A stretch of DNA of 45,115 bases, from assembly GCA_050116155.1 (NCBI GenBank), contig JASFPE010000001.1, forward strand, positions 1-45,115, written 5' to 3'. The position numbers and the translations under genes were made by a program. Positions 1 through 45,115 of this stretch are shown here, piece after piece. Every line of letters begins with the position of its first letter. The stretch's first letter is position 1. Source of the stretch: Desulfobacterales bacterium. GTDB taxonomy: Bacteria; Desulfobacterota; Desulfobacteria; Desulfobacterales; JAHEIW01. The notes below the pieces were generated by a model. The model saw only the letters and a program-made list of their open reading frames with translations, made no database searches and was not told where the DNA came from.

Positions 1-1922
1 CGAAAGGCCGGGCGGCCAAAGAACTTTTTTACCATGAGGATCGACTTTTAAAGCCGCTCAAAAAAAAGCCCGATGGTTCTTTCATTGAGATCTCCCGGGA
101 ACAGGCTTTAGATGAGATCGCAGAGAAAATTCTTCACATTCGGCAGGAATATGGGGCCAGGTCCCTGGGGGTTTGGAAGGGAGAGGCGATCGGGTATCTC
201 CAGGAGGAGGATTATGCCAGACGTTTTATCCATGCCTTTGGATCTCCGAATTATCTGTCAAATGATTCTGCCTGTTTTAACGGCCGCTACCTGGGTTTTT
301 TGCTGGTGCACGGGTTCTGGAATTCTCATCCGGAGTTTGAAGGTGCGGATCTTACTATCCTCTGGGGTACCAATCTCTCCGTAAGCCATTCGACGTATAT
401 GCGGGAGGTTGCGAAAGCTCAAAAAAGGGGTGCCAAGCTCATCGTGATCGATCCCCGTCTGAATAAAACCACGAAACGGGCCGATATTGTTGCACGCCCC
501 CGACCCGGATCCGATGGCGCCCTGGCCTGGGGCTTGAGCCGGTACCTGATAGAGACCAATGCCTATGATCGAGAATTCATCGAAAAATATTCGATCGGCT
601 TTGAAGCCTTTGCCCGCTACGCCGAGAAATTCACCCCGGAATTCGTAGCGCAACAGACCGGAGTGGACAGGGACACCATTAATACGATCGCCAGCATGAT
701 CATGGACAACCTGCCCAAAATAGTCATTTTCCCCGGAATTGGGTTGGAACATCACGAAAATGGTGTCAACGATGTCCGCACCATCGCTTGCCTGGGAGCC
801 CTTTGCGGGGCCCTGGATATCAAGGGAGGCTTCACATGGCGCGAAGCAATGGGTGAGCGCAAACTCTCTTTGTGTGACGAGATTTCCCTCCGCGATCAGA
901 AACCGATCGGGTCGGATAGGTTTCCGGTACTTTATGATTACCGCTGGGAATGCCACACGATGACGGCCATGGATTACATGCTGGGCAAGGGTGAATATCC
1001 CCTGAAAGGGATCATCATGACGGCCGCCAATCCAGCGATTAACAATCCCAACACCAAAAAAGTTGTGGCAGCCCTATCGTCACTAGATCTTCTGGTGGTC
1101 AATGACCTATTTTTGACCGAAACCGCAAAATTGGCACATTATGTCTTTCCGGCGGCGACTTTTATTGAAAGGTCCGAACTCCATTTTTTCCCAAAATACC
1201 AATCAGTTGCACTCACCACCAAAGTGGCTGAGGTTTCGGATGTACATGATGAGTACTCCCTGTGGCATGATTTGGCCCACCACCTCGGTTTCGGGCAGGA
1301 ATATTTTCCATGGGAAAACGAAGAGCAGGTCAACCGCTGGATACTTGAACCGACGGGCATCTCTCTGGAAGATTTAAAGAATCATCCCGAAGGCCTTGTT
1401 TACAAGCCTGTCCGCTATAAGAAGTATGAGATTCAGCCCTTTCCGACGCAATCCGGAAAAGTTGAATTTACATCGCCATACCTGAAAAAACGCAATCTCC
1501 CGGAGATCTCGAGATATATTCCACCCCGCTACCTTCGTCACCCTGACAAAGATTTTCCCTTTGTTCTAAACACCGGTGCCCGCAACCCGCTCTACTTCCA
1601 TTCGAGATATCACAATATTCCAAAGTTTCGTAAAGCCTTTCCTGGTGCGCAAGTGGAGATGAATCCCGCGGATGCCGAGAGACTGGGAATTAAAAACACG
1701 GAACGGGTTAAGGTCATCTCGGAAATCGGCTCTGTGGAGGTGCAGGCAAAAATAGTCGATCAGAACCAAATTTTACCGGGTTTCGTTGAAATCCCGCACG
1801 GTTGGCAGGACGGCAATGTTAATCTGGTCACATATGATGACATCAATGACCCCATCAGTGGTTTTCCTTTATTGAAGGCCGTTCCGGTTCGAATTGAAAA
1901 AATTTCCTCACAGAAGAGTTAA
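1..1922 (+). CDS. Molybdopterin (bis-MGD family) oxidoreductase catalytic subunit, 5'-truncated by the window edge
   Basis: Frame 3 is open from base 3, upstream of the ORF-track start at 300 (KPDGSFIEISREQALDEIAEKILHIRQEYGARSLGVWKGEA...). It continues through a molybdopterin-oxidoreductase-like core into a C-terminal molybdopterin-dinucleotide-binding-like segment (VEMNPADAERLGIKNTERVKVISEIGSVEVQAKIV...IPHGW). Substrate not assignable. Confidence 0.85.
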   Translation, partial: KGRAAKELFYHEDRLLKPLKKKPDGSFIEISREQALDEIAEKILHIRQEYGARSLGVWKGEAIGYLQEEDYARRFIHAFGSPNYLSNDSACFNGRYLGFLLVHGFWNSHPEFEGADLTILWGTNLSVSHSTYMREVAKAQKRGAKLIVIDPRLNKTTKRADIVARPRPGSDGALAWGLSRYLIETNAYDREFIEKYSIGFEAFARYAEKFTPEFVAQQTGVDRDTINTIASMIMDNLPKIVIFPGIGLEHHENGVNDVRTIACLGALCGALDIKGGFTWREAMGERKLSLCDEISLRDQKPIGSDRFPVLYDYRWECHTMTAMDYMLGKGEYPLKGIIMTAANPAINNPNTKKVVAALSSLDLLVVNDLFLTETAKLAHYVFPAATFIERSELHFFPKYQSVALTTKVAEVSDVHDEYSLWHDLAHHLGFGQEYFPWENEEQVNRWILEPTGISLEDLKNHPEGLVYKPVRYKKYEIQPFPTQSGKVEFTSPYLKKRNLPEISRYIPPRYLRHPDKDFPFVLNTGARNPLYFHSRYHNIPKFRKAFPGAQVEMNPADAERLGIKNTERVKVISEIGSVEVQAKIVDQNQILPGFVEIPHGWQDGNVNLVTYDDINDPISGFPLLKAVPVRIEKISSQKS

Positions 1923-1978
1923 TTTGCGGGAAATATAAGGGGCTTAAAGCAGAGAATATATTTTATTATCAACGATCA

Positions 1979-2081
1979 GATGCTCGATGCTCGATACTCG
2001 ATGATTGAATTGTTGGCATGTAGTCCATTGAAATAAAATCGAGGACGAGCCGTTAACGAGCATCAAGCATCTAGTATCGAG
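1979..2081. repeat. Intergenic element with inverted tandem-heptamer arms (GATGCTC x3 / GAGCATC-like x3)
   Basis: Left arm gatgctc-gatgctc-gatactc-gatg (1979-2003). Right arm gagcatc-aagcatc-tagtatc-gag (2058-2081) carries the complementary heptamers. Same architecture as the other heptamer-armed elements in this window. Confidence 0.55.
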
Positions 2082-2129
2082 AACGGCGCATTGACGACAA
2101 ATTGTTGATAAGGTATCGCTAAAGACAGA

Positions 2130-3323
2130 ATGAAGCCGAATCCATTTTTACAGGAAGCCGGAAACCTTCTTAACCAGATGCGGGAAATCCGCAGGGATCT
2201 CCACCAGCATCCCGAGCTCGGAACCCAGGAGGTTCGAACATCGCGGATTGTCGCTGATTATTTAAAGCATCTCGGACTCGAGGTACGCACCGGCGTCGGC
2301 GGTTACGGGGTCGTTGGCCTGCTGTCTACCCGGGAAGCGGACAACTGTGTTGCCCTGCGGGCGGATATGGATGCCCTTCCCATGGAAGAGAAAAATAGCG
2401 TCCCCTATGCCTCGGTCAAGCGCGGGGTCGCGCATTGCTGCGGCCACGACGGGCATACGGCTATTTTATTGGGGGCTGCCAACCTGTTGTGTAAATTTTC
2501 GGATTCTCTCGAAGGCAACGTAAAGTTCCTTTTTCAGCCCAGTGAAGACAAGGCTCCCGGGGGAGCCATTCCCATGATAGCCGATGGCGTCCTCAGAGAT
2601 CCTGTTGTCGATGGCATCTTTTCGCTGCACCTGTGTCCGGATTTGGCCCAGGGAACCATCGGGATAAAATCCGGCTTCAGCACGATTTCATCGGCTGGAT
2701 TTATCTTGAATATGATCGGAAAGGGCGGCCATGTGGCCAACCCCCATGAAAGCGTGGATCCCGTCATGATGGCCGGGATGGTGATCATGGCCGGTCAAAC
2801 CATCGTCTCCAGAAGAATAGATCCCCAGGATCCCACGATCATCTCATTTTGTAGCGTTAACGGCGGAACGGCCAGCAATATTATTCCTGACGAAGTCACG
2901 CTGACGGGCACGATCCGAACCCTCAATCCTGAAAAGCGAGAGGAGCTGGCCGCATGTCTCGACGAGGTGGCCCAGGGGGTTGCCCGCAGCAGCGGGGGAG
3001 CCTGCCGGCTCACGGTGAAGATGGAGTATCCCGCGGTGTTCAACCACCCGGAGCTGGCAGCGCAATTAAGGGATTCGGCGGCGAAAATTATGACGGCCGA
3101 TAACGTGATCGACATGCAATCCCCCAGCATGACCGGAGAAGACGTGTCCTACTTCCATCAGAAAGTCCCGGGGGCTCACTGGCTCCTGGGAACCTCAAAT
3201 CCCGCCATGAATTTCACCCATCCCCTTCATAGCCCGTTATTTAATTTTGACGAAGAGGTCATGCCTCTCGGCGCGGCGATTCATGCCTGTTGCGCGGTCG
3301 ATTTCCTGAGCAACAGGCAATAA
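2130..3323 (+). CDS. M20-family amidohydrolase (N-acyl-amino-acid / hippurate hydrolase-like)
   Basis: 397 aa. Typical M20D blocks are present: HQHPELGTQE, ALRADMDALP, HCCGHDGHTA. Confidence 0.85.
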   Translation: MKPNPFLQEAGNLLNQMREIRRDLHQHPELGTQEVRTSRIVADYLKHLGLEVRTGVGGYGVVGLLSTREADNCVALRADMDALPMEEKNSVPYASVKRGVAHCCGHDGHTAILLGAANLLCKFSDSLEGNVKFLFQPSEDKAPGGAIPMIADGVLRDPVVDGIFSLHLCPDLAQGTIGIKSGFSTISSAGFILNMIGKGGHVANPHESVDPVMMAGMVIMAGQTIVSRRIDPQDPTIISFCSVNGGTASNIIPDEVTLTGTIRTLNPEKREELAACLDEVAQGVARSSGGACRLTVKMEYPAVFNHPELAAQLRDSAAKIMTADNVIDMQSPSMTGEDVSYFHQKVPGAHWLLGTSNPAMNFTHPLHSPLFNFDEEVMPLGAAIHACCAVDFLSNRQ

Positions 3324-3420
3324 AAAAAAGGGGGGGCAGGTAAGTTGGCTTTCTCTCATCTGAATGTCTTCCCCTCATCGGTCTAATGTAGGCTGTAGGT
3401 CTAAAAAGGAGGGCCACCAT

Positions 3421-3612
3421 ATGATGGGCGACTTTCCCATTGACTCACCAGGGGAAATTCGTTACATTTCGCCTCACAAAAGGGACTTATTATCATTTCT
3501 CATCAGGAAAGGTTTTGTTGGGAATAGTGGAGATCTTTTTACGGAAGCTCTGCTTTACTATTCCAGTCGGGGCAAAATAAACAACTTAATAAAATGGCAA
3601 GGGAGGTGGTAA
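3421..3612 (+). CDS. Small hypothetical protein (63 aa)
   Basis: An internal ATG of the 3364..3612 ORF is preceded by AAGGAGGG with 7-nt spacing. It lies between the M20 gene and the TAXI binding-protein gene. No recognisable family. Confidence 0.4.
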   Translation: MMGDFPIDSPGEIRYISPHKRDLLSFLIRKGFVGNSGDLFTEALLYYSSRGKINNLIKWQGRW

Positions 3613-3676
3613 TTTTTGGTGTAGATAGTTCTGAACGCGAAGATCTTAAATCAAGAATAAAGAAAAGGAGCTAAAA

Positions 3677-4759
3677 ATGAAGAAACTTAAATTGGGATTG
3701 GTTTTGTTACTGGCCCTGCTGTTAGTATCGGTATTTGTTTTATCTGGCCCTGCTGCGGCAGCTGAGAAAAAAATGTGGCGATGGGGAACCTCTAATCCAG
3801 GGGCCTACGGTTACAGAGTAGGCGCTTTCATGTCAGATTTCCTCCGAAGGGGTCTGCCGGATTACGACGTTACCGTTTACCCATTTGCGACAACCACTGC
3901 AAACATCAAGAGCTTTCTCGTGGGTGATCTGGAATCCGTGTATTCGGCTGAGCCGGGATTGAGAAAATTGTACGCGTTTGTAAAACCATTTGAAGGCTTT
4001 GAACCCAACGTAAAGCAAATGCCGGTACAGTCTTTCTGGAGCTACACCATGGAGACACATATATTGACTTTACCGGAGAACAAAGACAAATTCCGCAGCT
4101 GGGATGATTTGAACGGCAAAAAAATCTATATGACCAAGTCGGGATACATGAACAATATCAACATCCACAGGGCAATGGAGGACGTCTGTGGCCTGGATAT
4201 CGAGCACGTCGAAATTGATATGTCGAAGGCCGCGGATGCTCTAAGAGCGGGAACCATAGACGCCACCGCAGCTTACACAACGGCTCTGGTCTCGCTGGCT
4301 GGCTGGCTCAAGGTGCTTGATGTGGCAACTCCCCTGCAGGGAGTGAATCCAACCCCGGAACAAATCAAGAAGCTTACAGCGGCCGGTTTTGCCCCCGCGA
4401 AGATCAACATGAAGAAAGCATATACCAGAGACCTGGGAGTGGATGAGCTCTATGGCGTGCCTTTTTACTTCGGTTACCACCACAGTCTCAATTTCCCGGC
4501 AGAGGACGTTTATAGAACACTCAAAGTATTTGAAGCCGCAGCGGCTGATCTAACCAGGCTGGACCCCGGATTCGGACCTCTGGCTGCAGACTTCGCCGGG
4601 TTCCAGGTCAAGGGGATCCAAAGCATTCCCGAGATGCCAGTACATCCGGGATTGGCGAAGTATCTGAAGGAAAAGGGCTTGTGGGATTCATCCTGGATAA
4701 TAGCTACCGACGCAACGATCAAGGAAGCGATAAAGGCGATGAAAGCCAAGGCGAAATGA
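3677..4759 (+). CDS. TRAP transporter solute receptor, TAXI family
   Basis: 360 aa. N-terminal signal peptide (MKKLKLGLVLLLALLLVSVFVLSGPAAAA), RBS AAGGAG upstream, and a fused TRAP permease follows. TAXI-like core (WGTSNPGAYGY...TTTANIKSF). Confidence 0.75.
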   Translation: MKKLKLGLVLLLALLLVSVFVLSGPAAAAEKKMWRWGTSNPGAYGYRVGAFMSDFLRRGLPDYDVTVYPFATTTANIKSFLVGDLESVYSAEPGLRKLYAFVKPFEGFEPNVKQMPVQSFWSYTMETHILTLPENKDKFRSWDDLNGKKIYMTKSGYMNNINIHRAMEDVCGLDIEHVEIDMSKAADALRAGTIDATAAYTTALVSLAGWLKVLDVATPLQGVNPTPEQIKKLTAAGFAPAKINMKKAYTRDLGVDELYGVPFYFGYHHSLNFPAEDVYRTLKVFEAAAADLTRLDPGFGPLAADFAGFQVKGIQSIPEMPVHPGLAKYLKEKGLWDSSWIIATDATIKEAIKAMKAKAK

Positions 4760-4805
4760 TCTTTTTGGAAAAAGTAAGGAGTCGTTAAGCGCTCATCATG
4801 GTGGG

Positions 4806-4850
4806 CTCACCCCTGTAAAAGGTCGAAAAGGGGTGAGTTCACTCTTTTCT
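4806..4850 (+). terminator. Hairpin plus T-rich tail downstream of the TAXI receptor gene (possible intra-operon attenuating terminator)
   Basis: ctcacccct (4806-4814) pairs with aggggtgag (4829-4837), giving a 9-bp stem. It is followed by ttcactcttttct. Confidence 0.45.
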
Positions 4851-4854
4851 AGAG

Positions 4855-5017
4855 GCTGTTTCAAAATTGTAGATGGCATTCACGGGTTCGCCGCAGGCGG
4901 ACCGATGCGGTTTAAAAGCGGAGTCCCGGCTTACAGGGGGGTGAGCAGCTTATTTTAAACCGAATCGCAACGCAGTCCCGCCAACGGCGGGAACGCCAGA
5001 TGCAATTTTGAAACAGC
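4855..5017. repeat. About 163-nt nested-palindromic element closed by a perfect 15-bp inverted repeat
   Basis: gctgtttcaaaattg (4855-4869) is the exact reverse complement of caattttgaaacagc (5003-5017). An inner pair is cggtttaaaa / ttttaaaccg. Small GC hairpins are also present (cccgcc-aac-ggcggg). Confidence 0.6.
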
Positions 5018-5043
5018 TTTTAAACACCGTAGGGAGCGAACAG

Positions 5044-7020
5044 ATGGAAAAAAATACGTCATCAAATAGAGCGAATTCATTGGCTGAAATGCGTAAATTC
5101 ATAATCCCCTCCTATCTTATTGCCACTGTCGTCTATTTAATTTTTTCGCTACATTATTTCATGACCGGCTTGGGGGGAACCATGCTCCTTGGCGTAACTC
5201 TTGTGCCGATGGCCTACGTGCTGTGGGTATTGAATTTCTTTGTCGCCGGAGAGCTGCCGTATCCCCGTCTGGGACTTAAACCCAATATTGCCATCGCCGG
5301 CGTTTACATCGCTATGTGCATCTTTTCGCTCATATACATGCGCGTGGAGTTTGATGCCCTCATTTATGACAGAGCAGGTTTCTTCAACACGACTGACAAA
5401 ATCGTAGGAGCGATGATGCTGGGTCTCGTACTCGAATACACCCGCCGGGACCATGGCCTGCTCTTTTGGCTCATCCTGTTTCTCATGCTCTATTCCGTTT
5501 ACGGGCGGATTTTCCCGGGTATACTCGGTCATCCCGGCGTCTCCTGGACAAGAGTTATTACATCTTCTTCCATTGAGATCTCATTGGGCCTCTTTGGAAC
5601 GTATGCCCAGATCGGGGTCGGCGTTATCGCGGCATTTTTCATGTTTTTGGGAATTGCACAGGGATTTGGTGTTCAGGAATCTATTATCAAAACATTCACC
5701 GGGATATTTGCTAAACGTAAAAGCCTCATCCCCCAAACGGCGGTGGTGACTTCGATGGCAATTGCTACCTGTAGTGGATCGGGAGCAGCGAATGCAGCCA
5801 TCACCGGGCAATACACCATACCGTTGATGAAAAAAGCAGGTTTTCCCGCTCTTCACGCCGGTGCTGTGGAAGCTTCAGCTTCGCTAGGCGGCCTGCTCAT
5901 GCCACCGGTCATGGCAATCGCCGGTTTCCTCATGGCTGACTTTCTCGGCGTGACGTATTTCGAGGTTATCGCTCGGGGATATGCGCCGGCACTCATTTTC
6001 TTTGGCATCATATCCCTATCGGTTTACCTCTTTACAGCGCGCTTCCTGCGGGGAAAGGGAAGCCGCCCGGATTCAGCAGTGGTTTCCGTTATCGAAAGAT
6101 TCTCCAAAATGGACGTGGTCAACACGGCGGTGTTCTTTGCCTTCATCGGAGTTTTGATCTTTTTGATGGGTGTGCTTTGGTACGAAGCATCCAGAGCCGC
6201 ACTTAACATTGCGCTCGGTCTCTTTATCACCGCCTCCCTGTTCCGCATATATCTCCATCCCGGGACGATCTGGGATAAGATAAAGGAATGGGCGATGTGT
6301 TTGCGCCGGGCCTTAGAGGGATTTGCCGGAGTCACTGCTCCGCTGGTTCTCTTGCTCGCCATGCTCGGGGTGATGGTGAATATGTTCGTGGTTAGTGGAT
6401 GGATGATTAAGCTAATGGGACTGCTGGCAACGGTCGGAGAATTTCATGTCGTAGCCCTTATCGGAGTGGGGTTCGCCATTGGGGTCTTCTTAGGGCTGGG
6501 AATACCTCCGTCGGCCTGTTACATCCTCTCAGCTGTGATCGTCATCCCGCCGATGACACGAATCGGGATCAACCCCTGGGTAGCTCATTTCTTCTTATTT
6601 TTCATAGCGGTCATATCCGAATATTCGCCACCCACATCACTCGTGGCTGCGGTTGCTTCCCGTATTTCAGGTGCCTCCTTCATGAAGACGATGATGGTCA
6701 CGCTGCAAATATCTCTTCCTTTTTTCTTCCTCACATTCGCGATTTTCAATTGGGATATTTTGTTGTTAAAACCCGGTTGGGCACAACTGGCTGCTCTGGG
6801 TGTGCTAATAATTGGATGCTCGACAGCAGCTGCCGCCATCCACGGTAATCTTTTTAAACGTAAAATGTATGATCTTCCTGCAAGGTTTTTAGTCCTCCTG
6901 ATATCGCTATTTATCTTGTTCTATCCTAAAGGTATCCTTTCAGCATTGGCATTGATACCCGCCATAGCTATGATCGTCCTCGTGATTCGGCAGACTGAAA
7001 AAACATCGGTATCTTCTTAG
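5044..7020 (+). CDS. TRAP transporter fused permease (TAXI-associated, DctQM-like fusion)
   Basis: About 658 aa, highly hydrophobic and polytopic, directly downstream of the TAXI receptor. I chose ATG 5044 (GGGAG 6-7 nt upstream) over the ORF-track TTG at 5008, which lies inside the palindromic element. Confidence 0.8.
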   Translation: MEKNTSSNRANSLAEMRKFIIPSYLIATVVYLIFSLHYFMTGLGGTMLLGVTLVPMAYVLWVLNFFVAGELPYPRLGLKPNIAIAGVYIAMCIFSLIYMRVEFDALIYDRAGFFNTTDKIVGAMMLGLVLEYTRRDHGLLFWLILFLMLYSVYGRIFPGILGHPGVSWTRVITSSSIEISLGLFGTYAQIGVGVIAAFFMFLGIAQGFGVQESIIKTFTGIFAKRKSLIPQTAVVTSMAIATCSGSGAANAAITGQYTIPLMKKAGFPALHAGAVEASASLGGLLMPPVMAIAGFLMADFLGVTYFEVIARGYAPALIFFGIISLSVYLFTARFLRGKGSRPDSAVVSVIERFSKMDVVNTAVFFAFIGVLIFLMGVLWYEASRAALNIALGLFITASLFRIYLHPGTIWDKIKEWAMCLRRALEGFAGVTAPLVLLLAMLGVMVNMFVVSGWMIKLMGLLATVGEFHVVALIGVGFAIGVFLGLGIPPSACYILSAVIVIPPMTRIGINPWVAHFFLFFIAVISEYSPPTSLVAAVASRISGASFMKTMMVTLQISLPFFFLTFAIFNWDILLLKPGWAQLAALGVLIIGCSTAAAAIHGNLFKRKMYDLPARFLVLLISLFILFYPKGILSALALIPAIAMIVLVIRQTEKTSVSS

Positions 7021-7085
7021 GATTGCTATATTCGTTTAGAGAATGACGCAACCTGTTGCACCCATCGCGCCGTAATGAGATGGGC

Positions 7086-7712
7086 TCAATGGTGTATCCG
7101 ACGTTCATTGCTGTCCGGATAAGGATACTCCATATGCCGGGCCGTAGCCCGGGCGATATTTTCACCGAAGTATCGGGCTACCACCTTGAGTGCCATATCG
7201 ATGCCCGCTGAGATGCCTGCCGACGTCACCACGTGGCCGTCTTCGACGACATGTTTTTGGAATTCCACAGTCACCTCCGGAAAGGCATCACGCATCCAGT
7301 TTAACGATCGCCAGTGAGTGGTCGCGTGCAGCCCGTTCAGCAGCCCGGCGAATCCCAACAGCATCGATCCGGTACAAACAGAAGTCAGTGTTTCGACTTC
7401 CGCTGCGCGAGCGCGCAGCCATTCAAGCATGGTCGGGTTGTTCAATTCCTTACGCGTTCCCCAGCCCCCGGGTACAACAAGGATATCAAGGGGAGGACAG
7501 TTCTCAAAAGTGTAATCTGGAATCACTTTCATGTTGCCTGTCGTCGTGACAGGCTCAGGATACTCAGCCACCAACCATACTTCAAAGGGTGCAGGTTCTT
7601 CTCTGCGCTTCTCTTCATTAAGACGAGCGACGGAGAAAACCTCAAACGGACCACAAAAGTCGAGCACTTCGATGTCTTCAAAAAGGACGATCCCAACACG
7701 TTTTTTCTCCAA
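7086..7712 (-). CDS. DJ-1/PfpI family protein (class I glutamine-amidotransferase-like fold)
   Basis: 208 aa. VGIVLFEDIEVLDFCGPFEVF and the nucleophile-elbow Cys in SVCTGSMLL. TTG start with GGAGG 6 nt upstream. Confidence 0.8.
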   Translation of the reverse strand: MEKKRVGIVLFEDIEVLDFCGPFEVFSVARLNEEKRREEPAPFEVWLVAEYPEPVTTTGNMKVIPDYTFENCPPLDILVVPGGWGTRKELNNPTMLEWLRARAAEVETLTSVCTGSMLLGFAGLLNGLHATTHWRSLNWMRDAFPEVTVEFQKHVVEDGHVVTSAGISAGIDMALKVVARYFGENIARATARHMEYPYPDSNERRIHH

Positions 7713-7954
7713 TTGTTTCCTCCTTTCGTTGAGACGAATGAATTGGCCACCTGCGCAGCGATTTCGGTCAGATTCGTGTTATGCAGAATTGTTTTCTCAA
7801 TCTTTAATTTCGGGTTTTCAGAAAAGATTTATTATTTTAGAAAAGTGAAATAAAACACCATATCATCCAGGCTCGCCAAAAGCCAGCCCGCTGTGCCAAT
7901 AACAAATCACAATTAACCAATACCTCCAGATTGAGCGAAAAGCGCTCAATTGGG

Positions 7955-8890
7955 TCAGGCCTGGCTTTTTGCCATATAGGCTTCCAGTTTTCCGACGCCG
8001 AGGGAAAATGTCAGGGTCATCACCAGATACAGTGCGGTGATGGTAATCCAGATTTCGATGGTGAGATAGGTGGAGGCCATTAATTGCGTGCCCTGGTAGG
8101 ATAACTCCTGGATCGATATTACCGAAACGATGGCCGAGTCTTTGATCAGAGAGATGAACTGCCCGGCCATGGCCGGTAAGAGCCGTTGCATGGCCTGGGG
8201 CAGGATAATGTGCCGCATGGTATGATATTTTGACAGGCCCAGCGTATAGGAGGCTTCCCATTGACCTTTTTCCACCGATTCGATGCCGGCCCGCACGATT
8301 TCCGTGATATAGGCGCCTTCAAAAATGGCCAGCGTGAAAAGCGCTGAGATGAAAGCAGACGCGAATTGCGGCGGTGAAAAGAGCGCCGCAAACAGGCGCT
8401 GGGTTCCCGAAGAGCTGGATCTGAGAAAATCATCAAGACCGATGATCGGCATGATCTGGTCGCTGATGAAGAAATAGAAAATAAAGATAATAACCAAAGG
8501 CGGCAGGTTGCGCATGAGCTCGACATAGGAGCGCGCGATCATTCTGTGAAAGAGGCTTTTGCTGACCCGCAGCAATCCCATCGTGGTGCCGAGGATGATA
8601 GCCAGAAAGGTCCCCCAGAAGCTCAACCGCAGGGTGGTCAACAGCCCGTGGATCAGGTAGTTAGATACCCACTTTCCGGATTCGGCATCGTAACGAAAGA
8701 GATACTGGGGGATGATTCCCCATTGCCAGTTATAGTTGAGCTTGACTTTGACCTGATACACCACATACACCAGGGCACCAAGCAGCGCGAGCAATACAAA
8801 AACGTCAAGCGTCGTAATCTTACTTTTCTTTTGCAGCACAGTATTTCTCGTATTTCCTTTACAACAAAGAACTAGTGTTGTGTTTCGCAA
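7955..8890 (-). CDS. Polar amino-acid ABC transporter permease (HisM/GlnP family)
   Basis: 311 aa. It is a paralogue of 11038..11859, sharing NYNWQWG..PQYLF and the EAA-loop region GQWEASYTLGLS. The start codon is uncertain (TTG at 8890, no clear RBS). Confidence 0.8.
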   Translation of the reverse strand: MRNTTLVLCCKGNTRNTVLQKKSKITTLDVFVLLALLGALVYVVYQVKVKLNYNWQWGIIPQYLFRYDAESGKWVSNYLIHGLLTTLRLSFWGTFLAIILGTTMGLLRVSKSLFHRMIARSYVELMRNLPPLVIIFIFYFFISDQIMPIIGLDDFLRSSSSGTQRLFAALFSPPQFASAFISALFTLAIFEGAYITEIVRAGIESVEKGQWEASYTLGLSKYHTMRHIILPQAMQRLLPAMAGQFISLIKDSAIVSVISIQELSYQGTQLMASTYLTIEIWITITALYLVMTLTFSLGVGKLEAYMAKSQA

Positions 8891-8918
8891 GTAATCTATA
8901 AATCATGGCTTTATTTTA

Positions 8919-9000
8919 GGTTTCAGGTTTCGGGTGTCAGGTGTCAGGCCACGGGTCATCAGTTCGTAATCCTGACACCTGAACACTGACACCTGAAACC
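8919..9000. repeat. GTGTCAG/GTTTCAG heptamer-armed palindromic element
   Basis: Left arm ggtttcaggtttcgggtgtcaggtgtcagg (8919-8948). Right arm cctgacacctgaacactgacacctgaaacc (8971-9000). The outer 10 bp and inner 10 bp are complementary. A related copy is at 15060-15242. Confidence 0.8.
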
Positions 9001-9088
9001 CTAGACCTTGTGTTGTTTAAAGATCTCAACCGAACCCCAATATACTACACGACTTACGCAACATTTTTGTAGGTCATAATACTAAAAG

Positions 9089-9916
9089 CTATTCAATCAG
9101 ACTCTTCCAGTCCTTTGATTTGAACCAGTATGCGTATTTGCTTTGAATCCAACCGTTGTTTCGATTAATCTCAATCCAGTTGTTGATTAAGTTGATCGTA
9201 TCGACATCGCCTTTGCGCACACCAATGCCGATGGCCTCATACATCATGACTTCATCGTAAACCATGATGGTGTCCGGATAATCGATGGCCGTCGATGACG
9301 GCAGGGGTTGCGCAGAAACCATGGCGTGCACGTTTCCATTGCGCAGCTCCTGGACGGCCGCGGGTTCATCGTCAAATAAGCGGATTTTTGCCTTTGGAAA
9401 TTTTTGCTTGGCGGCAATTGCGGCCGTCGAACCCAACCTGGCGGCGATGGTGACATCGGGACTGTTGAAGTCGGAGACCTTAAAGCCGGCCGCTTTTTGT
9501 TTGTGCGCCATCAATCCCTGCTCCGTATAGTAATACGGTCTCGTGAAATTGATCTTGAGGTTTCGTTTGGTGGTGATGGTCATCCCACCGATCAGCACAT
9601 CAAACTTGCCGGTAATCAGGGCAGGGATAATCCCGGACCATTTCGTAGGCACAAACTCCACCTTGACGCCCAAATCCTCGGCCAGCTTTTTGGCGATATC
9701 GATCTCAAAGCCGATCAACTCACCTTTTTTATCTTTCATGGCCCAGGGCACGAAAACGTCCATCCCCACCTTAATGACGCCGCGCTTGGCGATCTGCTCG
9801 ATGGCGCTTTCTGCGGTCAGCTTTCTTTGGGTTTCCCCGGCAGAAGCCGTGGCAGCCAGGCCCAAGATAACCACACAAACCAGAACCATTCCTGAAACGA
9901 ATACTCTTTTTTTCAT
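9089..9916 (-). CDS. Polar amino-acid ABC transporter substrate-binding protein (family 3)
   Basis: 275 aa. Signal peptide MKKRVFVSGMVLVCVVILGLAATASA, strong RBS AAGGAGGG, and a typical SBP_bac_3 core (GFEIDIAKKLAEDLG...IPALITGKFDVLIGGMTIT). Confidence 0.85.
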   Translation of the reverse strand: MKKRVFVSGMVLVCVVILGLAATASAGETQRKLTAESAIEQIAKRGVIKVGMDVFVPWAMKDKKGELIGFEIDIAKKLAEDLGVKVEFVPTKWSGIIPALITGKFDVLIGGMTITTKRNLKINFTRPYYYTEQGLMAHKQKAAGFKVSDFNSPDVTIAARLGSTAAIAAKQKFPKAKIRLFDDEPAAVQELRNGNVHAMVSAQPLPSSTAIDYPDTIMVYDEVMMYEAIGIGVRKGDVDTINLINNWIEINRNNGWIQSKYAYWFKSKDWKSLIE

Positions 9917-9978
9917 TATGCCCTCCTTTTCAATAAGCTAGCTTTGATGAACTCTTAATAAGTCATTTTAATGTCTGG

Positions 9979-10213
9979 ATACCCGCCTTCGCGGGTATGA
10001 CTGCCTAGTTTCTATTTCATATTTATTTTTTTATTGTCATTCCCGCTTAGCAGACTGTGTCGTAATTCACAAAAGCGCTTAAATTCCGCCTGTCATGCCG
10101 GACTCGATCCGGCATCCAGTTGCATAATAATCTGAAAAAACTCTGGATTCCGGGTCAAGCCCGGAATGACAAAACAGCAATATGTGTCGTTTTGTCGATT
10201 ACGACACAGTCTC
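9979..10213. repeat. Composite hairpin-rich element inside the ABC operon
   Basis: Three 8-bp hairpins: atacccgc-cttc-gcgggtat (9979-9998), atgccgga-ctcga-tccggcat (about 10095-10115) and attccggg-tcaag-cccggaat (about 10146-10166). They share gtcat/atgac flanks. The last two lie between the arms of a perfect 14-bp inverted repeat, gactgtgtcgtaat (10053-10066) / attacgacacagtc (10199-10212). Confidence 0.7.
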
Positions 10214-10263
10214 CTAGTCAGGAATCCAGAAAACGAAATTTCACCTCCTTTCATCCTCTTTTT

Positions 10264-11016
10264 CTATAAAATCTGGCTGAGAAAAAGCTTTGTCCGCTCT
10301 TTCTGCGGGTTTGTGAAAAAATGCTCTGCCGTGCCTTCCTCGACAATATAGCCATCTTCCATAAAAATCACCCGGTCGCTGACTTCACGGGCAAATCCCA
10401 TTTCATGGGTTACCACGATCATGGTCATTCCTTCTCCGGCAAGGTTTTTCATAACGTCCAAAACTTCACCGATCATTTCAGGATCGAGAGCCGACGTGGC
10501 TTCATCGAACATCATGACTTTCGGATGCATTGCCAGGGCCCTGGCAATTGCCACCCGTTGCTGCTGCCCCCCGCTAAGCTGCGAAGGGTAACTGTCTGCC
10601 TTCTCCGGAATATTGACTTTCTTCAGGAGGTCCATGGCCATCTCTGTGGCCTCATCGTTGCTTTTTTTACGCACAAGCTTTGGGGCCAGGGTTATGTTTG
10701 CGAGCACGGTCTTATGGGGAAACAGATTAAACGACTGGAAAACCATTCCGACCTCTTTGCGGATCTCCCAACGGTTTTTCTTTTTTTCGTCAAGCGGGAC
10801 ATTGTCGATAACGATCGAGCCGCTATCGATCTCTTCCAATCCATTGAGACAACGCAAAAAGGTGGATTTCCCCGAACCGGACGGTCCGATGATGACCACC
10901 ACTTCACTGCGGCGTATTCTGGTGGAAAAGTCTCGCAAGGCACAAACGCCGTTGGGAAAGGTCTTGTTGATTTTGTCCACCGTAACGATATAATCACCGA
11001 GTTTCTTTTCTTGCAC
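10264..11016 (-). CDS. Polar amino-acid ABC transporter ATP-binding protein (GlnQ/HisP-like)
   Basis: 250 aa. Walker [10 protein letters not shown], signature [15 protein letters not shown], Walker [16 protein letters not shown] start with GGAGG 8 nt upstream. Confidence 0.92.
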
Positions 11017-11037
11017 CGACCGGTCCTCCCTGTGATA

Positions 11038-11859
11038 TTATGTCTGAATCCTGAATCGACTTTCCAGGAAATTGACAACAATAGATAGGGTTATCGTGAT
11101 AACCAGGTACATAAACGCAATCGTAAACCAGATCTCAAATGTCAGGAATGTTTCGGCGATAACCGCCCGGCCTTCCATGGTCAAATCATAAATAGCGATC
11201 GTGCTGACAAGGGCCGAGTCTTTGATCAAAGATATCGCCTGACTCGTCAGGGGCGGGAGAATGCGCCGGATCGCCTGGGGAAGGATGATGCAGCGGTATG
11301 TATCGAAGATACTAAAGCCCAGGCTGTGCGAGGCTTCCCACTGACCTTTGTGAATGGACACGATTCCCGCACGGAAAATCTCTGAGGCATAAGCTCCCTC
11401 AAAAAGGCTGAGTGCGATGACGCCTGCAGCAAAGCGGCTGAGGCCAAAAATGGGTGCCAGCACGAAGTAAAGGAAAAAGATTTGAACCAGCAGCGGGGTA
11501 TTTCGGATGAGCTCCAGATACGCCCTGGCAACGATTCTGGCAAATAAGGAGTCGGACAGGCGCAAGAGGGCGGTTACCAAACCGATGGTCATCGACAAAA
11601 CAAGGCCCCAGGCCGTAATGCGAAAGGTCATCACCAGGCCGAACATCAGGGGGCCGAAGAAAAATTCACCGTCTTGGAATTGAAATATATATTTGGGAAC
11701 CTGATACCATTGCCAGTTATAGCCGAGTTGCTGCGTGCCGCGAGCCATCACCCAGATCAGTACTGCCACCACCACCAAAAATTTGGTAATATCCATCACC
11801 GGAGAACGCTTCAGCCTCAACCAGTTCTGTTTGTATGATGGGGACATGCTAACTTCCAT
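11038..11859 (-). CDS. Polar amino-acid ABC transporter permease (second copy)
   Basis: Polytopic, with NWQWYQVPKYIF and GQWEASHSLGFS blocks like 7955..8890. The start is ambiguous: TTG 11868, ATG 11859 or ATG 11847. Confidence 0.8.
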   Translation of the reverse strand: MEVSMSPSYKQNWLRLKRSPVMDITKFLVVVAVLIWVMARGTQQLGYNWQWYQVPKYIFQFQDGEFFFGPLMFGLVMTFRITAWGLVLSMTIGLVTALLRLSDSLFARIVARAYLELIRNTPLLVQIFFLYFVLAPIFGLSRFAAGVIALSLFEGAYASEIFRAGIVSIHKGQWEASHSLGFSIFDTYRCIILPQAIRRILPPLTSQAISLIKDSALVSTIAIYDLTMEGRAVIAETFLTFEIWFTIAFMYLVITITLSIVVNFLESRFRIQT

Positions 11860-11916
11860 AGCCGACAATCAAGCCTTTGGAAAGGAAATTTTTGCTTTTT
11901 GTGGTATAAGTTTTTC

Positions 11917-13386
11917 TTATACGTCAAAGTTTTTGTTTAAAAGTGCTGTCTTTGCTTTTTTCCCAATTGCGGCGATGTTTTGCTGTACATCCGCCGGCAG
12001 GGATTCGCACGCATGGGATTTTAGGATCTCAATCGCCTTGCGGGTCACAATTTCACCATAGGTTTTTTGGCCTTCATCTTGCCAATGATTGAGACTGGCA
12101 CGGTTGGCAAACATGGGTCGCCAGTGCTCCTGTCGGTGGAGTTTGAGAGTCTGCGCTGAGGTGAGAAAATCGCCGCCCGGACCTACCTTCCGGATGACGT
12201 CCATGTCGATCCGATCCGCCCCGATAGCAAAGCCGTGTATTATTTTTTTGACATAACTGATGATTTCGGCACCCATCACGATTGCAGCCGGTGAACCGAT
12301 CAGCCCCTGGCCCAAATAACCAACGTCATGGACCAGGTTTGCACCATCCAGCGCGGCCATGAGTAGTGAAACGGATGCCTCCATACCTGCCTGCTGATCC
12401 AGGCAGTTGGCATCACTGACACCGGCTGTTCCCCACATGGGAATTTCATAATAATGGTAAAGATCTGCGCAGGCTGATAACGCCAACCGATATTCCGGGC
12501 ATGCATAGATTGGTGCCCCGGTTAACATGTCCATCGTGGAGATACCAAACCCGGAGATAATGGGCGCGCCTTTTGCCATCAATTGATGAAGCACAACGCC
12601 GCTCAATGCTTCGGCATTGGCAACGGTGATGGCGCCGGCCAGGGTCACCGGTCCGCTGGCGCCTGCAAGCATCCCCGGGGTATAGGTGACCGGAACTCTC
12701 TTTACGGCGCACAGAAAAAGCTTTTGCAATGCGCTGGAGGAGTGTGTCAGGGGACTCGTTGGTTCTGAATAATGAATTAAGAATGGCTTATGTCGCAGCC
12801 GATCTTTGCCCCCGGCGACGGCCTCTGCCATCTCGATGATGATAGCAAGGTCTTCTGAGCCGGCGGCCGTGAAAAAAATAGGTTTTATGGAATTTTCCAA
12901 CTCTGCTCTGAAGGACTCAATGTAAGCCAGATTGGCCGGAATATCTTGAGGATGGGCATAAGAAGCGATAAAATCAATATCCTCGAAATAATCGGCTATT
13001 CTGGCTGCATTGACAACGTCTTGCAACCGAGATGATCTTAATATACCGGTTTCCAGATCATAAGTTTCAAGAAGGTCTGTTCCCAGACCAAAGTGGACCT
13101 TATTTCCTTTCAGCTGCATGGCCTTAGCGGCATTGCGGTTGTATATAGTGATACTGGCAGGTGCGCTGTGAATGCAGGATTCCACCAACCCGCTGGGAAT
13201 CTGAATGTTACCATGGCCGTTTATCCGGCATCCGGCATTTTTCAGGAGTTGAATGCCTTCCGGGTGCATGATGCTAACGCCGATGTTCTCCAGAAGTTGT
13301 AGTGTCGCTTTATGAATTTCTTTGATTTGACCTTCAGTGAGGATCCGGTAGTTTGGAATGCACTGAGATCCAAAGCCCGTATTCAT
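11917..13386 (-). CDS. MttB-superfamily (trimethylamine methyltransferase family) corrinoid methyltransferase, non-pyrrolysine
   Basis: About 489 aa from ATG 13386 (GAAGGGGG RBS 7 nt upstream). Length and blocks are typical of the MttB family. The ORF is uninterrupted, with no in-frame TAG. It is adjacent to a corrinoid protein gene. Confidence 0.8.
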   Translation of the reverse strand: MNTGFGSQCIPNYRILTEGQIKEIHKATLQLLENIGVSIMHPEGIQLLKNAGCRINGHGNIQIPSGLVESCIHSAPASITIYNRNAAKAMQLKGNKVHFGLGTDLLETYDLETGILRSSRLQDVVNAARIADYFEDIDFIASYAHPQDIPANLAYIESFRAELENSIKPIFFTAAGSEDLAIIIEMAEAVAGGKDRLRHKPFLIHYSEPTSPLTHSSSALQKLFLCAVKRVPVTYTPGMLAGASGPVTLAGAITVANAEALSGVVLHQLMAKGAPIISGFGISTMDMLTGAPIYACPEYRLALSACADLYHYYEIPMWGTAGVSDANCLDQQAGMEASVSLLMAALDGANLVHDVGYLGQGLIGSPAAIVMGAEIISYVKKIIHGFAIGADRIDMDVIRKVGPGGDFLTSAQTLKLHRQEHWRPMFANRASLNHWQDEGQKTYGEIVTRKAIEILKSHACESLPADVQQNIAAIGKKAKTALLNKNFDV

Positions 13387-13480
13387 TGCGCAACCCCCTT
13401 CGGTAAGCGCCGAATTACAATCCGGTTTTAAGCATGTGTCCCACAATTACATTAAAAAAGTCGAACGGCTTGTCGAACCA

Positions 13481-13506
13481 TTTGTAATTTGGTGCTTGGA
13501 ATTTGG
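13481..13506. repeat. Solo arm of the AATTCCAAAT-type element
   Basis: tttgtaatttggtgcttggaatttgg matches 36808-36833 (tttgtaatttggtgcttgtaatttgg) at 25 of 26 positions. Confidence 0.75.
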
Positions 13507-13594
13507 ATTTTGCGAATTTCATCCTGAAAAAAAGTACTATTAAATCAATCAGCGTTTTATAAAGTACAGTCGGGATAATATACTTGAACCTATC

Positions 13595-14977
13595 TCAAAA
13601 TGGAAATTCGATTCCCATTTCAGACAGTTCATCTTTTACGCGATGATACATATCAAGATGTTCCGGAGTTGGAAGGGCCGAGGCCACATCGTAACATTCC
13701 TGATATTCTTTACCCTTGGGGGCATCTGCCGCGTTGTCTTCGTATTTCGACAAAAGCCTCAGGGCCAGCTCGTTGGCCTGTTCTCTTGTCATACCCTGTC
13801 GCGCAACCGCATGGCCTACCTCCATGCCAATCCTTGCCTCCAGCGGTGTTGCCCGATTTCTGTATTTATTGCGAGCGGAAGCCATTTCCCACAGGTGCCA
13901 TCCCGATACCGTGCTGACCAGGGCATGGCAGGCGGTTTCGTAAAAGACCATATCCGTCATGGGACCCGCATTTGAAAATCCGTTAGAGGTGTTGAGGAGT
14001 TTGCTGTTACGCGCCATGGCCTGGCCGGCCATACTAATCGGCCAAAGCAGTTCCCGGGTCGTATTGGAACCCCAATGGAGGTGAAAAGGGAAATGTTGGT
14101 TATAGATGGCTCCATGGATGCACAGGCCGCTGAGGCTGTAGGCGACCAGCGTCACGGCAACCCCTTCTGAGCCCAGACACCAGCCCCCGTATATAGGACC
14201 CGTGAGATTGCCGGTATAGCATCCATATTGGGCATAATGAACCACCCGGTTCAGCAGTGTATCGGCCGTTTTGAACTCGGAAAGCGTTCCAACCAGTCGT
14301 GAGTCTGTCGTTCGTACGCCCCACTCATTGTCGGACACGGCAATCTGGCCGGTGTCGTGTTCGGCGGTTCCGACGGCTACAAAAAATACCCCCGGTCGAC
14401 CGACTTGCTTGGCAGCCAGTCGAAGGTTGTAAATATGCTGGGTACAACCGTTGATTTCGGTGGGGGAGCCGGATGAGATCTTCTGGCCCATGGTATCCTC
14501 CAGGATGGGGGCACAAAAACCATCCAAAAGGGGCTCTTTAAGATAGGCGAGGCATATGGAATGGTGAAGATTCTCATCGCAGGTGATGTCCGGGCTGAAG
14601 ATGCAAAACGGCGGCTGCGGGTCCTCGACCTGGCGGTGTTTCCATAAGACCGCATCTTTTCCGGCACCCACCCAGTATGCGCCTTTTATCAGGTAGAGCG
14701 CCTCTTTGATTTCATCGTCTGAGACCTTGATGACGCGATGGGTGTCTGTGTTGTAAAGGCCCACGTCACGAAACAGCTCCCATCCGGCCTGCCACAGCCG
14801 GTCGGCCTGATCGTCGTCCGTGGGCAGGGGGATTTCAGGATCGTATTTTATCTCATACTTTTTTATGACTTCCTGAAGCTTGGGGGTGAATATTTTAGGC
14901 AAGAAATCATCTTCTTCACAATGTGGACCCGTATGGGATCGCTGCAGAATCTCCCAGAGACGGTAGGGGGTGGACAT
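13595..14977 (-). CDS. MtmB-family (monomethylamine methyltransferase-like) protein lacking pyrrolysine
   Basis: 460 aa with AAGGAGG 7 nt upstream of the ATG. Blocks recalled from archaeal MtmB: GLYNTDTHRVIKVSDDEI, GRPG (residues 193-196), HWGSNTTRE, and C-terminal GKEYQECYDV..TPEHL. The ORF is uninterrupted. Confidence 0.75.
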   Translation of the reverse strand: MSTPYRLWEILQRSHTGPHCEEDDFLPKIFTPKLQEVIKKYEIKYDPEIPLPTDDDQADRLWQAGWELFRDVGLYNTDTHRVIKVSDDEIKEALYLIKGAYWVGAGKDAVLWKHRQVEDPQPPFCIFSPDITCDENLHHSICLAYLKEPLLDGFCAPILEDTMGQKISSGSPTEINGCTQHIYNLRLAAKQVGRPGVFFVAVGTAEHDTGQIAVSDNEWGVRTTDSRLVGTLSEFKTADTLLNRVVHYAQYGCYTGNLTGPIYGGWCLGSEGVAVTLVAYSLSGLCIHGAIYNQHFPFHLHWGSNTTRELLWPISMAGQAMARNSKLLNTSNGFSNAGPMTDMVFYETACHALVSTVSGWHLWEMASARNKYRNRATPLEARIGMEVGHAVARQGMTREQANELALRLLSKYEDNAADAPKGKEYQECYDVASALPTPEHLDMYHRVKDELSEMGIEFPF

Positions 14978-15059
14978 GGTAAGGCCTCCTTACGTTTACA
15001 TTAATGCAATGATATGTGTATCAGTCAAATCACAAGCAGATTACCACAACTAATATTTA

Positions 15060-15242
15060 AGGTTTCAGGTTTCAGGTGTCAGGATTCAATAATTGAGGAA
15101 TTGAGGGATTTAGGAATTAGAATGACAGAATACCTTCAATACCTAAATTCCTGAATTTTTACCCCGTGAAATGCGAAGCCGATTTCACCGGGGCGCAATT
15201 CCTAAATTGGCCTGCTGACACCTGACACCTGACACCTGAAAC
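15060..15242. repeat. GTGTCAG/GTTTCAG heptamer-armed nested palindromic element (long copy)
   Basis: Outer arms are ggtttcaggtttcaggtgtcagg (15060-15082) and cctgctgacacctgacacctgacacctgaaacc (15210-15242). Inner arms are built from gaggaatt/aggaatt versus aattcct units. A central hairpin is ccccgtgaaat...atttcaccgggg. Confidence 0.8.
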
Positions 15243-15293
15243 CAAGAAAACCTGTTAAGACTGGCTAAGATATAATTTATTGAACGATGAGAT

Positions 15294-15932
15294 TTACGGC
15301 TTTTTTAAAAGTTCCTCCATCATTTTGGGAGCAGAGGTTGCATTTTCGCAATAAAGATCTGCGCCGATCATTTCCGCCCACTCCGGTCCCGTCGGTGCGC
15401 CACCAATGACGACTTTGTATTGATCTCTGAGCCCTTTTTCTTTTAGGAGTTCGATAATTTCCTTCTGTCCTGGCATGGTGGTGGTCATCAGCGATGATGC
15501 CCCGATGATATCCGCCCCCATGGCCTCCGCTTCCTTGATAAAAGTCAGTGAATCCACGTCATATCCCACATCTTTTACTTCGAATCCATTGGTCTCGAGC
15601 ATCAACTTCACAATATTCTTTCCAATTTCATGCAGATCACCTTTCACTACACCCAGGACGACTTTACCTTTGGAAGCCCCCTGTTCGCCGCTCTCCTGGA
15701 TCTTGGGGCGGATAATATCGACAACAGCTGTTAAGGCTTCTCCGGATAGCATTAATTGAGGCAGAAATATTTCCAGGCGGGCGAACAGCTCGCCAAGTTT
15801 GTTCATCGTTTCGGTAAGCGCGGCAATCATCTGGAGCGGATCATTGCCTTCTTCCAGAAGTTTACGGGCTATATCTTCGGCTTCACTTGTATTTCCGGAT
15901 TCCACAGCTTTGCAAAGCGTTTTGAATGGCAT
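15294..15932 (-). CDS. Cobalamin-binding corrinoid protein (MtmC/MttC/MtgC-like)
   Basis: About 212 aa from ATG 15932 (GGGAGG RBS 7 nt upstream). B12-binding DxHxxG motif in GDLHEIGKNIV, followed by a Rossmann-like GADIIGASSLMTTT block. Confidence 0.88.
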   Translation of the reverse strand: MPFKTLCKAVESGNTSEAEDIARKLLEEGNDPLQMIAALTETMNKLGELFARLEIFLPQLMLSGEALTAVVDIIRPKIQESGEQGASKGKVVLGVVKGDLHEIGKNIVKLMLETNGFEVKDVGYDVDSLTFIKEAEAMGADIIGASSLMTTTMPGQKEIIELLKEKGLRDQYKVVIGGAPTGPEWAEMIGADLYCENATSAPKMMEELLKKP

Positions 15933-16259
15933 AGTTAAACCTCCCTGTAACCCTAGGTTGCGCAAATTTTATAACTCATTTTGCACCACCTGCCAGTCCT
16001 TGTATACTTTGGCCGGTTTGCAAGTCAGAATATTGCGAGGCCAACAGGCGAAAGGAATGGTTATTTACCACAGGCGGGGCGGGTGGACAAAACGGGCTAA
16101 AACCTATAACGATCTTCTTTTGTTTGTCAATCGAAAATAAAGTTTTGTTAGCAGACCAACATAGGCTGTTGCGGCAATGAGCGCATCGCTCAGTCCATCT
16201 TTTGCTTGACCCGCCAGAGCTATTTCTCTATTAGTTTGCACGAAAGGGGGTATACTTCG

Positions 16260-17450
16260 ATGAATGCGAATATTTTCACGACCATCTTACCCAGGCAAGT
16301 ACATTTTGGATTCGGGGCCATCGAACTGGTTGGCGAAACGGCTAACGCACTTGGCGCCAAACGTGTTTTTATTGTTGCCGACCCGGGAGTGATTACCGCC
16401 GGACTGGTCGAACCCATCGCGGCTTCGCTCAAGGCTGCAAATCTATCCTATGTCGTCTACGACAAAGTGGTGCCCAATCCCGACACGCAATCGGTGGATG
16501 CGGCCGTCGGGGCGTTTGGTGACAGTCGCGCAGATCTTATCATTGGTCTTGGCGGAGGCAGCGGGCTGGATACTGCTAAAGCCGTAAGCCTGGTGGCCGG
16601 AGGCCCGCCGCAAGGCTGTGTGGCGGAATACTCGCCTTTTCTTGACGAGGCCAGCCGACCGATTCCCGCACCCAAAGATCTGCCCCCTGTCATCGCCATT
16701 CCCACCACTGCCGGTACCGGTAGCGAGGTTACCCCGTGGGCGATTATCACAGACACTGGGGCCAAATGTAAATTCGGGGTTGGCGGCGGTTCGGCCACGG
16801 TACCGACCGTTGCGCTGGTCGACCCCGAATTAACCTTGACGTTGCCATCATTTCTTACCGCGGCCACCGGCATTGATGCCCTCTCTCACTGTATCGAAGC
16901 CTATGTGTCAACCAATGAAAATCCGATGCTGGATCCGATGATTCTTTACGGGATTGAACTGATAGGTCGAAGTCTGCGGCTGGCCGTGGCCCAGGGAGAT
17001 AATCATGATGCCCGGCGAGACGTCATGCTGGGCTCGTTGATAGGCGGTATTGGAATTACGTCCAAGTGGCTTGGCGCTTGCCACGCGCTGGCGCATCCGC
17101 TTTCCAGCCTGGCCGGTATCCAGCATGGGATTGCCAACGCGTTGATGTTGCCCCACCAGATGGCTTACAGCCTGCCAGCTGCGTTGGATCGATATGCCCG
17201 CATCGCCGGGGCACTGGATATACCAAAGGCGGTCAGTGGGACAGTTCGGCAGCAGGCTAAGCAAGCCGTTGAGGCTGTCCGAGAACTGGCTGTGGACACA
17301 GGTTTGCCCACCCATCTGCGAGATGTCGGCGTTACCCCCGAAATGATTCCGGAGCTGGCGGCCGGCGCTTACCAGGACCGGAACTGGCCCAGTAATCCCC
17401 GCAGCGTCTCCCAGGAGGTCATGGAACAGTTGTATCGCCAGGCTTTATAG
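16260..17450 (+). CDS. Iron-containing alcohol dehydrogenase family protein
   Basis: About 396 aa from ATG 16260 (AAAGGGGG RBS). GGGSGLDTAKAV and the His-rich C-terminal metal site (ALSHCIEA, CHALAHPL). Confidence 0.85.
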   Translation: MNANIFTTILPRQVHFGFGAIELVGETANALGAKRVFIVADPGVITAGLVEPIAASLKAANLSYVVYDKVVPNPDTQSVDAAVGAFGDSRADLIIGLGGGSGLDTAKAVSLVAGGPPQGCVAEYSPFLDEASRPIPAPKDLPPVIAIPTTAGTGSEVTPWAIITDTGAKCKFGVGGGSATVPTVALVDPELTLTLPSFLTAATGIDALSHCIEAYVSTNENPMLDPMILYGIELIGRSLRLAVAQGDNHDARRDVMLGSLIGGIGITSKWLGACHALAHPLSSLAGIQHGIANALMLPHQMAYSLPAALDRYARIAGALDIPKAVSGTVRQQAKQAVEAVRELAVDTGLPTHLRDVGVTPEMIPELAAGAYQDRNWPSNPRSVSQEVMEQLYRQAL

Positions 17451-17473
17451 CCCAGGTACTGATCCAGAATATT

Positions 17474-18385
17474 TTAAAGAACCTCCGGAAATCCCGGTGC
17501 CCGCAGTTCTGTGTCGAGGGCGTCTTCCAGAAGCTTGACCACCATGGATGACCAGGCATTTCCGCCGTATTGTGCCCGGGCACGGATAAACACTTGCTCA
17601 ACCAGTCCCCCCAGCTCCAACGGAACATCAAATTCGCGGCCAAGCCGGTTGGCAAGCAACAGGTCTTTGCACGCCAAGTCCATGGTGAAGCCGATATTGT
17701 AGCTGCCGTTTAAAATCACCTGGCTTTCGGTTTCGTGAACGAAACTGTTGCCGGAGCTGGCTTTGATGGCTTCGAACGCTGTGGTCAAGTCGAGACCTCC
17801 TCGTTTGGCCAGCATCAGCGCCTCACCCGCGGCTACCAGATGAATGAACGCCAGCATATTGGTGATGACCTTGATCACCGAAGCACTTCCCAGGGGGCCC
17901 ATATATATGATGGTGCCGCCCATGGCCTGAAAGGCAGGCAAATGTTCATCATAGACGGTCTTATCGCCACCGACCAGAACCGTTATTTCGCCTTCAGCGG
18001 CCTTGTGAACACCGCCGGTTACCGGTGCCTCAAGACAGGCAATTCCGTTGTCCGCGGCAAGGGCAGCCAGGCGTTTCACCTCATTGAGATCATTGGTGCT
18101 CATGTCGATCCAGGTGCCGCCGGCCTTAAGGCCAGCCAGGATACCATTTTCCCCGGTCATGACTTCGGCGACAGCCGCTGGTGAGGGAAGGCAGGTGATG
18201 ACGGTATCTGCTGATTCGGCAGCCTGTTTGGGAGATGAAGCGCAGATCCCACCCGGCTCGATCAGGCCTTCTGCTGCATCGGTGTCGAGATCATGAACGG
18301 CGACCGCAAATCCTGCGCGCAGCAGATTGGTGGCTAGGTGTACACCGAGATTACCGACGCCAATGAATCCGAATCTCTTTTTCAT
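17474..18385 (-). CDS. NAD(P)-dependent oxidoreductase, 3-hydroxyisobutyrate / tartronate-semialdehyde reductase family
   Basis: 303 aa. N-terminal FGFIGVGNLG Rossmann motif, LEAPVTGGVHKAAEG, and the GSASVIKVITN block. Confidence 0.85.
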   Translation of the reverse strand: MKKRFGFIGVGNLGVHLATNLLRAGFAVAVHDLDTDAAEGLIEPGGICASSPKQAAESADTVITCLPSPAAVAEVMTGENGILAGLKAGGTWIDMSTNDLNEVKRLAALAADNGIACLEAPVTGGVHKAAEGEITVLVGGDKTVYDEHLPAFQAMGGTIIYMGPLGSASVIKVITNMLAFIHLVAAGEALMLAKRGGLDLTTAFEAIKASSGNSFVHETESQVILNGSYNIGFTMDLACKDLLLANRLGREFDVPLELGGLVEQVFIRARAQYGGNAWSSMVVKLLEDALDTELRAPGFPEVL

Positions 18386-18491
18386 ACCTTATCCTTTCTA
18401 ATTTGCAGTGTGTTCATATATAATTTTCTGTTACCGCGCCGCTTTCCGTCTGGTTATGAGGCTATAGATTTTTCAAAGTAGACCGCAGCGA

Positions 18492-19679
18492 TCATAAAAC
18501 CGGCCGATCCAGCATCTCGAGATGTAGTTTTTTCCCGGTATAGGGATGCTTGGCGGCCACCTCTTCATCGAGTTCGACGCCCAGCCCGGGGTTTTTCGGC
18601 GGTACAATATATCCTTGTTCCCATTGGATTGGCGCTTTCAGAATCTCGGCGTGGAAACCGTCCCAGGTTTTAATACCTTCCTGTATCAGGAAATTGGGGC
18701 TGCAGGTATCTATTTGAATATTTGCGGCGCCTTCAATCGGTCCACAATACAAATGTGGCGCTATCTGGGCGTAGTGGGCTTCCGCCATGCCGGCAATCTT
18801 TTTGGCTTCAAGTATCCCGCCAACTCTCCCCAGGGCCATCTGCAGTATGGTTGCCGCCTGTTGCTCAAGCAATCTTGCAAACTCATATTTTGTGGTGAGC
18901 CGTTCACCGGTTGCGATGGGGATGCTGGTCGAACAGGCCACCCGGGCCATTTCTTCTACTTTTTCTGGAGGCACCGGTTCCTCAAACCACAATGGATCGA
19001 AGGGTTCCAGGCGCCTGGCTAAGCGAATGGCACTGGAGGTGGTCATCTGACCATGGGTTCCAATAAGTAGATCGCAATTGTCACCGACGGCCTCTCGCAC
19101 CGTTTTGATAAATCTTTCCGCCTGCTCCAACGCTTCCAGAGACAATTGGCGGGGATCAAAGGCGGAATAGGAACCTAACGGGTCAAATTTTACGGCAGTG
19201 AAGCCCTGATTCACATAGTCTGCCGCTCTTTCTGCTGCCAGTTCCGGATCTCTGTACACGTCTGTTTTATCAGTATTTTGTGGATAGATATAAGTGTACG
19301 ACCTGAGTTTTTCATGCACCTGGCCGCCCAGCAATTCATAGATTGGCTTGTGTAGTTCTTTGCCGACAATGTCCCAGCATGCCATTTCAATGCCGCTGAG
19401 TACCCCCATCAGTGACAGGTCCGGGTGTTGGGTGTAGCCGCTGGAATAAATAATTCGCCACAAGCGTTCTATCTTGAAGGGGTCAGCTCCCAAAACACTT
19501 CGTTCACAAACGTCCTCAATCATACGCGCCACAATGTGTGGATGAAACGGCACCGAATAAACCTCTCCGAACCCCGCTACTCCGCCGTCGGTAGTGAGTT
19601 TTAGAAATACCCAGTAAAGTCCGCCGAAATGGGGTGGCGGATTTTCGACCACATAAGTTTGGACATCGGTTATTTTCAT
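18492..19679 (-). CDS. Enolase-superfamily enzyme (mandelate racemase / acid-sugar dehydratase-like)
   Basis: About 395 aa from ATG 19679 (MKITDVQTYVV...). GFGEVY N-terminal capping domain and a barrel with LLIGTHGQ, WFEEP and ATGERL metal-ligand blocks. Confidence 0.8.
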   Translation of the reverse strand: MKITDVQTYVVENPPPHFGGLYWVFLKLTTDGGVAGFGEVYSVPFHPHIVARMIEDVCERSVLGADPFKIERLWRIIYSSGYTQHPDLSLMGVLSGIEMACWDIVGKELHKPIYELLGGQVHEKLRSYTYIYPQNTDKTDVYRDPELAAERAADYVNQGFTAVKFDPLGSYSAFDPRQLSLEALEQAERFIKTVREAVGDNCDLLIGTHGQMTTSSAIRLARRLEPFDPLWFEEPVPPEKVEEMARVACSTSIPIATGERLTTKYEFARLLEQQAATILQMALGRVGGILEAKKIAGMAEAHYAQIAPHLYCGPIEGAANIQIDTCSPNFLIQEGIKTWDGFHAEILKAPIQWEQGYIVPPKNPGLGVELDEEVAAKHPYTGKKLHLEMLDRPVL

Positions 19680-19911
19680 GAGTCGCTGTCCTTTGTTAAA
19701 GGGTGAAGAACGGGTCACAATTACTTTGATTTTTAGTCATTTACATAAGCTTTTGGCAAAGTCAATATGAATGGGATGTTATTAAATTATTTTGATCTGC
19801 CATCTGATTTTTGTATACTAACCTTGACTGCTGAAAAGGCGATATGATATTCAGCTTTTCATGAAGAAATGTGTTAACCCTTAAAAAGTGGGTGCCACAT
19901 GAGATGAATAG

Positions 19912-19952
19912 AAAAAATCCCGTTTTTCAATACGAAAGACGGGAATTTTTTT
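19912..19952 (+). terminator. Intrinsic-terminator-like hairpin (bidirectional shape) upstream of the patatin-like gene
   Basis: cccgtttttc-aatac-gaaagacggg forms a 10-bp stem with one mismatch. An A-run lies 5' and ttttttt lies 3'. Confidence 0.5.
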
Positions 19953-20004
19953 GGGGTAACGACACATTTGAAACCGATCAGATATTTAACTTGAGAGGTT
20001 TGTC

Positions 20005-22080
20005 ATGCCAAGAATAAAGAATCCCACGGTAGCGTTTAATGAGGTTCTCACCGATGAAATGAAACGGATCAAGAAGCGCAGATCTGAGGCGGGACAGGAT
20101 CCGGGAAACCCGAAGAAAGATGCCATTGGCCTTGCGCTGTCGGGTGGCGGTATTCGCTCTGCCACCTTCAATTTGGGTCTGCTGCAAGCCATGTGGCGAT
20201 TTAAGGTGTTAAAACAGGTGGATTACCTGTCCACGGTTTCCGGCGGAGGCTACATTGGATCTTCGTTGACCTGGTTTATGTCCAAATTGAAAACTGACTT
20301 TCCGTTTGGCACCAAACGTAAAGACCATAAATATTTGGGCGGCAGAGTTCTTACCTGGCTTCGCGCCCATGGCAATTACCTTATGCCCGGAGACGGACTT
20401 GGACTATGGGCGCTGATATCCGCCATTTTAACCGGAATCCTTTTGAACCTCCTCATCCTGATATCGTTTTTTCTTTTCATTTTTTTATTGCTATCTGAAA
20501 AAGTAGGAGCCTCGCCACCCTTTTTTGATTTTATTTATAAATATTTACCGGTTAAGATCACTACTTTATTTGCCTGGCTACTGGCGTTAGGCTTGTTTAT
20601 GATCTGCCTGTTCCTGGCCGCAGCCCTGGTTTTTGCTTTGACAACGCGATTTGAAGTTTTCCGTAACGTGTTGCGTCAACAAGGGATGCGCAAGCGGGCA
20701 GGCAAGCTGCTCATGTATGGCGTATTGTTTACGCTGGTGGGTTCGATTCCCGTCATCCATGATTATCTTGATGGGAAGCTATCGGGCTGGATTCAATGGG
20801 CCATGTCTGGGATTTCACTATCCGGTATTATTTCGATGCTCGGCGCTTTGCGCGGACGCAAGCAAGGCAATGAGGCCAAAGGCGTCCGCTCCCTTTTTCT
20901 GTCCCTGGGATTAGCCTTGCTGGTTTTTGGCATATTTCTATGGCTTTACCACCTGACCAATGGCTATGTCCTGAAATGGCCCTGGCTCATAGTTGCCATC
21001 CCCGTATGGTACATGATTGCTTCATTAGCAGATATTAATCATGTATCGATGCATCGATTTTACCGCAATCGGCTCATGACGGCCTTCATGCCTCACAGCC
21101 TCAAAGGCGCTGAAAGCGATATAAAAGAAGCGGATTATTGCCTGCTAAAAGATATTCCTCAAACACAGGCACCCTACCATATCATTTGTACCAATATCCA
21201 GACCGTTGGCTCAGAAGTCGCAAAACTGCGGGGCCGCGGAGGAGACAGCTTTTTTTTCAGTCCTGAATACAGCGGTGCAGAATCCACCGGATATATCAGG
21301 ACCTCAGATTACATCGGCGGCAATATGAATCTGGCTACGGCATTTGCCATCTCAGGCGCCGCCGTAGATCCAAATACATATATTACCCGATCCCGGCCCC
21401 TGACCTTTCTGATGACGTTATTAAATATTCGTATGGGCTATTGGATTCGAAACCCTTCCAAACCTGCCGTAACCGGTTCACTTTTACGGCCCATGTGGAC
21501 CTATTATATGCTGATGGAAATGCTCGGCAGCGGACTGAACGAAAAACGCTGGAATATCCATTTGTCCGACGGCGGCCACTTCGAAAACCTGGGACTCTAT
21601 GAACTGCTCCGACGACGCTGCCGATACATTATTGTATCCGATGCGACCGCTGATGCAGGGTGGAAATTTAACGATCTCGGCCGATGCATTGAGATGGCCC
21701 GGGTGGATTTTGGGACCGAGGTGTCGGTGAATACCAAACCCATGATACCGACTGGTGAAAATCGTTTATCTCAACAAGCATTTGTTTTCGGGGAGATAAC
21801 TTACGATAATGGAGATCCGGGTTATCTGATTTACATTAAGACGACCCCGGTAGCCAAGCTTCCGGAAGATGTCCAGGGTTATCAGCGTCTCAATGATAAA
21901 TTTCCGGATCAATCCACTGCGGATCAGTTTTTCGACGAACGACAATTTGAGGCATATCGCGAGCTTGGTTTTCAGATCGGAAAGATGCTGTTCGAAGATG
22001 CATACGGCCAAAAACTGGGTGAGTGGATCGAAAAACAAAAAACCGAATCACCGAAAACGGCATCTAAAGATACCGATTAA
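20005..22080 (+). CDS. Patatin/cPLA2-like phospholipase with a polytopic membrane insertion
   Basis: 691 aa with RBS GAGAGG. Oxyanion motif LSGGGIRSA and a nucleophile motif STVSGGGY (Thr at the first Gly position) near the N-terminus. Catalytic Asp motif LSDGGHFENLG around residue 543. About six hydrophobic helices between residues ~135 and ~345. Confidence 0.8.
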   Translation: MPRIKNPTVAFNEVLTDEMKRIKKRRSEAGQDPGNPKKDAIGLALSGGGIRSATFNLGLLQAMWRFKVLKQVDYLSTVSGGGYIGSSLTWFMSKLKTDFPFGTKRKDHKYLGGRVLTWLRAHGNYLMPGDGLGLWALISAILTGILLNLLILISFFLFIFLLLSEKVGASPPFFDFIYKYLPVKITTLFAWLLALGLFMICLFLAAALVFALTTRFEVFRNVLRQQGMRKRAGKLLMYGVLFTLVGSIPVIHDYLDGKLSGWIQWAMSGISLSGIISMLGALRGRKQGNEAKGVRSLFLSLGLALLVFGIFLWLYHLTNGYVLKWPWLIVAIPVWYMIASLADINHVSMHRFYRNRLMTAFMPHSLKGAESDIKEADYCLLKDIPQTQAPYHIICTNIQTVGSEVAKLRGRGGDSFFFSPEYSGAESTGYIRTSDYIGGNMNLATAFAISGAAVDPNTYITRSRPLTFLMTLLNIRMGYWIRNPSKPAVTGSLLRPMWTYYMLMEMLGSGLNEKRWNIHLSDGGHFENLGLYELLRRRCRYIIVSDATADAGWKFNDLGRCIEMARVDFGTEVSVNTKPMIPTGENRLSQQAFVFGEITYDNGDPGYLIYIKTTPVAKLPEDVQGYQRLNDKFPDQSTADQFFDERQFEAYRELGFQIGKMLFEDAYGQKLGEWIEKQKTESPKTASKDTD

Positions 22081-22135
22081 ATTTTTAAACATTTTTTAAA
22101 TCTGACCGATAATATTATAGTATATTATTTATATG

Positions 22136-22150
22136 GTTGATTTAATCAAC
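22136..22150. promoter_or_regulatory. Palindrome GTTGAT-N3-ATCAAC in the AT-rich region upstream of the FHA-GGDEF gene
   Basis: gttgatttaatcaac has 6-bp perfect arms and sits 67 nt upstream of the start codon. An operator function is conjecture. Confidence 0.25.
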
Positions 22151-22216
22151 TGGTGTGAGGCTGGTTGCTAACCCCCGAACACGCATTGTTTTATAAAAAG
22201 CCATAGTGGCAAAAAG

Positions 22217-23128
22217 ATGAAAGAAGAAGATTTTACACATCTCGGTCGAACGGATTTGTTGGATGCCGATTCACAGATTCAGGTCGGGGCGGGTCATCCG
22301 TATTTAATTGTATTTATCGGCCGCGATGCCGGCAGACGCTTTAAACTTGAGCCCGGCCGCATGACGGTTGGCCGCTCACCGCAGGCGGACATTAAAATTA
22401 GTGATCATCGGGTATCCAGAATTCATTGCACATTCGAATGGGACGATGAGAATATCACCGTCGAAGACAATGAATCCACCAACGGTACATTTGTCGATTC
22501 CCATAAGATAAATCGCACAAAAGTCTTGCCCGGGATTCCCATTCAACTGGGTCAATCTGTAATGAAAATCGAATACAAAGACGAGGCTGAAATTCAATCC
22601 GAAGAGAACCTTTTGCGCCAGGTTTCCGTTGACCCGTTAACCAGCATTTTTTGTCGACAGCATTTCCTCAGATTGGCTTCCATGGAGATGGCTTATGCCT
22701 GTAGGCACCAACTGCCGGTGGGTGTAATTATGTTGGTTATCGATAACTTCAATCAAATCACCGACACCCACGGGAATCAAGGTGGTGAATTTGCGCTGGC
22801 GCGCACTGCCGGTATCGTTTCTAAAACAATTCGAACCGAAGACCTCTTGGCCCGTTACACCGAAGAAGAGTTTATCATTATGCCGCGCGGAGATATCAAC
22901 AAGGAGGATATGCTTGTTCAATGCGAGCGTATTCGCAAGGCAATAAAGGATTTTGAATTCCGTTTCGGTGAAGAAATCATTCAGATAACGCTTTCTCTCG
23001 GATATCATTTTGAAAAGTTGAAAGGCAAAGACTTTAAGGACAAACTATCCGATTTGATCGCCAATGCAGAGCACGCCCTTTATCTTGCCAAAGGAAGAGG
23101 CGGTGACCGCATAGAGACCATCTTATGA
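22217..23128 (+). CDS. FHA-domain protein with a degenerate GGDEF domain
   Basis: 303 aa. FHA block MTVGRSPQADIKISDHRVSRIHCTF...NESTNGTFV. C-terminal GGDEF fold (IDNFNQITDTHGNQGGEFAL...) with YTEEEF in place of GGDEF/GGEEF, and RTED at the I-site position. Confidence 0.8.
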   Translation: MKEEDFTHLGRTDLLDADSQIQVGAGHPYLIVFIGRDAGRRFKLEPGRMTVGRSPQADIKISDHRVSRIHCTFEWDDENITVEDNESTNGTFVDSHKINRTKVLPGIPIQLGQSVMKIEYKDEAEIQSEENLLRQVSVDPLTSIFCRQHFLRLASMEMAYACRHQLPVGVIMLVIDNFNQITDTHGNQGGEFALARTAGIVSKTIRTEDLLARYTEEEFIIMPRGDINKEDMLVQCERIRKAIKDFEFRFGEEIIQITLSLGYHFEKLKGKDFKDKLSDLIANAEHALYLAKGRGGDRIETIL

Positions 23129-23189
23129 CCCGATCGTAGAATCCGGTGCGCATCTTAATGAACGATTAAATTCTTTGAACCCAACTGAC

Positions 23190-23456
23190 TCAGCCGGTTG
23201 ACCTACCAGACATTAAATTGTAAAGCCAGCCAAAAACAAAACCCAGAATTGCGGCATCGACAAGCGCGTAAAGACTTCCGACGATCACATCACCAAATGA
23301 ACCGGATGCAGCATAGCCCGGGTAAATCGAAGCCAGCATCATCAAAAACGACTTGCCGTATCCCGGCCAAATCAGATTGGCCACCCCAACAAATAACACC
23401 TCCCCTGCCCACAGAATGGCAAAGGCTGCAGCCAGTGCTTTTAGATTTAGTTTCAT
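23190..23456 (-). CDS. Small hypothetical membrane protein (88 aa)
   Basis: Two to three hydrophobic helices. It sits 13 nt downstream of the MBL hydrolase gene on the same strand. Confidence 0.55.
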   Translation of the reverse strand: MKLNLKALAAAFAILWAGEVLFVGVANLIWPGYGKSFLMMLASIYPGYAASGSFGDVIVGSLYALVDAAILGFVFGWLYNLMSGRSTG

Positions 23457-23468
23457 TTTCTTGTCCTC

Positions 23469-24350
23469 CTATTTGGTGTCATCGAAGATGAATCGCCAGG
23501 CTGTGCCGGAGCTCACGATTCGGCCAACCGAAGGCGTCGGAAAGTGAGAGGGCATTATTAAGGTATTGGTATTTGCATAACGGTCCATAAATTCACGGCG
23601 CGTGAGCTGCGCTTGGTCAGGATTAACACAAAAGCAACTATTCCAGTCGGGTTCTGCGCACTGCAGAGGGTGATGCATGATATCGCCGCTGATAACGGCA
23701 TCAGCATCCTTGGACGAGATATGCAAGCATACATGGCCAGGCGTGTGACCGGGTGTCGGATCGAGCCATATGTTTTTCTCAAAGGCATAGTCTTTCTCGA
23801 TAAAGACGGCTTGACCGGCTGCGATAATCGGCAAAATACTGTCTGTGTAATATGGATCATCGGTGAACGCATCTGTCTGATATTGATGTTGCCAATACTC
23901 CCACTCGTCGCGTACAAACAGGTATTCGGCATTGGGGAAGGTCGATGTCCAGCGACTGCCCGACAGCTTTGTGTTCCAGCCTACATGGTCGACATGCAGA
24001 TGGGTGCATAATACGTAATCCACGTCCGCGGGCTTGATGCCCAATGTTAAAAGGTTTTCCAGATAGAGCCATTTTTTCATGTGGTAGCGGGATTTTTGAG
24101 GACGGTGCTTGTCGTTACCGCTGCAGGTGTCTACCAAAATGGTATGGCGGGGCGTTTGCACGACATAGGTGTTGAAAGCAAGAATCAGCTGTCTGCTTTG
24201 CGGATCGAACAAACCGGGTTCTAGCTCATCACCAAGAGAGTCAATGGCTTTTCTTGTAGACGATGGGAGTAGGAGTTCGGGAGGAAAAAGCGGGCTTTCG
24301 AATTCGACTACACGTTGCACGATGATGTCACCGAAAGTCCATCTAGACAT
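23469..24350 (-). CDS. MBL-fold metallo-hydrolase (lactonase-like)
   Basis: 293 aa. HxHxDH motif as HLHVDHVGW, and a downstream His (TPGHTPGH). Confidence 0.8.
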   Translation of the reverse strand: MSRWTFGDIIVQRVVEFESPLFPPELLLPSSTRKAIDSLGDELEPGLFDPQSRQLILAFNTYVVQTPRHTILVDTCSGNDKHRPQKSRYHMKKWLYLENLLTLGIKPADVDYVLCTHLHVDHVGWNTKLSGSRWTSTFPNAEYLFVRDEWEYWQHQYQTDAFTDDPYYTDSILPIIAAGQAVFIEKDYAFEKNIWLDPTPGHTPGHVCLHISSKDADAVISGDIMHHPLQCAEPDWNSCFCVNPDQAQLTRREFMDRYANTNTLIMPSHFPTPSVGRIVSSGTAWRFIFDDTK

Positions 24351-24512
24351 ATGCGTTTTATTTCCTATTTTTTTTGATCATTATTGCTGAGCGATAGTTT
24401 CTGACCAGAGCGTTTTTCTGCAAGTCTTCGCAAATCCTCTTTTTTAAATGAGAAAAAATAGACACTCTTGCCAGGCAATCCAGTTTGCTTAGTGCCATTG
24501 GAACCGCTCCCT

Positions 24513-24549
24513 AATAAAAAACCCCATTTCGTTTTGCCAGAAATGGGGT
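24513..24549 (-). terminator. Rho-independent terminator downstream of the small zinc-ribbon gene
   Basis: ccccatttc (24522-24530) pairs with gaaatgggg (24540-24548). On the minus strand the hairpin is followed by a T-run (the plus-strand A-run at 24514-24521). Confidence 0.7.
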
Positions 24550-24643
24550 TTTCGATTCATACCATTGCCACCTCTTGGGTGGGACTTGTGTATTTATAGG
24601 TCTACAAAGTTATAATACCACAACGCTCCTTATTTGAAACTTT

Positions 24644-24802
24644 CTATCCCGCTTCCTTGGCTGACAGAAATCGATTTACTTTCGTGCCACACTCCGGGCA
24701 GGTGCCTTTGGCTACCGGCTTTCCCTTTGCCGTTTTTTCTACCGAGCCGTTTGTAATCTTTTGCTTCTTGCGACACTTAACGCAGTAACCTTCAAAGTCC
24801 AT
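24644..24802 (-). CDS. Small zinc-ribbon protein (52 aa), DUF5679-like; absent from the ORF track
   Basis: Hand translation gives MDFEGYCVKCRKKQKITNGSVEKTAKGKPVAKGTCPECGTKVNRFLSAKEAG. Two CxxC pairs, AAGGAGG 7 nt upstream of the ATG, and its own terminator. Confidence 0.7.
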   Translation of the reverse strand: MDFEGYCVKCRKKQKITNGSVEKTAKGKPVAKGTCPECGTKVNRFLSAKEAG

Positions 24803-25202
24803 TACGATACCTCCTTGTGCAAAAGTGTTTGGTTCTAGATCCTGAACAGCGGGTGAACCGTCCGTCTTTTGTTCAGAGAAATGAAGTTTTGACCCATACG
24901 CTGACGACTGAATAATTGCGTATGTTCAATTTTCTTAAGCCTGGATTTTATCATCTCATTTTTTCTCATGTCAACAATATTGCGTTTTTTCCAGTTTTTC
25001 TTTCCTATTGGGCTAACAGAAAATTGGGCTAACAGAAAAACAGACGGGAAGATCCTTGGTGGACTTTGTTGACGAATGTGTCGGGTTATTAACGTATAAC
25101 GATGGTATCTGGCGTAAGGCTGGGTAAATTTTAGAAAAGGAATGCGCCCTATTTTAATGCCACCTAAATGGTGTTGTACTTAATTTTTCTTCTCTTTTTT
25201 GC

Positions 25203-25361
25203 TTATAAAGAAAAAGGGCTGTCCTGTTCGATCTCCTTTGTGATCTTTGAATCATGAGCCTCTGATCGTCGATGGATTTTTTTTAACAGACCGATGACCA
25301 GACCGCATGAAAGAGAGATAAACGTTGCTACCGATAAAACGATTAGCTGTGTTTCTGACAT
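25203..25361 (-). CDS. Possible small single-pass membrane protein (52 aa)
   Basis: Hand translation gives MSETQLIVLSVATFISLSCGLVIGLLKKIHRRSEAHDSKITKEIEQDSPFSL. GAGG lies 7 nt upstream. No family recognised. Confidence 0.3.
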   Translation of the reverse strand: MSETQLIVLSVATFISLSCGLVIGLLKKIHRRSEAHDSKITKEIEQDSPFSL

Positions 25362-25490
25362 TTTCAAACCTCTAAACAAAATATTCGAATCCTCACCGAA
25401 ATATAAACGGTGTATTGTCAGAAGTACTATTTTAGAGCCAGAAGAATTAATAGCCCCATATAAAACATGATTAATATGAGAATGGTAAAT

Positions 25491-25679
25491 TCAGCCATTT
25501 TTGTGTTTATGAATCCTTTTCTTTTCGTTCCCGGATCCGCACAAATCAGAGCAAAACATGTGCCAATAATCTGATAAGGCTAGTTTTATAATAGATATCA
25601 GATAGATGGGGACCAACAAGATCCCTGATATTTCTGTGATAAGTTGCACAAAAAGATAACCGGTAGGAAAAAATTGCAT
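25491..25679 (-). CDS. Possible small membrane protein (62 aa from the internal ATG)
   Basis: Hydrophobic core LFVQLITEISGILLVPIYLISIIKL. The longest-ORF start at 25706 abuts the T-tract of the terminator. No convincing RBS. Confidence 0.2.
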   Translation of the reverse strand: MQFFPTGYLFVQLITEISGILLVPIYLISIIKLALSDYWHMFCSDLCGSGNEKKRIHKHKNG

Positions 25680-25703
25680 ACAACATTGATTGCGCCAGGC
25701 AGG

Positions 25704-25737
25704 CAAAAAAATGGGCGGCCCACGCCTAAGCCGCCCA
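25704..25737 (-). terminator. Rho-independent terminator at the end of the glycyl-radical-enzyme operon
   Basis: gggcggc (25713-25719) pairs with gccgccc (25730-25736). On the minus strand the hairpin is followed by a tttttttg tract. It lies about 170 nt after the stop of 25905..27056. Confidence 0.65.
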
Positions 25738-25904
25738 AGAAAGGAGGTTAATAAAAACGAGTTTCGCTAACAGTACTCGCCCTATTTTTTAGTCTATCAC
25801 AAAAAAGTAAGATTTCAAAATTTTTTTTGCGGATGGGACGCCAAATTTGAATCTTATTTCTAATTTTTTCATCAAAACCCGTCAGCAGTTGTTTTTTTTG
25901 TCCA

Positions 25905-27056
25905 TTAAACGTATGCCGGACCCTCAATGACAGGATGTTTAGCTAAAAAATCCTCATCGACGTCGAGTCCGATACCCGGTTTGTCGATGGGGTGGACGCA
26001 CCCGTTGGCATCGAGGGTATATGGCTGACTGACAAGCTCATCCCGAAACAGGTTGTTTTGCGACACATCCGCCTCGAAGTAACCGCTGTTATCAATTGCC
26101 GCCAGGAAATGAATCGTGGCCGTCATATTCAGCCCGCTGATTGAGGTATGTGGATGGATAGGCAGTTTATGCACCGATGCCATCGCCGCGATACGCAACG
26201 CCTCGGTGGCTCCGCCCGTTTTAGAAAGGTCCGGTTGAAGAATTTGTATGATGCCGTCTTGGATCAGGCTCGAAAATTCAAAGCGGGTGTAACAGTTTTC
26301 CCCGGCTGCCAGTGGCAAATTTCCATAGCTGGCTGCCAGCGCATAGCTTCGGCGGTCATGAGCCGGAAACGGCTCCTCCAGCCAGCCGACACCGTAAGAT
26401 TCAAATCCCGGGATCATTTGCCGGGTATCTTCGACCGTATAACCGGTATTTGCATCCACCAGTATGGTTAAATCATCACCAAATTTTTTGCGAACCGCCG
26501 CCACACGCTCAAGATCACGATCTCTTGAATCACCAACCCGCAGTTTGACGGCCCGATACCCGGCTTCTACCAGTGCGCCAACCTCTTCTACCAGCGAGCC
26601 CGGTTCCTGGTACCCGAGGGAAACACCGCCGGCGTAAGCAGGAATGGGTCGTGATGAACCGCCGAAAAGGCGATACAGCGGCCAGCCGACGGCTTTACCG
26701 CGGATGTCCCACAGGGCCATATCGATTCCACTCATCGCCAATACAGCCGCCGTACCCATACCATGGCTGGCGAGCTGCATCCGGTAAATGCGGTTCCAAA
26801 CGCCAACGACATCAAAAGCATCCAATCCCACCACCAGCTGCCGCAGGGTCGTGTTTACGAGGTGTGCCACGGCGCCGGGACAACGACCGTGATGAGACTC
26901 GCCAAAGCCGATCAGACCATCTTCGGTTAAGACCTTGACGATAACGGCATCCCGTTTGACGGTGCGGCCGATTCCCAACGTCACCGTGGAATCCGGCGCC
27001 AGAGGAAAGGAGCTCGGATAGGCTTTTACATCTTTAATTTGAGCATGTTTTGTCAT
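25905..27056 (-). CDS. Enolase-superfamily enzyme (mandelate racemase/MLE family: racemase, epimerase or dehydratase)
   Basis: 383 aa. GFGESHH capping region. Metal ligands in LVDANTGY, WLEEPF and AAGENC. LQPDLSKTGG and PIHPH blocks. Confidence 0.8.
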   Translation of the reverse strand: MTKHAQIKDVKAYPSSFPLAPDSTVTLGIGRTVKRDAVIVKVLTEDGLIGFGESHHGRCPGAVAHLVNTTLRQLVVGLDAFDVVGVWNRIYRMQLASHGMGTAAVLAMSGIDMALWDIRGKAVGWPLYRLFGGSSRPIPAYAGGVSLGYQEPGSLVEEVGALVEAGYRAVKLRVGDSRDRDLERVAAVRKKFGDDLTILVDANTGYTVEDTRQMIPGFESYGVGWLEEPFPAHDRRSYALAASYGNLPLAAGENCYTRFEFSSLIQDGIIQILQPDLSKTGGATEALRIAAMASVHKLPIHPHTSISGLNMTATIHFLAAIDNSGYFEADVSQNNLFRDELVSQPYTLDANGCVHPIDKPGIGLDVDEDFLAKHPVIEGPAYV

Positions 27057-27117
27057 GATTCAGGTCCTTTATGATCTGTTGCGTTTTTTTTGAAATCAGT
27101 GGATTTCAATCGAGACC

Positions 27118-28044
27118 CTAGCTGCCGATTGATACGTTTATGCCCTGTTTTTCAATCATCGCTTTGATGGAATCAATACGCTTATCGCTCGGTGCCCTTC
27201 CTTCAGGAAAGGGATAGGAACGTCCTAACTGTTCACACTTGGATTTTCCCCCTTCGTGATAGGGCAGCAATGAAATCTTTTCGGCGGTAACCGCTTTTGC
27301 CAAATCGATCAATTTGGCCAAGTGCGCATCCGAATCATTAAAACCGGCAATCAGCGGCATACGTAACCAGAGGGGTTTTGTTTTTGATGCATTTGTGATG
27401 TTTTCCAAGATAATTTGATTTTCTACCCCGGTCATTCTTTTGTGTTCACGGGGGTTAAGATGTTTGATGTCACAGAGAATTAAATCAACCGCTGGTAGCA
27501 CTTTTTCCATCGTTTCCCACGGAGCATACCCCGATGTATCCAGAGCCGTATGTATTCCCAGCCGTTTGCTCTCGTCTAGCAGACGGCCGACAAATTCCCA
27601 CTGCGATAAGGCTTCTCCGCCGGAAATAGTCATTCCGCCACCTGAATTCCTGTAAAAGGCCCTGTCTTTGAGGACTTCATCCAGGACTTCATCCAGATTC
27701 ATATATTTTCCGCATACTTTTAAGGAGCTGTAAATACAGGCATCGACACACACAAGACATTGGTTGCATTTGCCCCACTCTATTTTTCGGCCTGCCTCCC
27801 TGGTAAGGGTGATGGCGCCTTGCGGACAGATCTTTTCACATGCCCCGCATCGCCGGCAATGCATGTCGCTGACCATCAAATTGGGGATAAAATCCTGAGA
27901 CTCTGGATTGGAGCACCAATAACAATTCAGCGGGCACCCTTTCATGAAGACGGTGGATCTAATTCCCGGCCCGTCATGTATACTGAAGCGCTGGATATTG
28001 AAAACCAGGCCTTTGCCATCATAATTGCTTTTGGGGAAATTCAT
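27118..28044 (-). CDS. Glycyl-radical enzyme activating enzyme (radical SAM)
   Basis: Radical-SAM CPLNCYWCSNPE (CxxxCxxC) plus two ferredoxin-like clusters (CRRCGACEKICP, CNQCLVCVDAC), typical of non-PFL GRE activases. The start is ATG 28044 or TTG 28056. Confidence 0.9.
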   Translation of the reverse strand: MNFPKSNYDGKGLVFNIQRFSIHDGPGIRSTVFMKGCPLNCYWCSNPESQDFIPNLMVSDMHCRRCGACEKICPQGAITLTREAGRKIEWGKCNQCLVCVDACIYSSLKVCGKYMNLDEVLDEVLKDRAFYRNSGGGMTISGGEALSQWEFVGRLLDESKRLGIHTALDTSGYAPWETMEKVLPAVDLILCDIKHLNPREHKRMTGVENQIILENITNASKTKPLWLRMPLIAGFNDSDAHLAKLIDLAKAVTAEKISLLPYHEGGKSKCEQLGRSYPFPEGRAPSDKRIDSIKAMIEKQGINVSIGS

Positions 28045-28131
28045 GGGAAATAGCAATCTCCATTACATCCCATCGCCGGTAGGTATTACCTCTCAAACAG
28101 ATCGATCATGAAATTTGACGGAGATCAGCGC

Positions 28132-30528
28132 CTAGGCCAAACTGTGCTCGGTCCTATCGATGATATGATCCTGGAGCCCCTTTGACAGTTCCACAAAATA
28201 GGCGCTATAGCCGGCCACTCTTACAATGAGGTCCTGATACTCATCAGGCCGCTCCCGTGCATCCTCCAGGGTTTGTTTGTCCACCACGTTAAACTGGACA
28301 TGGGGGATCTTCATTTCTCTCCAGGTTTTTAAATAATCAATGAAAACCGGTTTCATTTCCCCTTCGAGGAATTGAGGCATGAATTTCTGATTTAGGAGAT
28401 GGTTATAGGTTTGCAGGGTATCGATTTTGGCGCAGGAGTTGAGAACGGCCGTTGGGCCCTTCTTGTCCATACCCGGCTGGGGTGCCAGCGTGGAATCTGC
28501 AAAGGGCTCGCCATCCAGCCTACCGTCAGGGGTAGCCGGGGTATTTACAGCCAGACCGTAAGTGGCCGATACGGCGCTGCCGTCCCCTCGTTTTGAAAAT
28601 CCAAAGCGATCTTTTACGGTTTCCATGATCGCTTCCGTGCCATGATGCACATCGCGGGCAATCAGGTCTACATAATCATCGTCATTTCCATACTTGGGTG
28701 CGTTCAGACATGCTTGCCGGACATCGTCACGGCCTTCCCAGTTTTTGTCCATAATTTCAATGAGTTGTGGGAGGCTGACGAGCCGGTCTTCAAAGACCAC
28801 TTTCTTTATCGCGGCCAGCGAATCGGCAATATTGGTCGATCCAATCACGATGGTCATATCGTGCACCATGGAGGGGTAAATCCATTGTTTGCATTCCTTG
28901 CCGCGTTCGATGCAACCTTCTACGATGGCGGAATAAAAAGGTCTCGGACAGTATTTGGCATAAAGATCCCTGCAGGTATTCTCCATTTGAGCCATCCTGG
29001 TGGTAAAAAACCGCACCTGTTCCAGATAGGCTTCAAAGACGTCCTCCCATGACCTGAAGCCAGCGGGATCGGCCGTTTTTGCTCCCCACTGTTCCCCGGT
29101 TTTGGGATCCACACCCTGGTGCAGGGCCCACCATAAACATTTTGCTAAAACAAAATAGCCTTCCACCCGACGCGTAATATTTTTACCCGGTATCTCCATG
29201 TAAACGCATCCTGAAACCGCGTATCCGTTGGCATCCTCTTCCGGGACACCCCATTTTTTCAGGAGCGGAATCAGGGCCCCATCATTGAACAACGAGGGGT
29301 ACCCCAGCCCGGTGCGGATGACATCGGTTGCTTTCGATAACAATTCATCGGGTGTGCCGTCATGGACTCTCAAGGCGATACTCGGTTCAATGGTTCGCAT
29401 GGTTCTGGCAGCTTCAAGGGCCAGATAGGTCAGCTCGTTGGTTACATCATTTCCGACATTGTCCGTTCCCCCCAACGTAATTGCCTGTAGTGAAGCCACG
29501 CCACCATAGACCGAAGTGACCAGCGGCGAGTATACCAGTCCCAGTTCGAGAAACTTTGCCCACAGAAGCTGCAGGATTTCAAGGGCCTCATCTTTGGTTA
29601 TGCGGCCGGCTTGCAGATCTTTTTCATAGTAAGGGCCAAACAGATAGTCCAGGCGGATTCCGATTCCCAGGGTTGAATATTCTAGATATCGAACCAGATG
29701 AATGAAATAAAAGAACTGCACGGCTTCTAAAAAAGTCCGCGGGGGATTTGCCGGGACCCACTCGCAACTGTGGGCAACGTCTTCCAGCCTCTTTTTTTTC
29801 TCGGCATCCTTTTCGGCTGCGGCCATCTCCCGTGCCAGGGTCGCATAACGCCCGGCAAAGTTTATCACCGCTTTCAGGACAATGACCACCGAGCGCAGAA
29901 ATTCCTTTTGATCGACATAGTCTGAAGGTATAGTTTGCTCGATTTCTGCCAGTCTATCCTCGGCCATCTTGATTCTTCCGGTGAGCCCACTTTTAAACAA
30001 TTCCTCATAGTCTGGAATGCCCAGTTCCGATAGGTGGGTCCACAGAAATGTGCCCTCATACTTCCAGTATTTGGCAAGATCACCCTCAAATAAATCTTGA
30101 TGCCGATCGCTCATGCACTTGCCTTTCCAGTAGGTACAAAGCTCCTCCAGTTCCTCCCTGCCGTCATCATCCAAAAGGGTTTTACCGGCCTCCGAGTTTA
30201 CCAGTCTTTTTACCGATCTCCAGTTCATATCGATGGGGTGAAAGAGTCCCTCCGGACTGGAGGTCTGATATCCGACAATACGCTCCCAGTCCCTGATGAA
30301 AATACCCATATGGTCAAGGACATGTGCCAGGGCTTTGGCACGGCGTATCACCATCGGCTCTCCGTCCGTTTGCTTAAATGATTCCGTCATCAACCGCGAA
30401 CGCTGGAGATCCAATTTAATTTCGGGTCGAAACAAACCGCGCGTTTTTTCATCTTCCGCGTACCCGCGCTGCACATTACGGACAGCCTTGCTGGCAATAT
30501 TATTTTTGAGCTCTTCCATTATCGGCAT
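28132..30528 (-). CDS. Glycyl radical enzyme (PFL2 / glycerol-dehydratase-like clade), substrate unknown
   Basis: 798 aa with AGGAG 7 nt upstream. C-terminal glycine loop VRVAGYSAYF. A single-Cys loop VSGCVYMEIPGKN rather than the CC pair of pyruvate formate-lyase. Confidence 0.9.
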   Translation of the reverse strand: MPIMEELKNNIASKAVRNVQRGYAEDEKTRGLFRPEIKLDLQRSRLMTESFKQTDGEPMVIRRAKALAHVLDHMGIFIRDWERIVGYQTSSPEGLFHPIDMNWRSVKRLVNSEAGKTLLDDDGREELEELCTYWKGKCMSDRHQDLFEGDLAKYWKYEGTFLWTHLSELGIPDYEELFKSGLTGRIKMAEDRLAEIEQTIPSDYVDQKEFLRSVVIVLKAVINFAGRYATLAREMAAAEKDAEKKKRLEDVAHSCEWVPANPPRTFLEAVQFFYFIHLVRYLEYSTLGIGIRLDYLFGPYYEKDLQAGRITKDEALEILQLLWAKFLELGLVYSPLVTSVYGGVASLQAITLGGTDNVGNDVTNELTYLALEAARTMRTIEPSIALRVHDGTPDELLSKATDVIRTGLGYPSLFNDGALIPLLKKWGVPEEDANGYAVSGCVYMEIPGKNITRRVEGYFVLAKCLWWALHQGVDPKTGEQWGAKTADPAGFRSWEDVFEAYLEQVRFFTTRMAQMENTCRDLYAKYCPRPFYSAIVEGCIERGKECKQWIYPSMVHDMTIVIGSTNIADSLAAIKKVVFEDRLVSLPQLIEIMDKNWEGRDDVRQACLNAPKYGNDDDYVDLIARDVHHGTEAIMETVKDRFGFSKRGDGSAVSATYGLAVNTPATPDGRLDGEPFADSTLAPQPGMDKKGPTAVLNSCAKIDTLQTYNHLLNQKFMPQFLEGEMKPVFIDYLKTWREMKIPHVQFNVVDKQTLEDARERPDEYQDLIVRVAGYSAYFVELSKGLQDHIIDRTEHSLA

Positions 30529-30590
30529 CGTTATTCTCCTATTTTATCTTATTATGAAACTATCTATCTGCTGCGCCTTGCTTCAATGGA

Positions 30591-31550
30591 TCAGGGATCC
30601 TCAATCAGCATGTCTCTCGTAAGCTTTGAGGGATCTTCGGCACCGATCAAGCTCATGATGCGTTTCATTTCTGCTGTGATTTCGGTGATGAGATGGTGGA
30701 TGCCATCCCGGCCTTCGGCGGCAAGGCCGTAAAGGATCGGGCGGCCCAGACCGACCAGCGACGCTCCAAAAGCCAGTCCCTTGAGAACATCGCTGCCGCG
30801 TCGGAATCCACCGTCCACAATCAGGACGGTCTTTCCTCCGACAGCTTCCGTAATTTCGTCCATCACCTGCAGCGCATGGGGCAGATAATCCAGGGTGTGA
30901 GCGCCGTGGTTGGAAACAACCATGCCGTCGGCACCGGCTTCGGCGCATTTTTCTGCATCCCGGCCGCTCAAAATCCCCTTGCAGATCAACGGACAGGAGA
31001 CTTTTTTGCGGATGTCTTTGAGTTCTTGAAGTGAAAGCGGTCTGCAGTCGGTGGCCACCTGCTTGTCGTGGATTTTGGTTCCTTGTCCGGCGTCCGTTTC
31101 TATTCCGACCCAGGTGACACCGGCTTTCTGGATGTCTTCCAGGTCCCGGAACATCTTGTCTCGATCATTAAAAGGTTTGGCATTGGCGACTATCGGAACA
31201 CCGGTAGCAGCCAGCTCCTTTAAATTCTGTGGGATGGGGGTGCCCGTCCACATAAGGCTGCCGGCATCTTTAAGGGCCTGGGCCACATCCATCATGCCGT
31301 TATCGGTTATGGCCGGAATCGGCATGGTCATGGCGGACATAATCACCGGGGTTGCCAGCTCAACATCGAGGATTCTGCAACTGGTTTTGGGCGCCACGCC
31401 GTCGATATAATGGGGTCGAAATGTATACCGATCGAGGATGCGGCGGTCATGTTCTAAAATAAATCCGGTTTCAACCGCTTCCAGCACCCGTCCATACTCT
31501 TTTTCCGCGAGGATCTTTTTACCCTTCTGATATATATCCGTAAGCCCCAT
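30591..31550 (-). CDS. FMN-dependent alpha-hydroxy-acid dehydrogenase/oxidase family protein (atypical)
   Basis: TIM-barrel blocks ICKGIL, VVSNHGAHTLD and VDGGFRRGSDVLKGLAFGASLVGLGRP. I prefer ATG 31550 (GGAG 9 nt upstream) over ATG 31559, which abuts the RBS. Confidence 0.7.
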   Translation of the reverse strand: MGLTDIYQKGKKILAEKEYGRVLEAVETGFILEHDRRILDRYTFRPHYIDGVAPKTSCRILDVELATPVIMSAMTMPIPAITDNGMMDVAQALKDAGSLMWTGTPIPQNLKELAATGVPIVANAKPFNDRDKMFRDLEDIQKAGVTWVGIETDAGQGTKIHDKQVATDCRPLSLQELKDIRKKVSCPLICKGILSGRDAEKCAEAGADGMVVSNHGAHTLDYLPHALQVMDEITEAVGGKTVLIVDGGFRRGSDVLKGLAFGASLVGLGRPILYGLAAEGRDGIHHLITEITAEMKRIMSLIGAEDPSKLTRDMLIEDP

Positions 31551-31719
31551 AAGATTCATCTCCTTTCATTAAAACGGGGTCACGACTGCCCGTTCGTTTA
31601 CTGTATCTATACTTTGAATGATAAAGATTTGCAACCGTACTGGCTCTGAACCAAATATCGGGGCCGATAAACGTTAAATCTTTTTGAAGGTGTTATGGTT
31701 TTTTTCAGGTGGAGAATGA

Positions 31720-33990
31720 CTACCGCCTTTTTTTCCCGAGGACTTCCTCAAACGGATTGTGAAATGGCGTATTTTTTTTATTCTTTTTTTTCTTTTTGGC
31801 GCCGCCTGAATTTTTCCGGGCTGTCTGCTTCCGTGGCGATTTGCCTGTGCGGTCTCCGGGTTTCGCTTTCATGGATAATGAGATCCGGTTGCGGTTCAGA
31901 TCAATGTGTATTACCGTCACCGTCACTTTCTGCTGCACGGTAACCACATCGGCCGGATCTTTCACATAACTGTCGGACAGCTCGCTGATGTGCACCAGGC
32001 CGTCTTGATGAACGCCAATGTCGATAAATGCTCCGAAAGCGGTCACATTGGTAACAATACCCGGCAGCGTCATTCCCGGCGTAAGATCGGACATCTTGTT
32101 GACGCCTTCTGTGAATTCGATGGTTTTAAATTCCTGACGTGGATCGCGCCCCGGTTTGGCCAGCTCTTCCAGAATATCCGTCAGGGTGGGCATCCCGATG
32201 TTATCGCTGACATACCTGTTCAACTCAATTTTTTCCCGCAGGTGCTTGTCTTGCATTAATTTGGTGACGCTGCAGTTCAGATCCTGTGCCATGGCATCCA
32301 CGACCGGGTAACTCTCGGGATGAACGGCACTGCTGTCCAAGGGATTGGATCCGCCATGAATTCTCAAAAAGCCGGCGGATTGCTCAAAGGCTTTGGGGCC
32401 AAGTCGGGGCACCGCCTTTAATTCTTCTCTTGATGTGAACGGTCCGTTTTCGTTGCGGTACAGCAAAATATTTTCGGCCAGCAGGGGTCCAAGTCCCGAG
32501 ACATAAGCCAGCAGCTCTACGCTGGCACGGTTCAGATCAACGCCAACGGCATTCACACAACTGATCACGACATCATCCAGTGCCTGTTTCAAGTCTTTCT
32601 GATCGACATCGTGCTGGTATTGTCCCACCCCGATTGATTTCGGATCGATCTTGACCAGCTCGGCCAGAGGATCCATCAGACGCCTTGCGATGGAAACGGC
32701 CCCGCGGACGGTAAGATCCAGGTCGGGGAATTCACGGCGGGCCGCCCGGGAAGCGGAATATACCGATGCACCGCTTTCATTTACGAGAATAACAGGAACG
32801 TTCGTTAAAGTATCAAGTTTGCGGATGAATACCTCGGTTTCCCTGCCTGCCGTCCCGTTTCCGACAGCCACCGCTTCGATTTCGTAGCGTTCATGCAGCC
32901 TGGCGATGGTTTTTGCAGCCTGGCGATCCCGCACTTCATCCATGTGCGGATAAATGGTGTCATGGTGCAGCAGCTTTCCCTGACGGTCCAGACAGGCGAC
33001 TTTGCAGCCGGTTCGGAAACCAGGATCGATGCCCATGATACGTTTGGGCCCCAACGGCGGCGCTAAAAGTAGCTGGCGTAAGTTTCGTGCAAACACTTTA
33101 ATTGCATGTTTCTCCGCACGCCGCCTGGTGGCGAGTCGAATCTCCGTTTCCATCGAACGTGACAGCAGACGTTTATAACTGTCCCGGACGGCCAGTTTAA
33201 CCTGGTCCGAATCGCCGGCATCACCCTTGACAAAAAGTGCTTCGAGCAGCGCGAGCGCATCATCTTCGGGCGGTGCAATGGTTAAATTAAGCGTCTCCTC
33301 CTTTTCCCCGCGGCGCATGGCCAGTATGCGGTGGGAAGGTGCTGTGGTGACGGCTTCCTGCCAGTCGAAGTAGTCACTATATTTTGCGCCTTCGGTTTCC
33401 TTTCCGGAAGCGACCCGGGATTGGATGACGCCTTTTTGAAAATACAGTTTGCGCATTTTCTCACGCGACGCGGGGTCCTCGTTAATGATTTCCGCCACGA
33501 TGTGCCGGGCACCTTCCAGGGCATCCTCGGAAGATGTCACTTCCTTTTTCGGATCTATAAACGCGGCGGCAAGTCGGACCGGATCTTGGCCGGACTGTTC
33601 CATGATGCTCAGCGCCAGGGGTTCCAGGCCTTTTTCGCGGGCAATCATGGCTTTTGTCCTGCGTTTCGGACGAAAGGGCAGATAGATGTCCTCCAGCAAT
33701 GCCAGGTTTGGTGCCGATATCACGTTTTCCTTCAATTCATCGGTAAGATGACCGTGGGTTTCAAGGGATTTGAGTATCGCGGCCTTACGTGCATCGAGCT
33801 CTGCGAGCTGATTCAAGCGGTCTCGAATTGCGGTGATGGCAACCTCATCCAGATTGCCCGTAGCCTCCTTTCGATAGCGGGCGATAAAAGGGATAGAGGC
33901 TTCCTGTTTGAAAAGGTCAACCGTGGCCTGTACGCCAGCCGGCTTGAGTGTGAGTTCATCCGCGATGGCCGCAATATGGTCTTGATTCAT
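31720..33990 (-). CDS. tex: Tex-like transcription accessory protein (YqgF/HhH/S1 domains)
   Basis: 756 aa. Canonical N-terminus (IAAIADELTLKPAGVQATVDLFKQEASIPFIARYRKE), a C-terminal S1 domain (GMTLPGIVTNVTAFGAFIDIGVHQDGLVHISEL) and a Lys-rich tail. Confidence 0.92.
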   Translation of the reverse strand: MNQDHIAAIADELTLKPAGVQATVDLFKQEASIPFIARYRKEATGNLDEVAITAIRDRLNQLAELDARKAAILKSLETHGHLTDELKENVISAPNLALLEDIYLPFRPKRRTKAMIAREKGLEPLALSIMEQSGQDPVRLAAAFIDPKKEVTSSEDALEGARHIVAEIINEDPASREKMRKLYFQKGVIQSRVASGKETEGAKYSDYFDWQEAVTTAPSHRILAMRRGEKEETLNLTIAPPEDDALALLEALFVKGDAGDSDQVKLAVRDSYKRLLSRSMETEIRLATRRRAEKHAIKVFARNLRQLLLAPPLGPKRIMGIDPGFRTGCKVACLDRQGKLLHHDTIYPHMDEVRDRQAAKTIARLHERYEIEAVAVGNGTAGRETEVFIRKLDTLTNVPVILVNESGASVYSASRAARREFPDLDLTVRGAVSIARRLMDPLAELVKIDPKSIGVGQYQHDVDQKDLKQALDDVVISCVNAVGVDLNRASVELLAYVSGLGPLLAENILLYRNENGPFTSREELKAVPRLGPKAFEQSAGFLRIHGGSNPLDSSAVHPESYPVVDAMAQDLNCSVTKLMQDKHLREKIELNRYVSDNIGMPTLTDILEELAKPGRDPRQEFKTIEFTEGVNKMSDLTPGMTLPGIVTNVTAFGAFIDIGVHQDGLVHISELSDSYVKDPADVVTVQQKVTVTVIHIDLNRNRISLSMKAKPGDRTGKSPRKQTARKNSGGAKKKKKNKKNTPFHNPFEEVLGKKRR

Positions 33991-34031
33991 GATTTCCTTT
34001 CTCTCGAACCGATAAATTGGAATATGATAAT

Positions 34032-34877
34032 CTAAGCCCCGCGCGTTGCCGGTGACGTTGCCAGATACTGCTGGGCCATTAAAGTAAGGTAAGGGGGTGC
34101 AAAAGCGGTTGCATATACAATCAGCAAGGTCGATTCATTGCTATTCAAAGCAAGCCATGTGAATAAACACAGGGCGCCCAGAAGACGCAGCAAAAGCGTT
34201 TTCTTCATTATCCGTGTTCCTGTTCGATTTTTTAAAATAACGGATACCAACAAAAGCGACAGGGCCCATGCAGATCCGGCCGCCAGCATTGGATCGATGG
34301 AGGTTTTTATCCATCGAAGCGCACCCCACCACGTGATCAGGAGCAACATGTGAGTTCCTATGACGGGAACTATGAGAATCAGCAGGCTAACCCATTTGGC
34401 ACCATTTCTGCGTTTCCTCTGTTCAAAGAATAAAACACACAGGAAGGCAAAATAGGCCCAGCCGAGAATCCCGATGGGGGGAACATCAAATAATCCGGGC
34501 TGCTTCCATGACCACAGGCCGGTCTGCACGCCCACCGGTTCGATAAGCGAGGCATCGGTCAAAACGATAGCTGCAGCGGTCAGTGGCACGAGCCTGCGGC
34601 CGGGCTGCAAGATTTGAGACGCCAGGTTCCATGCAGAGTGTACAATAATAGGCCAGATGACAATGACCAGCAAAGGGAGGTGGGCCAGGAATAGACGCCA
34701 GTTCAGACTATAATCATAGAAATCGTACAGGAGGATACAGCTTTCTTCGGCAATCCAACTTGCAGCACAAACGAGGATGATCCTGCTGATAAAATGCCTT
34801 TCTTTAGGCTGTCCGGAAGTGTGGGCAACAATATAGATAGCAACGGTTGCAAACGCAGCCAGTTCCGAAAGCAGCAT
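34032..34877 (-). CDS. Polytopic membrane protein, DUF422 / CruF-like ('carotenoid biosynthesis protein' family)
   Basis: About 281 aa from ATG 34877, which lies 2 nt after the UbiA stop and has AGGA/GGGAG upstream. The block IAEESCILLYDFYDYSLNWRLFLAHLPLLVIVIWP resembles the family core. The assignment is from memory. Confidence 0.5.
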   Translation of the reverse strand: MLLSELAAFATVAIYIVAHTSGQPKERHFISRIILVCAASWIAEESCILLYDFYDYSLNWRLFLAHLPLLVIVIWPIIVHSAWNLASQILQPGRRLVPLTAAAIVLTDASLIEPVGVQTGLWSWKQPGLFDVPPIGILGWAYFAFLCVLFFEQRKRRNGAKWVSLLILIVPVIGTHMLLLITWWGALRWIKTSIDPMLAAGSAWALSLLLVSVILKNRTGTRIMKKTLLLRLLGALCLFTWLALNSNESTLLIVYATAFAPPYLTLMAQQYLATSPATRGA

Positions 34878-34879
34878 GC

Positions 34880-35842
34880 TCACAATCCTACTCCCGGCAG
34901 ATTGGCCACGATCCATAAGTGATAGATGAAGAGCATGGCTACCCCCATCCATGTAATCCGAATACAATCTTTCACAGAAATACCTCGGCGCAGGGCATGT
35001 TTGTATACCACCAGTTGAAGCACAGGCGCAGCGATCATAATGAAAATGCGCCAGGGAACATAATCAGACAGGTAGCCGACAACAAGAACGGCGATGGAGG
35101 AGAAAATCAGACCATCGACAATGTGAATCGCCGTACGTAAACCATGTACAACGGGATAGGTGCGAATACCAGCCAGAGCATCGCCTTTCACGTCCCGCAG
35201 ATCGTAGATGACTTCGTAACTTATTTCAAACAGAAAGAAAAATAGGGCCGTAAAGACCACCGTCTGCCATGAAATCCCCGGCGGAAAGCTATGGGATCCG
35301 TGTCCCCACCACGCAGTGGCCAGTGGATATCCAAATAAGGTGATCAGAAACCCTACCGCCGAGGCAGTGTTTTTCCAGAAATAAAGCTGCTTCAGCCGGC
35401 GTTTCCCGGGTAGAAGCGGCCAGTTATAAAAGGCGCCTAGCAAGTGGCATGCAATTCTGAGGATGGTTATGGCCGGGTTCAGGAAATGCACAACGACCAG
35501 CGAAATAAGCAAGAGTATTAAAGCTGTCCTTAACAGCAGTGGGCGGTTTTGATCAACGAATCCAGTCTCGCTGATAATATTGGCGCTGTCTTCTTTAAGG
35601 TCGACAGTGCGGTTTATCAGGTTGACGATAAACCAGTCCAACGCACAGACAGCGGTGAGGAGCCACGGATACTCACCGGTAAACAACCAGCCAAAAGTAA
35701 ATATTCCCAGGGCCGCAATTGCTGTTATGTGAGGCCGGCTAATATCAGCAAATGTCTGCCAAATCCGTTTTTTTTCTACACTGTTCGGTGTACGGTTAAC
35801 CGAAATCCTTGCCGTTGAAGTCATCTGGTTCACCGCTTTCAT
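34880..35842 (-). CDS. UbiA-family prenyltransferase
   Basis: 320 aa with about 8-9 TM helices. First Asp-rich motif NRTVDLKED (NxxxDxxxD). Second Asp-rich region YEVIYDLRDVKGD. Confidence 0.8.
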   Translation of the reverse strand: MKAVNQMTSTARISVNRTPNSVEKKRIWQTFADISRPHITAIAALGIFTFGWLFTGEYPWLLTAVCALDWFIVNLINRTVDLKEDSANIISETGFVDQNRPLLLRTALILLLISLVVVHFLNPAITILRIACHLLGAFYNWPLLPGKRRLKQLYFWKNTASAVGFLITLFGYPLATAWWGHGSHSFPPGISWQTVVFTALFFFLFEISYEVIYDLRDVKGDALAGIRTYPVVHGLRTAIHIVDGLIFSSIAVLVVGYLSDYVPWRIFIMIAAPVLQLVVYKHALRRGISVKDCIRITWMGVAMLFIYHLWIVANLPGVGL

Positions 35843-35881
35843 CTTTCATCTTAATTTTAAGATAAGGCAATATCTTTGCGA

Positions 35882-36628
35882 TCAATGCCTTTGATATCCC
35901 AAAGAGGCCCAGATATGATCTCTTAGGTTAACTTTGTAGCCCGAGTTTCCTTCTTGTTTGGGTACTTTGGCGGTGAACTTAATCGCGCCGACGGGACAGA
36001 CTTCTACGCAAGCCTGTTTGCCCTGGGGGCCTCCTCCTGTGGGATCCCAGTGATAAGGTGCATTGGCGCAAAGTTCACATTTTTTGGCTTTCATATCACC
36101 ACCGTATTTTTCGTCCGGGACCATAAACGATCTGCTGGGGGTATAAGGACATTCTTCGACACAGGCACCGCAACCGATACATTTCTCGACGTCCACCACT
36201 CTTCTGACGCTGCCGAAGCGCGCATCCACCGTCAGGGCCTCTTCCGGGCAGGCGGCCACACAGGCCGGATCGACGCACTGACGGCACTGCTCGATGGTCA
36301 GGTCATGTGGCCATTTGTCAAATGAGTTTTGAATGACCTGTATTCTGGACAGGGAAAGGTTCTCAACCCCTTCATTGACAAGAGAGCAGGCCAGCATACA
36401 GGAAACGCATCCCTGGCATTTTTTAACATCAACCAGCAGATAACCGCCGGAAACAGGGATACCAGACCGGCCGTCGGCCAATTTTACGATCTTGGGCAGG
36501 GCCTCTTTGACACCGGCATAGCCGCCCGCGCTTACGCCGATGGCAACGGTTCCAGCAATTCTCAAAAAATATCGGCGGCTTATGTTCGTATCTTTTCTAG
36601 TTATCTTGGTATCATTATTCTTATCCAT
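35882..36628 (-). CDS. Tat-signal 4x[4Fe-4S] ferredoxin-type subunit (YdhX/NrfC/DmsB-like)
   Basis: 248 aa. Twin-arginine motif SRRYFLRIAG. Cys clusters CQGCVSCMLAC, CRQCVDPACVAACP, CIGCGACVEECP and CELC...CVEVCP. Confidence 0.88.
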   Translation of the reverse strand: MDKNNDTKITRKDTNISRRYFLRIAGTVAIGVSAGGYAGVKEALPKIVKLADGRSGIPVSGGYLLVDVKKCQGCVSCMLACSLVNEGVENLSLSRIQVIQNSFDKWPHDLTIEQCRQCVDPACVAACPEEALTVDARFGSVRRVVDVEKCIGCGACVEECPYTPSRSFMVPDEKYGGDMKAKKCELCANAPYHWDPTGGGPQGKQACVEVCPVGAIKFTAKVPKQEGNSGYKVNLRDHIWASLGYQRH

Positions 36629-36664
36629 AAGGTTTTACCTTCCCTATCCGTCAAGTGGTTTTGT

Positions 36665-36856
36665 AAATTCCAAATTTCAAATCACAAATTCCAATGATCT
36701 AAATTCAAAATTCCAAACATGAATGACGAAATTTGGAATCATGTCTGGTGGTGCTTAAACATATCATAGGCATGTTTGGGTCATTGAATATTGTAAATTT
36801 AGATTTATTTGTAATTTGGTGCTTGTAATTTGGGGTTTTTGAAGCTCATAAAACCC
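36665..36856. repeat. AATTCCAAAT-type nested palindromic element between the AOR and Fe-S subunit genes
   Basis: Left arm aaattccaaatttcaaatcacaaattccaa...aaattcaaaattccaaacatg. Right arm catgtttggg...tttgtaatttggtgcttgtaatttgg. The ccaaacatg/catgtttgg pair is perfect. A terminal hairpin is gggtttt...aaaaccc. Confidence 0.75.
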
Positions 36857-36897
36857 AAATTTCACATTTACCGACCAAGCGTCTGTAACAGTATGAA

Positions 36898-38991
36898 TTA
36901 TCCCTTCCCCAATTTACCGTTTTGTGCGAGTTCAGTGGCAACATAGCCCAGGCCCAGGGACTTCAGGGTGCCGGCGGTCGGATAACCGGTGTTGATCTCC
37001 CATCCCTGCAAGGCGTAAAAACTGCTTTTGAATTCTTCGAATTTGTCTTTATCAAAATGGCGGCCCAGGGTTTTTACAAAGTCCCACTTTCCGTTTTCCA
37101 GACCGGGCATGTACTCGGGCTGTCCGAAGGGTGAAAAGCTATTCTGGGAATAAAAATAGTCGGCGAAATGAACCATATTCCGATGTCTTCCCTGAAGTGT
37201 CCAGATGGCGTGATCCAGATTCCATATTTTTTTCCCCAGCTCAATGCCGTCCAGGAAGGTAAAATTCTTGCCTGTGACGGCATTGAGGAATTTGGGTTCC
37301 GCTGTACCGGTTGATCCGATTTTCGCGGGGTTGTAAAGATTCAAAAAATCCGGCCAGCGCCAGTCACAGAACTGGACGGATTGTTTCCAGAACCGTGAAT
37401 AATATCGGTGCCAGGTGACCAGTTTGGCGATGTGCTCGGAGTACATATTTTCGGTGCTGAAATCCAGCATGCGCATGTCTCCTTGAAACGGCACCATTTT
37501 ATCGGTGTAGATTTTGACCATCTCCTCGGCGGATGCATACATCGGCACACCCCACTGTTTGGCAGCGGTGGGATGACTTCGTAATTGGTCGAAACCGTGT
37601 TCATTAATGTCCCGGTCACCAAAGACGGTGCCATAAGCCCAGTCCAGCTGTGAGCGTGCTTCCTTATGTCTCGGCAGACCCCAGATCGGAAACATCAGCC
37701 GGCCGGTCTTTAAGTCCCCGTGAACGCCGTCCAGTCGGTTCCACTTTTTCGCCGCCCGCACAAAGCCCTCGGCCAGATCCTCTCCAAACTGATGTTTATT
37801 GCCTCGGCCATCATTTCGATAGGCGATCATCTTGACCAGTTGCTCGGCAAAGGCCAGCTTGCCGTAATTCTTAAAATCCAGGGGGCAATCGATCTCTTTG
37901 CCCGGACCCAGGATACCGGCGTCGTTAAGGTCTTTAAGGTAAAGCTCTCCCCAGAACATCTCTGCAGCGTTCAATCCGTATCTGTTGAGCAGATCACAGG
38001 CCTGACGCTGAACATCCAGTGTATTTGCATAAACATAAAACAGGGTCGTAAAACAGGTGGCCTCATTGCCGAACCCGTCTTCATATCTGCCCCGGCAGCC
38101 GGAATGGCAGCCGACGCATGCCTGGGGTCTTTTGCCTACACTGGGCTTTCCCTTTGGATACAAAGTACCCGGTATAGGAGCGCTTTGAAAATCAACGGAC
38201 ATATATTTCCATTTCAAATTATCCAGGTTAAACCCGTAATTTTTCTGTTGCCACAAGCGAGCTTGCATGAGGGCTTTGGGATTATTGACCCGGATGCTGC
38301 CGGTGCCGATGACGCTGATGGCTTTCAGTCCTTTTGCACCCCATATGGCACCAAAGCCGCCCTGGCCGGCACCGTTGCTGGCGTCGTGGATCAGGCAGGC
38401 CATTCGGCTTAAATTTTCTCCGGCCGGGCCGATGGCAAGCACCGCCGGTCGCTGGGTGGTTTGACCGTCGTCTTTGCCATTCGGCATAATCCAGTCACCA
38501 TAAATTTGCTTTCCGGCGACATACTCGAAGATTTTTTGCTGGCATTCCCAGGCGTCAGTTCCCCACAATGACAACTCGCTGCATTTGCGGATGTTGACCG
38601 TGTCGTTTCTGATATCGAGCCAGACGTGATCGTCTGCCCGACCCTCGATGACGATGCCGTCCCAACCGGCATACTTCAGCATGGCCGAAAATCGTCCGCC
38701 AAAATTACTGCGGGTAAACCACCCAATGGGAAGTGATTGTACACCGATGGCCTGCACCTCTGTTCTTGCGGCACCGGCCGGGGCCAGGGTGCCGCAAAGA
38801 GGCGAGGTCATTAAGGTGACGATATTGGCCGGATCAAAACCGTCAATGGTTTTGTCTTTGACCAGGTCAAAGAAAATTGCCGACCCCATGCCATGGCCGC
38901 CAATCCATTGTTCGTATCTGGCTGTGGGTATGGTCGATATTTTTCTATTGGTCAGATTCACTTTTAATATTTTACCCGCAGAACCGTTCAT
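36898..38991 (-). CDS. Aldehyde:ferredoxin oxidoreductase (AOR) family W/Mo-pterin enzyme, long YdhV-like form
   Basis: About 697 aa from ATG 38991 (AGGA about 8 nt upstream). AOR N-terminus GKILKVNLTNRKIS...WIGGHGMG, AGQGGFGAIWGAKGLKAI, and cluster motif CVGCHSGC (CxxCxxxC). Confidence 0.85.
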   Translation of the reverse strand: MNGSAGKILKVNLTNRKISTIPTARYEQWIGGHGMGSAIFFDLVKDKTIDGFDPANIVTLMTSPLCGTLAPAGAARTEVQAIGVQSLPIGWFTRSNFGGRFSAMLKYAGWDGIVIEGRADDHVWLDIRNDTVNIRKCSELSLWGTDAWECQQKIFEYVAGKQIYGDWIMPNGKDDGQTTQRPAVLAIGPAGENLSRMACLIHDASNGAGQGGFGAIWGAKGLKAISVIGTGSIRVNNPKALMQARLWQQKNYGFNLDNLKWKYMSVDFQSAPIPGTLYPKGKPSVGKRPQACVGCHSGCRGRYEDGFGNEATCFTTLFYVYANTLDVQRQACDLLNRYGLNAAEMFWGELYLKDLNDAGILGPGKEIDCPLDFKNYGKLAFAEQLVKMIAYRNDGRGNKHQFGEDLAEGFVRAAKKWNRLDGVHGDLKTGRLMFPIWGLPRHKEARSQLDWAYGTVFGDRDINEHGFDQLRSHPTAAKQWGVPMYASAEEMVKIYTDKMVPFQGDMRMLDFSTENMYSEHIAKLVTWHRYYSRFWKQSVQFCDWRWPDFLNLYNPAKIGSTGTAEPKFLNAVTGKNFTFLDGIELGKKIWNLDHAIWTLQGRHRNMVHFADYFYSQNSFSPFGQPEYMPGLENGKWDFVKTLGRHFDKDKFEEFKSSFYALQGWEINTGYPTAGTLKSLGLGYVATELAQNGKLGKG

Positions 38992-39243
38992 GACGTTTCC
39001 TTTTTTTGACGCACGCATTGTTTCGTTTGCAATAAAAAGTCTTATAAGTGTCAGCAATCGAAATCAGCTTGAGAAAGCTCACGGGGAAAATAGAAGTGGC
39101 GCCCCCGGAATAGATGCCGTTATGTTAGCGGAAAAGGTGTTTATGGTCAAGAGTGCTTACCACGCCTTTCTTTGCTTGACATATCGTTGGTTTTCCCATT
39201 TAAGTTGTGTCCTGTTTTGTGATGATGGAGGATTATCCTGTCA

Positions 39244-40143
39244 ATGAGCGCCAACATTTATTTATTATACGGTTTAACCGTGATTATATGGGGCACTACC
39301 TGGCTGGCGATCAAGTTTCAGCTGGGCAATGTGGATCCCATGGTATCGGTGCTTTATCGCTTCATTGCGGCGGCCATGATGCTGATGCTGTATTGCAAAA
39401 TGGCCGGCCTGAGAATGCGGTTTCCGCTGAAGGATCACGTGTTTATGGCGCTGCAGGGGTTGGTGTTGTTTTCCGTCAACTACTGGATAATTTATTTGGC
39501 CTCGGTTCATCTGACCAGTGGCCTGGTGGCGGTGATTTTCTCCAGCATCGTATTTATGAACATGCTCAACGGTGCTCTGTTGATGGGCTTGCCCATTCGC
39601 TTCAGTGTGGTGGTGGGGGGTGCCATCGGCATTGTGGGAATCGTATTTGTTTTTTGGCCGGAAATATCCGCCTTCAGTCTTTCCGACAAAACCGCGATGG
39701 GCGTGTTGCTGGCGGCAATATCGACATTCATGGCCTCGCTGGGAAATATTATCTCGGCGCGGCATCAAAAATATGAGTTGCCGGTTATTCAAACCAATGC
39801 GTACGGCATGGTTTACGGCGCCGGCATCATGGGCATCATTGTTTTTACAAGTGGAAAACCATTTAGCTTTGAATTATCCTTTCGGTATGTTGGCTCTCTT
39901 TTTTACCTGATTGTTTTTGGAACCGTGATCGCCTTTGGCTGCTATTTGAAACTCATCGGCAAGATCGGTGCAGATAGAGCGGCATATGCCACTATGCTGT
40001 TTCCCATTGTAGCGCTGGTTATCTCCACATTTTTTGAAGACTATCAGTGGTCCGCCCTTAATATCATTGGGATGGTGTTGGTGCTGATCGGCAACGGCTT
40101 GGTAATCAACAAAAAAGTGTTACAGATGAGGGAAAATCTATGA
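39244..40143 (+). CDS. EamA/DMT-superfamily transporter
   Basis: 299 aa with about 10 TM helices in two EamA-like halves (LYGLTVIIWGTTWLAIKF...). Confidence 0.8.
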   Translation: MSANIYLLYGLTVIIWGTTWLAIKFQLGNVDPMVSVLYRFIAAAMMLMLYCKMAGLRMRFPLKDHVFMALQGLVLFSVNYWIIYLASVHLTSGLVAVIFSSIVFMNMLNGALLMGLPIRFSVVVGGAIGIVGIVFVFWPEISAFSLSDKTAMGVLLAAISTFMASLGNIISARHQKYELPVIQTNAYGMVYGAGIMGIIVFTSGKPFSFELSFRYVGSLFYLIVFGTVIAFGCYLKLIGKIGADRAAYATMLFPIVALVISTFFEDYQWSALNIIGMVLVLIGNGLVINKKVLQMRENL

Positions 40144-40478
40144 GCAGACGCAGGTTATATGTTGACACCCTTGGATTTTTGGGCGACGTCGGGCCGCCGA
40201 TGTTCGATGATCGCACCAAAAAAAATGCCCGGAAAAGCGGCGTCAGGCTGTTTGTCATGACCACCACCTGGCCCATGCAAAACTGGAAGGCCACTGTCCA
40301 AATGCATCGACAGACGGTGAAAAGCCTGGGTCAGCATGAAGATACCTTTCACATCGTCCACAACTCCATTGATCTTCAGAAGGTATTGGATGAAAATAGG
40401 ATTGGCGTAATTCTGGGCATGCAGGATCCGGGGTGCATCGGCGACAGGTTCGAGCGGGTTCATCAGCTGTATGAGGAG
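40140..40478 (+). pseudogene. N-terminal fragment of an M19 (renal-type) dipeptidase-like gene
   Basis: Its start overlaps the EamA stop (ATGA). Family-like blocks YVDTLGF, NRIGVILGMQDPGCIGDRFERVHQLYEE. Similarity stops near residue 113 and the ORF ends after about 23 unrelated residues. Full-length members are about 320-400 aa. Confidence 0.55.
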
Positions 40479-40483
40479 GTCAT

Positions 40484-40777
40484 AATATTTACATGGCCCA
40501 ATCCGCCTTTGAAACGTCCTACTATGGACATGGAGAAATTGATGAGATAACGCGTCACCCCCGTGCGGTTCATCACCTCCCCGGTCATGATAAAAAGAAC
40601 CATCGCCATCAGAGCAAAGACGTCCAGCTGACTGAATATTCGTTGCGGCAGCACCGCCAGGTAACGGGCATTGTCGCTGGCAATGAAAGTCAGCACGGCG
40701 GCGGCACCCACCACATATGCCAGCGCCGCACCGGCAATCAGAAACAAGGTTGACGGGATGACAACCAGCCAGATCAA
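40484..40777 (-). pseudogene. N-terminal fragment of a TRAP large permease (DctM-like) gene
   Basis: GAGGAGG RBS plus a TTG start. LDVFALMAMVLFIMTGEVMNRTGVTRYLINFSMSIVGRFKGGLGHVNI is a typical DctM N-terminus. The ORF ends after about 100 residues, whereas full-length members are about 430 aa. No DctQ or DctP gene is nearby. Confidence 0.6.
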
Positions 40778-41003
40778 AAAGTACCTCCTCGCTCAAATCA
40801 ATTAACGCGTCGGCAAATTGTTTGCCGGCAATCTAGCACTTCTCTCGATATTGTCGCAAGTTCTTAGCCGGTGCTGGGAAACTTCGGAGAGGCGTGGGAC
40901 ACATGCAGACGGACGCCGGTGCCGACGACAATAGTACCGTTTTTAATCACAATTCTGTTCATGTACATTCCATGGGTAAAAATTTTTTGTAGGATATGAA
41001 GCT

Positions 41004-42608
41004 TTATTTTTTCCCGATCCGAAGCACCGCACCCGGTCTTGCACCGGTGTGTGATCCGTCGCGGATCACCCATTGGCCGTTGACCAGGACATGATATATG
41101 CCTGCGGGGTACTGATGAGGATTATCGTAGGTGGCTGTGTCGGATACGACCGCAGGATCGAAAACAACGAGGTCGGCGGCAGAATCCGGAACGATCATAC
41201 CCCGATCTTCCAGCCTGAGTTTTTTTGCCGGCAGACCGGTCATTTTATAAACGGCCTGTTCCAGCGAGAGCACTTTCAGATCCCTTGCGTATCGACCCAG
41301 GACCCGCGGAAACGCCCCGTAATTTCGCGGATGTGGCACGCCTCTGGCCAGAGGGCCGGTGATGGCCAAGCCAAATCCGTCGGTACAGATCATCATGGCG
41401 GGAAATTGAATTTCCCGGAGACGGTTTTCTTCAGACATTCCGAAAAGGGCCATGCCCATGTCGAGTTGGGTTTCCACGAGTGCATCAAAAACCCACTCAT
41501 AGGGATTGCTGTCGCTCTGGGCTGCTAATTCGGAGACATAACAGCCTTCATATTCCCTCTTATTCGGCGACGAGGTGATCAATACCGAGTTCCATGCAAC
41601 ACCGCGGGCAAAGCCCCCGGTTTGCATGTCAGCGCTCATCTTGGTGCGGGTATCAGGGTCTGTCAGCCGCATCAGGATTTCTGCGGGGCCGCCCACATGG
41701 GCCCATTGGGGCAGCATAGTAACCAAAGAGGTGCTGCCGGCTAAATAGGGATATACATCGGCGGTTACGTCAAGGCCTTCGGCTTGCGCCCGGTCGATCA
41801 ACTCCAGGGCTTTCGAAGATTTATCCCAGTTATCCTCGCGGGCGGCTTTAAAGTGGCTGATTTGGACCGGAGTCCCGGTTTCGCGGCCGATGCAGATGGC
41901 TTCCTCGACAGCCTCCAACAGTGTATCGCCTTCACCGCGGATGTGACTGAAGTAATATCCGTTGTGATCCCCAACAGTTTTTGTCAGCGCGATCAATTCT
42001 TCGGTGGAGGTAAACGAACCCGGTGGGTAGATCAGCCCGGTACTCAATCCGATAGCGCCCTGGGCCATTGCTTCGGCCACCTGGTCTTGCATTCTATCTA
42101 CCTGTTTCCGATCGGCGCTGCCCTCGCCGAGCCCCATAATGGATGCACGGATGACGCCCTGGCCCACCAGTTGCAGGACATTGGGTGATACGCCCTGGTT
42201 GGTCAGAAAATTCAGATAATCCCCCATCGAGGACCACTCCTGCCAGGGGACATCCTTTACAAATTCACCGAAAAAACCGCTCAGCGCCGCCACCACTTCT
42301 TCACGGCTTTCGTCCAGCAGCGGCGCCGGAGAAAGACCGCACTGCCCCACGACGGCGGTCGTGATCCCCTGGTGAATTATGCTGTCTGCGGTTGGCCAAA
42401 TCGGAAGCGAGAAGTCGGCATGCGAATGCATGTCGATAAAGCCCGGCGTGACAACCAGGCCCTCGGCGTCGATGACATCTCTGGCGCTGCTTGAGCTTAA
42501 ATCTCCGATATCAGCGATGCGTCCCTGGTCTACGGCAACATCGGCCCCATAGGCCGGTTTTCCGGAACCATCGATGACGTTGGCATTCCTGATAACGATG
42601 TCGTGCAT
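41004..42608 (-). CDS. N-acyl-D-amino-acid deacylase (D-aminoacylase), amidohydrolase superfamily
   Basis: 534 aa. MHDIVIRNANVIDGSGKP...VVTPGFIDMHSHADFSL is the characteristic N-terminus and metal site. Confidence 0.88.
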   Translation of the reverse strand: MHDIVIRNANVIDGSGKPAYGADVAVDQGRIADIGDLSSSSARDVIDAEGLVVTPGFIDMHSHADFSLPIWPTADSIIHQGITTAVVGQCGLSPAPLLDESREEVVAALSGFFGEFVKDVPWQEWSSMGDYLNFLTNQGVSPNVLQLVGQGVIRASIMGLGEGSADRKQVDRMQDQVAEAMAQGAIGLSTGLIYPPGSFTSTEELIALTKTVGDHNGYYFSHIRGEGDTLLEAVEEAICIGRETGTPVQISHFKAAREDNWDKSSKALELIDRAQAEGLDVTADVYPYLAGSTSLVTMLPQWAHVGGPAEILMRLTDPDTRTKMSADMQTGGFARGVAWNSVLITSSPNKREYEGCYVSELAAQSDSNPYEWVFDALVETQLDMGMALFGMSEENRLREIQFPAMMICTDGFGLAITGPLARGVPHPRNYGAFPRVLGRYARDLKVLSLEQAVYKMTGLPAKKLRLEDRGMIVPDSAADLVVFDPAVVSDTATYDNPHQYPAGIYHVLVNGQWVIRDGSHTGARPGAVLRIGKK

Positions 42609-42714
42609 AGGTATCCTCCCGAAGGTAATGATCCGTTATTAATAGATCGAATTGCCATTAATTACAATAGCGCTGTCAGGCTGAGTCCCATCCCCTTCGT
42701 GCCTGCACGTCCCG

Positions 42715-43281
42715 TTAAAATGCTTTGACGTTTGTGTAGGCCTTGCCGATATAATCGCCGATGCCGTGATAGGTTCGGCTTTCGGCGGCATACAGGAACG
42801 GATCGAGCTTGCTTATATCGGGTAGCCCGATTTCAGTGAGAATATCATCGTCCGCCTTTATGTCTAATATTTCGCCGACAAACAGCGTATGAAGACCGAT
42901 TTCATGGGAGTGGATGACTCTGCATTCCAGCACCATCGGGAATTCATCGACATAGGGTGCATTGACTGTGGCAGCCTTTGTCGGCGTAAGACCGGTGGCC
43001 TTGAACTTATCGACTGTTTTGCCGGAAGCAATCCCGAAATAGTCGGCTTCAGGCATATATTTTTGAGGTGGTACACTTACCGTATAGGCTTTGGTTGAGG
43101 TTATGTTGCCGTATGTGTACGTGGCTTTTCGCAATGACACCGTAACGGCCGGCGGTTTGCTGCAACAGATACCGGCCCAGGCGGCCGTCATGACATTGGG
43201 ACGGCCATCCGCATCGTAGGATCCGATACACCAGACCGGAGACGGGTAAACCAGGGCTTTTGCGCCGAATGATTTTTTCAT
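42715..43281 (-). CDS. Flavin reductase-like (FMN-binding split-barrel) protein
   Basis: 188 aa from ATG 43281 (GGAAGGAG RBS). SPVWCIGSYDADGRPNVMTAAWAG is typical of the family. Confidence 0.8.
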   Translation of the reverse strand: MKKSFGAKALVYPSPVWCIGSYDADGRPNVMTAAWAGICCSKPPAVTVSLRKATYTYGNITSTKAYTVSVPPQKYMPEADYFGIASGKTVDKFKATGLTPTKAATVNAPYVDEFPMVLECRVIHSHEIGLHTLFVGEILDIKADDDILTEIGLPDISKLDPFLYAAESRTYHGIGDYIGKAYTNVKAF

Positions 43282-43413
43282 TTTTTTCTCCTTCCTAATC
43301 TTTGTGTCTTTAATAATTTTAGGCATCAGGGGTTTCAGAGGACATGACATAAAATAATAGAAAAATCCATATGGATTTATCAAAGGGCTTCCAAAGGGAT
43401 TTTCAAATTACTG

Positions 43414-44637
43414 TTAGATGATAGATTTGTGCTGCTGTTGTCCGGATAAGGTTGCCGTGTATTTGTGATAGGCCAGAATGCTGGTTGGCATGAGAATAAG
43501 CCCGCTGATGGTCAGAACGACATGCTGCGGAAGATATTCGAGCAAAAACCCATAGATAAGGATTGCCACAGGGATCGATATGTTTCCAACAGAAGAGACA
43601 AAACCAAATACACGCCCCATCATCATGTCATCCACTTCTTTTTGGAGTATGCTTCGAAAGCTGGTTCCCGCAAAAATGATACATCCCCCGAAAAAAAGGA
43701 AAAACACCAGAAAAGGCGCGATCACGCGTAGGCCGGAGATGTGCATGCCGCTGATCAATACCAGGATCAGGCCAATGAAAAAGACACTGCCGAAAAGAAA
43801 CACGACCTCTCTGTTGTTGATGCTGCGGATGCTGATCAACAGGGCCGCCAGGACCATACCGAGTCCGAAACAGGTCTGAATAAAGCCGATGTTTTGGGCG
43901 CCCCCGCCCTTCAAATCGGTGGCCAAAACCGGAATAATGGCCTCAATGGATCCCACAAAAAAATGGATCACACCCACCATCACCAAAATCATCATCAGGC
44001 CCTCCGTCTGATATACATACCGGCAACCTTCAATGATATCATCGACAAGTTTCGTTGTTTTCGAGGCTTTTTGATCTTTAAGGGGTATACGGATAAAGCT
44101 CTCGAACGCGGCCGAAAACAGATAGGATCCGGCATTGATGATGAAAACAGTCAAATATCCGGCCCAGGCCACCGTGAGGCCCCCCAGCATCGGTCCGATT
44201 ATCGTTGATATGCCGCTGACGAACTGGGTTTGTGAATTGGCCCGTGTCAATTGCTCGCGCTTGACAATTTGAGGAATGATGGCCGGAATGGCCGGATCGA
44301 AAAAGGCCGTGCATACCGAAAGCAAAAGCTGGGCGGCGAGTAGCACTGTAAAAGATAAGGCGTTGAAATAGTATAAAAAACAAAGTGCAGAGACGATCAG
44401 GCCCCTGGCCACATCTGCGCCCACGATGATGGTTTTACGGCTGTAGCGGTCGAGAAAGGCTCCGGAGATAAACCCTAATAACATGCTGGGGAAAACCGAA
44501 CAAAAGAGCACAATTCCCATTTTGGCCGGTGAGCCGGTGGTCTTCAATACCATGAAGGCGATCGCCAGCATATGGAATTTATCGCCGATTTGGGAGATTA
44601 ACTGTCCACTCAGCAGCAGGTTAAGATTTCTGTTCAC
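43414..44637 (-). CDS. MFS transporter
   Basis: About 12 TM helices. The N-terminal NRNLNLLLSGQLISQIGDKF block is typical of an MFS subfamily. I prefer GTG 44637 (GAGG upstream). The longest ORF, to 44736, would overlap the upstream gene. Confidence 0.75.
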   Translation of the reverse strand: MNRNLNLLLSGQLISQIGDKFHMLAIAFMVLKTTGSPAKMGIVLFCSVFPSMLLGFISGAFLDRYSRKTIIVGADVARGLIVSALCFLYYFNALSFTVLLAAQLLLSVCTAFFDPAIPAIIPQIVKREQLTRANSQTQFVSGISTIIGPMLGGLTVAWAGYLTVFIINAGSYLFSAAFESFIRIPLKDQKASKTTKLVDDIIEGCRYVYQTEGLMMILVMVGVIHFFVGSIEAIIPVLATDLKGGGAQNIGFIQTCFGLGMVLAALLISIRSINNREVVFLFGSVFFIGLILVLISGMHISGLRVIAPFLVFFLFFGGCIIFAGTSFRSILQKEVDDMMMGRVFGFVSSVGNISIPVAILIYGFLLEYLPQHVVLTISGLILMPTSILAYHKYTATLSGQQQHKSII

Positions 44638-44677
44638 GAAGGGTTGCCTCGCTATAGTTACATTTAGAAAATGGCCT

Positions 44678-44938
44678 TTAGTTGGGCTTATGCTCAGTGA
44701 GTTTATGACTGTGGGTAGAATCCAGGTCCAGATCATAAACCTTTTTAATTTTGCTAATTTTCTTTAAGGTTTTGTCATCGAACGGAAGCTTGCCTTCAAA
44801 CACATGCAGCACGATGCCTTCAATCAAATCCCCCAACGTCATGTCCAGGTATTCTGCCAAAGCCTTCAACACTTTTACGATACGCTTTTCAATGCGCATG
44901 CCGGTTTGTATGCGTTGTATTTTACGGTGGTTTTTCAT
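44678..44938 (-). CDS. Small protein with a possible ribbon-helix-helix DNA-binding N-terminus (86 aa)
   Basis: The TGMRIEKRIVKVLKALAEYLDMTLGDLIEGIVLH pattern fits a beta-strand, helix, helix arrangement. It sits upstream of and co-directional with the MFS gene. The assignment is tentative. Confidence 0.4.
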   Translation of the reverse strand: MKNHRKIQRIQTGMRIEKRIVKVLKALAEYLDMTLGDLIEGIVLHVFEGKLPFDDKTLKKISKIKKVYDLDLDSTHSHKLTEHKPN

Positions 44939-44991
44939 GTTTACCTCTATACATATATCATTTGGTATATTGGTAACAATTTATGATGGTG

Positions 44992-45075
44992 TTGTCAACA
45001 GGGAAGATATACTGCGGTTGGGAAGGTCTGTAAGATTATTTTTAGTAAAGAAATAATTAATTTTGTTCAACAGGG
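44992..45075. promoter_or_regulatory. Direct repeat TTGT(T)CAACAGGG x2 upstream of the RHH-like gene
   Basis: ttgtcaacaggg (44992-45003) and ttgttcaacaggg (45063-45075) lie in the putative promoter region. Function is conjectural. Confidence 0.25.
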
Positions 45076-45115
45076 CTGGTGTTTTGAGCGAAATTTAGTG
45101 GGTTGCCAATCGCAT

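Follow-up and report, generated by a model that had tools for sequence, protein, structure and literature searches.

What reaction is served by a row of genes that joins a corrinoid protein to two methyltransferases of unrelated folds and to an amino-acid-type ABC importer? We addressed this question in the window, that is the whole 45,115-nt stretch analysed from contig JASFPE010000001.1 (GCA_050116155.1) of a Desulfobacterales bacterium, with the identical contig L001 providing JGI gene calls, and in 73 public loci harbouring an MtmB-like orthologue (identity of 70% or higher), where an MttB orthologue was counted at 54% identity or more and at a distance of 10 kb or less. As proposed in the initial annotation, seven genes follow each other on the minus strand: a corrinoid (B12-binding) protein gene (15294..15932, 212 aa), an MtmB-like gene (13595..14977, 460 aa), an MttB-like gene (11917..13386, 489 aa), a first ABC permease gene (11038..11868), an ATPase gene (10264..11016), a periplasmic binding protein gene (9089..9916) and a second permease gene (7955..8890, with the JGI call on L001 starting at 8839 and giving 294 aa). 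Two methyltransferase folds and one corrinoid gene are indeed present, but the former do not flank the latter as had been described, since the corrinoid gene comes first in the row. The gene set is thus confirmed as real; it is also widely conserved and uncharacterised.

The row had also been described as a single operon. Its intergenic gaps of 316, 208, 347 and about 200-250 bp do not favour this description, and a consensus scan for minus-strand terminators, which is uninformative here, found no clear one in these gaps. The three largest gaps contain palindromic elements and JGI called no genes within the repeat-filled gaps of L001, in agreement with the earlier view that palindromic repeats rather than divergent genes occupy them. 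Repeat searches located a heptamer-repeat element with GGTGTCA/GGTTTCA arms between the corrinoid and MtmB-like genes (15056..15243) and a second copy between the binding protein gene and permease 2 (8914..9000), the pattern having 8 matches for 0.05 expected, as well as a different, REP-like inverted repeat with 36-nt arms between the ATPase and binding protein genes (10039..10225). The heptamer element at 15056..15243 folds as RNA at -81 kcal/mol (z = -7.6), and such elements were seen in the closest relatives only. Since these gaps are long and structured and may harbour internal promoters, the genes may be transcribed separately.

By searching Pfam, we found that the first protein of the row combines B12-binding_2 and B12-binding domains and carries the expected DxHxxG motif as GDLHEIG, which places it among methyltransferase-cognate corrinoid proteins of the MtmC/MtbC/MttC/MtgC type. 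Its NCBIfam scores all stay below cut-off (200 bits vs 215 for pyl_corrinoid, TIGR02370; 192 for MtbC and 191 for MtgC). Its cognate partner is likely the MtmB-like enzyme, a proposed substrate:corrinoid methyltransferase (MT1), as at least 64 of the 73 loci have a corrinoid gene immediately ahead of the MtmB-like gene. The MtmB-like protein matches PF05369 over its full length (310 bits, residues 7-456, profile positions 3-450 of 450) and aligns with MtmB of Methanosarcina barkeri (1NTH/1L2Q) over 452 residues (E = 1e-60), hence it belongs to the MtmB superfamily. As in methanogen MtmB/MtmC, the fold family is matched full-length and the gene is paired with a corrinoid gene. In contrast to the methanogen gene, the ORF is uninterrupted, without in-frame UAG, the pyrrolysine (Pyl202) aligns with Val in FFVAVGTAEHD, and the pyrrolysine region gives way to an invariant AVGTAEHD motif. 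Together with the lack of any match in the NCBIfam scan, this rules out a pyrrolysine-dependent MtmB proper. Identity ranges from 71 to 91% for the best 120 homologues and drops to 54% for the next cluster (clustering at 50% identity), an Aminicenantes sister, with all other clusters at 38% or below. By sequence, the enzyme thus appears to have no match among characterised enzymes.

Among the closest known systems is MtqB/MtqC of Methanococcoides methylutens Q3c, in which a pyrrolysine-free MtmB acts on tetramethylammonium and choline, prefers quaternary amines and has only low activity on monomethylamine (PMC13044021, 2026). In both systems, the gene of a pyrrolysine-free MtmB-superfamily enzyme (about 460 aa) immediately follows that of a corrinoid protein (about 212-216 aa) annotated as dimethylamine-type, and the enzyme presumably charges Co(I) with methyl groups of an N-methyl compound. 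However, the system of the window is bacterial and not archaeal, its acceptor cannot be coenzyme M, its MtmB clade is remote, and its genes stand with those of an MttB-family enzyme and an amino-acid-type ABC importer and, among relatives, with genes of histidine or aromatic amino-acid catabolism. The named members of the ten nearest clusters are bacterial or Bathyarchaeota and include no Methanococcoides protein, MtqB being compared here by cluster names only.

The second proposed MT1, the MttB-like protein, matches PF06253 over its full length (341 bits, residues 27-494) and therefore belongs to the MttB superfamily. Its matches include MtgB (2QNE/9YCE, E = 1e-68) and a trimethylamine methyltransferase (7XCL, 7e-62). 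The uninterrupted ORF and a TIGR02369 score of 396 bits against a cut-off of 525 exclude the pyrrolysine-dependent trimethylamine methyltransferase (MttB proper). Like MtgB/MtgC/MtgA of Desulfitobacterium hafniense (PMC13080624), it is a pyrrolysine-free MttB TIM-barrel found with a DxHxxG corrinoid protein. Unlike that system, no MtgA-type gene lies nearby and relatives have URO-D-family genes, and three of the four glycine-betaine residues of MtgB are changed: in our alignment, Y97, R312, H348 and F356 correspond to T, W, H and G in the window protein and in 28/28 orthologues. An MtgB-type glycine betaine methyltransferase is ruled out by these three changes, and here again no characterised enzyme seems to correspond. 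Every MttB enzyme characterised for acidic quaternary amines has R312 (PMC13080624), and Trp in its place makes the standard binding of a carboxylate betaine less likely.

The 11871-13594 block that contains the MttB-like gene is absent at the equivalent position in the four nearest relatives (L005, L006, L008 and L009). The DNA of L005-L009 is 82-90% identical to the window and encodes the corrinoid protein, the MtmB-like enzyme and the ABC importer, with 6-161 bp in place of the 1.7-kb block. The MttB-like gene therefore sits in a 1.7-kb insertion in the window, and the core module consists of the corrinoid protein, the MtmB-like gene and the importer. Since these relatives do without an MttB-like gene in the cluster, the MtmB-like enzyme does not depend on the product of the MttB-like enzyme. 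L085 and L086, conversely, have an MttB orthologue but no MtmB-like gene.

With two HisQ/HisM-type permeases, a HisP/GlnQ-type ATPase and an SBP_bac_3 protein, identified by Pfam and NCBIfam, the importer belongs to the PAAT family of polar amino acid ABC importers, as had been anticipated. Both permeases carry BPD_transp_1; permease 1 is of HisQ/GlnP/EhuD type (GlnP, EhuD and EhuC below cut-off) and the ATPase, with ABC_tran, of GlnQ/TcyN/EhuA type (309, 298 and 291 bits, respectively, all below cut-off). None of the equivalog scores of the importer reaches its cut-off, so the importer cannot be named after a particular substrate. The best PDB match of the binding protein is 9E2B (E = 1.6e-94; 56% identity in tblastn), followed by AncCDT-1 and the Lys-binder Ws0279. 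Our reading of its binding site comes from alignment only, the predicted structure having a pLDDT of 44. In this alignment, the putative carboxylate-binding Arg is kept in the orthologues (GGMTITTKR). The Asp of "TDSP"/"FDLP" in AncCDT-1 and Ws0279, which we take to bind the alpha-ammonium group in HisJ/LAO, is replaced by Ala, Ser, Thr or Leu in 24/24 cluster-linked orthologues and by Ser in 9E2B. With the Arg kept but this putative alpha-ammonium Asp replaced, the protein is probably not an alpha-amino-acid binder of the HisJ/LAO/Ws0279 type. The clade thus resembles HisJQMP, ArtPIQMJ, EhuABCD, Ws0279 and AncCDT-1 (bioRxiv 10.1101/157495) in importer architecture and carboxylate-binding Arg, and differs from Ws0279 and AncCDT-1 by the replaced Asp and by a conserved extra Trp (FVPWAM) and C-terminal YWF extension.

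How the methyl group would leave the corrinoid protein is a further question. Using tblastn and domain scans, we found no URO-D/MtaA-like, RACo/RamA-like or Met_synt_B12-like gene in the 45-kb window, nor an MtgA-type (pterin-binding) domain among its Pfam-scanned ORFs, as the initial annotation had noticed; the ORFs 40155-40796 and 42715-43383, scanned with NCBIfam only, had no match there. Having neither MT2 nor reductive activase, the window does not encode a complete methylamine:tetrahydrofolate or coenzyme M system. This had been listed as a peculiarity of the locus, but it is not unusual: in Eubacterium limosum, MtpB, MtcB and MtyB share one corrinoid protein, MtqC, while MtqA and RamQ are encoded elsewhere in the genome (PMC8604678), and relatives of the window have URO-D and RACo/AcsV-like genes in the cluster. 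Both systems would thus have several methyltransferases on one corrinoid protein, by inference in the window, with the unloading enzyme and activase elsewhere. The E. limosum loaders are all MttB proteins, whereas the window places unrelated MtmB and MttB enzymes in one row with an importer. Two other genes of the window deserve mention. On the plus strand, 3..1922, cut by the window start, encodes a cytoplasmic molybdopterin oxidoreductase of the DMSO-reductase family (Pfam Molybdopterin and Molydop_binding), which, among solved structures, comes closest at about 220 bits to acetylene hydratase and to FdhF, a subunit of hydrogen-dependent CO2 reductase; it falls in the same cluster as a 690-aa protein present in 23/73 loci and also found beside MttB genes in a KSB3 contig. 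A divergent Fe-alcohol dehydrogenase gene (16206-17450) scores best with the choline dehydrogenase model GbsB (320 bits vs a cut-off of 550), and it is not among the recurrent gene clusters of related loci.

The check suggested earlier, whether the linkage is conserved in relatives, gave a positive answer, as it recurs in many genomes and in several orders. We counted 7 or more arrangements of the modules, spread over Desulfobacterales, Spirochaetota, Aminicenantes and other MAGs; Desulfocicer vacuolatum DSM 3385 (L075) is among the carriers of the cluster. An MttB orthologue lies within 10 kb in 28 of the 73 loci, 27 of which have a single corrinoid gene, and not within 10 kb in the other 45; an SBP_bac_3 importer is nearby in 22. 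The order corrinoid, MtmB-like, MttB-like, ABC importer is found in the window, L017, L024 and L034 and, with paralogues, in L010 and L011. URO-D/MtaA-family (30/73), Met_synt_B12-like (18) and RACo/AcsV-like (9) genes are located within the clusters of relatives. L066 and L087 are full clusters, the latter in the order HutH, FTCD_C, HutI, GntR, corrinoid protein, MtmB-like, Met_synt_B12-like, URO-D, CobW-like, MttB-like and ABC importer.

From the neighbouring genes in these relatives, the product of the MtmB-like enzyme would be a free amino acid. In Desulfobacterales, HutH, HutU and HutI, all above NCBIfam equivalog cut-offs, lie beside a HutC-like regulator, and 11 loci of this order have Hut genes. 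Spirochaete operons read IclR, HisC-type aminotransferase, corrinoid protein, MtmB-like, IorAB and ADP-forming acyl-CoA synthetase; HisC-type aminotransferase and/or IorAB genes occur in 16 loci, mostly Spirochaetes, none of which overlaps with the Hut loci, and 10 of 11 aminotransferase loci have no MttB orthologue. The finding of either Hut neighbours or HisC-type aminotransferase/IorAB/acyl-CoA synthetase operons, never both, suggests that the substrate is a histidine or an aromatic amino acid carrying an N-methyl group. In the window itself, tblastn detected no Hut, aminotransferase, URO-D or activase gene, so that these contexts bear on it by orthology only. Hut genes also supply tetrahydrofolate C1 metabolism through formiminoglutamate, hence their adjacency could mean shared C1 handling and not a substrate-product link. 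Moreover, we know of no use of imidazolepyruvate by indolepyruvate oxidoreductases and, to our knowledge, demethylation of secondary or tertiary amines without pyrrolysine has no proven precedent.

Taking these observations together, we propose, with a probability of about 0.55, that the row belongs to a system for corrinoid-dependent N-demethylation in an uncultured marine Desulfobacterales bacterium. Precedents are E. limosum, for several methyltransferases on one corrinoid protein (PMC8604678), and MtqB, a pyrrolysine-free MtmB that serves as methylamine:corrinoid methyltransferase (PMC13044021). Judging from the gene neighbourhoods of relatives, the demethylated product is most likely L-histidine (or an aromatic amino acid), and the substrate would then be a methylated histidine. 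We infer the following flow of methyl groups. The importer would bring in a carboxylate-bearing, N-substituted amino-acid derivative, and the MtmB-like enzyme would pass a methyl group of this compound to the corrinoid protein encoded next to it, in the Co(I) state. Another methylated compound may charge this corrinoid protein through the recently inserted MttB-like enzyme; it would be a more methylated form of the substrate of the MtmB-like enzyme or a cationic N-methyl substrate distinct from it. A methyltransferase encoded elsewhere in the genome would unload the methyl-corrinoid; the URO-D/MtaA-family protein of relatives is only a candidate for this role, as URO-D-family proteins can be substrate-side methyltransferases too. 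A RACo/AcsV-type activase, also encoded elsewhere, would keep the corrinoid protein active, and the methyl group would pass into C1 metabolism. Against this proposal speak the loss of R312 in the MttB-like clade, a misfit with an amino-acid betaine bound as in MtgB, and gaps that may part the row into separate transcripts.

The initial annotation had proposed a strict stepwise pathway on one multiply N-methylated amino acid, the MttB-like enzyme acting on the quaternary or tertiary nitrogen of a betaine and the MtmB-like enzyme on the remaining N-methyl group. This pathway fits the recurrent gene order, the single corrinoid gene of 27/28 loci, the free alpha-amino acid implied by the Spirochaete operons and a binding protein devoid of the putative alpha-ammonium Asp. 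We nevertheless regard the strict sequence of steps as unlikely: the nearest relatives combine the MtmB-like enzyme and importer with no MttB-like gene in the cluster, most loci (45/73) lack a nearby MttB orthologue, L085 and L086 have one without an MtmB-like gene, no enzyme is assigned to the middle step (dimethyl to monomethyl), and Trp occupies the position of the carboxylate-binding Arg. The preference of MtqB for quaternary amines (PMC13044021) also weakens this proposal, and nothing points to the proline, hydroxyproline or alanine betaines that were named, the context being that of histidine or an aromatic amino acid.

Even less probable in our opinion is a choline/tetramethylammonium system, with a bacterial MtqB, an MttB-like enzyme acting on another non-acidic quaternary amine and a loosely related importer. 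MtqB is the sole characterised pyrrolysine-free MtmB, uses both compounds and has a corrinoid partner with an MtbC-like annotation (PMC13044021); the corrinoid protein of the window likewise scores best with pyl_corrinoid and MtbC, the R312 loss suits a non-acidic substrate, and the Fe-alcohol dehydrogenase resembles GbsB most. Yet this dehydrogenase is not recurrent, the MtmB clade is remote from all but its Aminicenantes sister, with no Methanococcoides protein in the ten nearest clusters, and both the Hut and aminotransferase/IorAB contexts and the kept carboxylate-binding Arg of the importer would be left without explanation. We give least credit to a coincidental neighbourhood, in which an ordinary amino-acid importer and two independent methyltransferase genes would merely lie side by side. 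The recent insertion of the MttB gene, the large repeat-filled gaps and the NCBIfam proximity of the importer components to Gln, cystine and Lys/Arg systems would agree with it. Against it stand the recurrence of the three modules across phyla, the specific change at the putative alpha-amine site, invariant in the importer-linked binding protein clade, and the single corrinoid gene in nearly all loci with both methyltransferases.

A bolder reading of N-demethylation towards histidine, which we hold only tentatively, is that the corrinoid and MtmB-like pair constitutes the first anaerobic cobalamin-dependent demethylase of methylated histidine, that the MttB-like enzyme and the molybdopterin oxidoreductase extend the pathway to more methylated or thiolated forms, and that one corrinoid protein is shared here for the first time by two unrelated methyltransferase superfamilies. 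Candidate substrates would then be ring-methylated histidine (from anserine, balenine or muscle proteins), N-alpha-methylhistidine or hercynine (possibly ergothioneine-derived). If true, marine sulfate reducers and spirochaetes would free histidine for the Hut or aminotransferase/IorAB route, and the methyl group of methylated histidine would feed their C1 metabolism.

By listing the ORFs of the window and scanning them against Pfam and NCBIfam, we confirmed the seven minus-strand genes described in the initial annotation, with one correction: the corrinoid gene is not flanked by both methyltransferase genes but heads the row. This gene (15294-15932) encodes a 212-aa protein with a B12-binding_2 cap, a B12-binding domain and the motif GDLHEIG. 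It is followed by genes for a 460-aa MtmB-family protein (13595-14977; PF05369, 310 bits; no NCBIfam match) and a 489-aa MttB-family protein (11917-13386; PF06253, 341 bits; TIGR02369, 396 bits for a cut-off of 525), and then by a polar-amino-acid-type ABC importer composed of a permease (11038-11868), an ATPase (10264-11016), an SBP_bac_3 binding protein (9089-9916) and a second permease (7955-8890). Both methyltransferase ORFs run without interruption, and the Val of FFVAVGTAEHD in the MtmB-like protein aligns with the pyrrolysine of M. barkeri MtmB. The window itself comes from a metagenome, as a contig of an uncultured Desulfobacterales bacterium, and the same gene calls were obtained on an identical 15-kb JGI contig. 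Since scans for Rfam families and tRNAs gave no matches, the window holds neither a riboswitch nor a Pyl-tRNA. MtgA/MtaA-like and RamA-like genes are also absent from the window, as had been claimed: tblastn with the URO-D/MtaA-like, RACo-like, Met_synt_B12-like, CobW-like, Hut and HutC-like proteins of relatives gave no matches, and domain scans of the other ORFs of the window, two of them (40155-40796 and 42715-43383) with NCBIfam alone, found no pterin-binding, URO-D or activase domain.

The larger intergenic gaps are indeed filled by palindromic repeats. A heptamer-repeat element (GGTGTCA/GGTTTCA) lies at 15056-15243 in the 316-bp gap between the corrinoid and MtmB-like genes, with a second copy at 8914-9000 between the binding protein and second permease genes, while the 347-bp gap between the ATPase and binding protein genes contains an inverted repeat of another kind (10039-10225), REP-like and with GTCATTCCGG...CCGGAATCC-type hairpins. 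The heptamer pattern matches 8 times in the window for 0.05 expected, and the RNA of the larger copy has a folding energy of -81 kcal/mol (z = -7.6). As only the nearest relatives (loci L006 and L009) share the heptamer element, it behaves like a lineage-specific miniature repeat. Both kinds of element would form very stable RNA structures within the putative transcript. Consensus scans of the gaps found no clear minus-strand terminators and only weak promoter-like matches, and co-transcription of the cluster genes is possible.

With the MtmB-like protein as query, we found 551 homologous protein clusters. Marine sediment metagenomes are rich in its clade. The best 120 of these 551, mostly from Desulfobacterales and Spirochaetes MAGs, are 460 aa long and 71-91% identical to the query; the clade is very tightly conserved (71-93% identity). 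The binding-protein query returned 6288 proteins, the best 120 of which are at least 87% identical. We then scanned one genome per species and obtained 80 loci, some of them on closed MAG chromosomes and others from the Olavius Delta-1 symbiont and from Desulfocicer vacuolatum DSM 3385, which is in culture. Having mapped genes by tblastn and clustered all ORFs de novo, we counted neighbours within 10 kb at the 73 loci with an MtmB-like orthologue of at least 70% identity. The corrinoid gene lies directly upstream of the MtmB-like gene in at least 64 of the 73, the remaining loci being truncated or masked. An MttB orthologue (at least 54% identity) occurs in 28 loci, 27 of which have just one corrinoid gene, and the same ABC importer in 22. 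Other neighbours are a URO-D/MtaA-family gene (30/73), a cytoplasmic molybdopterin oxidoreductase (23/73), a Met_synt_B12-like gene (18/73), a CobW-like GTPase (10/73) and a RACo/AcsV-like activase (9/73). A search begun from the MttB orthologues gave an agreeing picture. Thus, the linkage is conserved in relatives, and its three modules (the corrinoid/MtmB-like pair, the MttB-like gene and the importer) stand in at least seven distinct orders and orientations. The 569-kb contig L087 carries the full set, from Hut genes through the importer, and in two loci (L085 and L086) an MttB orthologue is present but no MtmB-like gene.

In the four nearest relatives (L005, L006, L008 and L009; 82-90% identity at the DNA level), the corrinoid gene, the MtmB-like gene and all four importer genes align colinearly with the window, and the 1.7-kb block 11871-13594 carrying the MttB-like gene is missing, with only 6-161 bp in its place. 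Therefore, the corrinoid protein, the MtmB-like protein and the importer form a unit without an adjacent MttB-like gene. Since the block is missing at this exact position in all four, the two-methyltransferase row of the window is a recent rearrangement. In L009, an MttB orthologue is found upstream and divergent. The window's gene order is also found in L017, L024 and L034, and with paralogues in L010 and L011, so that the rearranged row converges on an order present in other loci. L010 and L011 each have two corrinoid/MtmB modules side by side with a molybdopterin oxidoreductase gene in between; the second module has an MtmB paralogue (41% identical), an MttB (55% identical) and its own ABC importer, in the window's order. 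These twin modules suggest a family of related systems with different substrates. The closest complete genome, CP070746.1 (Desulfobacterales bin36; L005 and L013), carries the pair twice, at sites about 1 Mb from each other; the second copy matches only residues 1-424 and has no importer nearby.

Several other genes of the window deserve mention. Convergent with the cluster, a plus-strand row (3-7020) is headed by a cytoplasmic molybdopterin oxidoreductase, cut at the window start, and continues with an M20D amidohydrolase (CpsA-like; 2130-3323), a TAXI-TRAP binding protein (3677-4759) and a fused TRAP permease (5008-7020). The molybdopterin enzyme, at 319 bits for a cut-off of 666, is unlikely to be a formate dehydrogenase, and visual inspection shows Cys-Tyr in it at the Sec/Cys-His position of those enzymes. 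In related loci it often occurs with a 4Fe-4S ferredoxin and an NAD(P)H-flavin reductase, and on the KSB3 contig L085 a member of this family sits between two MttB genes. Two genes flank the cluster: a divergent Fe-alcohol dehydrogenase (16206-17450, plus strand), whose best model is the choline dehydrogenase GbsB (320 bits for a cut-off of 550), and a stand-alone DJ-1/PfpI protein (7086-7712, minus strand) resembling the N-terminal domain of GbdR/FtrA regulators. As neither recurs in relatives, we ruled them out as cluster members. Further away on the minus strand (27118-31559), an uncharacterised glycyl-radical enzyme of the PFL2/dehydratase type (28132-30528) is accompanied by its activase (27118-28056) and an FMN-dependent dehydrogenase (30591-31559). 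Being below every NCBIfam equivalog cut-off, this enzyme is not CutC, HypD or HpsG, and a choline TMA-lyase is ruled out (446 bits for a cut-off of 1050); the same enzyme-activase pair adjoins the MttB orthologue in L059. Finally, the minus-strand region 35882-39057 encodes an aldehyde:ferredoxin oxidoreductase-like protein that is long (719 aa) and matches only weakly in its C-terminal part. Its neighbours are a 4Fe-4S protein and membrane proteins, UbiA-type and carotenoid-synthase-like.

Both methyltransferases are distant from characterised enzymes. In an exhaustive MtmB profile search, only 213 clusters (at 50% identity) had E < 1e-30; the MtmB-like clade has one sister cluster at 54% identity (Aminicenantes), all others being at most 38% identical. 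Pyrrolysine-free MtmB homologues have long been known. The only characterised one is MtqB of Methanococcoides methylutens, whose function was first shown in 2026 and which uses tetramethylammonium and choline, with weak monomethylamine activity (PMC13044021). The ten clusters nearest to the window's MtmB-like protein include no Methanococcoides protein; judged by these nearest clusters, the MtmB-like clade is probably separate from MtqB. For the MttB-like protein, we considered the residues with which the methyltransferase MtgB binds glycine betaine, Y97, R312, H348 and F356 (PMC13080624). At these positions, the window protein and its 28 orthologues all have T, W, H and G, for which reason we rejected glycine betaine as its substrate. 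According to the same study, R312 occurs in each characterised member and all of these use acidic quaternary amines (PMC13080624); the MttB-like clade thus departs from all of them.

What is then the substrate? The genes that bear on this question belong to relatives, and the window has none of them. The pair adjoins HutH, HutU and HutI, each above its NCBIfam equivalog cut-off, in 11 Desulfobacterales loci as well as in L087 and L088; an FTCD_C cyclodeaminase domain is likewise present, and the pair is usually preceded by a GntR/UTRA regulator best matching HutC. In 16 other loci, mostly from Spirochaetes, it belongs to operons encoding, in order, IclR, a HisC-family aminotransferase, the corrinoid protein, the MtmB-like protein, IorA, IorB and an ADP-forming acyl-CoA synthetase, often near a D-2-hydroxyacid dehydrogenase, an aldehyde:ferredoxin oxidoreductase or Opp/Dpp-type peptide importers. 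The two contexts have zero overlap among the related loci, and their MtmB-like proteins are about 80% identical. Of the 11 loci that have the aminotransferase, 10 are without an MttB orthologue. The simplest reading is a single substrate that, once demethylated, yields a free amino acid, which is passed either to the Hut pathway or to transamination and oxidative decarboxylation. Because only histidine fits both routes, methylated histidine is the leading candidate, to which we give, mainly on gene context in relatives, a probability of about 0.25-0.3. Alternatively, the adjacency to Hut genes may reflect shared C1 handling rather than a substrate-product link, as these genes also supply tetrahydrofolate C1 pools; moreover, imidazolepyruvate is not a known substrate of indolepyruvate oxidoreductases. 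Our literature searches found no paper joining hercynine or methylhistidine with corrinoid methyltransferases and nothing relevant on MtmB in Desulfobacterales or Olavius symbionts; a study of mlp gene clusters (PMC10418091) was not relevant.

The binding protein also bears on the ligand. Its best solved relative, PDB 9E2B ("ABC-type transporter, periplasmic subunit family 3"; E = 1.6e-94), shares 56% identity with the window protein and as much as 69% with cluster-linked binding proteins of other loci; a literature search on this code found no paper on the structure. When the 24 cluster-linked orthologues are aligned, all retain the carboxylate-binding Arg, and Trp replaces Phe in FVPWAM. The Asp of the TDSP/FDLP motif, which we take from HisJ/LAO to bind the alpha-ammonium group, is never found in the 24 orthologues, which have SAQP, ASAP, GSAP, QSLP or others, and is also lost in 9E2B. 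The motif is TDSP in AncCDT-1 and FDLP in Ws0279, the next solved relatives, which are a reconstructed Arg-binder and a Lys-binder, respectively (bioRxiv 10.1101/157495). Judged from the alignment, the site would suit a ligand that bears a carboxylate and has its alpha-nitrogen either substituted or missing. An AlphaFold model from a shallow alignment (pLDDT 44) was set aside. Of the stepwise demethylation first proposed for proline, hydroxyproline or alanine betaine, the demethylation of an N-methyl amino acid stays plausible, while these betaines and a strict two-step scheme are unsupported.

In the mechanism that we propose, the ABC system would import the substrate and the MtmB-like enzyme would transfer a methyl group from it to the Co(I) corrinoid protein, the MttB-like enzyme providing a second loading route. 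Unloading would fall to a methyltransferase encoded elsewhere, for which relatives offer a URO-D-family protein as candidate, although members of this family can be loading enzymes too. A RACo-type activase would reactivate the corrinoid protein. In Eubacterium limosum, several loading enzymes act on one corrinoid protein, and genes at other places in the genome encode the unloading enzyme and the activase (PMC8604678). Corrinoid sharing thus has a precedent, whereas the sharing between two unrelated superfamilies proposed here would be new.

Taken together, the cluster is a variant of corrinoid-dependent methyltransferase systems that is uncharacterised within the literature searched. Since the cultured Desulfocicer vacuolatum DSM 3385 carries the cluster and a crystal structure exists for a member of the binding-protein clade (PDB 9E2B), the hypothesis is directly testable. 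If an N-methyl amino acid is indeed demethylated, it would represent a new substrate class for cobalamin-dependent methylotrophy, corrinoid proteins would be shareable across methyltransferase superfamilies, and sulfate reducers and spirochaetes would have an unrecognised route for using nitrogen-rich animal or algal metabolites.

Follow-up and report, generated by a model that had tools for sequence, protein, structure and literature searches.

MtmB from M. barkeri (1L2Q/1NTH; EC 2.1.1.248) is a TIM-barrel enzyme of methylamine methanogenesis that carries pyrrolysine (Pyl202), encoded by UAG, and has its cognate corrinoid protein encoded adjacently. Its family contains more than 1000 clusters at 50% identity that are non-Pyl MtmB homologues, and most of the 1,061 family sequences treated in PMC13044021 are likewise non-Pyl and of unknown function. 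One of them has been assigned substrates: MtqB from Methanococcoides methylutens Q3c demethylates tetramethylammonium and choline (PMC13044021, March 2026), which shows that the MtmB fold can be used with cationic methyl donors besides monomethylamine (MMA). The quaternary amine in MtqB is surrounded by conserved Met/Cys and aromatic residues, the Methanococcoides MtqB homologues are 78–87% identical to each other, and with MMA in the absence of Pyl the enzyme shows a low activity of 11 nmol/min/mg (PMC13044021). The MttB superfamily provides a further set of related systems. MtgB, MtpB, MtcB and MtyB follow a logic of substrate-specific methyltransferase (MT1), corrinoid protein, MT2 and RamA-type activase, by which anaerobes strip N-methyl groups from osmolyte-like amines, likewise without pyrrolysine.

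Here, we describe an MtmB-like gene for which a similar logic is proposed. It lies in a 45-kb window, by which we mean the whole stretch of DNA that was analysed, and an MttB-superfamily paralogue is encoded right beside it. The relevant features are:

13595..14977, minus strand: non-pyrrolysine MtmB-family methyltransferase (MT1), 460 aa, ATG start, no in-frame stop
15294..15932, minus strand: cognate corrinoid protein, 212 aa from ATG 15932; PF02310 and PF02607
11917..13386, minus strand: non-pyrrolysine MttB-superfamily methyltransferase, 489 aa from ATG 13386; PF06253, 341 bits
7955..11868, minus strand: polar-amino-acid-type ABC importer, four genes (Pfam), listed next
11038..11868, minus strand: permease of the importer (Pfam)
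10264..11016, minus strand: ATPase of the importer (Pfam)
9089..9916, minus strand: SBP_bac_3 binding protein of the importer (Pfam)
7955..8890, minus strand: second permease of the importer (Pfam)
2130..3323, plus strand: M20D amidohydrolase/carboxypeptidase; PF01546; TIGR01891 amidohydrolase, 358 bits (cut-off 154)

The longest ORF of the corrinoid protein starts at TTG 15965, while gene callers start it at 15932, and the longest ORF of the MttB paralogue extends to 13446.

An MtmB-family protein without pyrrolysine

The product of gene 13595..14977 is an MtmB-family protein of full length, and its reading frame contains no UAG. The Pfam profile PF05369 matches the protein far beyond chance with 310.5 bits (E 2.4e-92; cut-off 25 bits), covering residues 7–456 and profile positions 3–450 of 450, and phmmer against PDB MtmB gives an E value of 1e-60; there is no NCBIfam match. 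A sequence-only reading of the locus had described an unbroken 460-codon ORF with AAGGAGG 7 nt 5' of the ATG, which we confirm (cgtAAGGAGGccttaccATG, the reverse complement of 14978..14994); it had left unstated that the gene lies on the minus strand. All MtmB blocks quoted there are found in the translation: GLYNTDTHRVIKVSDDEI as residues 73–90, GRPG as residues 193–196, HWGSNTTRE as residues 301–309 and GKEYQECYDV...TPEHL at the C-terminus. The blocks TDTHR, GRPG, PI(F/Y)GG(Y/W), WGSxTTRE and QECYDV are common to this protein and M. barkeri MtmB, and the two have the same length.

The AF2 model (pLDDT 95, pTM 0.93) has the MtmB TIM-barrel fold. Foldseek aligns it to 1NTH with TM 0.95/0.95 and an rmsd of 1.4 Å over 455 columns. 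The suggestion of a non-Pyl enzyme with the MtmB fold is therefore borne out by profile, alignment to 1L2Q and model, and the fold is related to MtmB, not foreign to it. The MttB superfamily, in contrast, belongs to PF06253 and reaches a Foldseek TM of about 0.5 at 11–15% identity.

The difference to MtmB lies in sequence and at the pyrrolysine position. Identity in the structural alignment is 28%, and X202 (Pyl202) of 1L2Q aligns with Val200, whose codon is GTA (14378..14380). The Pyl motif of 1L2Q reads GRPGMGVXGPE, as given in the sequence-only reading. The equivalent stretch consists of sense codons, again as described; its position, first given as about 14370–14390, is exactly 14366..14401, which codes for GRPGVFFVAVGT. 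There is no in-frame UAG at the Pyl202 equivalent, no tRNA genes were found within the 45-kb window, and no pyl genes (pylT/pylS/pylBCD) occur among its annotated ORFs. GPETSLSA of MtmB is replaced by AVGTAEHD and H228 by Arg, and both E229 and E259, which we take to be acidic neighbours of Pyl, are replaced by Leu. Conservation scored over 188 clade members shows that F198, V200, AVGTAEHD at 201–208, R227 (His in MtmB and MtqB), L258 (Glu259 in MtmB, Cys in MtqB), W266 and C267 are invariant or nearly so. Val at the Pyl position is 98% conserved within the clade, and about 180 of the 460 positions of the clade alignment reach at least 98% conservation. Pyl would be dispensable because the site that holds it in MtmB has been rebuilt in this protein. 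MtqB also carries Val at the Pyl column and is encoded directly after its corrinoid protein, but the residues around the site differ. Its segment DGCMCPIMGGY aligns with GNLTGPIYGGW; that this segment holds the conserved Met/Cys and aromatic positions which line the amine site of MtqB is an assumption, as PMC13044021 numbers logo positions only.

A separate clade and its gene neighbourhoods

By sequence comparison, the protein is placed outside the MtqB clade, in a tight, separate and mostly Desulfobacterales clade of its own (at least 71% identity). The 120 relatives listed are 71–91% identical to it and nearly all 460 aa long; those with names are mostly Desulfobacterales, Desulfobacula or Desulfococcaceae, and their database name is 'monomethylamine:corrinoid methyltransferase'. 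Just one cluster (P0121, 54%) among 1.84 billion 50%-identity representatives exceeds 38% full-length identity. In the neighbour-joining (NJ) family tree the clade forms a separate long branch, and MtqB is found near the Pyl-containing MtmBs on the opposite side. Identity to P0309 from M. methylutens is 29%. P0309 was obtained by profile search and stands for the MtqB clade; it may differ from the exact Q3c protein. It has 459 aa and follows a 216-aa corrinoid protein (locus L088), lengths that match the proteomics table of PMC13044021, and its computed mass is 49432 Da compared to 49382 Da for MtqB in that table. A genome-contig scan for Methanococcoides MtqB returned only Methanomassiliicoccales-type MtmB loci (L011–L087). 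The protein does not fall into a clade with a characterised substrate, in agreement with the sequence-only reading; the further statement there, that no non-Pyl enzyme of the MtmB fold has an assigned substrate, is outdated by MtqB (PMC13044021).

Gene context was surveyed in 84 clade loci, with 44 loci of at least 8 kb (long loci) and 76 loci with enough flank; ORFs were clustered without removal of overlapping ORFs. At least 69 of the 76 loci with enough flank have, as the next gene upstream and in the same orientation, one for a corrinoid protein. In the window it matches TIGR02370 (methyltransferase cognate corrinoid protein) with 200 bits and carries the cobalamin-binding DxHxxG motif as GDLHEIG, so that the neighbouring corrinoid protein proposed earlier is confirmed. 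MttB occurs in 27 of the 44 long loci. About 25 other loci have an orthologue of 11917..13386 (54–70% identical) beside their MtmB-like gene, and two or three copies at one locus are common. The nearest solved relative of this paralogue is the glycine betaine methyltransferase MtgB (2QNE/9YCE, 235 bits), and it is predicted to be, probably, a second MT1 acting on the same corrinoid protein.

Further partners recur less often. Aminotransferase/IorA/ADP-forming acyl-CoA synthetase (ACS) genes occur in 20 of the 44 long loci, with aminotransferase plus Frd/NadB-like flavoprotein in 9 loci and aminotransferase, IOR and ACS together in about 12; IorA scores below its NCBIfam cut-off (562 vs 651 bits). 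MtaA/CmuA-type URO-D proteins are found in 11 long loci and in L173–L177, directly downstream of the MtmB-like gene; the MT2 of related clade loci is thus of MtaA/CmuA type, unlike in MttB-type systems. RACo/RamA-like genes are present in L174, L175 and L177. The SBP_bac_3 importer accompanies 13 of the 44 long loci. The importer of the window has orthologues, arranged in the same gene order, in L112, L115 and L177, which are hut-linked (SBP 55–58%, ATPase 79–81% identical), and the best NCBIfam hit of its SBP is the Lys/Arg/Orn binding-protein family with 141 bits, below cut-off.

Hut genes or a HutC-like regulator (below its NCBIfam cut-off, 127 vs 220 bits) occur in 8 of the 44 long metagenome loci and in L174–L177. 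On the tree, such contexts turn up in three separate subclades and alternate with the other contexts. The clearest examples are L134, L175 and L177. In L134, genes for a dipeptidase-like amidohydrolase, corrinoid protein, MtmB-like protein, HutH, HutU, FtcD, a cyclohydrolase-like protein and HutI follow each other on one strand with short gaps, and the Hut assignments are well above their cut-offs, given in brackets: HutH 717 bits (524), HutU 900 (375), FtcD 385 (221) and HutI 479 (298). In L175 from Desulfobacula sp., one arm contains HutU, HutH, HutI, FtcD, FTCD_C, LysE and a RACo/RamA-like activase, and the divergent arm contains the HutC-like regulator, corrinoid protein, MtmB-like gene and URO-D. 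The same ABC importer follows on contig L176, which overlaps with L175. In L177, RACo and HutH are divergent from HutC-like regulator, corrinoid protein, MtmB-like gene, URO-D, CobW and ABC importer. L175 and L177 encode no MT1 besides the MtmB-like protein, and removal of one methyl group should therefore be enough to give the Hut substrate.

Within the 45-kb window, hut genes, a URO-D or pterin-type MT2 and a RamA-like activase are all absent from the annotated ORFs, so the histidine link for 13595..14977 comes from relatives that are 71–82% identical. No riboswitch or other Rfam family was found in the window, and the scan for promoters and terminators stayed at background level. M20 genes are present in 6–8 clade loci, and orthologues of the M20D enzyme (66–79% identical) adjoin the pair of corrinoid protein and MtmB-like gene in L097 and L158. 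We tentatively count this enzyme as a member of the system; it may cleave N-acyl or peptide conjugates and so free the methylated amino acid.

Proposed substrate of the clade and rival explanations

The location of the MtmB-like gene inside histidine-breakdown clusters of related sulfate-reducer genomes indicates that the protein probably demethylates a methylated histidine. Drawing entirely on gene context, we assign a probability of about 0.5 to a role as methyl-histidine:corrinoid methyltransferase whose product would enter histidine catabolism. Family, fold, lack of Pyl, separation of the clade and the gene associations are shown directly, while we infer which substrate is used, in which direction the methyl group flows and what the partner genes do. 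The earlier proposal that the substrate is an N-methylated amino acid and not free monomethylamine agrees with it. The named candidates sarcosine, N-methylproline and N-methylalanine have no support in the neighbourhoods, where the catabolic genes that recur are those of histidine utilisation and of arylpyruvate type.

In the proposed mechanism, the protein would be the substrate-specific MT1 of a corrinoid-dependent demethylation system in a sulfate-reducing, Desulfobacterales-like deltaproteobacterium. The importer encoded downstream would bring in an amino-acid-like methylated compound, the MtmB-fold TIM barrel would bind it, and its N-methyl group would be transferred to the Co(I) corrinoid protein encoded directly upstream. 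An MT2 of MtaA/CmuA type, known from related genomes, could hand over the methyl group, with tetrahydrofolate and the Wood–Ljungdahl pathway as its presumed destination, and a RACo/RamA-type activase, also from related genomes, could re-reduce oxidised corrinoid. The likeliest substrate would be mono-N-methylated L-histidine with L-histidine as product. It could be one of the ring-methylated forms, 1- or 3-methylhistidine, with anserine, balenine or muscle protein as source, or else N-alpha-methylhistidine. Histidine might then be degraded via HutH, HutU, HutI and FtcD, or alternatively via transamination, arylpyruvate:ferredoxin oxidoreductase and ADP-forming acyl-CoA synthetase. The adjacent MttB paralogue would probably use the same corrinoid protein for a related compound that is quaternary or bears more methyl groups. 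As a methyl donor, a protonated N-methylimidazole would be positively charged and its leaving group neutral. It would resemble in this the quaternary amines used by all characterised non-Pyl relatives, and the likeness would account for a reaction that does without Pyl. Those partners that occur more often than hut genes (class I aminotransferase, Frd/NadB-like flavoprotein, IOR and ACS) would suit other amino acids, aromatic ones or aspartate, equally well, and a substrate with a single methyl group leaves the role of the tightly associated MttB orthogroup unexplained.

The contexts are heterogeneous: 9 loci have the flavoprotein, about 12 have IOR/ACS and about 8 have hut genes. They could instead reflect a general N-alpha-methyl-amino-acid:corrinoid methyltransferase, which is the idea of the sequence-only reading. 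Such an enzyme would bind the N-methyl-alpha-amino-acid head group whatever the side chain, so that sarcosine, N-methylalanine, N-methylaspartate or N-methyl aromatic amino acids might all be used, and the contexts would represent different downstream fates. The clade-invariant R227 and E206/H207/D208 lie close to where Pyl was and could hold an alpha-carboxylate and an ammonium group, and families acting on N-substituted or cyclic amino acids adjoin sister clades (Ldh_2 in L172, OCD/mu-crystallin in L169). Identity of 71–92% across all contexts, together with the high number of conserved positions, argues for one substrate, however, and the hut contexts are spread through three subclades. Catabolic genes for glycine, alanine and proline do not recur near the clade loci. 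Without Pyl-like activation, a protonated secondary amine donates its methyl group poorly, as is known from MtmB chemistry. We therefore regard the general enzyme as an unlikely explanation. The MttB orthogroup would gain a role if histidine betaine (hercynine) were demethylated stepwise to histidine on one corrinoid protein, with MttB taking the first methyl group or groups and the MtmB-like protein the last one from N-alpha-methylhistidine. The co-occurrence in about 25 loci fits this scheme, the non-Pyl MttB members that have been characterised all have betaines or other quaternary amines as substrates (PMC13044021), and the hut link of L134, L175 and L177 applies equally. The most complete hut-linked loci, L175, L177 and L163, have no MttB within reach, though, and the dimethyl step has no evident enzyme. 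Ergothioneine and hercynine genes are absent, the urocanase is a true HutU (900 bits vs 638–685 for thiourocanate hydratase), and a literature search found no such pathway. The stepwise scheme appears improbable to us.

The two readings closest to described enzymes fare worse. Family and fold are shared with MtmB, the relatives carry the monomethylamine:corrinoid methyltransferase name in their sources, and the activity of non-Pyl MtqB with MMA (PMC13044021) implies that some MMA activity of the present protein is possible. As a statement of its function, a Pyl-independent monomethylamine:corrinoid methyltransferase is nevertheless very unlikely. Pyl202 is replaced by Val and the presumed acidic neighbours by Leu, no NCBIfam model matches, the importer is of amino-acid type and not an ammonium/methylammonium carrier, and MMA is neither made nor used by the neighbouring pathways; the context is bacterial amino-acid catabolism, unlike that of MtmB. 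For an MtqB-like tetramethylammonium/choline methyltransferase speaks that MtqB is the only characterised non-Pyl MtmB and shares the Val. This window also encodes a divergent Fe-ADH, whose best NCBIfam hit is choline dehydrogenase GbsB (sub-threshold), and a DJ-1-domain protein (7086..7712) similar to GbdR, a choline regulator, in the N-terminal half of the latter. Neither neighbour is conserved in any of the 83 other loci, and the choline reading of the window was rejected because they are unique to this locus. With the distant clade position, the low identity to P0309, the exchanged DGCMCPIMGGY segment, and the importer and hut link pointing to an apparent amino-acid substrate, we consider an MtqB-like function highly improbable.

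A betaine-epimerase (HpbD-type) or (hydroxy)proline-betaine pathway was considered for the enolase-superfamily genes 18492..19718 and 25905..27056 and the glycyl-radical enzyme 28132..30528, and dropped. The best PDB relatives of the enolases, 4E4U and 3BJS, are uncharacterised or acid-sugar-dehydratase-like. The glycyl-radical enzyme scores 385 bits for hydroxyproline dehydratase compared to 471 for CutC and 454 for glycerol dehydratase, and these genes adjoin the MtmB-like gene in no other locus.

A possible role of methylated histidine in anaerobic methylotrophy

Animal tissue is rich in methylated histidines, which it contains in anserine, in balenine and, as 3-methylhistidine, in actin and myosin. 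To our knowledge, no microbial route for their demethylation has been described, and a literature search found none. We tentatively raise the possibility that the clade represents the first corrinoid-dependent, Pyl-independent methylhistidine demethylase, converting 1- or 3-methylhistidine to histidine and a C1 unit in marine sulfate reducers. If true, marine sulfate reducers, gutless-worm symbionts among them, would have a so far undescribed anaerobic route for the use of animal-derived methylhistidine, and anaerobic methylotrophy would be extended by a further substrate class through the corrinoid route of Desulfobacterales. The MtmB fold could then take a methyl group from an imidazole nitrogen, and the non-Pyl MtmB homologues, a family almost entirely uncharacterised, would gain a second function. 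The widespread annotation as monomethylamine:corrinoid methyltransferase would be corrected, and metagenome surveys that use mtmB as a marker for methylamine use or methylotrophic methanogenesis would miscount members of this clade.

A pyrrolysine-free member of the MtmB family

The MtmB-like gene is located on the minus strand (13595..14977). As the sequence-only reading had claimed, it is an uninterrupted open reading frame, with an ATG start, 460 codons, no internal stop and AAGGAGG placed 7 nt before the ATG, and all peptide blocks quoted in that reading are found in it. The Pfam family PF05369 (MtmB) spans the whole protein (310.5 bits, E 2.4e-92), and among solved structures only those of M. 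barkeri MtmB1 (1L2Q, 1NTH, 1TV2-4; E 1e-60) are related to it by sequence. GRPGMGVXGPE of MtmB aligns with GRPGVFFVAVG of the window protein, and therefore pyrrolysine (Pyl) 202 corresponds to Val200, whose codon is GTA (14378..14380). The AlphaFold2 model, built from 59 sequences with a mean pLDDT of 95, superimposes on MtmB with a TM of 0.95 and an rmsd of 1.4 A; for the MttB and MtgB structures the TM is only about 0.5. Family match, Val200 and fold confirm that the protein has the MtmB fold and lacks pyrrolysine.

The window protein belongs to a tight clade of at least 120 relatives. Those listed are 71-91% identical to it, nearly all 460 aa long and annotated as 'monomethylamine:corrinoid methyltransferase'; the named ones are mostly Desulfobacterales, Desulfobacula, Desulfococcaceae or 'Thermodesulfobacteriota' MAGs. 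Beyond the clade, a single 50% cluster (P0121, 54%, including an Aminicenantes MAG) exceeds 38% full-length identity. Counted over 188 clade members, F198, V200, the run A201-V-G-T-A-E206-H207-D208, R227, L258, W266 and C267 are nearly or fully invariant. The surroundings of the former Pyl have thus taken on a form specific to this clade. MtmB and its homologue MtqB carry His in place of R227, whereas L258 is replaced by Glu259 in MtmB and by Cys in MtqB. The Arg and the Glu-His-Asp triad gained in the clade could hold the carboxylate and the ammonium or imidazole group of an amino acid.

Relation to MtqB and other non-Pyl homologues

The premise of the sequence-only reading, that no substrate assignment is known for a non-Pyl MtmB-fold enzyme, no longer holds. 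Kashyap et al. (Front Microbiol, March 2026, PMC13044021) showed MtqB of Methanococcoides methylutens Q3c to be a non-Pyl MtmB homologue that uses tetramethylammonium (37 nmol/min/mg), choline (42 nmol/min/mg) and, weakly, monomethylamine (11 nmol/min/mg) to methylate cob(I)alamin. Of the 1,061 sequences in their MtmB-family tree, the majority lack Pyl and have no known function. When grown on dichloromethane, 'Ca. Formimonas warabiya' induced a non-Pyl MtmB-superfamily protein more strongly than any other protein (PMC9768040). Our own family search (E up to 1e-3) gave 1,065 clusters at 50% identity; among the best 150, about 125 are full-length without stop codon, and nearly every kind of residue occurs in the Pyl column. 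Lacking Pyl is therefore nothing unusual for an MtmB homologue, and with MtqB published the claimed uniqueness was overstated.

A profile search located the MtqB clade, which includes P0311 from Methanococcoides sp. AM1 and P0309 from M. methylutens (CP199767.1). P0309 is 459 aa long and follows a corrinoid protein of 216 aa, and both lengths agree with the proteomics table in PMC13044021. P0309 and the window protein share 29% identity. Neighbour-joining places the MtqB cluster (P0252) close to the branch with M. barkeri MtmB, and the window clade on a long branch on the opposite side. The window clade is therefore not one with an already characterised substrate, the case that the sequence-only reading had held against its inference. 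In M. methylutens CP199767.1 (L088, 4337..9631) the MtqC-MtqB-like pair (216 aa and 459 aa) occurs twice in tandem, with a diverged N-terminus in the second MtmB-like copy.

Gene neighbourhoods of the window and its clade

On the minus strand, the order of transcription is corrinoid protein, gap, MtmB-like gene, MttB-superfamily gene and ABC importer.

Features of the window around the MtmB-like gene
300..1922, plus: molybdopterin oxidoreductase, farther away
2130..3323, plus: M20D amidohydrolase, farther away
3677..4759 and 5008..7020, plus: TAXI-TRAP transporter, farther away
7086..7712, minus: DJ-1/PfpI protein (208 aa), resembling the N-terminal half of GbdR/FtrA regulators
7955..11868, minus: polar-amino-acid-type ABC importer (permease, ATPase, SBP_bac_3, permease)
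11917..13386, minus: non-Pyl MttB-superfamily gene, next after the MtmB-like gene
15294..15932, minus: corrinoid protein (B12-binding_2 and B12-binding, motif GDLHEIG)
16206..17450, plus: Fe-ADH, divergent from the corrinoid-protein gene

The untranslated gap (14978..15293) measures 316 nt, with a median of 87 nt in relatives; it matches no Rfam family and shows no convincing terminator. The 45-kb window has no methylcorrinoid:acceptor methyltransferase (MT2), RamA-type activase, histidine-utilisation (hut) genes, tRNA or Rfam match. The best NCBIfam match of the Fe-ADH is choline dehydrogenase GbsB, at 320 bits under a cut-off of 550; neither it nor the DJ-1/PfpI gene is kept in the other 83 loci. 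A separate minus-strand cluster (25905..31559) encodes an enolase-superfamily protein (best PDB match 3BJS), an FMN-dependent 2-hydroxyacid dehydrogenase and the following pair.

27118..28056, minus: radical-SAM activase
28132..30528, minus: glycyl-radical enzyme (best PDB matches choline TMA-lyase 9F3W, 471 bits, and glycerol dehydratase 1R8W, 454 bits)

We compared the window with 80 metagenome loci (75-92% identity to the query) and 3 genome or MAG loci; all ORFs were clustered and recurrent clusters annotated. In at least 69 of the 76 loci with enough flank, the gene immediately upstream on the same strand encodes a corrinoid protein.

Partners in the 44 loci of at least 8 kb (HutC and IorA annotations score under curated cut-offs)
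27: MttB-family gene
20: class I aminotransferase, IorA-like oxidoreductase or ADP-forming acyl-CoA synthetase
13: SBP_bac_3 importer
11: MtaA/CmuA-type URO-D methyltransferase
8: hut genes or HutC-like GntR/UTRA regulator

One MttB orthogroup, 54-70% identical to the window copy, recurs in about 25 loci. M20 amidohydrolases recur too, as do 2-hydroxyacid dehydrogenases, an SBP_bac_5 transporter, a Frd/NadB-like flavoprotein and a molybdopterin oxidoreductase paired with a 4Fe-4S protein; this oxidoreductase with its partner, and M20 genes, lie beside the corrinoid protein-MtmB-like pair among L158, L160, L097 and L173. Several genomes have two paralogous copies of this gene pair adjoining, frequently with intervening MttB genes (L004, 5499..11383; L106; L136; L111), one example being Desulfobacterales bacterium CP070697.1; this suggests more than one substrate or step. 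By contig names only, L130, L142 and L143 (Ga0056128, Ga0056107, Ga0056115) look like gutless-worm (Olavius) symbiont metagenomes; given this putative origin, a methylated amino acid supplied by the host would be a fitting substrate.

In locus L134, one strand carries with short gaps a permease, a dipeptidase-like amidohydrolase, the corrinoid protein, the MtmB-like gene, HutH (717 bits, cut-off 524), HutU (900, 375), FtcD (385, 221), a cyclohydrolase-like gene and HutI (479, 298). In L175 (Desulfobacula sp.), one arm encodes HutU, HutH, HutI, FtcD, FTCD_C, LysE and a 660-aa RACo/RamA-like activase; the divergent arm encodes a HutC-like regulator, the corrinoid protein, the MtmB-like protein, a 233-aa protein of unknown function and URO-D, after which permease-ATPase-SBP_bac_3-permease follow in the overlapping contigs L173 and L176. 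In L177, RACo and HutH diverge from a HutC-like regulator, the corrinoid protein, the MtmB-like protein, URO-D, CobW and the same importer. The window importer is syntenic with importers of hut-linked loci and orthologous to them (SBP 55-58%, permeases 56-72%, ATPase 79-81% identical). Hut-linked loci fall into three separate subclades, interleaved with other context types.

The 233-aa protein is conserved in Desulfobacula loci (L173 2703..3404, L174 9620..10321, L176 4926..5627), where its gene is flanked by those for the MtmB-like protein and the URO-D MT2; it has no Pfam match and a Cys-rich C-terminus (CSSCRMAGC). A sister clade with His at the Pyl column (L172, 1451..8102) shows the order corrinoid protein, MtmB-like, tautomerase, class I/II aminotransferase, Ldh_2-family dehydrogenase, HisI and HisG, an amino-acid context, possibly histidine.

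Proposed function

The window protein is very probably the substrate-specific methyltransferase (MT1) that methylates the adjacent corrinoid protein. Its physiological substrate is likely to be other than free monomethylamine, and an N-methylated amino acid or close derivative is favoured with somewhat less confidence. To this extent the substrate inference of the sequence-only reading is reasonable; the candidates it named, sarcosine, N-methylproline and N-methylalanine, are not those the context supports. The MtmB-like protein is the sole MT1 within reach in L175 and L177, and therefore one demethylation should yield the compound on which histidine ammonia-lyase acts. The mechanism with the best support is that a corrinoid-dependent system demethylates mono-N-methylated histidine to L-histidine, to which we assign a probability of about 0.5. 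The window protein would act as MT1 and the upstream corrinoid protein as methyl carrier, an MtaA-type MT2 and a RamA-type activase would be supplied from elsewhere in the source genome, and L-histidine would enter the Hut pathway or transamination followed by an arylpyruvate-type ferredoxin oxidoreductase and an ADP-forming acyl-CoA synthetase.

The odds that the substrate is a methylated histidine, with the methyl group on a ring nitrogen or on the alpha nitrogen, are roughly even. The histidine link is indirect for the window, which lacks hut genes; across the clade, hut genes occur in a minority of loci, and the commoner partners are generic for amino-acid catabolism. Ring-methylated histidines are attractive candidates on two inferred grounds: they would be abundant in animal detritus, and a protonated N-methylimidazole would be a positively charged methyl donor that leaves as a neutral group, as do the quaternary amines on which all characterised non-Pyl relatives act. 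A mono-methyl substrate leaves the tightly associated MttB paralogue without explanation; this paralogue may act on a related quaternary compound, for example hercynine. Our literature search returned no report of methylhistidine demethylation or of an MttB-type hercynine reaction. The interest lies in a well-populated, misannotated Desulfobacterales clade, whose candidate function, methylhistidine demethylation feeding histidine catabolism, is apparently undescribed, specific and testable.

What the first reader, a model, noticed from the sequence alone, without database searches (positions are those of the whole stretch)
28132..30528. Glycyl radical enzyme with Tyr in place of the Cys-loop general-base Glu
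Seen in sequence:
- The glycine loop VRVAGYSAYF and a single-Cys loop place this 798-aa protein in the glycerol-dehydratase / choline-lyase-like (PFL2) part of the family, not with pyruvate formate-lyase, which has a CC pair.
- The Cys loop reads GYAVSGCVYMEIPGKN.

Established knowledge: in the characterised 1,2-eliminases and dehydratases of this clade (CutC, glycerol and propanediol dehydratases, HypD, IslA) the loop is G-C-V-E, and the Glu two residues after the thiyl Cys is the catalytic base. 4-hydroxyphenylacetate decarboxylase also has Cys-x-Glu.

Here that position is Tyr, and a Glu appears only at Cys+4.

Inference: the enzyme probably does not use the standard Glu-assisted elimination mechanism. 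It may act on a new substrate class or carry out different chemistry.
Basis: partly seen in the sequence, partly recalled or inferred. Interest (0 to 1): 0.75.

Follow-up and report, generated by a model that had tools for sequence, protein, structure and literature searches.

The report
Glycyl radical enzyme family with Cys-loop tyrosine
This gene encodes an intact oxygen-sensitive radical enzyme from a widespread, highly conserved family whose reaction is unknown, in which the catalytic glutamate used by the known dehydratases and lyases is always a tyrosine, so it is a good target for enzyme discovery.

Summary
The gene lies on the minus strand (28132..30528, 798 aa). It encodes a complete glycyl radical enzyme (GRE) with Gly loop VRVAGYSAYF and Cys loop GYAVSGCVYMEIPGKN.

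- **Tyr at the Glu position:** alignments place Tyr443 at the Glu of the CXE motif (GDH E435, YbiW E443, IslA E470).
- **Conservation:** Tyr is invariant in all 120 listed homologues (72-93% identity) and in 39 non-redundant genomic loci. These come from Desulfobacterota, Bacillota, Chloroflexota and two Asgard MAGs. The Glu at Cys+4 varies (E/C/D), so it is not a substitute base.
- **Position in sequence space:** the family collapses to one 50%-identity cluster. It passes no curated subfamily model. No paper in the searched library mentions the loop.
- **Not unique:** the nearest sister clusters checked carry W, S, T, G, Q, R or I at Cys+2, and characterised PhdB has Gln there.
- **Gene context:** the activase is the constant partner. 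Recurrent partners are an XRE regulator plus a short-chain-type acyl-CoA dehydrogenase (8-9 loci) and an acyl-CoA ligase (7 loci). In this window the partners are an FMN α-hydroxy-acid dehydrogenase and an enolase-superfamily enzyme.

Best reading: a non-eliminase GRE acting on a carboxylic acid. The exact reaction is unknown. It is a new variant of a known kind, of moderate interest.

The parts
28132..30528 (-). Glycyl radical enzyme catalytic subunit, 798 aa, of the G-C-V-Y family.
   Evidence: ORF and translation. Pfam PF02901 and PF01228. AlphaFold2 model has pLDDT 91.8 and TM 0.88-0.93 to all PFL2-type GRE structures.
29179..29226 (-). Cys loop GYAVSGCVYMEIPGKN. Catalytic Cys441 is at 29206-29208. 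Tyr443 at 29200-29202 replaces the CXE glutamate.
   Evidence: Coordinates checked. Alignment to GDH, CutC, YbiW and IslA. Invariant in the family.
28195..28224 (-). Glycine loop VRVAGYSAYF with radical-bearing Gly773.
   Evidence: Gly773 aligns with GDH G763. PF01228 match.
27118..28044 (-). GRE-activating radical SAM enzyme, 87 nt downstream of the GRE.
   Evidence: TIGR02494 at 348 bits, above its cut-off. CPLNCYWC motif and two ferredoxin-like Cys clusters. An activase is adjacent in 27 of 39 family loci.
30591..31559 (-). FMN-dependent alpha-hydroxy-acid dehydrogenase/oxidase-like protein, 322 aa, 62 nt upstream of the GRE. Probably the first gene of the operon in this genome only.
   Evidence: PF01070 at 224 bits. 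Best solved relatives are lactate, glycolate and mandelate oxidoreductases. It is below every NCBIfam cut-off. It is not found next to the GRE in other loci.
25905..27056 (-). Enolase-superfamily (MR/MLE) enzyme, 383 aa, 61 nt downstream of the activase. Probably the last gene of the operon.
   Evidence: PF13378 and PF02746. An 88%-identical orthologue lies about 1.8 kb upstream of the GRE, across a divergent TetR gene, in the closest relative L003. It is absent from other family loci.
25712..25737 (-). Terminator-like hairpin (11 pairs, 7 G-C, followed by a T run), about 170 nt after the MR/MLE stop. Likely end of the four-gene transcription unit.
   Evidence: This is a consensus scan only. 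Terminator-like sites in the region were not more frequent than in shuffled sequence.

Best explanation
**What it is.** An intact two-gene GRE plus activase module. It belongs to a distinct, tightly conserved and functionally uncharacterised GRE family defined by the Cys loop G-C-V-Y-[MIL]-x-[ILV]-P-G-K-N.

**Shown**
- All radical machinery is present: Gly773, Cys441 and a cognate radical SAM activase.
- The CXE glutamate is an invariant Tyr.
- By alignment, the polar diol- and amine-binding residues of the eliminases are replaced by apolar or small residues.
- Arg453, Arg454 and Tyr458 on strand beta-6 are invariant. Arg454 and Tyr458 fall at Cys+13 and Cys+17. CutC Thr502 is Cys+13 from Cys489 and was a mutagenesis target (T502A entries). 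That Thr502 and Tyr506 line the CutC pocket rests on my own knowledge.

**Inferred**
- The enzyme does not carry out Glu-assisted 1,2-elimination.
- In CXE enzymes the Glu carboxylate fills the backbone-amide hole of the Cys loop. In benzylsuccinate and methylalkylsuccinate synthases the same hole binds a substrate carboxylate.
- With Tyr in place of Glu, that hole is probably free to bind a carboxylate of the substrate, helped by Arg454 and perhaps the Tyr443 hydroxyl, in an otherwise apolar pocket.
- The acid that results is passed to CoA activation and to a short-chain-type acyl-CoA dehydrogenase.

**Favoured specific chemistry (weakly).** A subunit-free C-C bond-forming hydroalkylation of an unsaturated acid, like the X-succinate synthases. 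The exact substrate is unknown.
For: **Radical machinery.**

**Tyr at the Glu position and its invariance.**

**Not any known subfamily.**
- All NCBIfam equivalogs are far below cut-off, and even TIGR01774 is missed (588 bits against 678).
- The family is one 50%-identity cluster, at 60% identity. The next cluster is at 43%.

**Pocket.**
- GDH H164, H281, S282, Y339, D447 and Y640 align with L169, L287, G288, L347, V455 and S651.
- R453, R454 and Y458 are invariant; Y443 and R454 are also family-specific.

**Oxyanion-hole argument.** The IAD preprint and the MASS structure paper.

**Precedent.** PhdB Gln484 shows that a non-Glu Cys loop goes with different chemistry.

**Carboxylic-acid and CoA context.**
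- XRE plus acyl-CoA dehydrogenase directly upstream in 8-9 loci across Syntrophales, Peptococcaceae, Desulfovirgula and Desulfomonilaceae. An AMP-dependent acyl-CoA ligase is adjacent in 7 loci.
- The dehydrogenase is closest to short-chain acyl-CoA dehydrogenases.
- In the window the co-oriented neighbours are an alpha-hydroxy-acid flavoenzyme and an enolase-superfamily enzyme, both of which act on carboxylic acids.

**Sister clades (42-48% identity) in X-succinate-pathway-like clusters.**
- Two family-III CoA-transferases, two ACADs, an SDR and a thiolase in L047.
- Carboxyltransferases in L046.
- A methylmalonyl-CoA-mutase-like gene in L051.
- A TodX/FadL transporter in L054.

**Paralogue expansion.** Four tandem family paralogues with one activase and a CoA ligase in a Chloroflexia MAG. 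My reading that this is typical of substrate-diversified catabolic GREs is not from a tool result.
Against: - No substrate is identified.
- About half of the family loci have unrelated neighbours, so context is thin.
- The dehydrogenase and ligase associations are absent from the window itself.
- No BSS/MASS-type small subunit is conserved near the gene.
- The fumarate-binding Arg of BSS and MASS is at Cys+15. Here that position is a variable residue, and the Arg pair is at +12/+13.
- BssA and MasD are no closer in sequence or fold than the eliminases.
- The alignment register is ambiguous at two pocket positions. phmmer puts invariant Glu168 on GDH His164 and invariant Asp649 on IslA Arg678 / GDH Tyr640. 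MAFFT puts Leu169 and Ser651 there. The pocket may therefore contain acid/base residues.
- The 151-170 segment is the least confident part of the model.
- Model coordinates could not be inspected.
Confidence: 0.5

Rival explanations
1. It is still a 1,2-eliminase or dehydratase. The general base has moved from Cys+2 to another residue (Glu168 or Asp649, or Tyr443 acting as tyrosinate). The product would be an aldehyde or ketone that is then oxidised to an acyl-CoA.
For: - The best sequence matches among solved structures are CutC, glycerol dehydratase and IseG.
- Invariant, family-specific Glu168 and Asp649 fall on GDH His164 and on IslA Arg678 / GDH Tyr640 in the phmmer register.
- One family context (L004 and L023) has an aldehyde dehydrogenase and an MFS transporter directly after the GRE.
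- An aldehyde:ferredoxin oxidoreductase lies 6 kb away in the window.
Against: - According to the 2026 review, all the characterised eliminases and isomerases it covers keep CXE.
- E to Q changes abolish activity in CutC and HypD.
- Under the MAFFT register the polar pocket of the dehydratases is lost.
- There are no microcompartment genes, and an aldehyde dehydrogenase is present in only one of the roughly 25 informative contexts.
- All eliminase equivalog models are missed by a wide margin.
Confidence: 0.2
2. It is a radical decarboxylase of an aryl- or alkyl-carboxylic acid, working like phenylacetate decarboxylase PhdB. PhdB also lacks the Cys-loop Glu and uses a Tyr and a hydrophobic pocket.
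For: - PhdB has Gln at Cys+2, an essential Tyr and an apolar pocket.
- The family has an apolar pocket by alignment and an invariant Arg that could hold a carboxylate next to the thiyl radical.
- In the window, the racemase-like and alpha-hydroxy-acid dehydrogenase-like neighbours could feed a 2-oxo acid or an arylacetate-type branch.
- Like IAD and AAD, it needs no small subunit.
Against: - A hydrocarbon product gives no role to the recurrent acyl-CoA ligase and acyl-CoA dehydrogenase neighbours.
- HPAD and IAD models score far below cut-off.
- AAD is among the weakest structural matches.
- PhdB's essential residues (Trp at Cys+13, Gln at Cys+2) are not matched: the family has Arg at Cys+13 and Tyr at Cys+2.
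Confidence: 0.12
3. It is a 2-oxo-acid formate-lyase-like enzyme. It would make a short acyl-CoA that the neighbouring acyl-CoA dehydrogenase then uses. In this genome the oxo acid would be supplied by the FMN dehydrogenase and the MR/MLE racemase.
For: - The window operon combines two enzymes that can produce 2-oxo acids with the GRE.
- A short-chain-type ACAD is adjacent in other genomes.
- Automatic annotations call the protein formate C-acetyltransferase.
Against: - The loop has a single Cys. The review states that only PFL and TdcE have the essential Cys-Cys pair.
- The TIGR01255 score is 90 against a cut-off of 994.
- PFL is the most distant solved relative (78 bits).
- An acyl-CoA ligase neighbour would be redundant.
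Confidence: 0.05

Closest known systems
B12-independent glycerol dehydratase, choline TMA-lyase CutC and isethionate sulfite-lyases (GRE 1,2-eliminases)
   Same: - Same fold (TM 0.88-0.92).
- Best sequence scores among solved structures (444-471 bits, about 31-33% identity).
- Single catalytic Cys and the same Gly loop type.
- Activase with two auxiliary ferredoxin-like clusters.
- No small subunit.
   Different: - The CXE glutamate is Tyr.
- GDH His164, His281, Ser282, Asp447 and Tyr640 are not conserved.
- No equivalog model is passed.
- No microcompartment or aldehyde-handling genes in the window.
X-succinate synthases (benzylsuccinate synthase BssA/TutD, methylalkylsuccinate synthase MasD)
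   Same: - No Glu-dependent chemistry is described for them.
- A substrate carboxylate binds the Cys-loop amide hole and an Arg on strand beta-6.
- Their downstream pathway uses CoA activation and an acyl-CoA dehydrogenase.
- Highest query-normalised TM-score of all hits (0.93 for 4pkf).
- Sister clades of the family sit in bbs/ass-like clusters.
   Different: - No beta, gamma or delta subunits.
- The Arg is at Cys+12/+13, not Cys+15.
- Sequence similarity (350-405 bits) is no higher than to the eliminases.
- The family is 72-93% identical across phyla. To my knowledge the X-succinate synthases, which are diversified by substrate, are less uniform; this was not measured here.
Phenylacetate decarboxylase PhdB
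   Same: A characterised GRE whose Cys-loop position Cys+2 is not Glu (Gln484). It has a hydrophobic pocket, an essential Tyr elsewhere in the site and no small subunit.
   Different: - Residue identities differ: Gln versus Tyr at Cys+2, and Trp versus Arg at Cys+13.
- PhdB's gene context and ecology differ.
Archaeoglobus fulgidus PFL2/PflD (2f3o), and the Asgard 'Ass/Bss' candidates
   Same: - An uncharacterised single-Cys PFL2-type GRE whose function is debated.
- Second-best solved match to the N-terminal half (199 bits).
- Asgard PFL2-like GREs have been called alkyl- or benzylsuccinate synthases on 29-33% identity. The present family occurs in two Promethearchaeota MAGs.
   Different: - Only about 31% identity.
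- The 2f3o Cys loop was not read here.
- No experimental function is available to transfer.

Membership tests
Glycyl radical enzyme superfamily (PFL-like) | PFL-like barrel plus C-terminal glycyl radical domain with an RVxG[YFW] motif. | tested here: met
   PF02901 at 551 bits and PF01228 at 96 bits. VRVAGYSAYF, with Gly773 aligned to GDH G763. Model TM of 0.88 or more to GRE structures.
Glycyl radical enzyme superfamily (PFL-like) | Catalytic Cys on the Cys loop, and a cognate radical SAM activase. | tested here: met
   Cys441 aligns with GDH C433, YbiW C441 and IslA C468. The activase is adjacent and scores above the TIGR02494 cut-off.
GRE 1,2-eliminases and GRE isomerases | CXE motif: a Glu two residues after the catalytic Cys that hydrogen-bonds and deprotonates the substrate hydroxyl. 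| tested here: not met
   Tyr443 occupies the position and is invariant in the family. The definition of the motif comes from the review and the IAD preprint.
GRE 1,2-eliminases and GRE isomerases | Score above a curated subfamily model (CutC, HypD, HpsG/HpfG, or the general TIGR01774 PFL2-3 model). | tested here: not met
   Scores against cut-offs: 446/1050, 476/1100, 554/1000 and 588/678 bits.
GRE 1,2-eliminases and GRE isomerases | Polar substrate-binding residues equivalent to GDH H164, S282 and D447, or CutC D216 and T502. | tested here: inconclusive
   MAFFT gives L169, G288, V455 and R454. phmmer shifts the register so that Glu168 and Asp649 could occupy pocket positions. Model coordinates could not be inspected.
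Pyruvate / 2-oxobutyrate formate-lyases | Adjacent Cys-Cys pair on the Cys loop. | tested here: not met
   The loop is S-G-C-V-Y. TIGR01255 scores 90 bits against a cut-off of 994. The CC requirement is stated.
X-succinate synthases (hydroalkylases) | Small accessory subunits (beta and gamma, and delta in MASS) encoded beside the catalytic subunit. | tested here: not met
   No conserved small ORF lies within 1.5 kb in 39 loci. The intergenic gaps in the window are 62 and 87 nt.
X-succinate synthases (hydroalkylases) | Fumarate-binding Arg on strand beta-6 at Cys+15 (BSS R508, MASS R492). | tested here: inconclusive
   Position Cys+15 is Glu456 and varies in the family. The invariant Arg453/Arg454 are at +12/+13 on the same predicted strand. 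No BssA or MasD sequence was available for direct alignment.
X-succinate synthases (hydroalkylases) | Adduct-processing genes nearby (CoA transferase or ligase, acyl-CoA dehydrogenase, mutase or carboxyltransferase). | tested here: inconclusive
   An ACAD is present in 8-9 family loci and a CoA ligase in 7, but none is in the window. Full bbs/ass-like sets occur only in sister clades.
GRE arylacetate decarboxylases (HPAD, IAD, PAD, AAD) | Match to the HPAD or IAD equivalog models. These have CXE (HPAD, IAD) or C-x-Q (PAD). | tested here: not met
   Scores against cut-offs: 311/1150 and 411/1100 bits.
Aminoacyl radical enzymes (AAREs) | The radical-bearing Gly is replaced by Ala, Ser or Thr. 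| tested here: not met
   Gly773 is present and invariant. The class is defined.

The most novel reading that the evidence does not exclude
The G-C-V-Y family catalyses a GRE reaction type not yet described. One example would be a stand-alone, subunit-free hydroalkylation or another C-C bond-forming or bond-breaking step on a short carboxylic acid, in which the Cys-loop Tyr takes part in catalysis (hydrogen bonding or proton-coupled radical control). The reaction would be a widespread, horizontally shared trait of syntrophs, sulfate reducers, Chloroflexota and Asgard archaea.
Probability: 0.35. Interest if true: 0.8.

Novelty: new variant of a known kind. Interest (0 to 1): 0.55.

Why it matters
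GREs carry out chemically difficult anaerobic reactions, and only a few dozen have known functions. The 2026 review stresses that whole clades remain unassigned.

This family has several features that make it a well-defined target for functional discovery:
- It is unusually conserved (72-93% identity across phyla).
- It is frequent in metagenomes of sediments, digesters and the subsurface.
- It is routinely mislabelled "formate C-acetyltransferase".
- It has a changed catalytic motif.

If it proves to be a subunit-free C-C bond-forming enzyme, it would also be attractive for biocatalysis, because the known hydroalkylases are hard to activate and need accessory subunits.

Tried and rejected
- **Literature.** A full-text search for 'GCVY' with 'glycyl radical' found nothing. 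The 2026 review, the MASS, BSS, IAD and PhdB papers, and the limonene and Hermodarchaeota papers do not describe the family. The limonenylsuccinate synthase is 61% identical to BssA, so it is unrelated to this family.
- **Fold comparison.** The AlphaFold2 model is confident, but Foldseek gives TM 0.88-0.93 to every PFL2-type GRE, so it does not discriminate. Model coordinates cannot be read, so the pocket could not be inspected.
- **Cys+4 Glu as an alternative base.** Rejected, because the position is E, C or D.
- **Accessory subunits.** None is conserved. The recurrent small ORFs are out-of-frame artefacts inside the activase or ACAD genes.
- **Plasmid collection.** Searched for an annotated BssA to align. 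None was found, only GDH, CutC, YbiW and PflB, which were used instead.
- **Contigs of the sister representatives P0122 and P0124.** Too short to be useful.
- **Rfam scan of the window.** No RNA family found.
- **Link to the MttB/MtmB/corrinoid cluster.** I considered an N-methyl-hydroxyproline-type pathway. The cluster is about 12 kb away with unrelated genes in between, and those GREs keep CXE. I did not adopt this.
- **PDB alignment print-outs.** They show only match and posterior lines, not the target residues. Residue equivalences from them rest on coordinates and were re-checked with real sequences.
Full report
**1. Observation**

The ORF at 28132..30528 is real but lies on the minus strand. 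It encodes 798 aa with a PFL-like barrel (PF02901, 551 bits) and a glycyl radical domain (PF01228, 96 bits). The Cys loop GYAVSGCVYMEIPGKN is residues 435-450 (window 29179..29226). The Gly loop VRVAGYSAYF is residues 769-778 (28195..28224).

The window is the whole 45,115-bp contig of a Desulfobacterales MAG. The protein is deposited as MGD8519516.1, "pyruvate formate lyase family protein".

phmmer alignments to solved GREs are ungapped through the loop. By coordinates they put Cys441/Tyr443 on GDH C433/E435 and IslA C468/E470. Those print-outs do not show target residues. I therefore fetched real sequences of C. butyricum glycerol dehydratase, Klebsiella CutC and E. coli YbiW and aligned them. 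Tyr443 stands opposite Glu435, the CutC Glu and Glu443, and the numbering matches the literature.

**2. Is it more than a one-off?**

- All 120 listed homologues (72-93% identity) keep G-C-V-Y.
- So do 39 non-redundant loci drawn from species-representative genomes and from the metagenome and assembly contigs that encode listed homologues.
- Cys+4 is E, C or D. When it is Cys, residue 547 is always Arg (30 of 30), so it is not a conserved base.
- In a search of 1.84 billion 50%-identity representatives, the whole family is one cluster (P0121, 60% identity, 1093 bits). The next hit drops to 43% identity and 717 bits.
- The family occurs in Desulfobacterales, Syntrophales including Smithella, Desulfomonilaceae, Peptococcaceae, Syntrophomonadaceae, Desulfovirgula, Chloroflexia and two Promethearchaeota MAGs. 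This breadth at such high identity implies horizontal transfer and strong constraint.
- Two MAGs carry two family copies each on separate contigs.

**3. How unusual is a non-Glu loop?**

The 2026 review states that all the characterised C-O, C-N and C-S eliminases and the isomerases it covers keep CXE. HPAD and IAD also have it.

PhdB, however, has an essential Cys-loop Gln484 next to Cys482, and its authors read that as a different mechanism.

Among the 150 nearest representatives, most have no Glu at Cys+2. The closest sisters for which a loop could be read carry W, S, T, G, Q, R or I (and alignment A2). Two of them, P0122 and P0140, are as far from every solved GRE as the query is.

The query therefore belongs to a large uncharted non-CXE radiation. 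The Tyr is diagnostic for this family but is not a unique departure.

**4. Classification tests**

- No NCBIfam equivalog is passed, and the general TIGR01774 model is missed as well.
- The best solved relatives are CutC, GDH and IseG at 444-471 bits. MasD scores 405, BssA 350 and PFL 78.
- The AlphaFold2 model is confident (pLDDT 91.8) but equidistant from all PFL2-type structures (TM 0.88-0.93, with BSS highest at 0.93).

**5. Active site by alignment**

Under MAFFT, the polar substrate-binding residues of GDH are replaced as follows:

| GDH residue | Window residue |
|---|---|
| H164 | L169 |
| H281 | L287 |
| S282 | G288 |
| Y339 | L347 |
| D447 | V455 |
| Y640 | S651 |

R453, R454 and Y458 are invariant in the family, and Y443 and R454 are also family-specific. 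Other family-specific changes include W466-W467, which replace a widely conserved E-L. Arg454 and Tyr458 are at Cys+13 and Cys+17. CutC Thr502 is Cys+13 from Cys489 and was mutated in the T502A entries; that Thr502 and Tyr506 line the CutC pocket rests on my own knowledge.

One caveat applies. phmmer uses another register, which puts invariant Glu168 on GDH His164 and Asp649 on IslA Arg678. The 151-170 segment is also the least confident part of the model. Coordinates could not be inspected, so this remains open.

**6. Gene context**

In the window, four co-oriented genes are separated by 62, 87 and 61 nt, and a strong terminator-like hairpin follows them. In order they are:
- an FMN alpha-hydroxy-acid dehydrogenase-like gene,
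- the GRE,
- the activase,
- an MR/MLE enolase-superfamily gene.

The MR/MLE gene has an 88%-identical orthologue near the GRE in the closest relative. Neither it nor the flavoenzyme recurs elsewhere.

Across 39 loci the counts are as follows:
- an activase in 27 loci, directly downstream in 24;
- an XRE regulator plus an acyl-CoA dehydrogenase directly upstream in 8-9 loci, from several orders and two phyla;
- an AMP-dependent acyl-CoA ligase adjacent in 7 loci.

The dehydrogenase is closest to short-chain acyl-CoA dehydrogenases. The remaining contexts are unrelated housekeeping genes. No small accessory subunit is conserved. One Chloroflexia MAG has four tandem paralogues with a single activase and a CoA ligase.

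Sister clades at 42-48% identity lie in clusters that resemble X-succinate pathways:
- two family-III CoA-transferases, two ACADs, an SDR and a thiolase;
- carboxyltransferases;
- a methylmalonyl-CoA-mutase-like gene;
- a TodX/FadL transporter.

**7. Mechanism**

*Shown.* The Gly773 / Cys441 / activase machinery is complete, and the CXE base is absent.

*Inferred.* In CXE enzymes the Glu carboxylate is held by the backbone amides of the Cys loop. In BSS and MASS the same amide hole holds a fumarate carboxylate, with an Arg on strand beta-6 holding the other. With Tyr in place of Glu, the hole is probably available for a substrate carboxylate. Arg454, and possibly the Tyr443 hydroxyl, would complete the site in an otherwise apolar pocket.

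All recurrent partners act on carboxylic acids or their CoA esters: the CoA ligase, the ACAD, the alpha-hydroxy-acid flavoenzyme and the enolase-superfamily enzyme.

I therefore favour a non-eliminase GRE acting on a carboxylic acid (confidence about 0.5). Within that, a subunit-free hydroalkylation-type C-C bond formation is the leading but weak specific guess.

Rivals:
- an eliminase with a relocated base (0.2);
- a PhdB-like decarboxylase (0.12);
- a single-Cys oxo-acid lyase (0.05).

**8. Verdict**

The implied singularity is overstated. This is a new variant of a known kind: a well-delimited, abundant and mis-annotated GRE family with an altered catalytic motif and a testable biochemical hypothesis. 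Interest is moderate (0.55).

Noticed in passing
window 11917..15965 (minus strand): A cluster of an MttB-superfamily methyltransferase (509 aa), an MtmB-family protein read as one uninterrupted 460-aa ORF, and a B12-binding corrinoid protein. The MtmB-family ORF has no in-frame stop, whereas methanogen MtmB carries pyrrolysine. An amino-acid ABC transporter lies next to the cluster. Together this suggests methylated-amine or betaine demethylation in this Desulfobacterales MAG.
   Followed up: partly
window 24350..25905: About 1.5 kb with no ORF of 80 aa or more, between the MR/MLE gene and a metallo-beta-lactamase-fold lactonase-like gene. It contains a 52-aa ORF with two CxxC pairs (24644..24802, minus strand), the strong terminator-like hairpin at 25737..25712, and an 11/12 promoter-like site at 24974..24945. 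Rfam found nothing.
   Followed up: partly
window 16206..19718: A second enolase-superfamily (MR/MLE) paralogue (18492..19718, 408 aa) sits beside a 3-hydroxyisobutyrate-dehydrogenase-like gene and an iron alcohol dehydrogenase.
   Followed up: no
window 35882..39057 (minus strand): A tungsten-type aldehyde:ferredoxin oxidoreductase (719 aa) with a poly-ferredoxin lies 6 kb from the GRE. It could matter if the GRE product were an aldehyde.
   Followed up: no
GRE residues 445 and 547 (window 29194..29196 and 28888..28890), across homologues P0001-P0121: Covariation between two positions. Cys+4 = Cys always goes with Arg at residue 547 (30 of 30). Cys+4 = Glu or Asp goes mostly with Cys, Ser or Ala at 547. 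This defines two subclades, and two MAGs carry two family copies each on separate contigs. It may reflect a contact or different substrates, but shared ancestry is not controlled for.
   Followed up: partly
L001 12546..12992, and the equivalent genes in L025 and L027: In the Cys+4 = Cys subclade, a conserved 146-150-aa Cys/His-containing protein with no Pfam or NCBIfam match lies directly after the GRE. A ferredoxin-like protein recurs nearby: it is also adjacent in L001 and occurs in three other family loci. It could be a subclade-specific accessory protein.
   Followed up: partly
L043 4054..14852 (Chloroflexia MAG): Four tandem G-C-V-Y paralogues (805-832 aa) share one activase and are followed by an acyl-CoA ligase.
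   Followed up: partly
L032 and L037 (Promethearchaeota MAG contigs): Family members at 67-68% identity, each with an adjacent activase, lie on contigs binned as Asgard archaea. Binning error was not excluded. Asgard PFL2-like GREs have been called Ass/Bss in a preprint on 29-33% identity.
   Followed up: partly
L047 954..14439; L046 6546..9804; L051 4773..11511; L054 15760..16965: Sister GRE clades (38-48% identity, with other residues at Cys+2) sit in clusters that resemble benzyl- or alkylsuccinate pathways. L047 has two CoA-transferase III genes, two ACADs, an OYE reductase, an SDR and a thiolase. L046 has carboxyltransferases. L051 has two GREs followed by a methylmalonyl-CoA-mutase-like gene. 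L054 has a TodX/FadL transporter.
   Followed up: partly
GRE residues 466-467 (window 29128..29133): The family has invariant Trp-Trp (KCLWWAL). At the same positions 60 and 51 of 68 other GRE representatives have Glu and Leu (KCLELAL). The role of this change is unknown.
   Followed up: no
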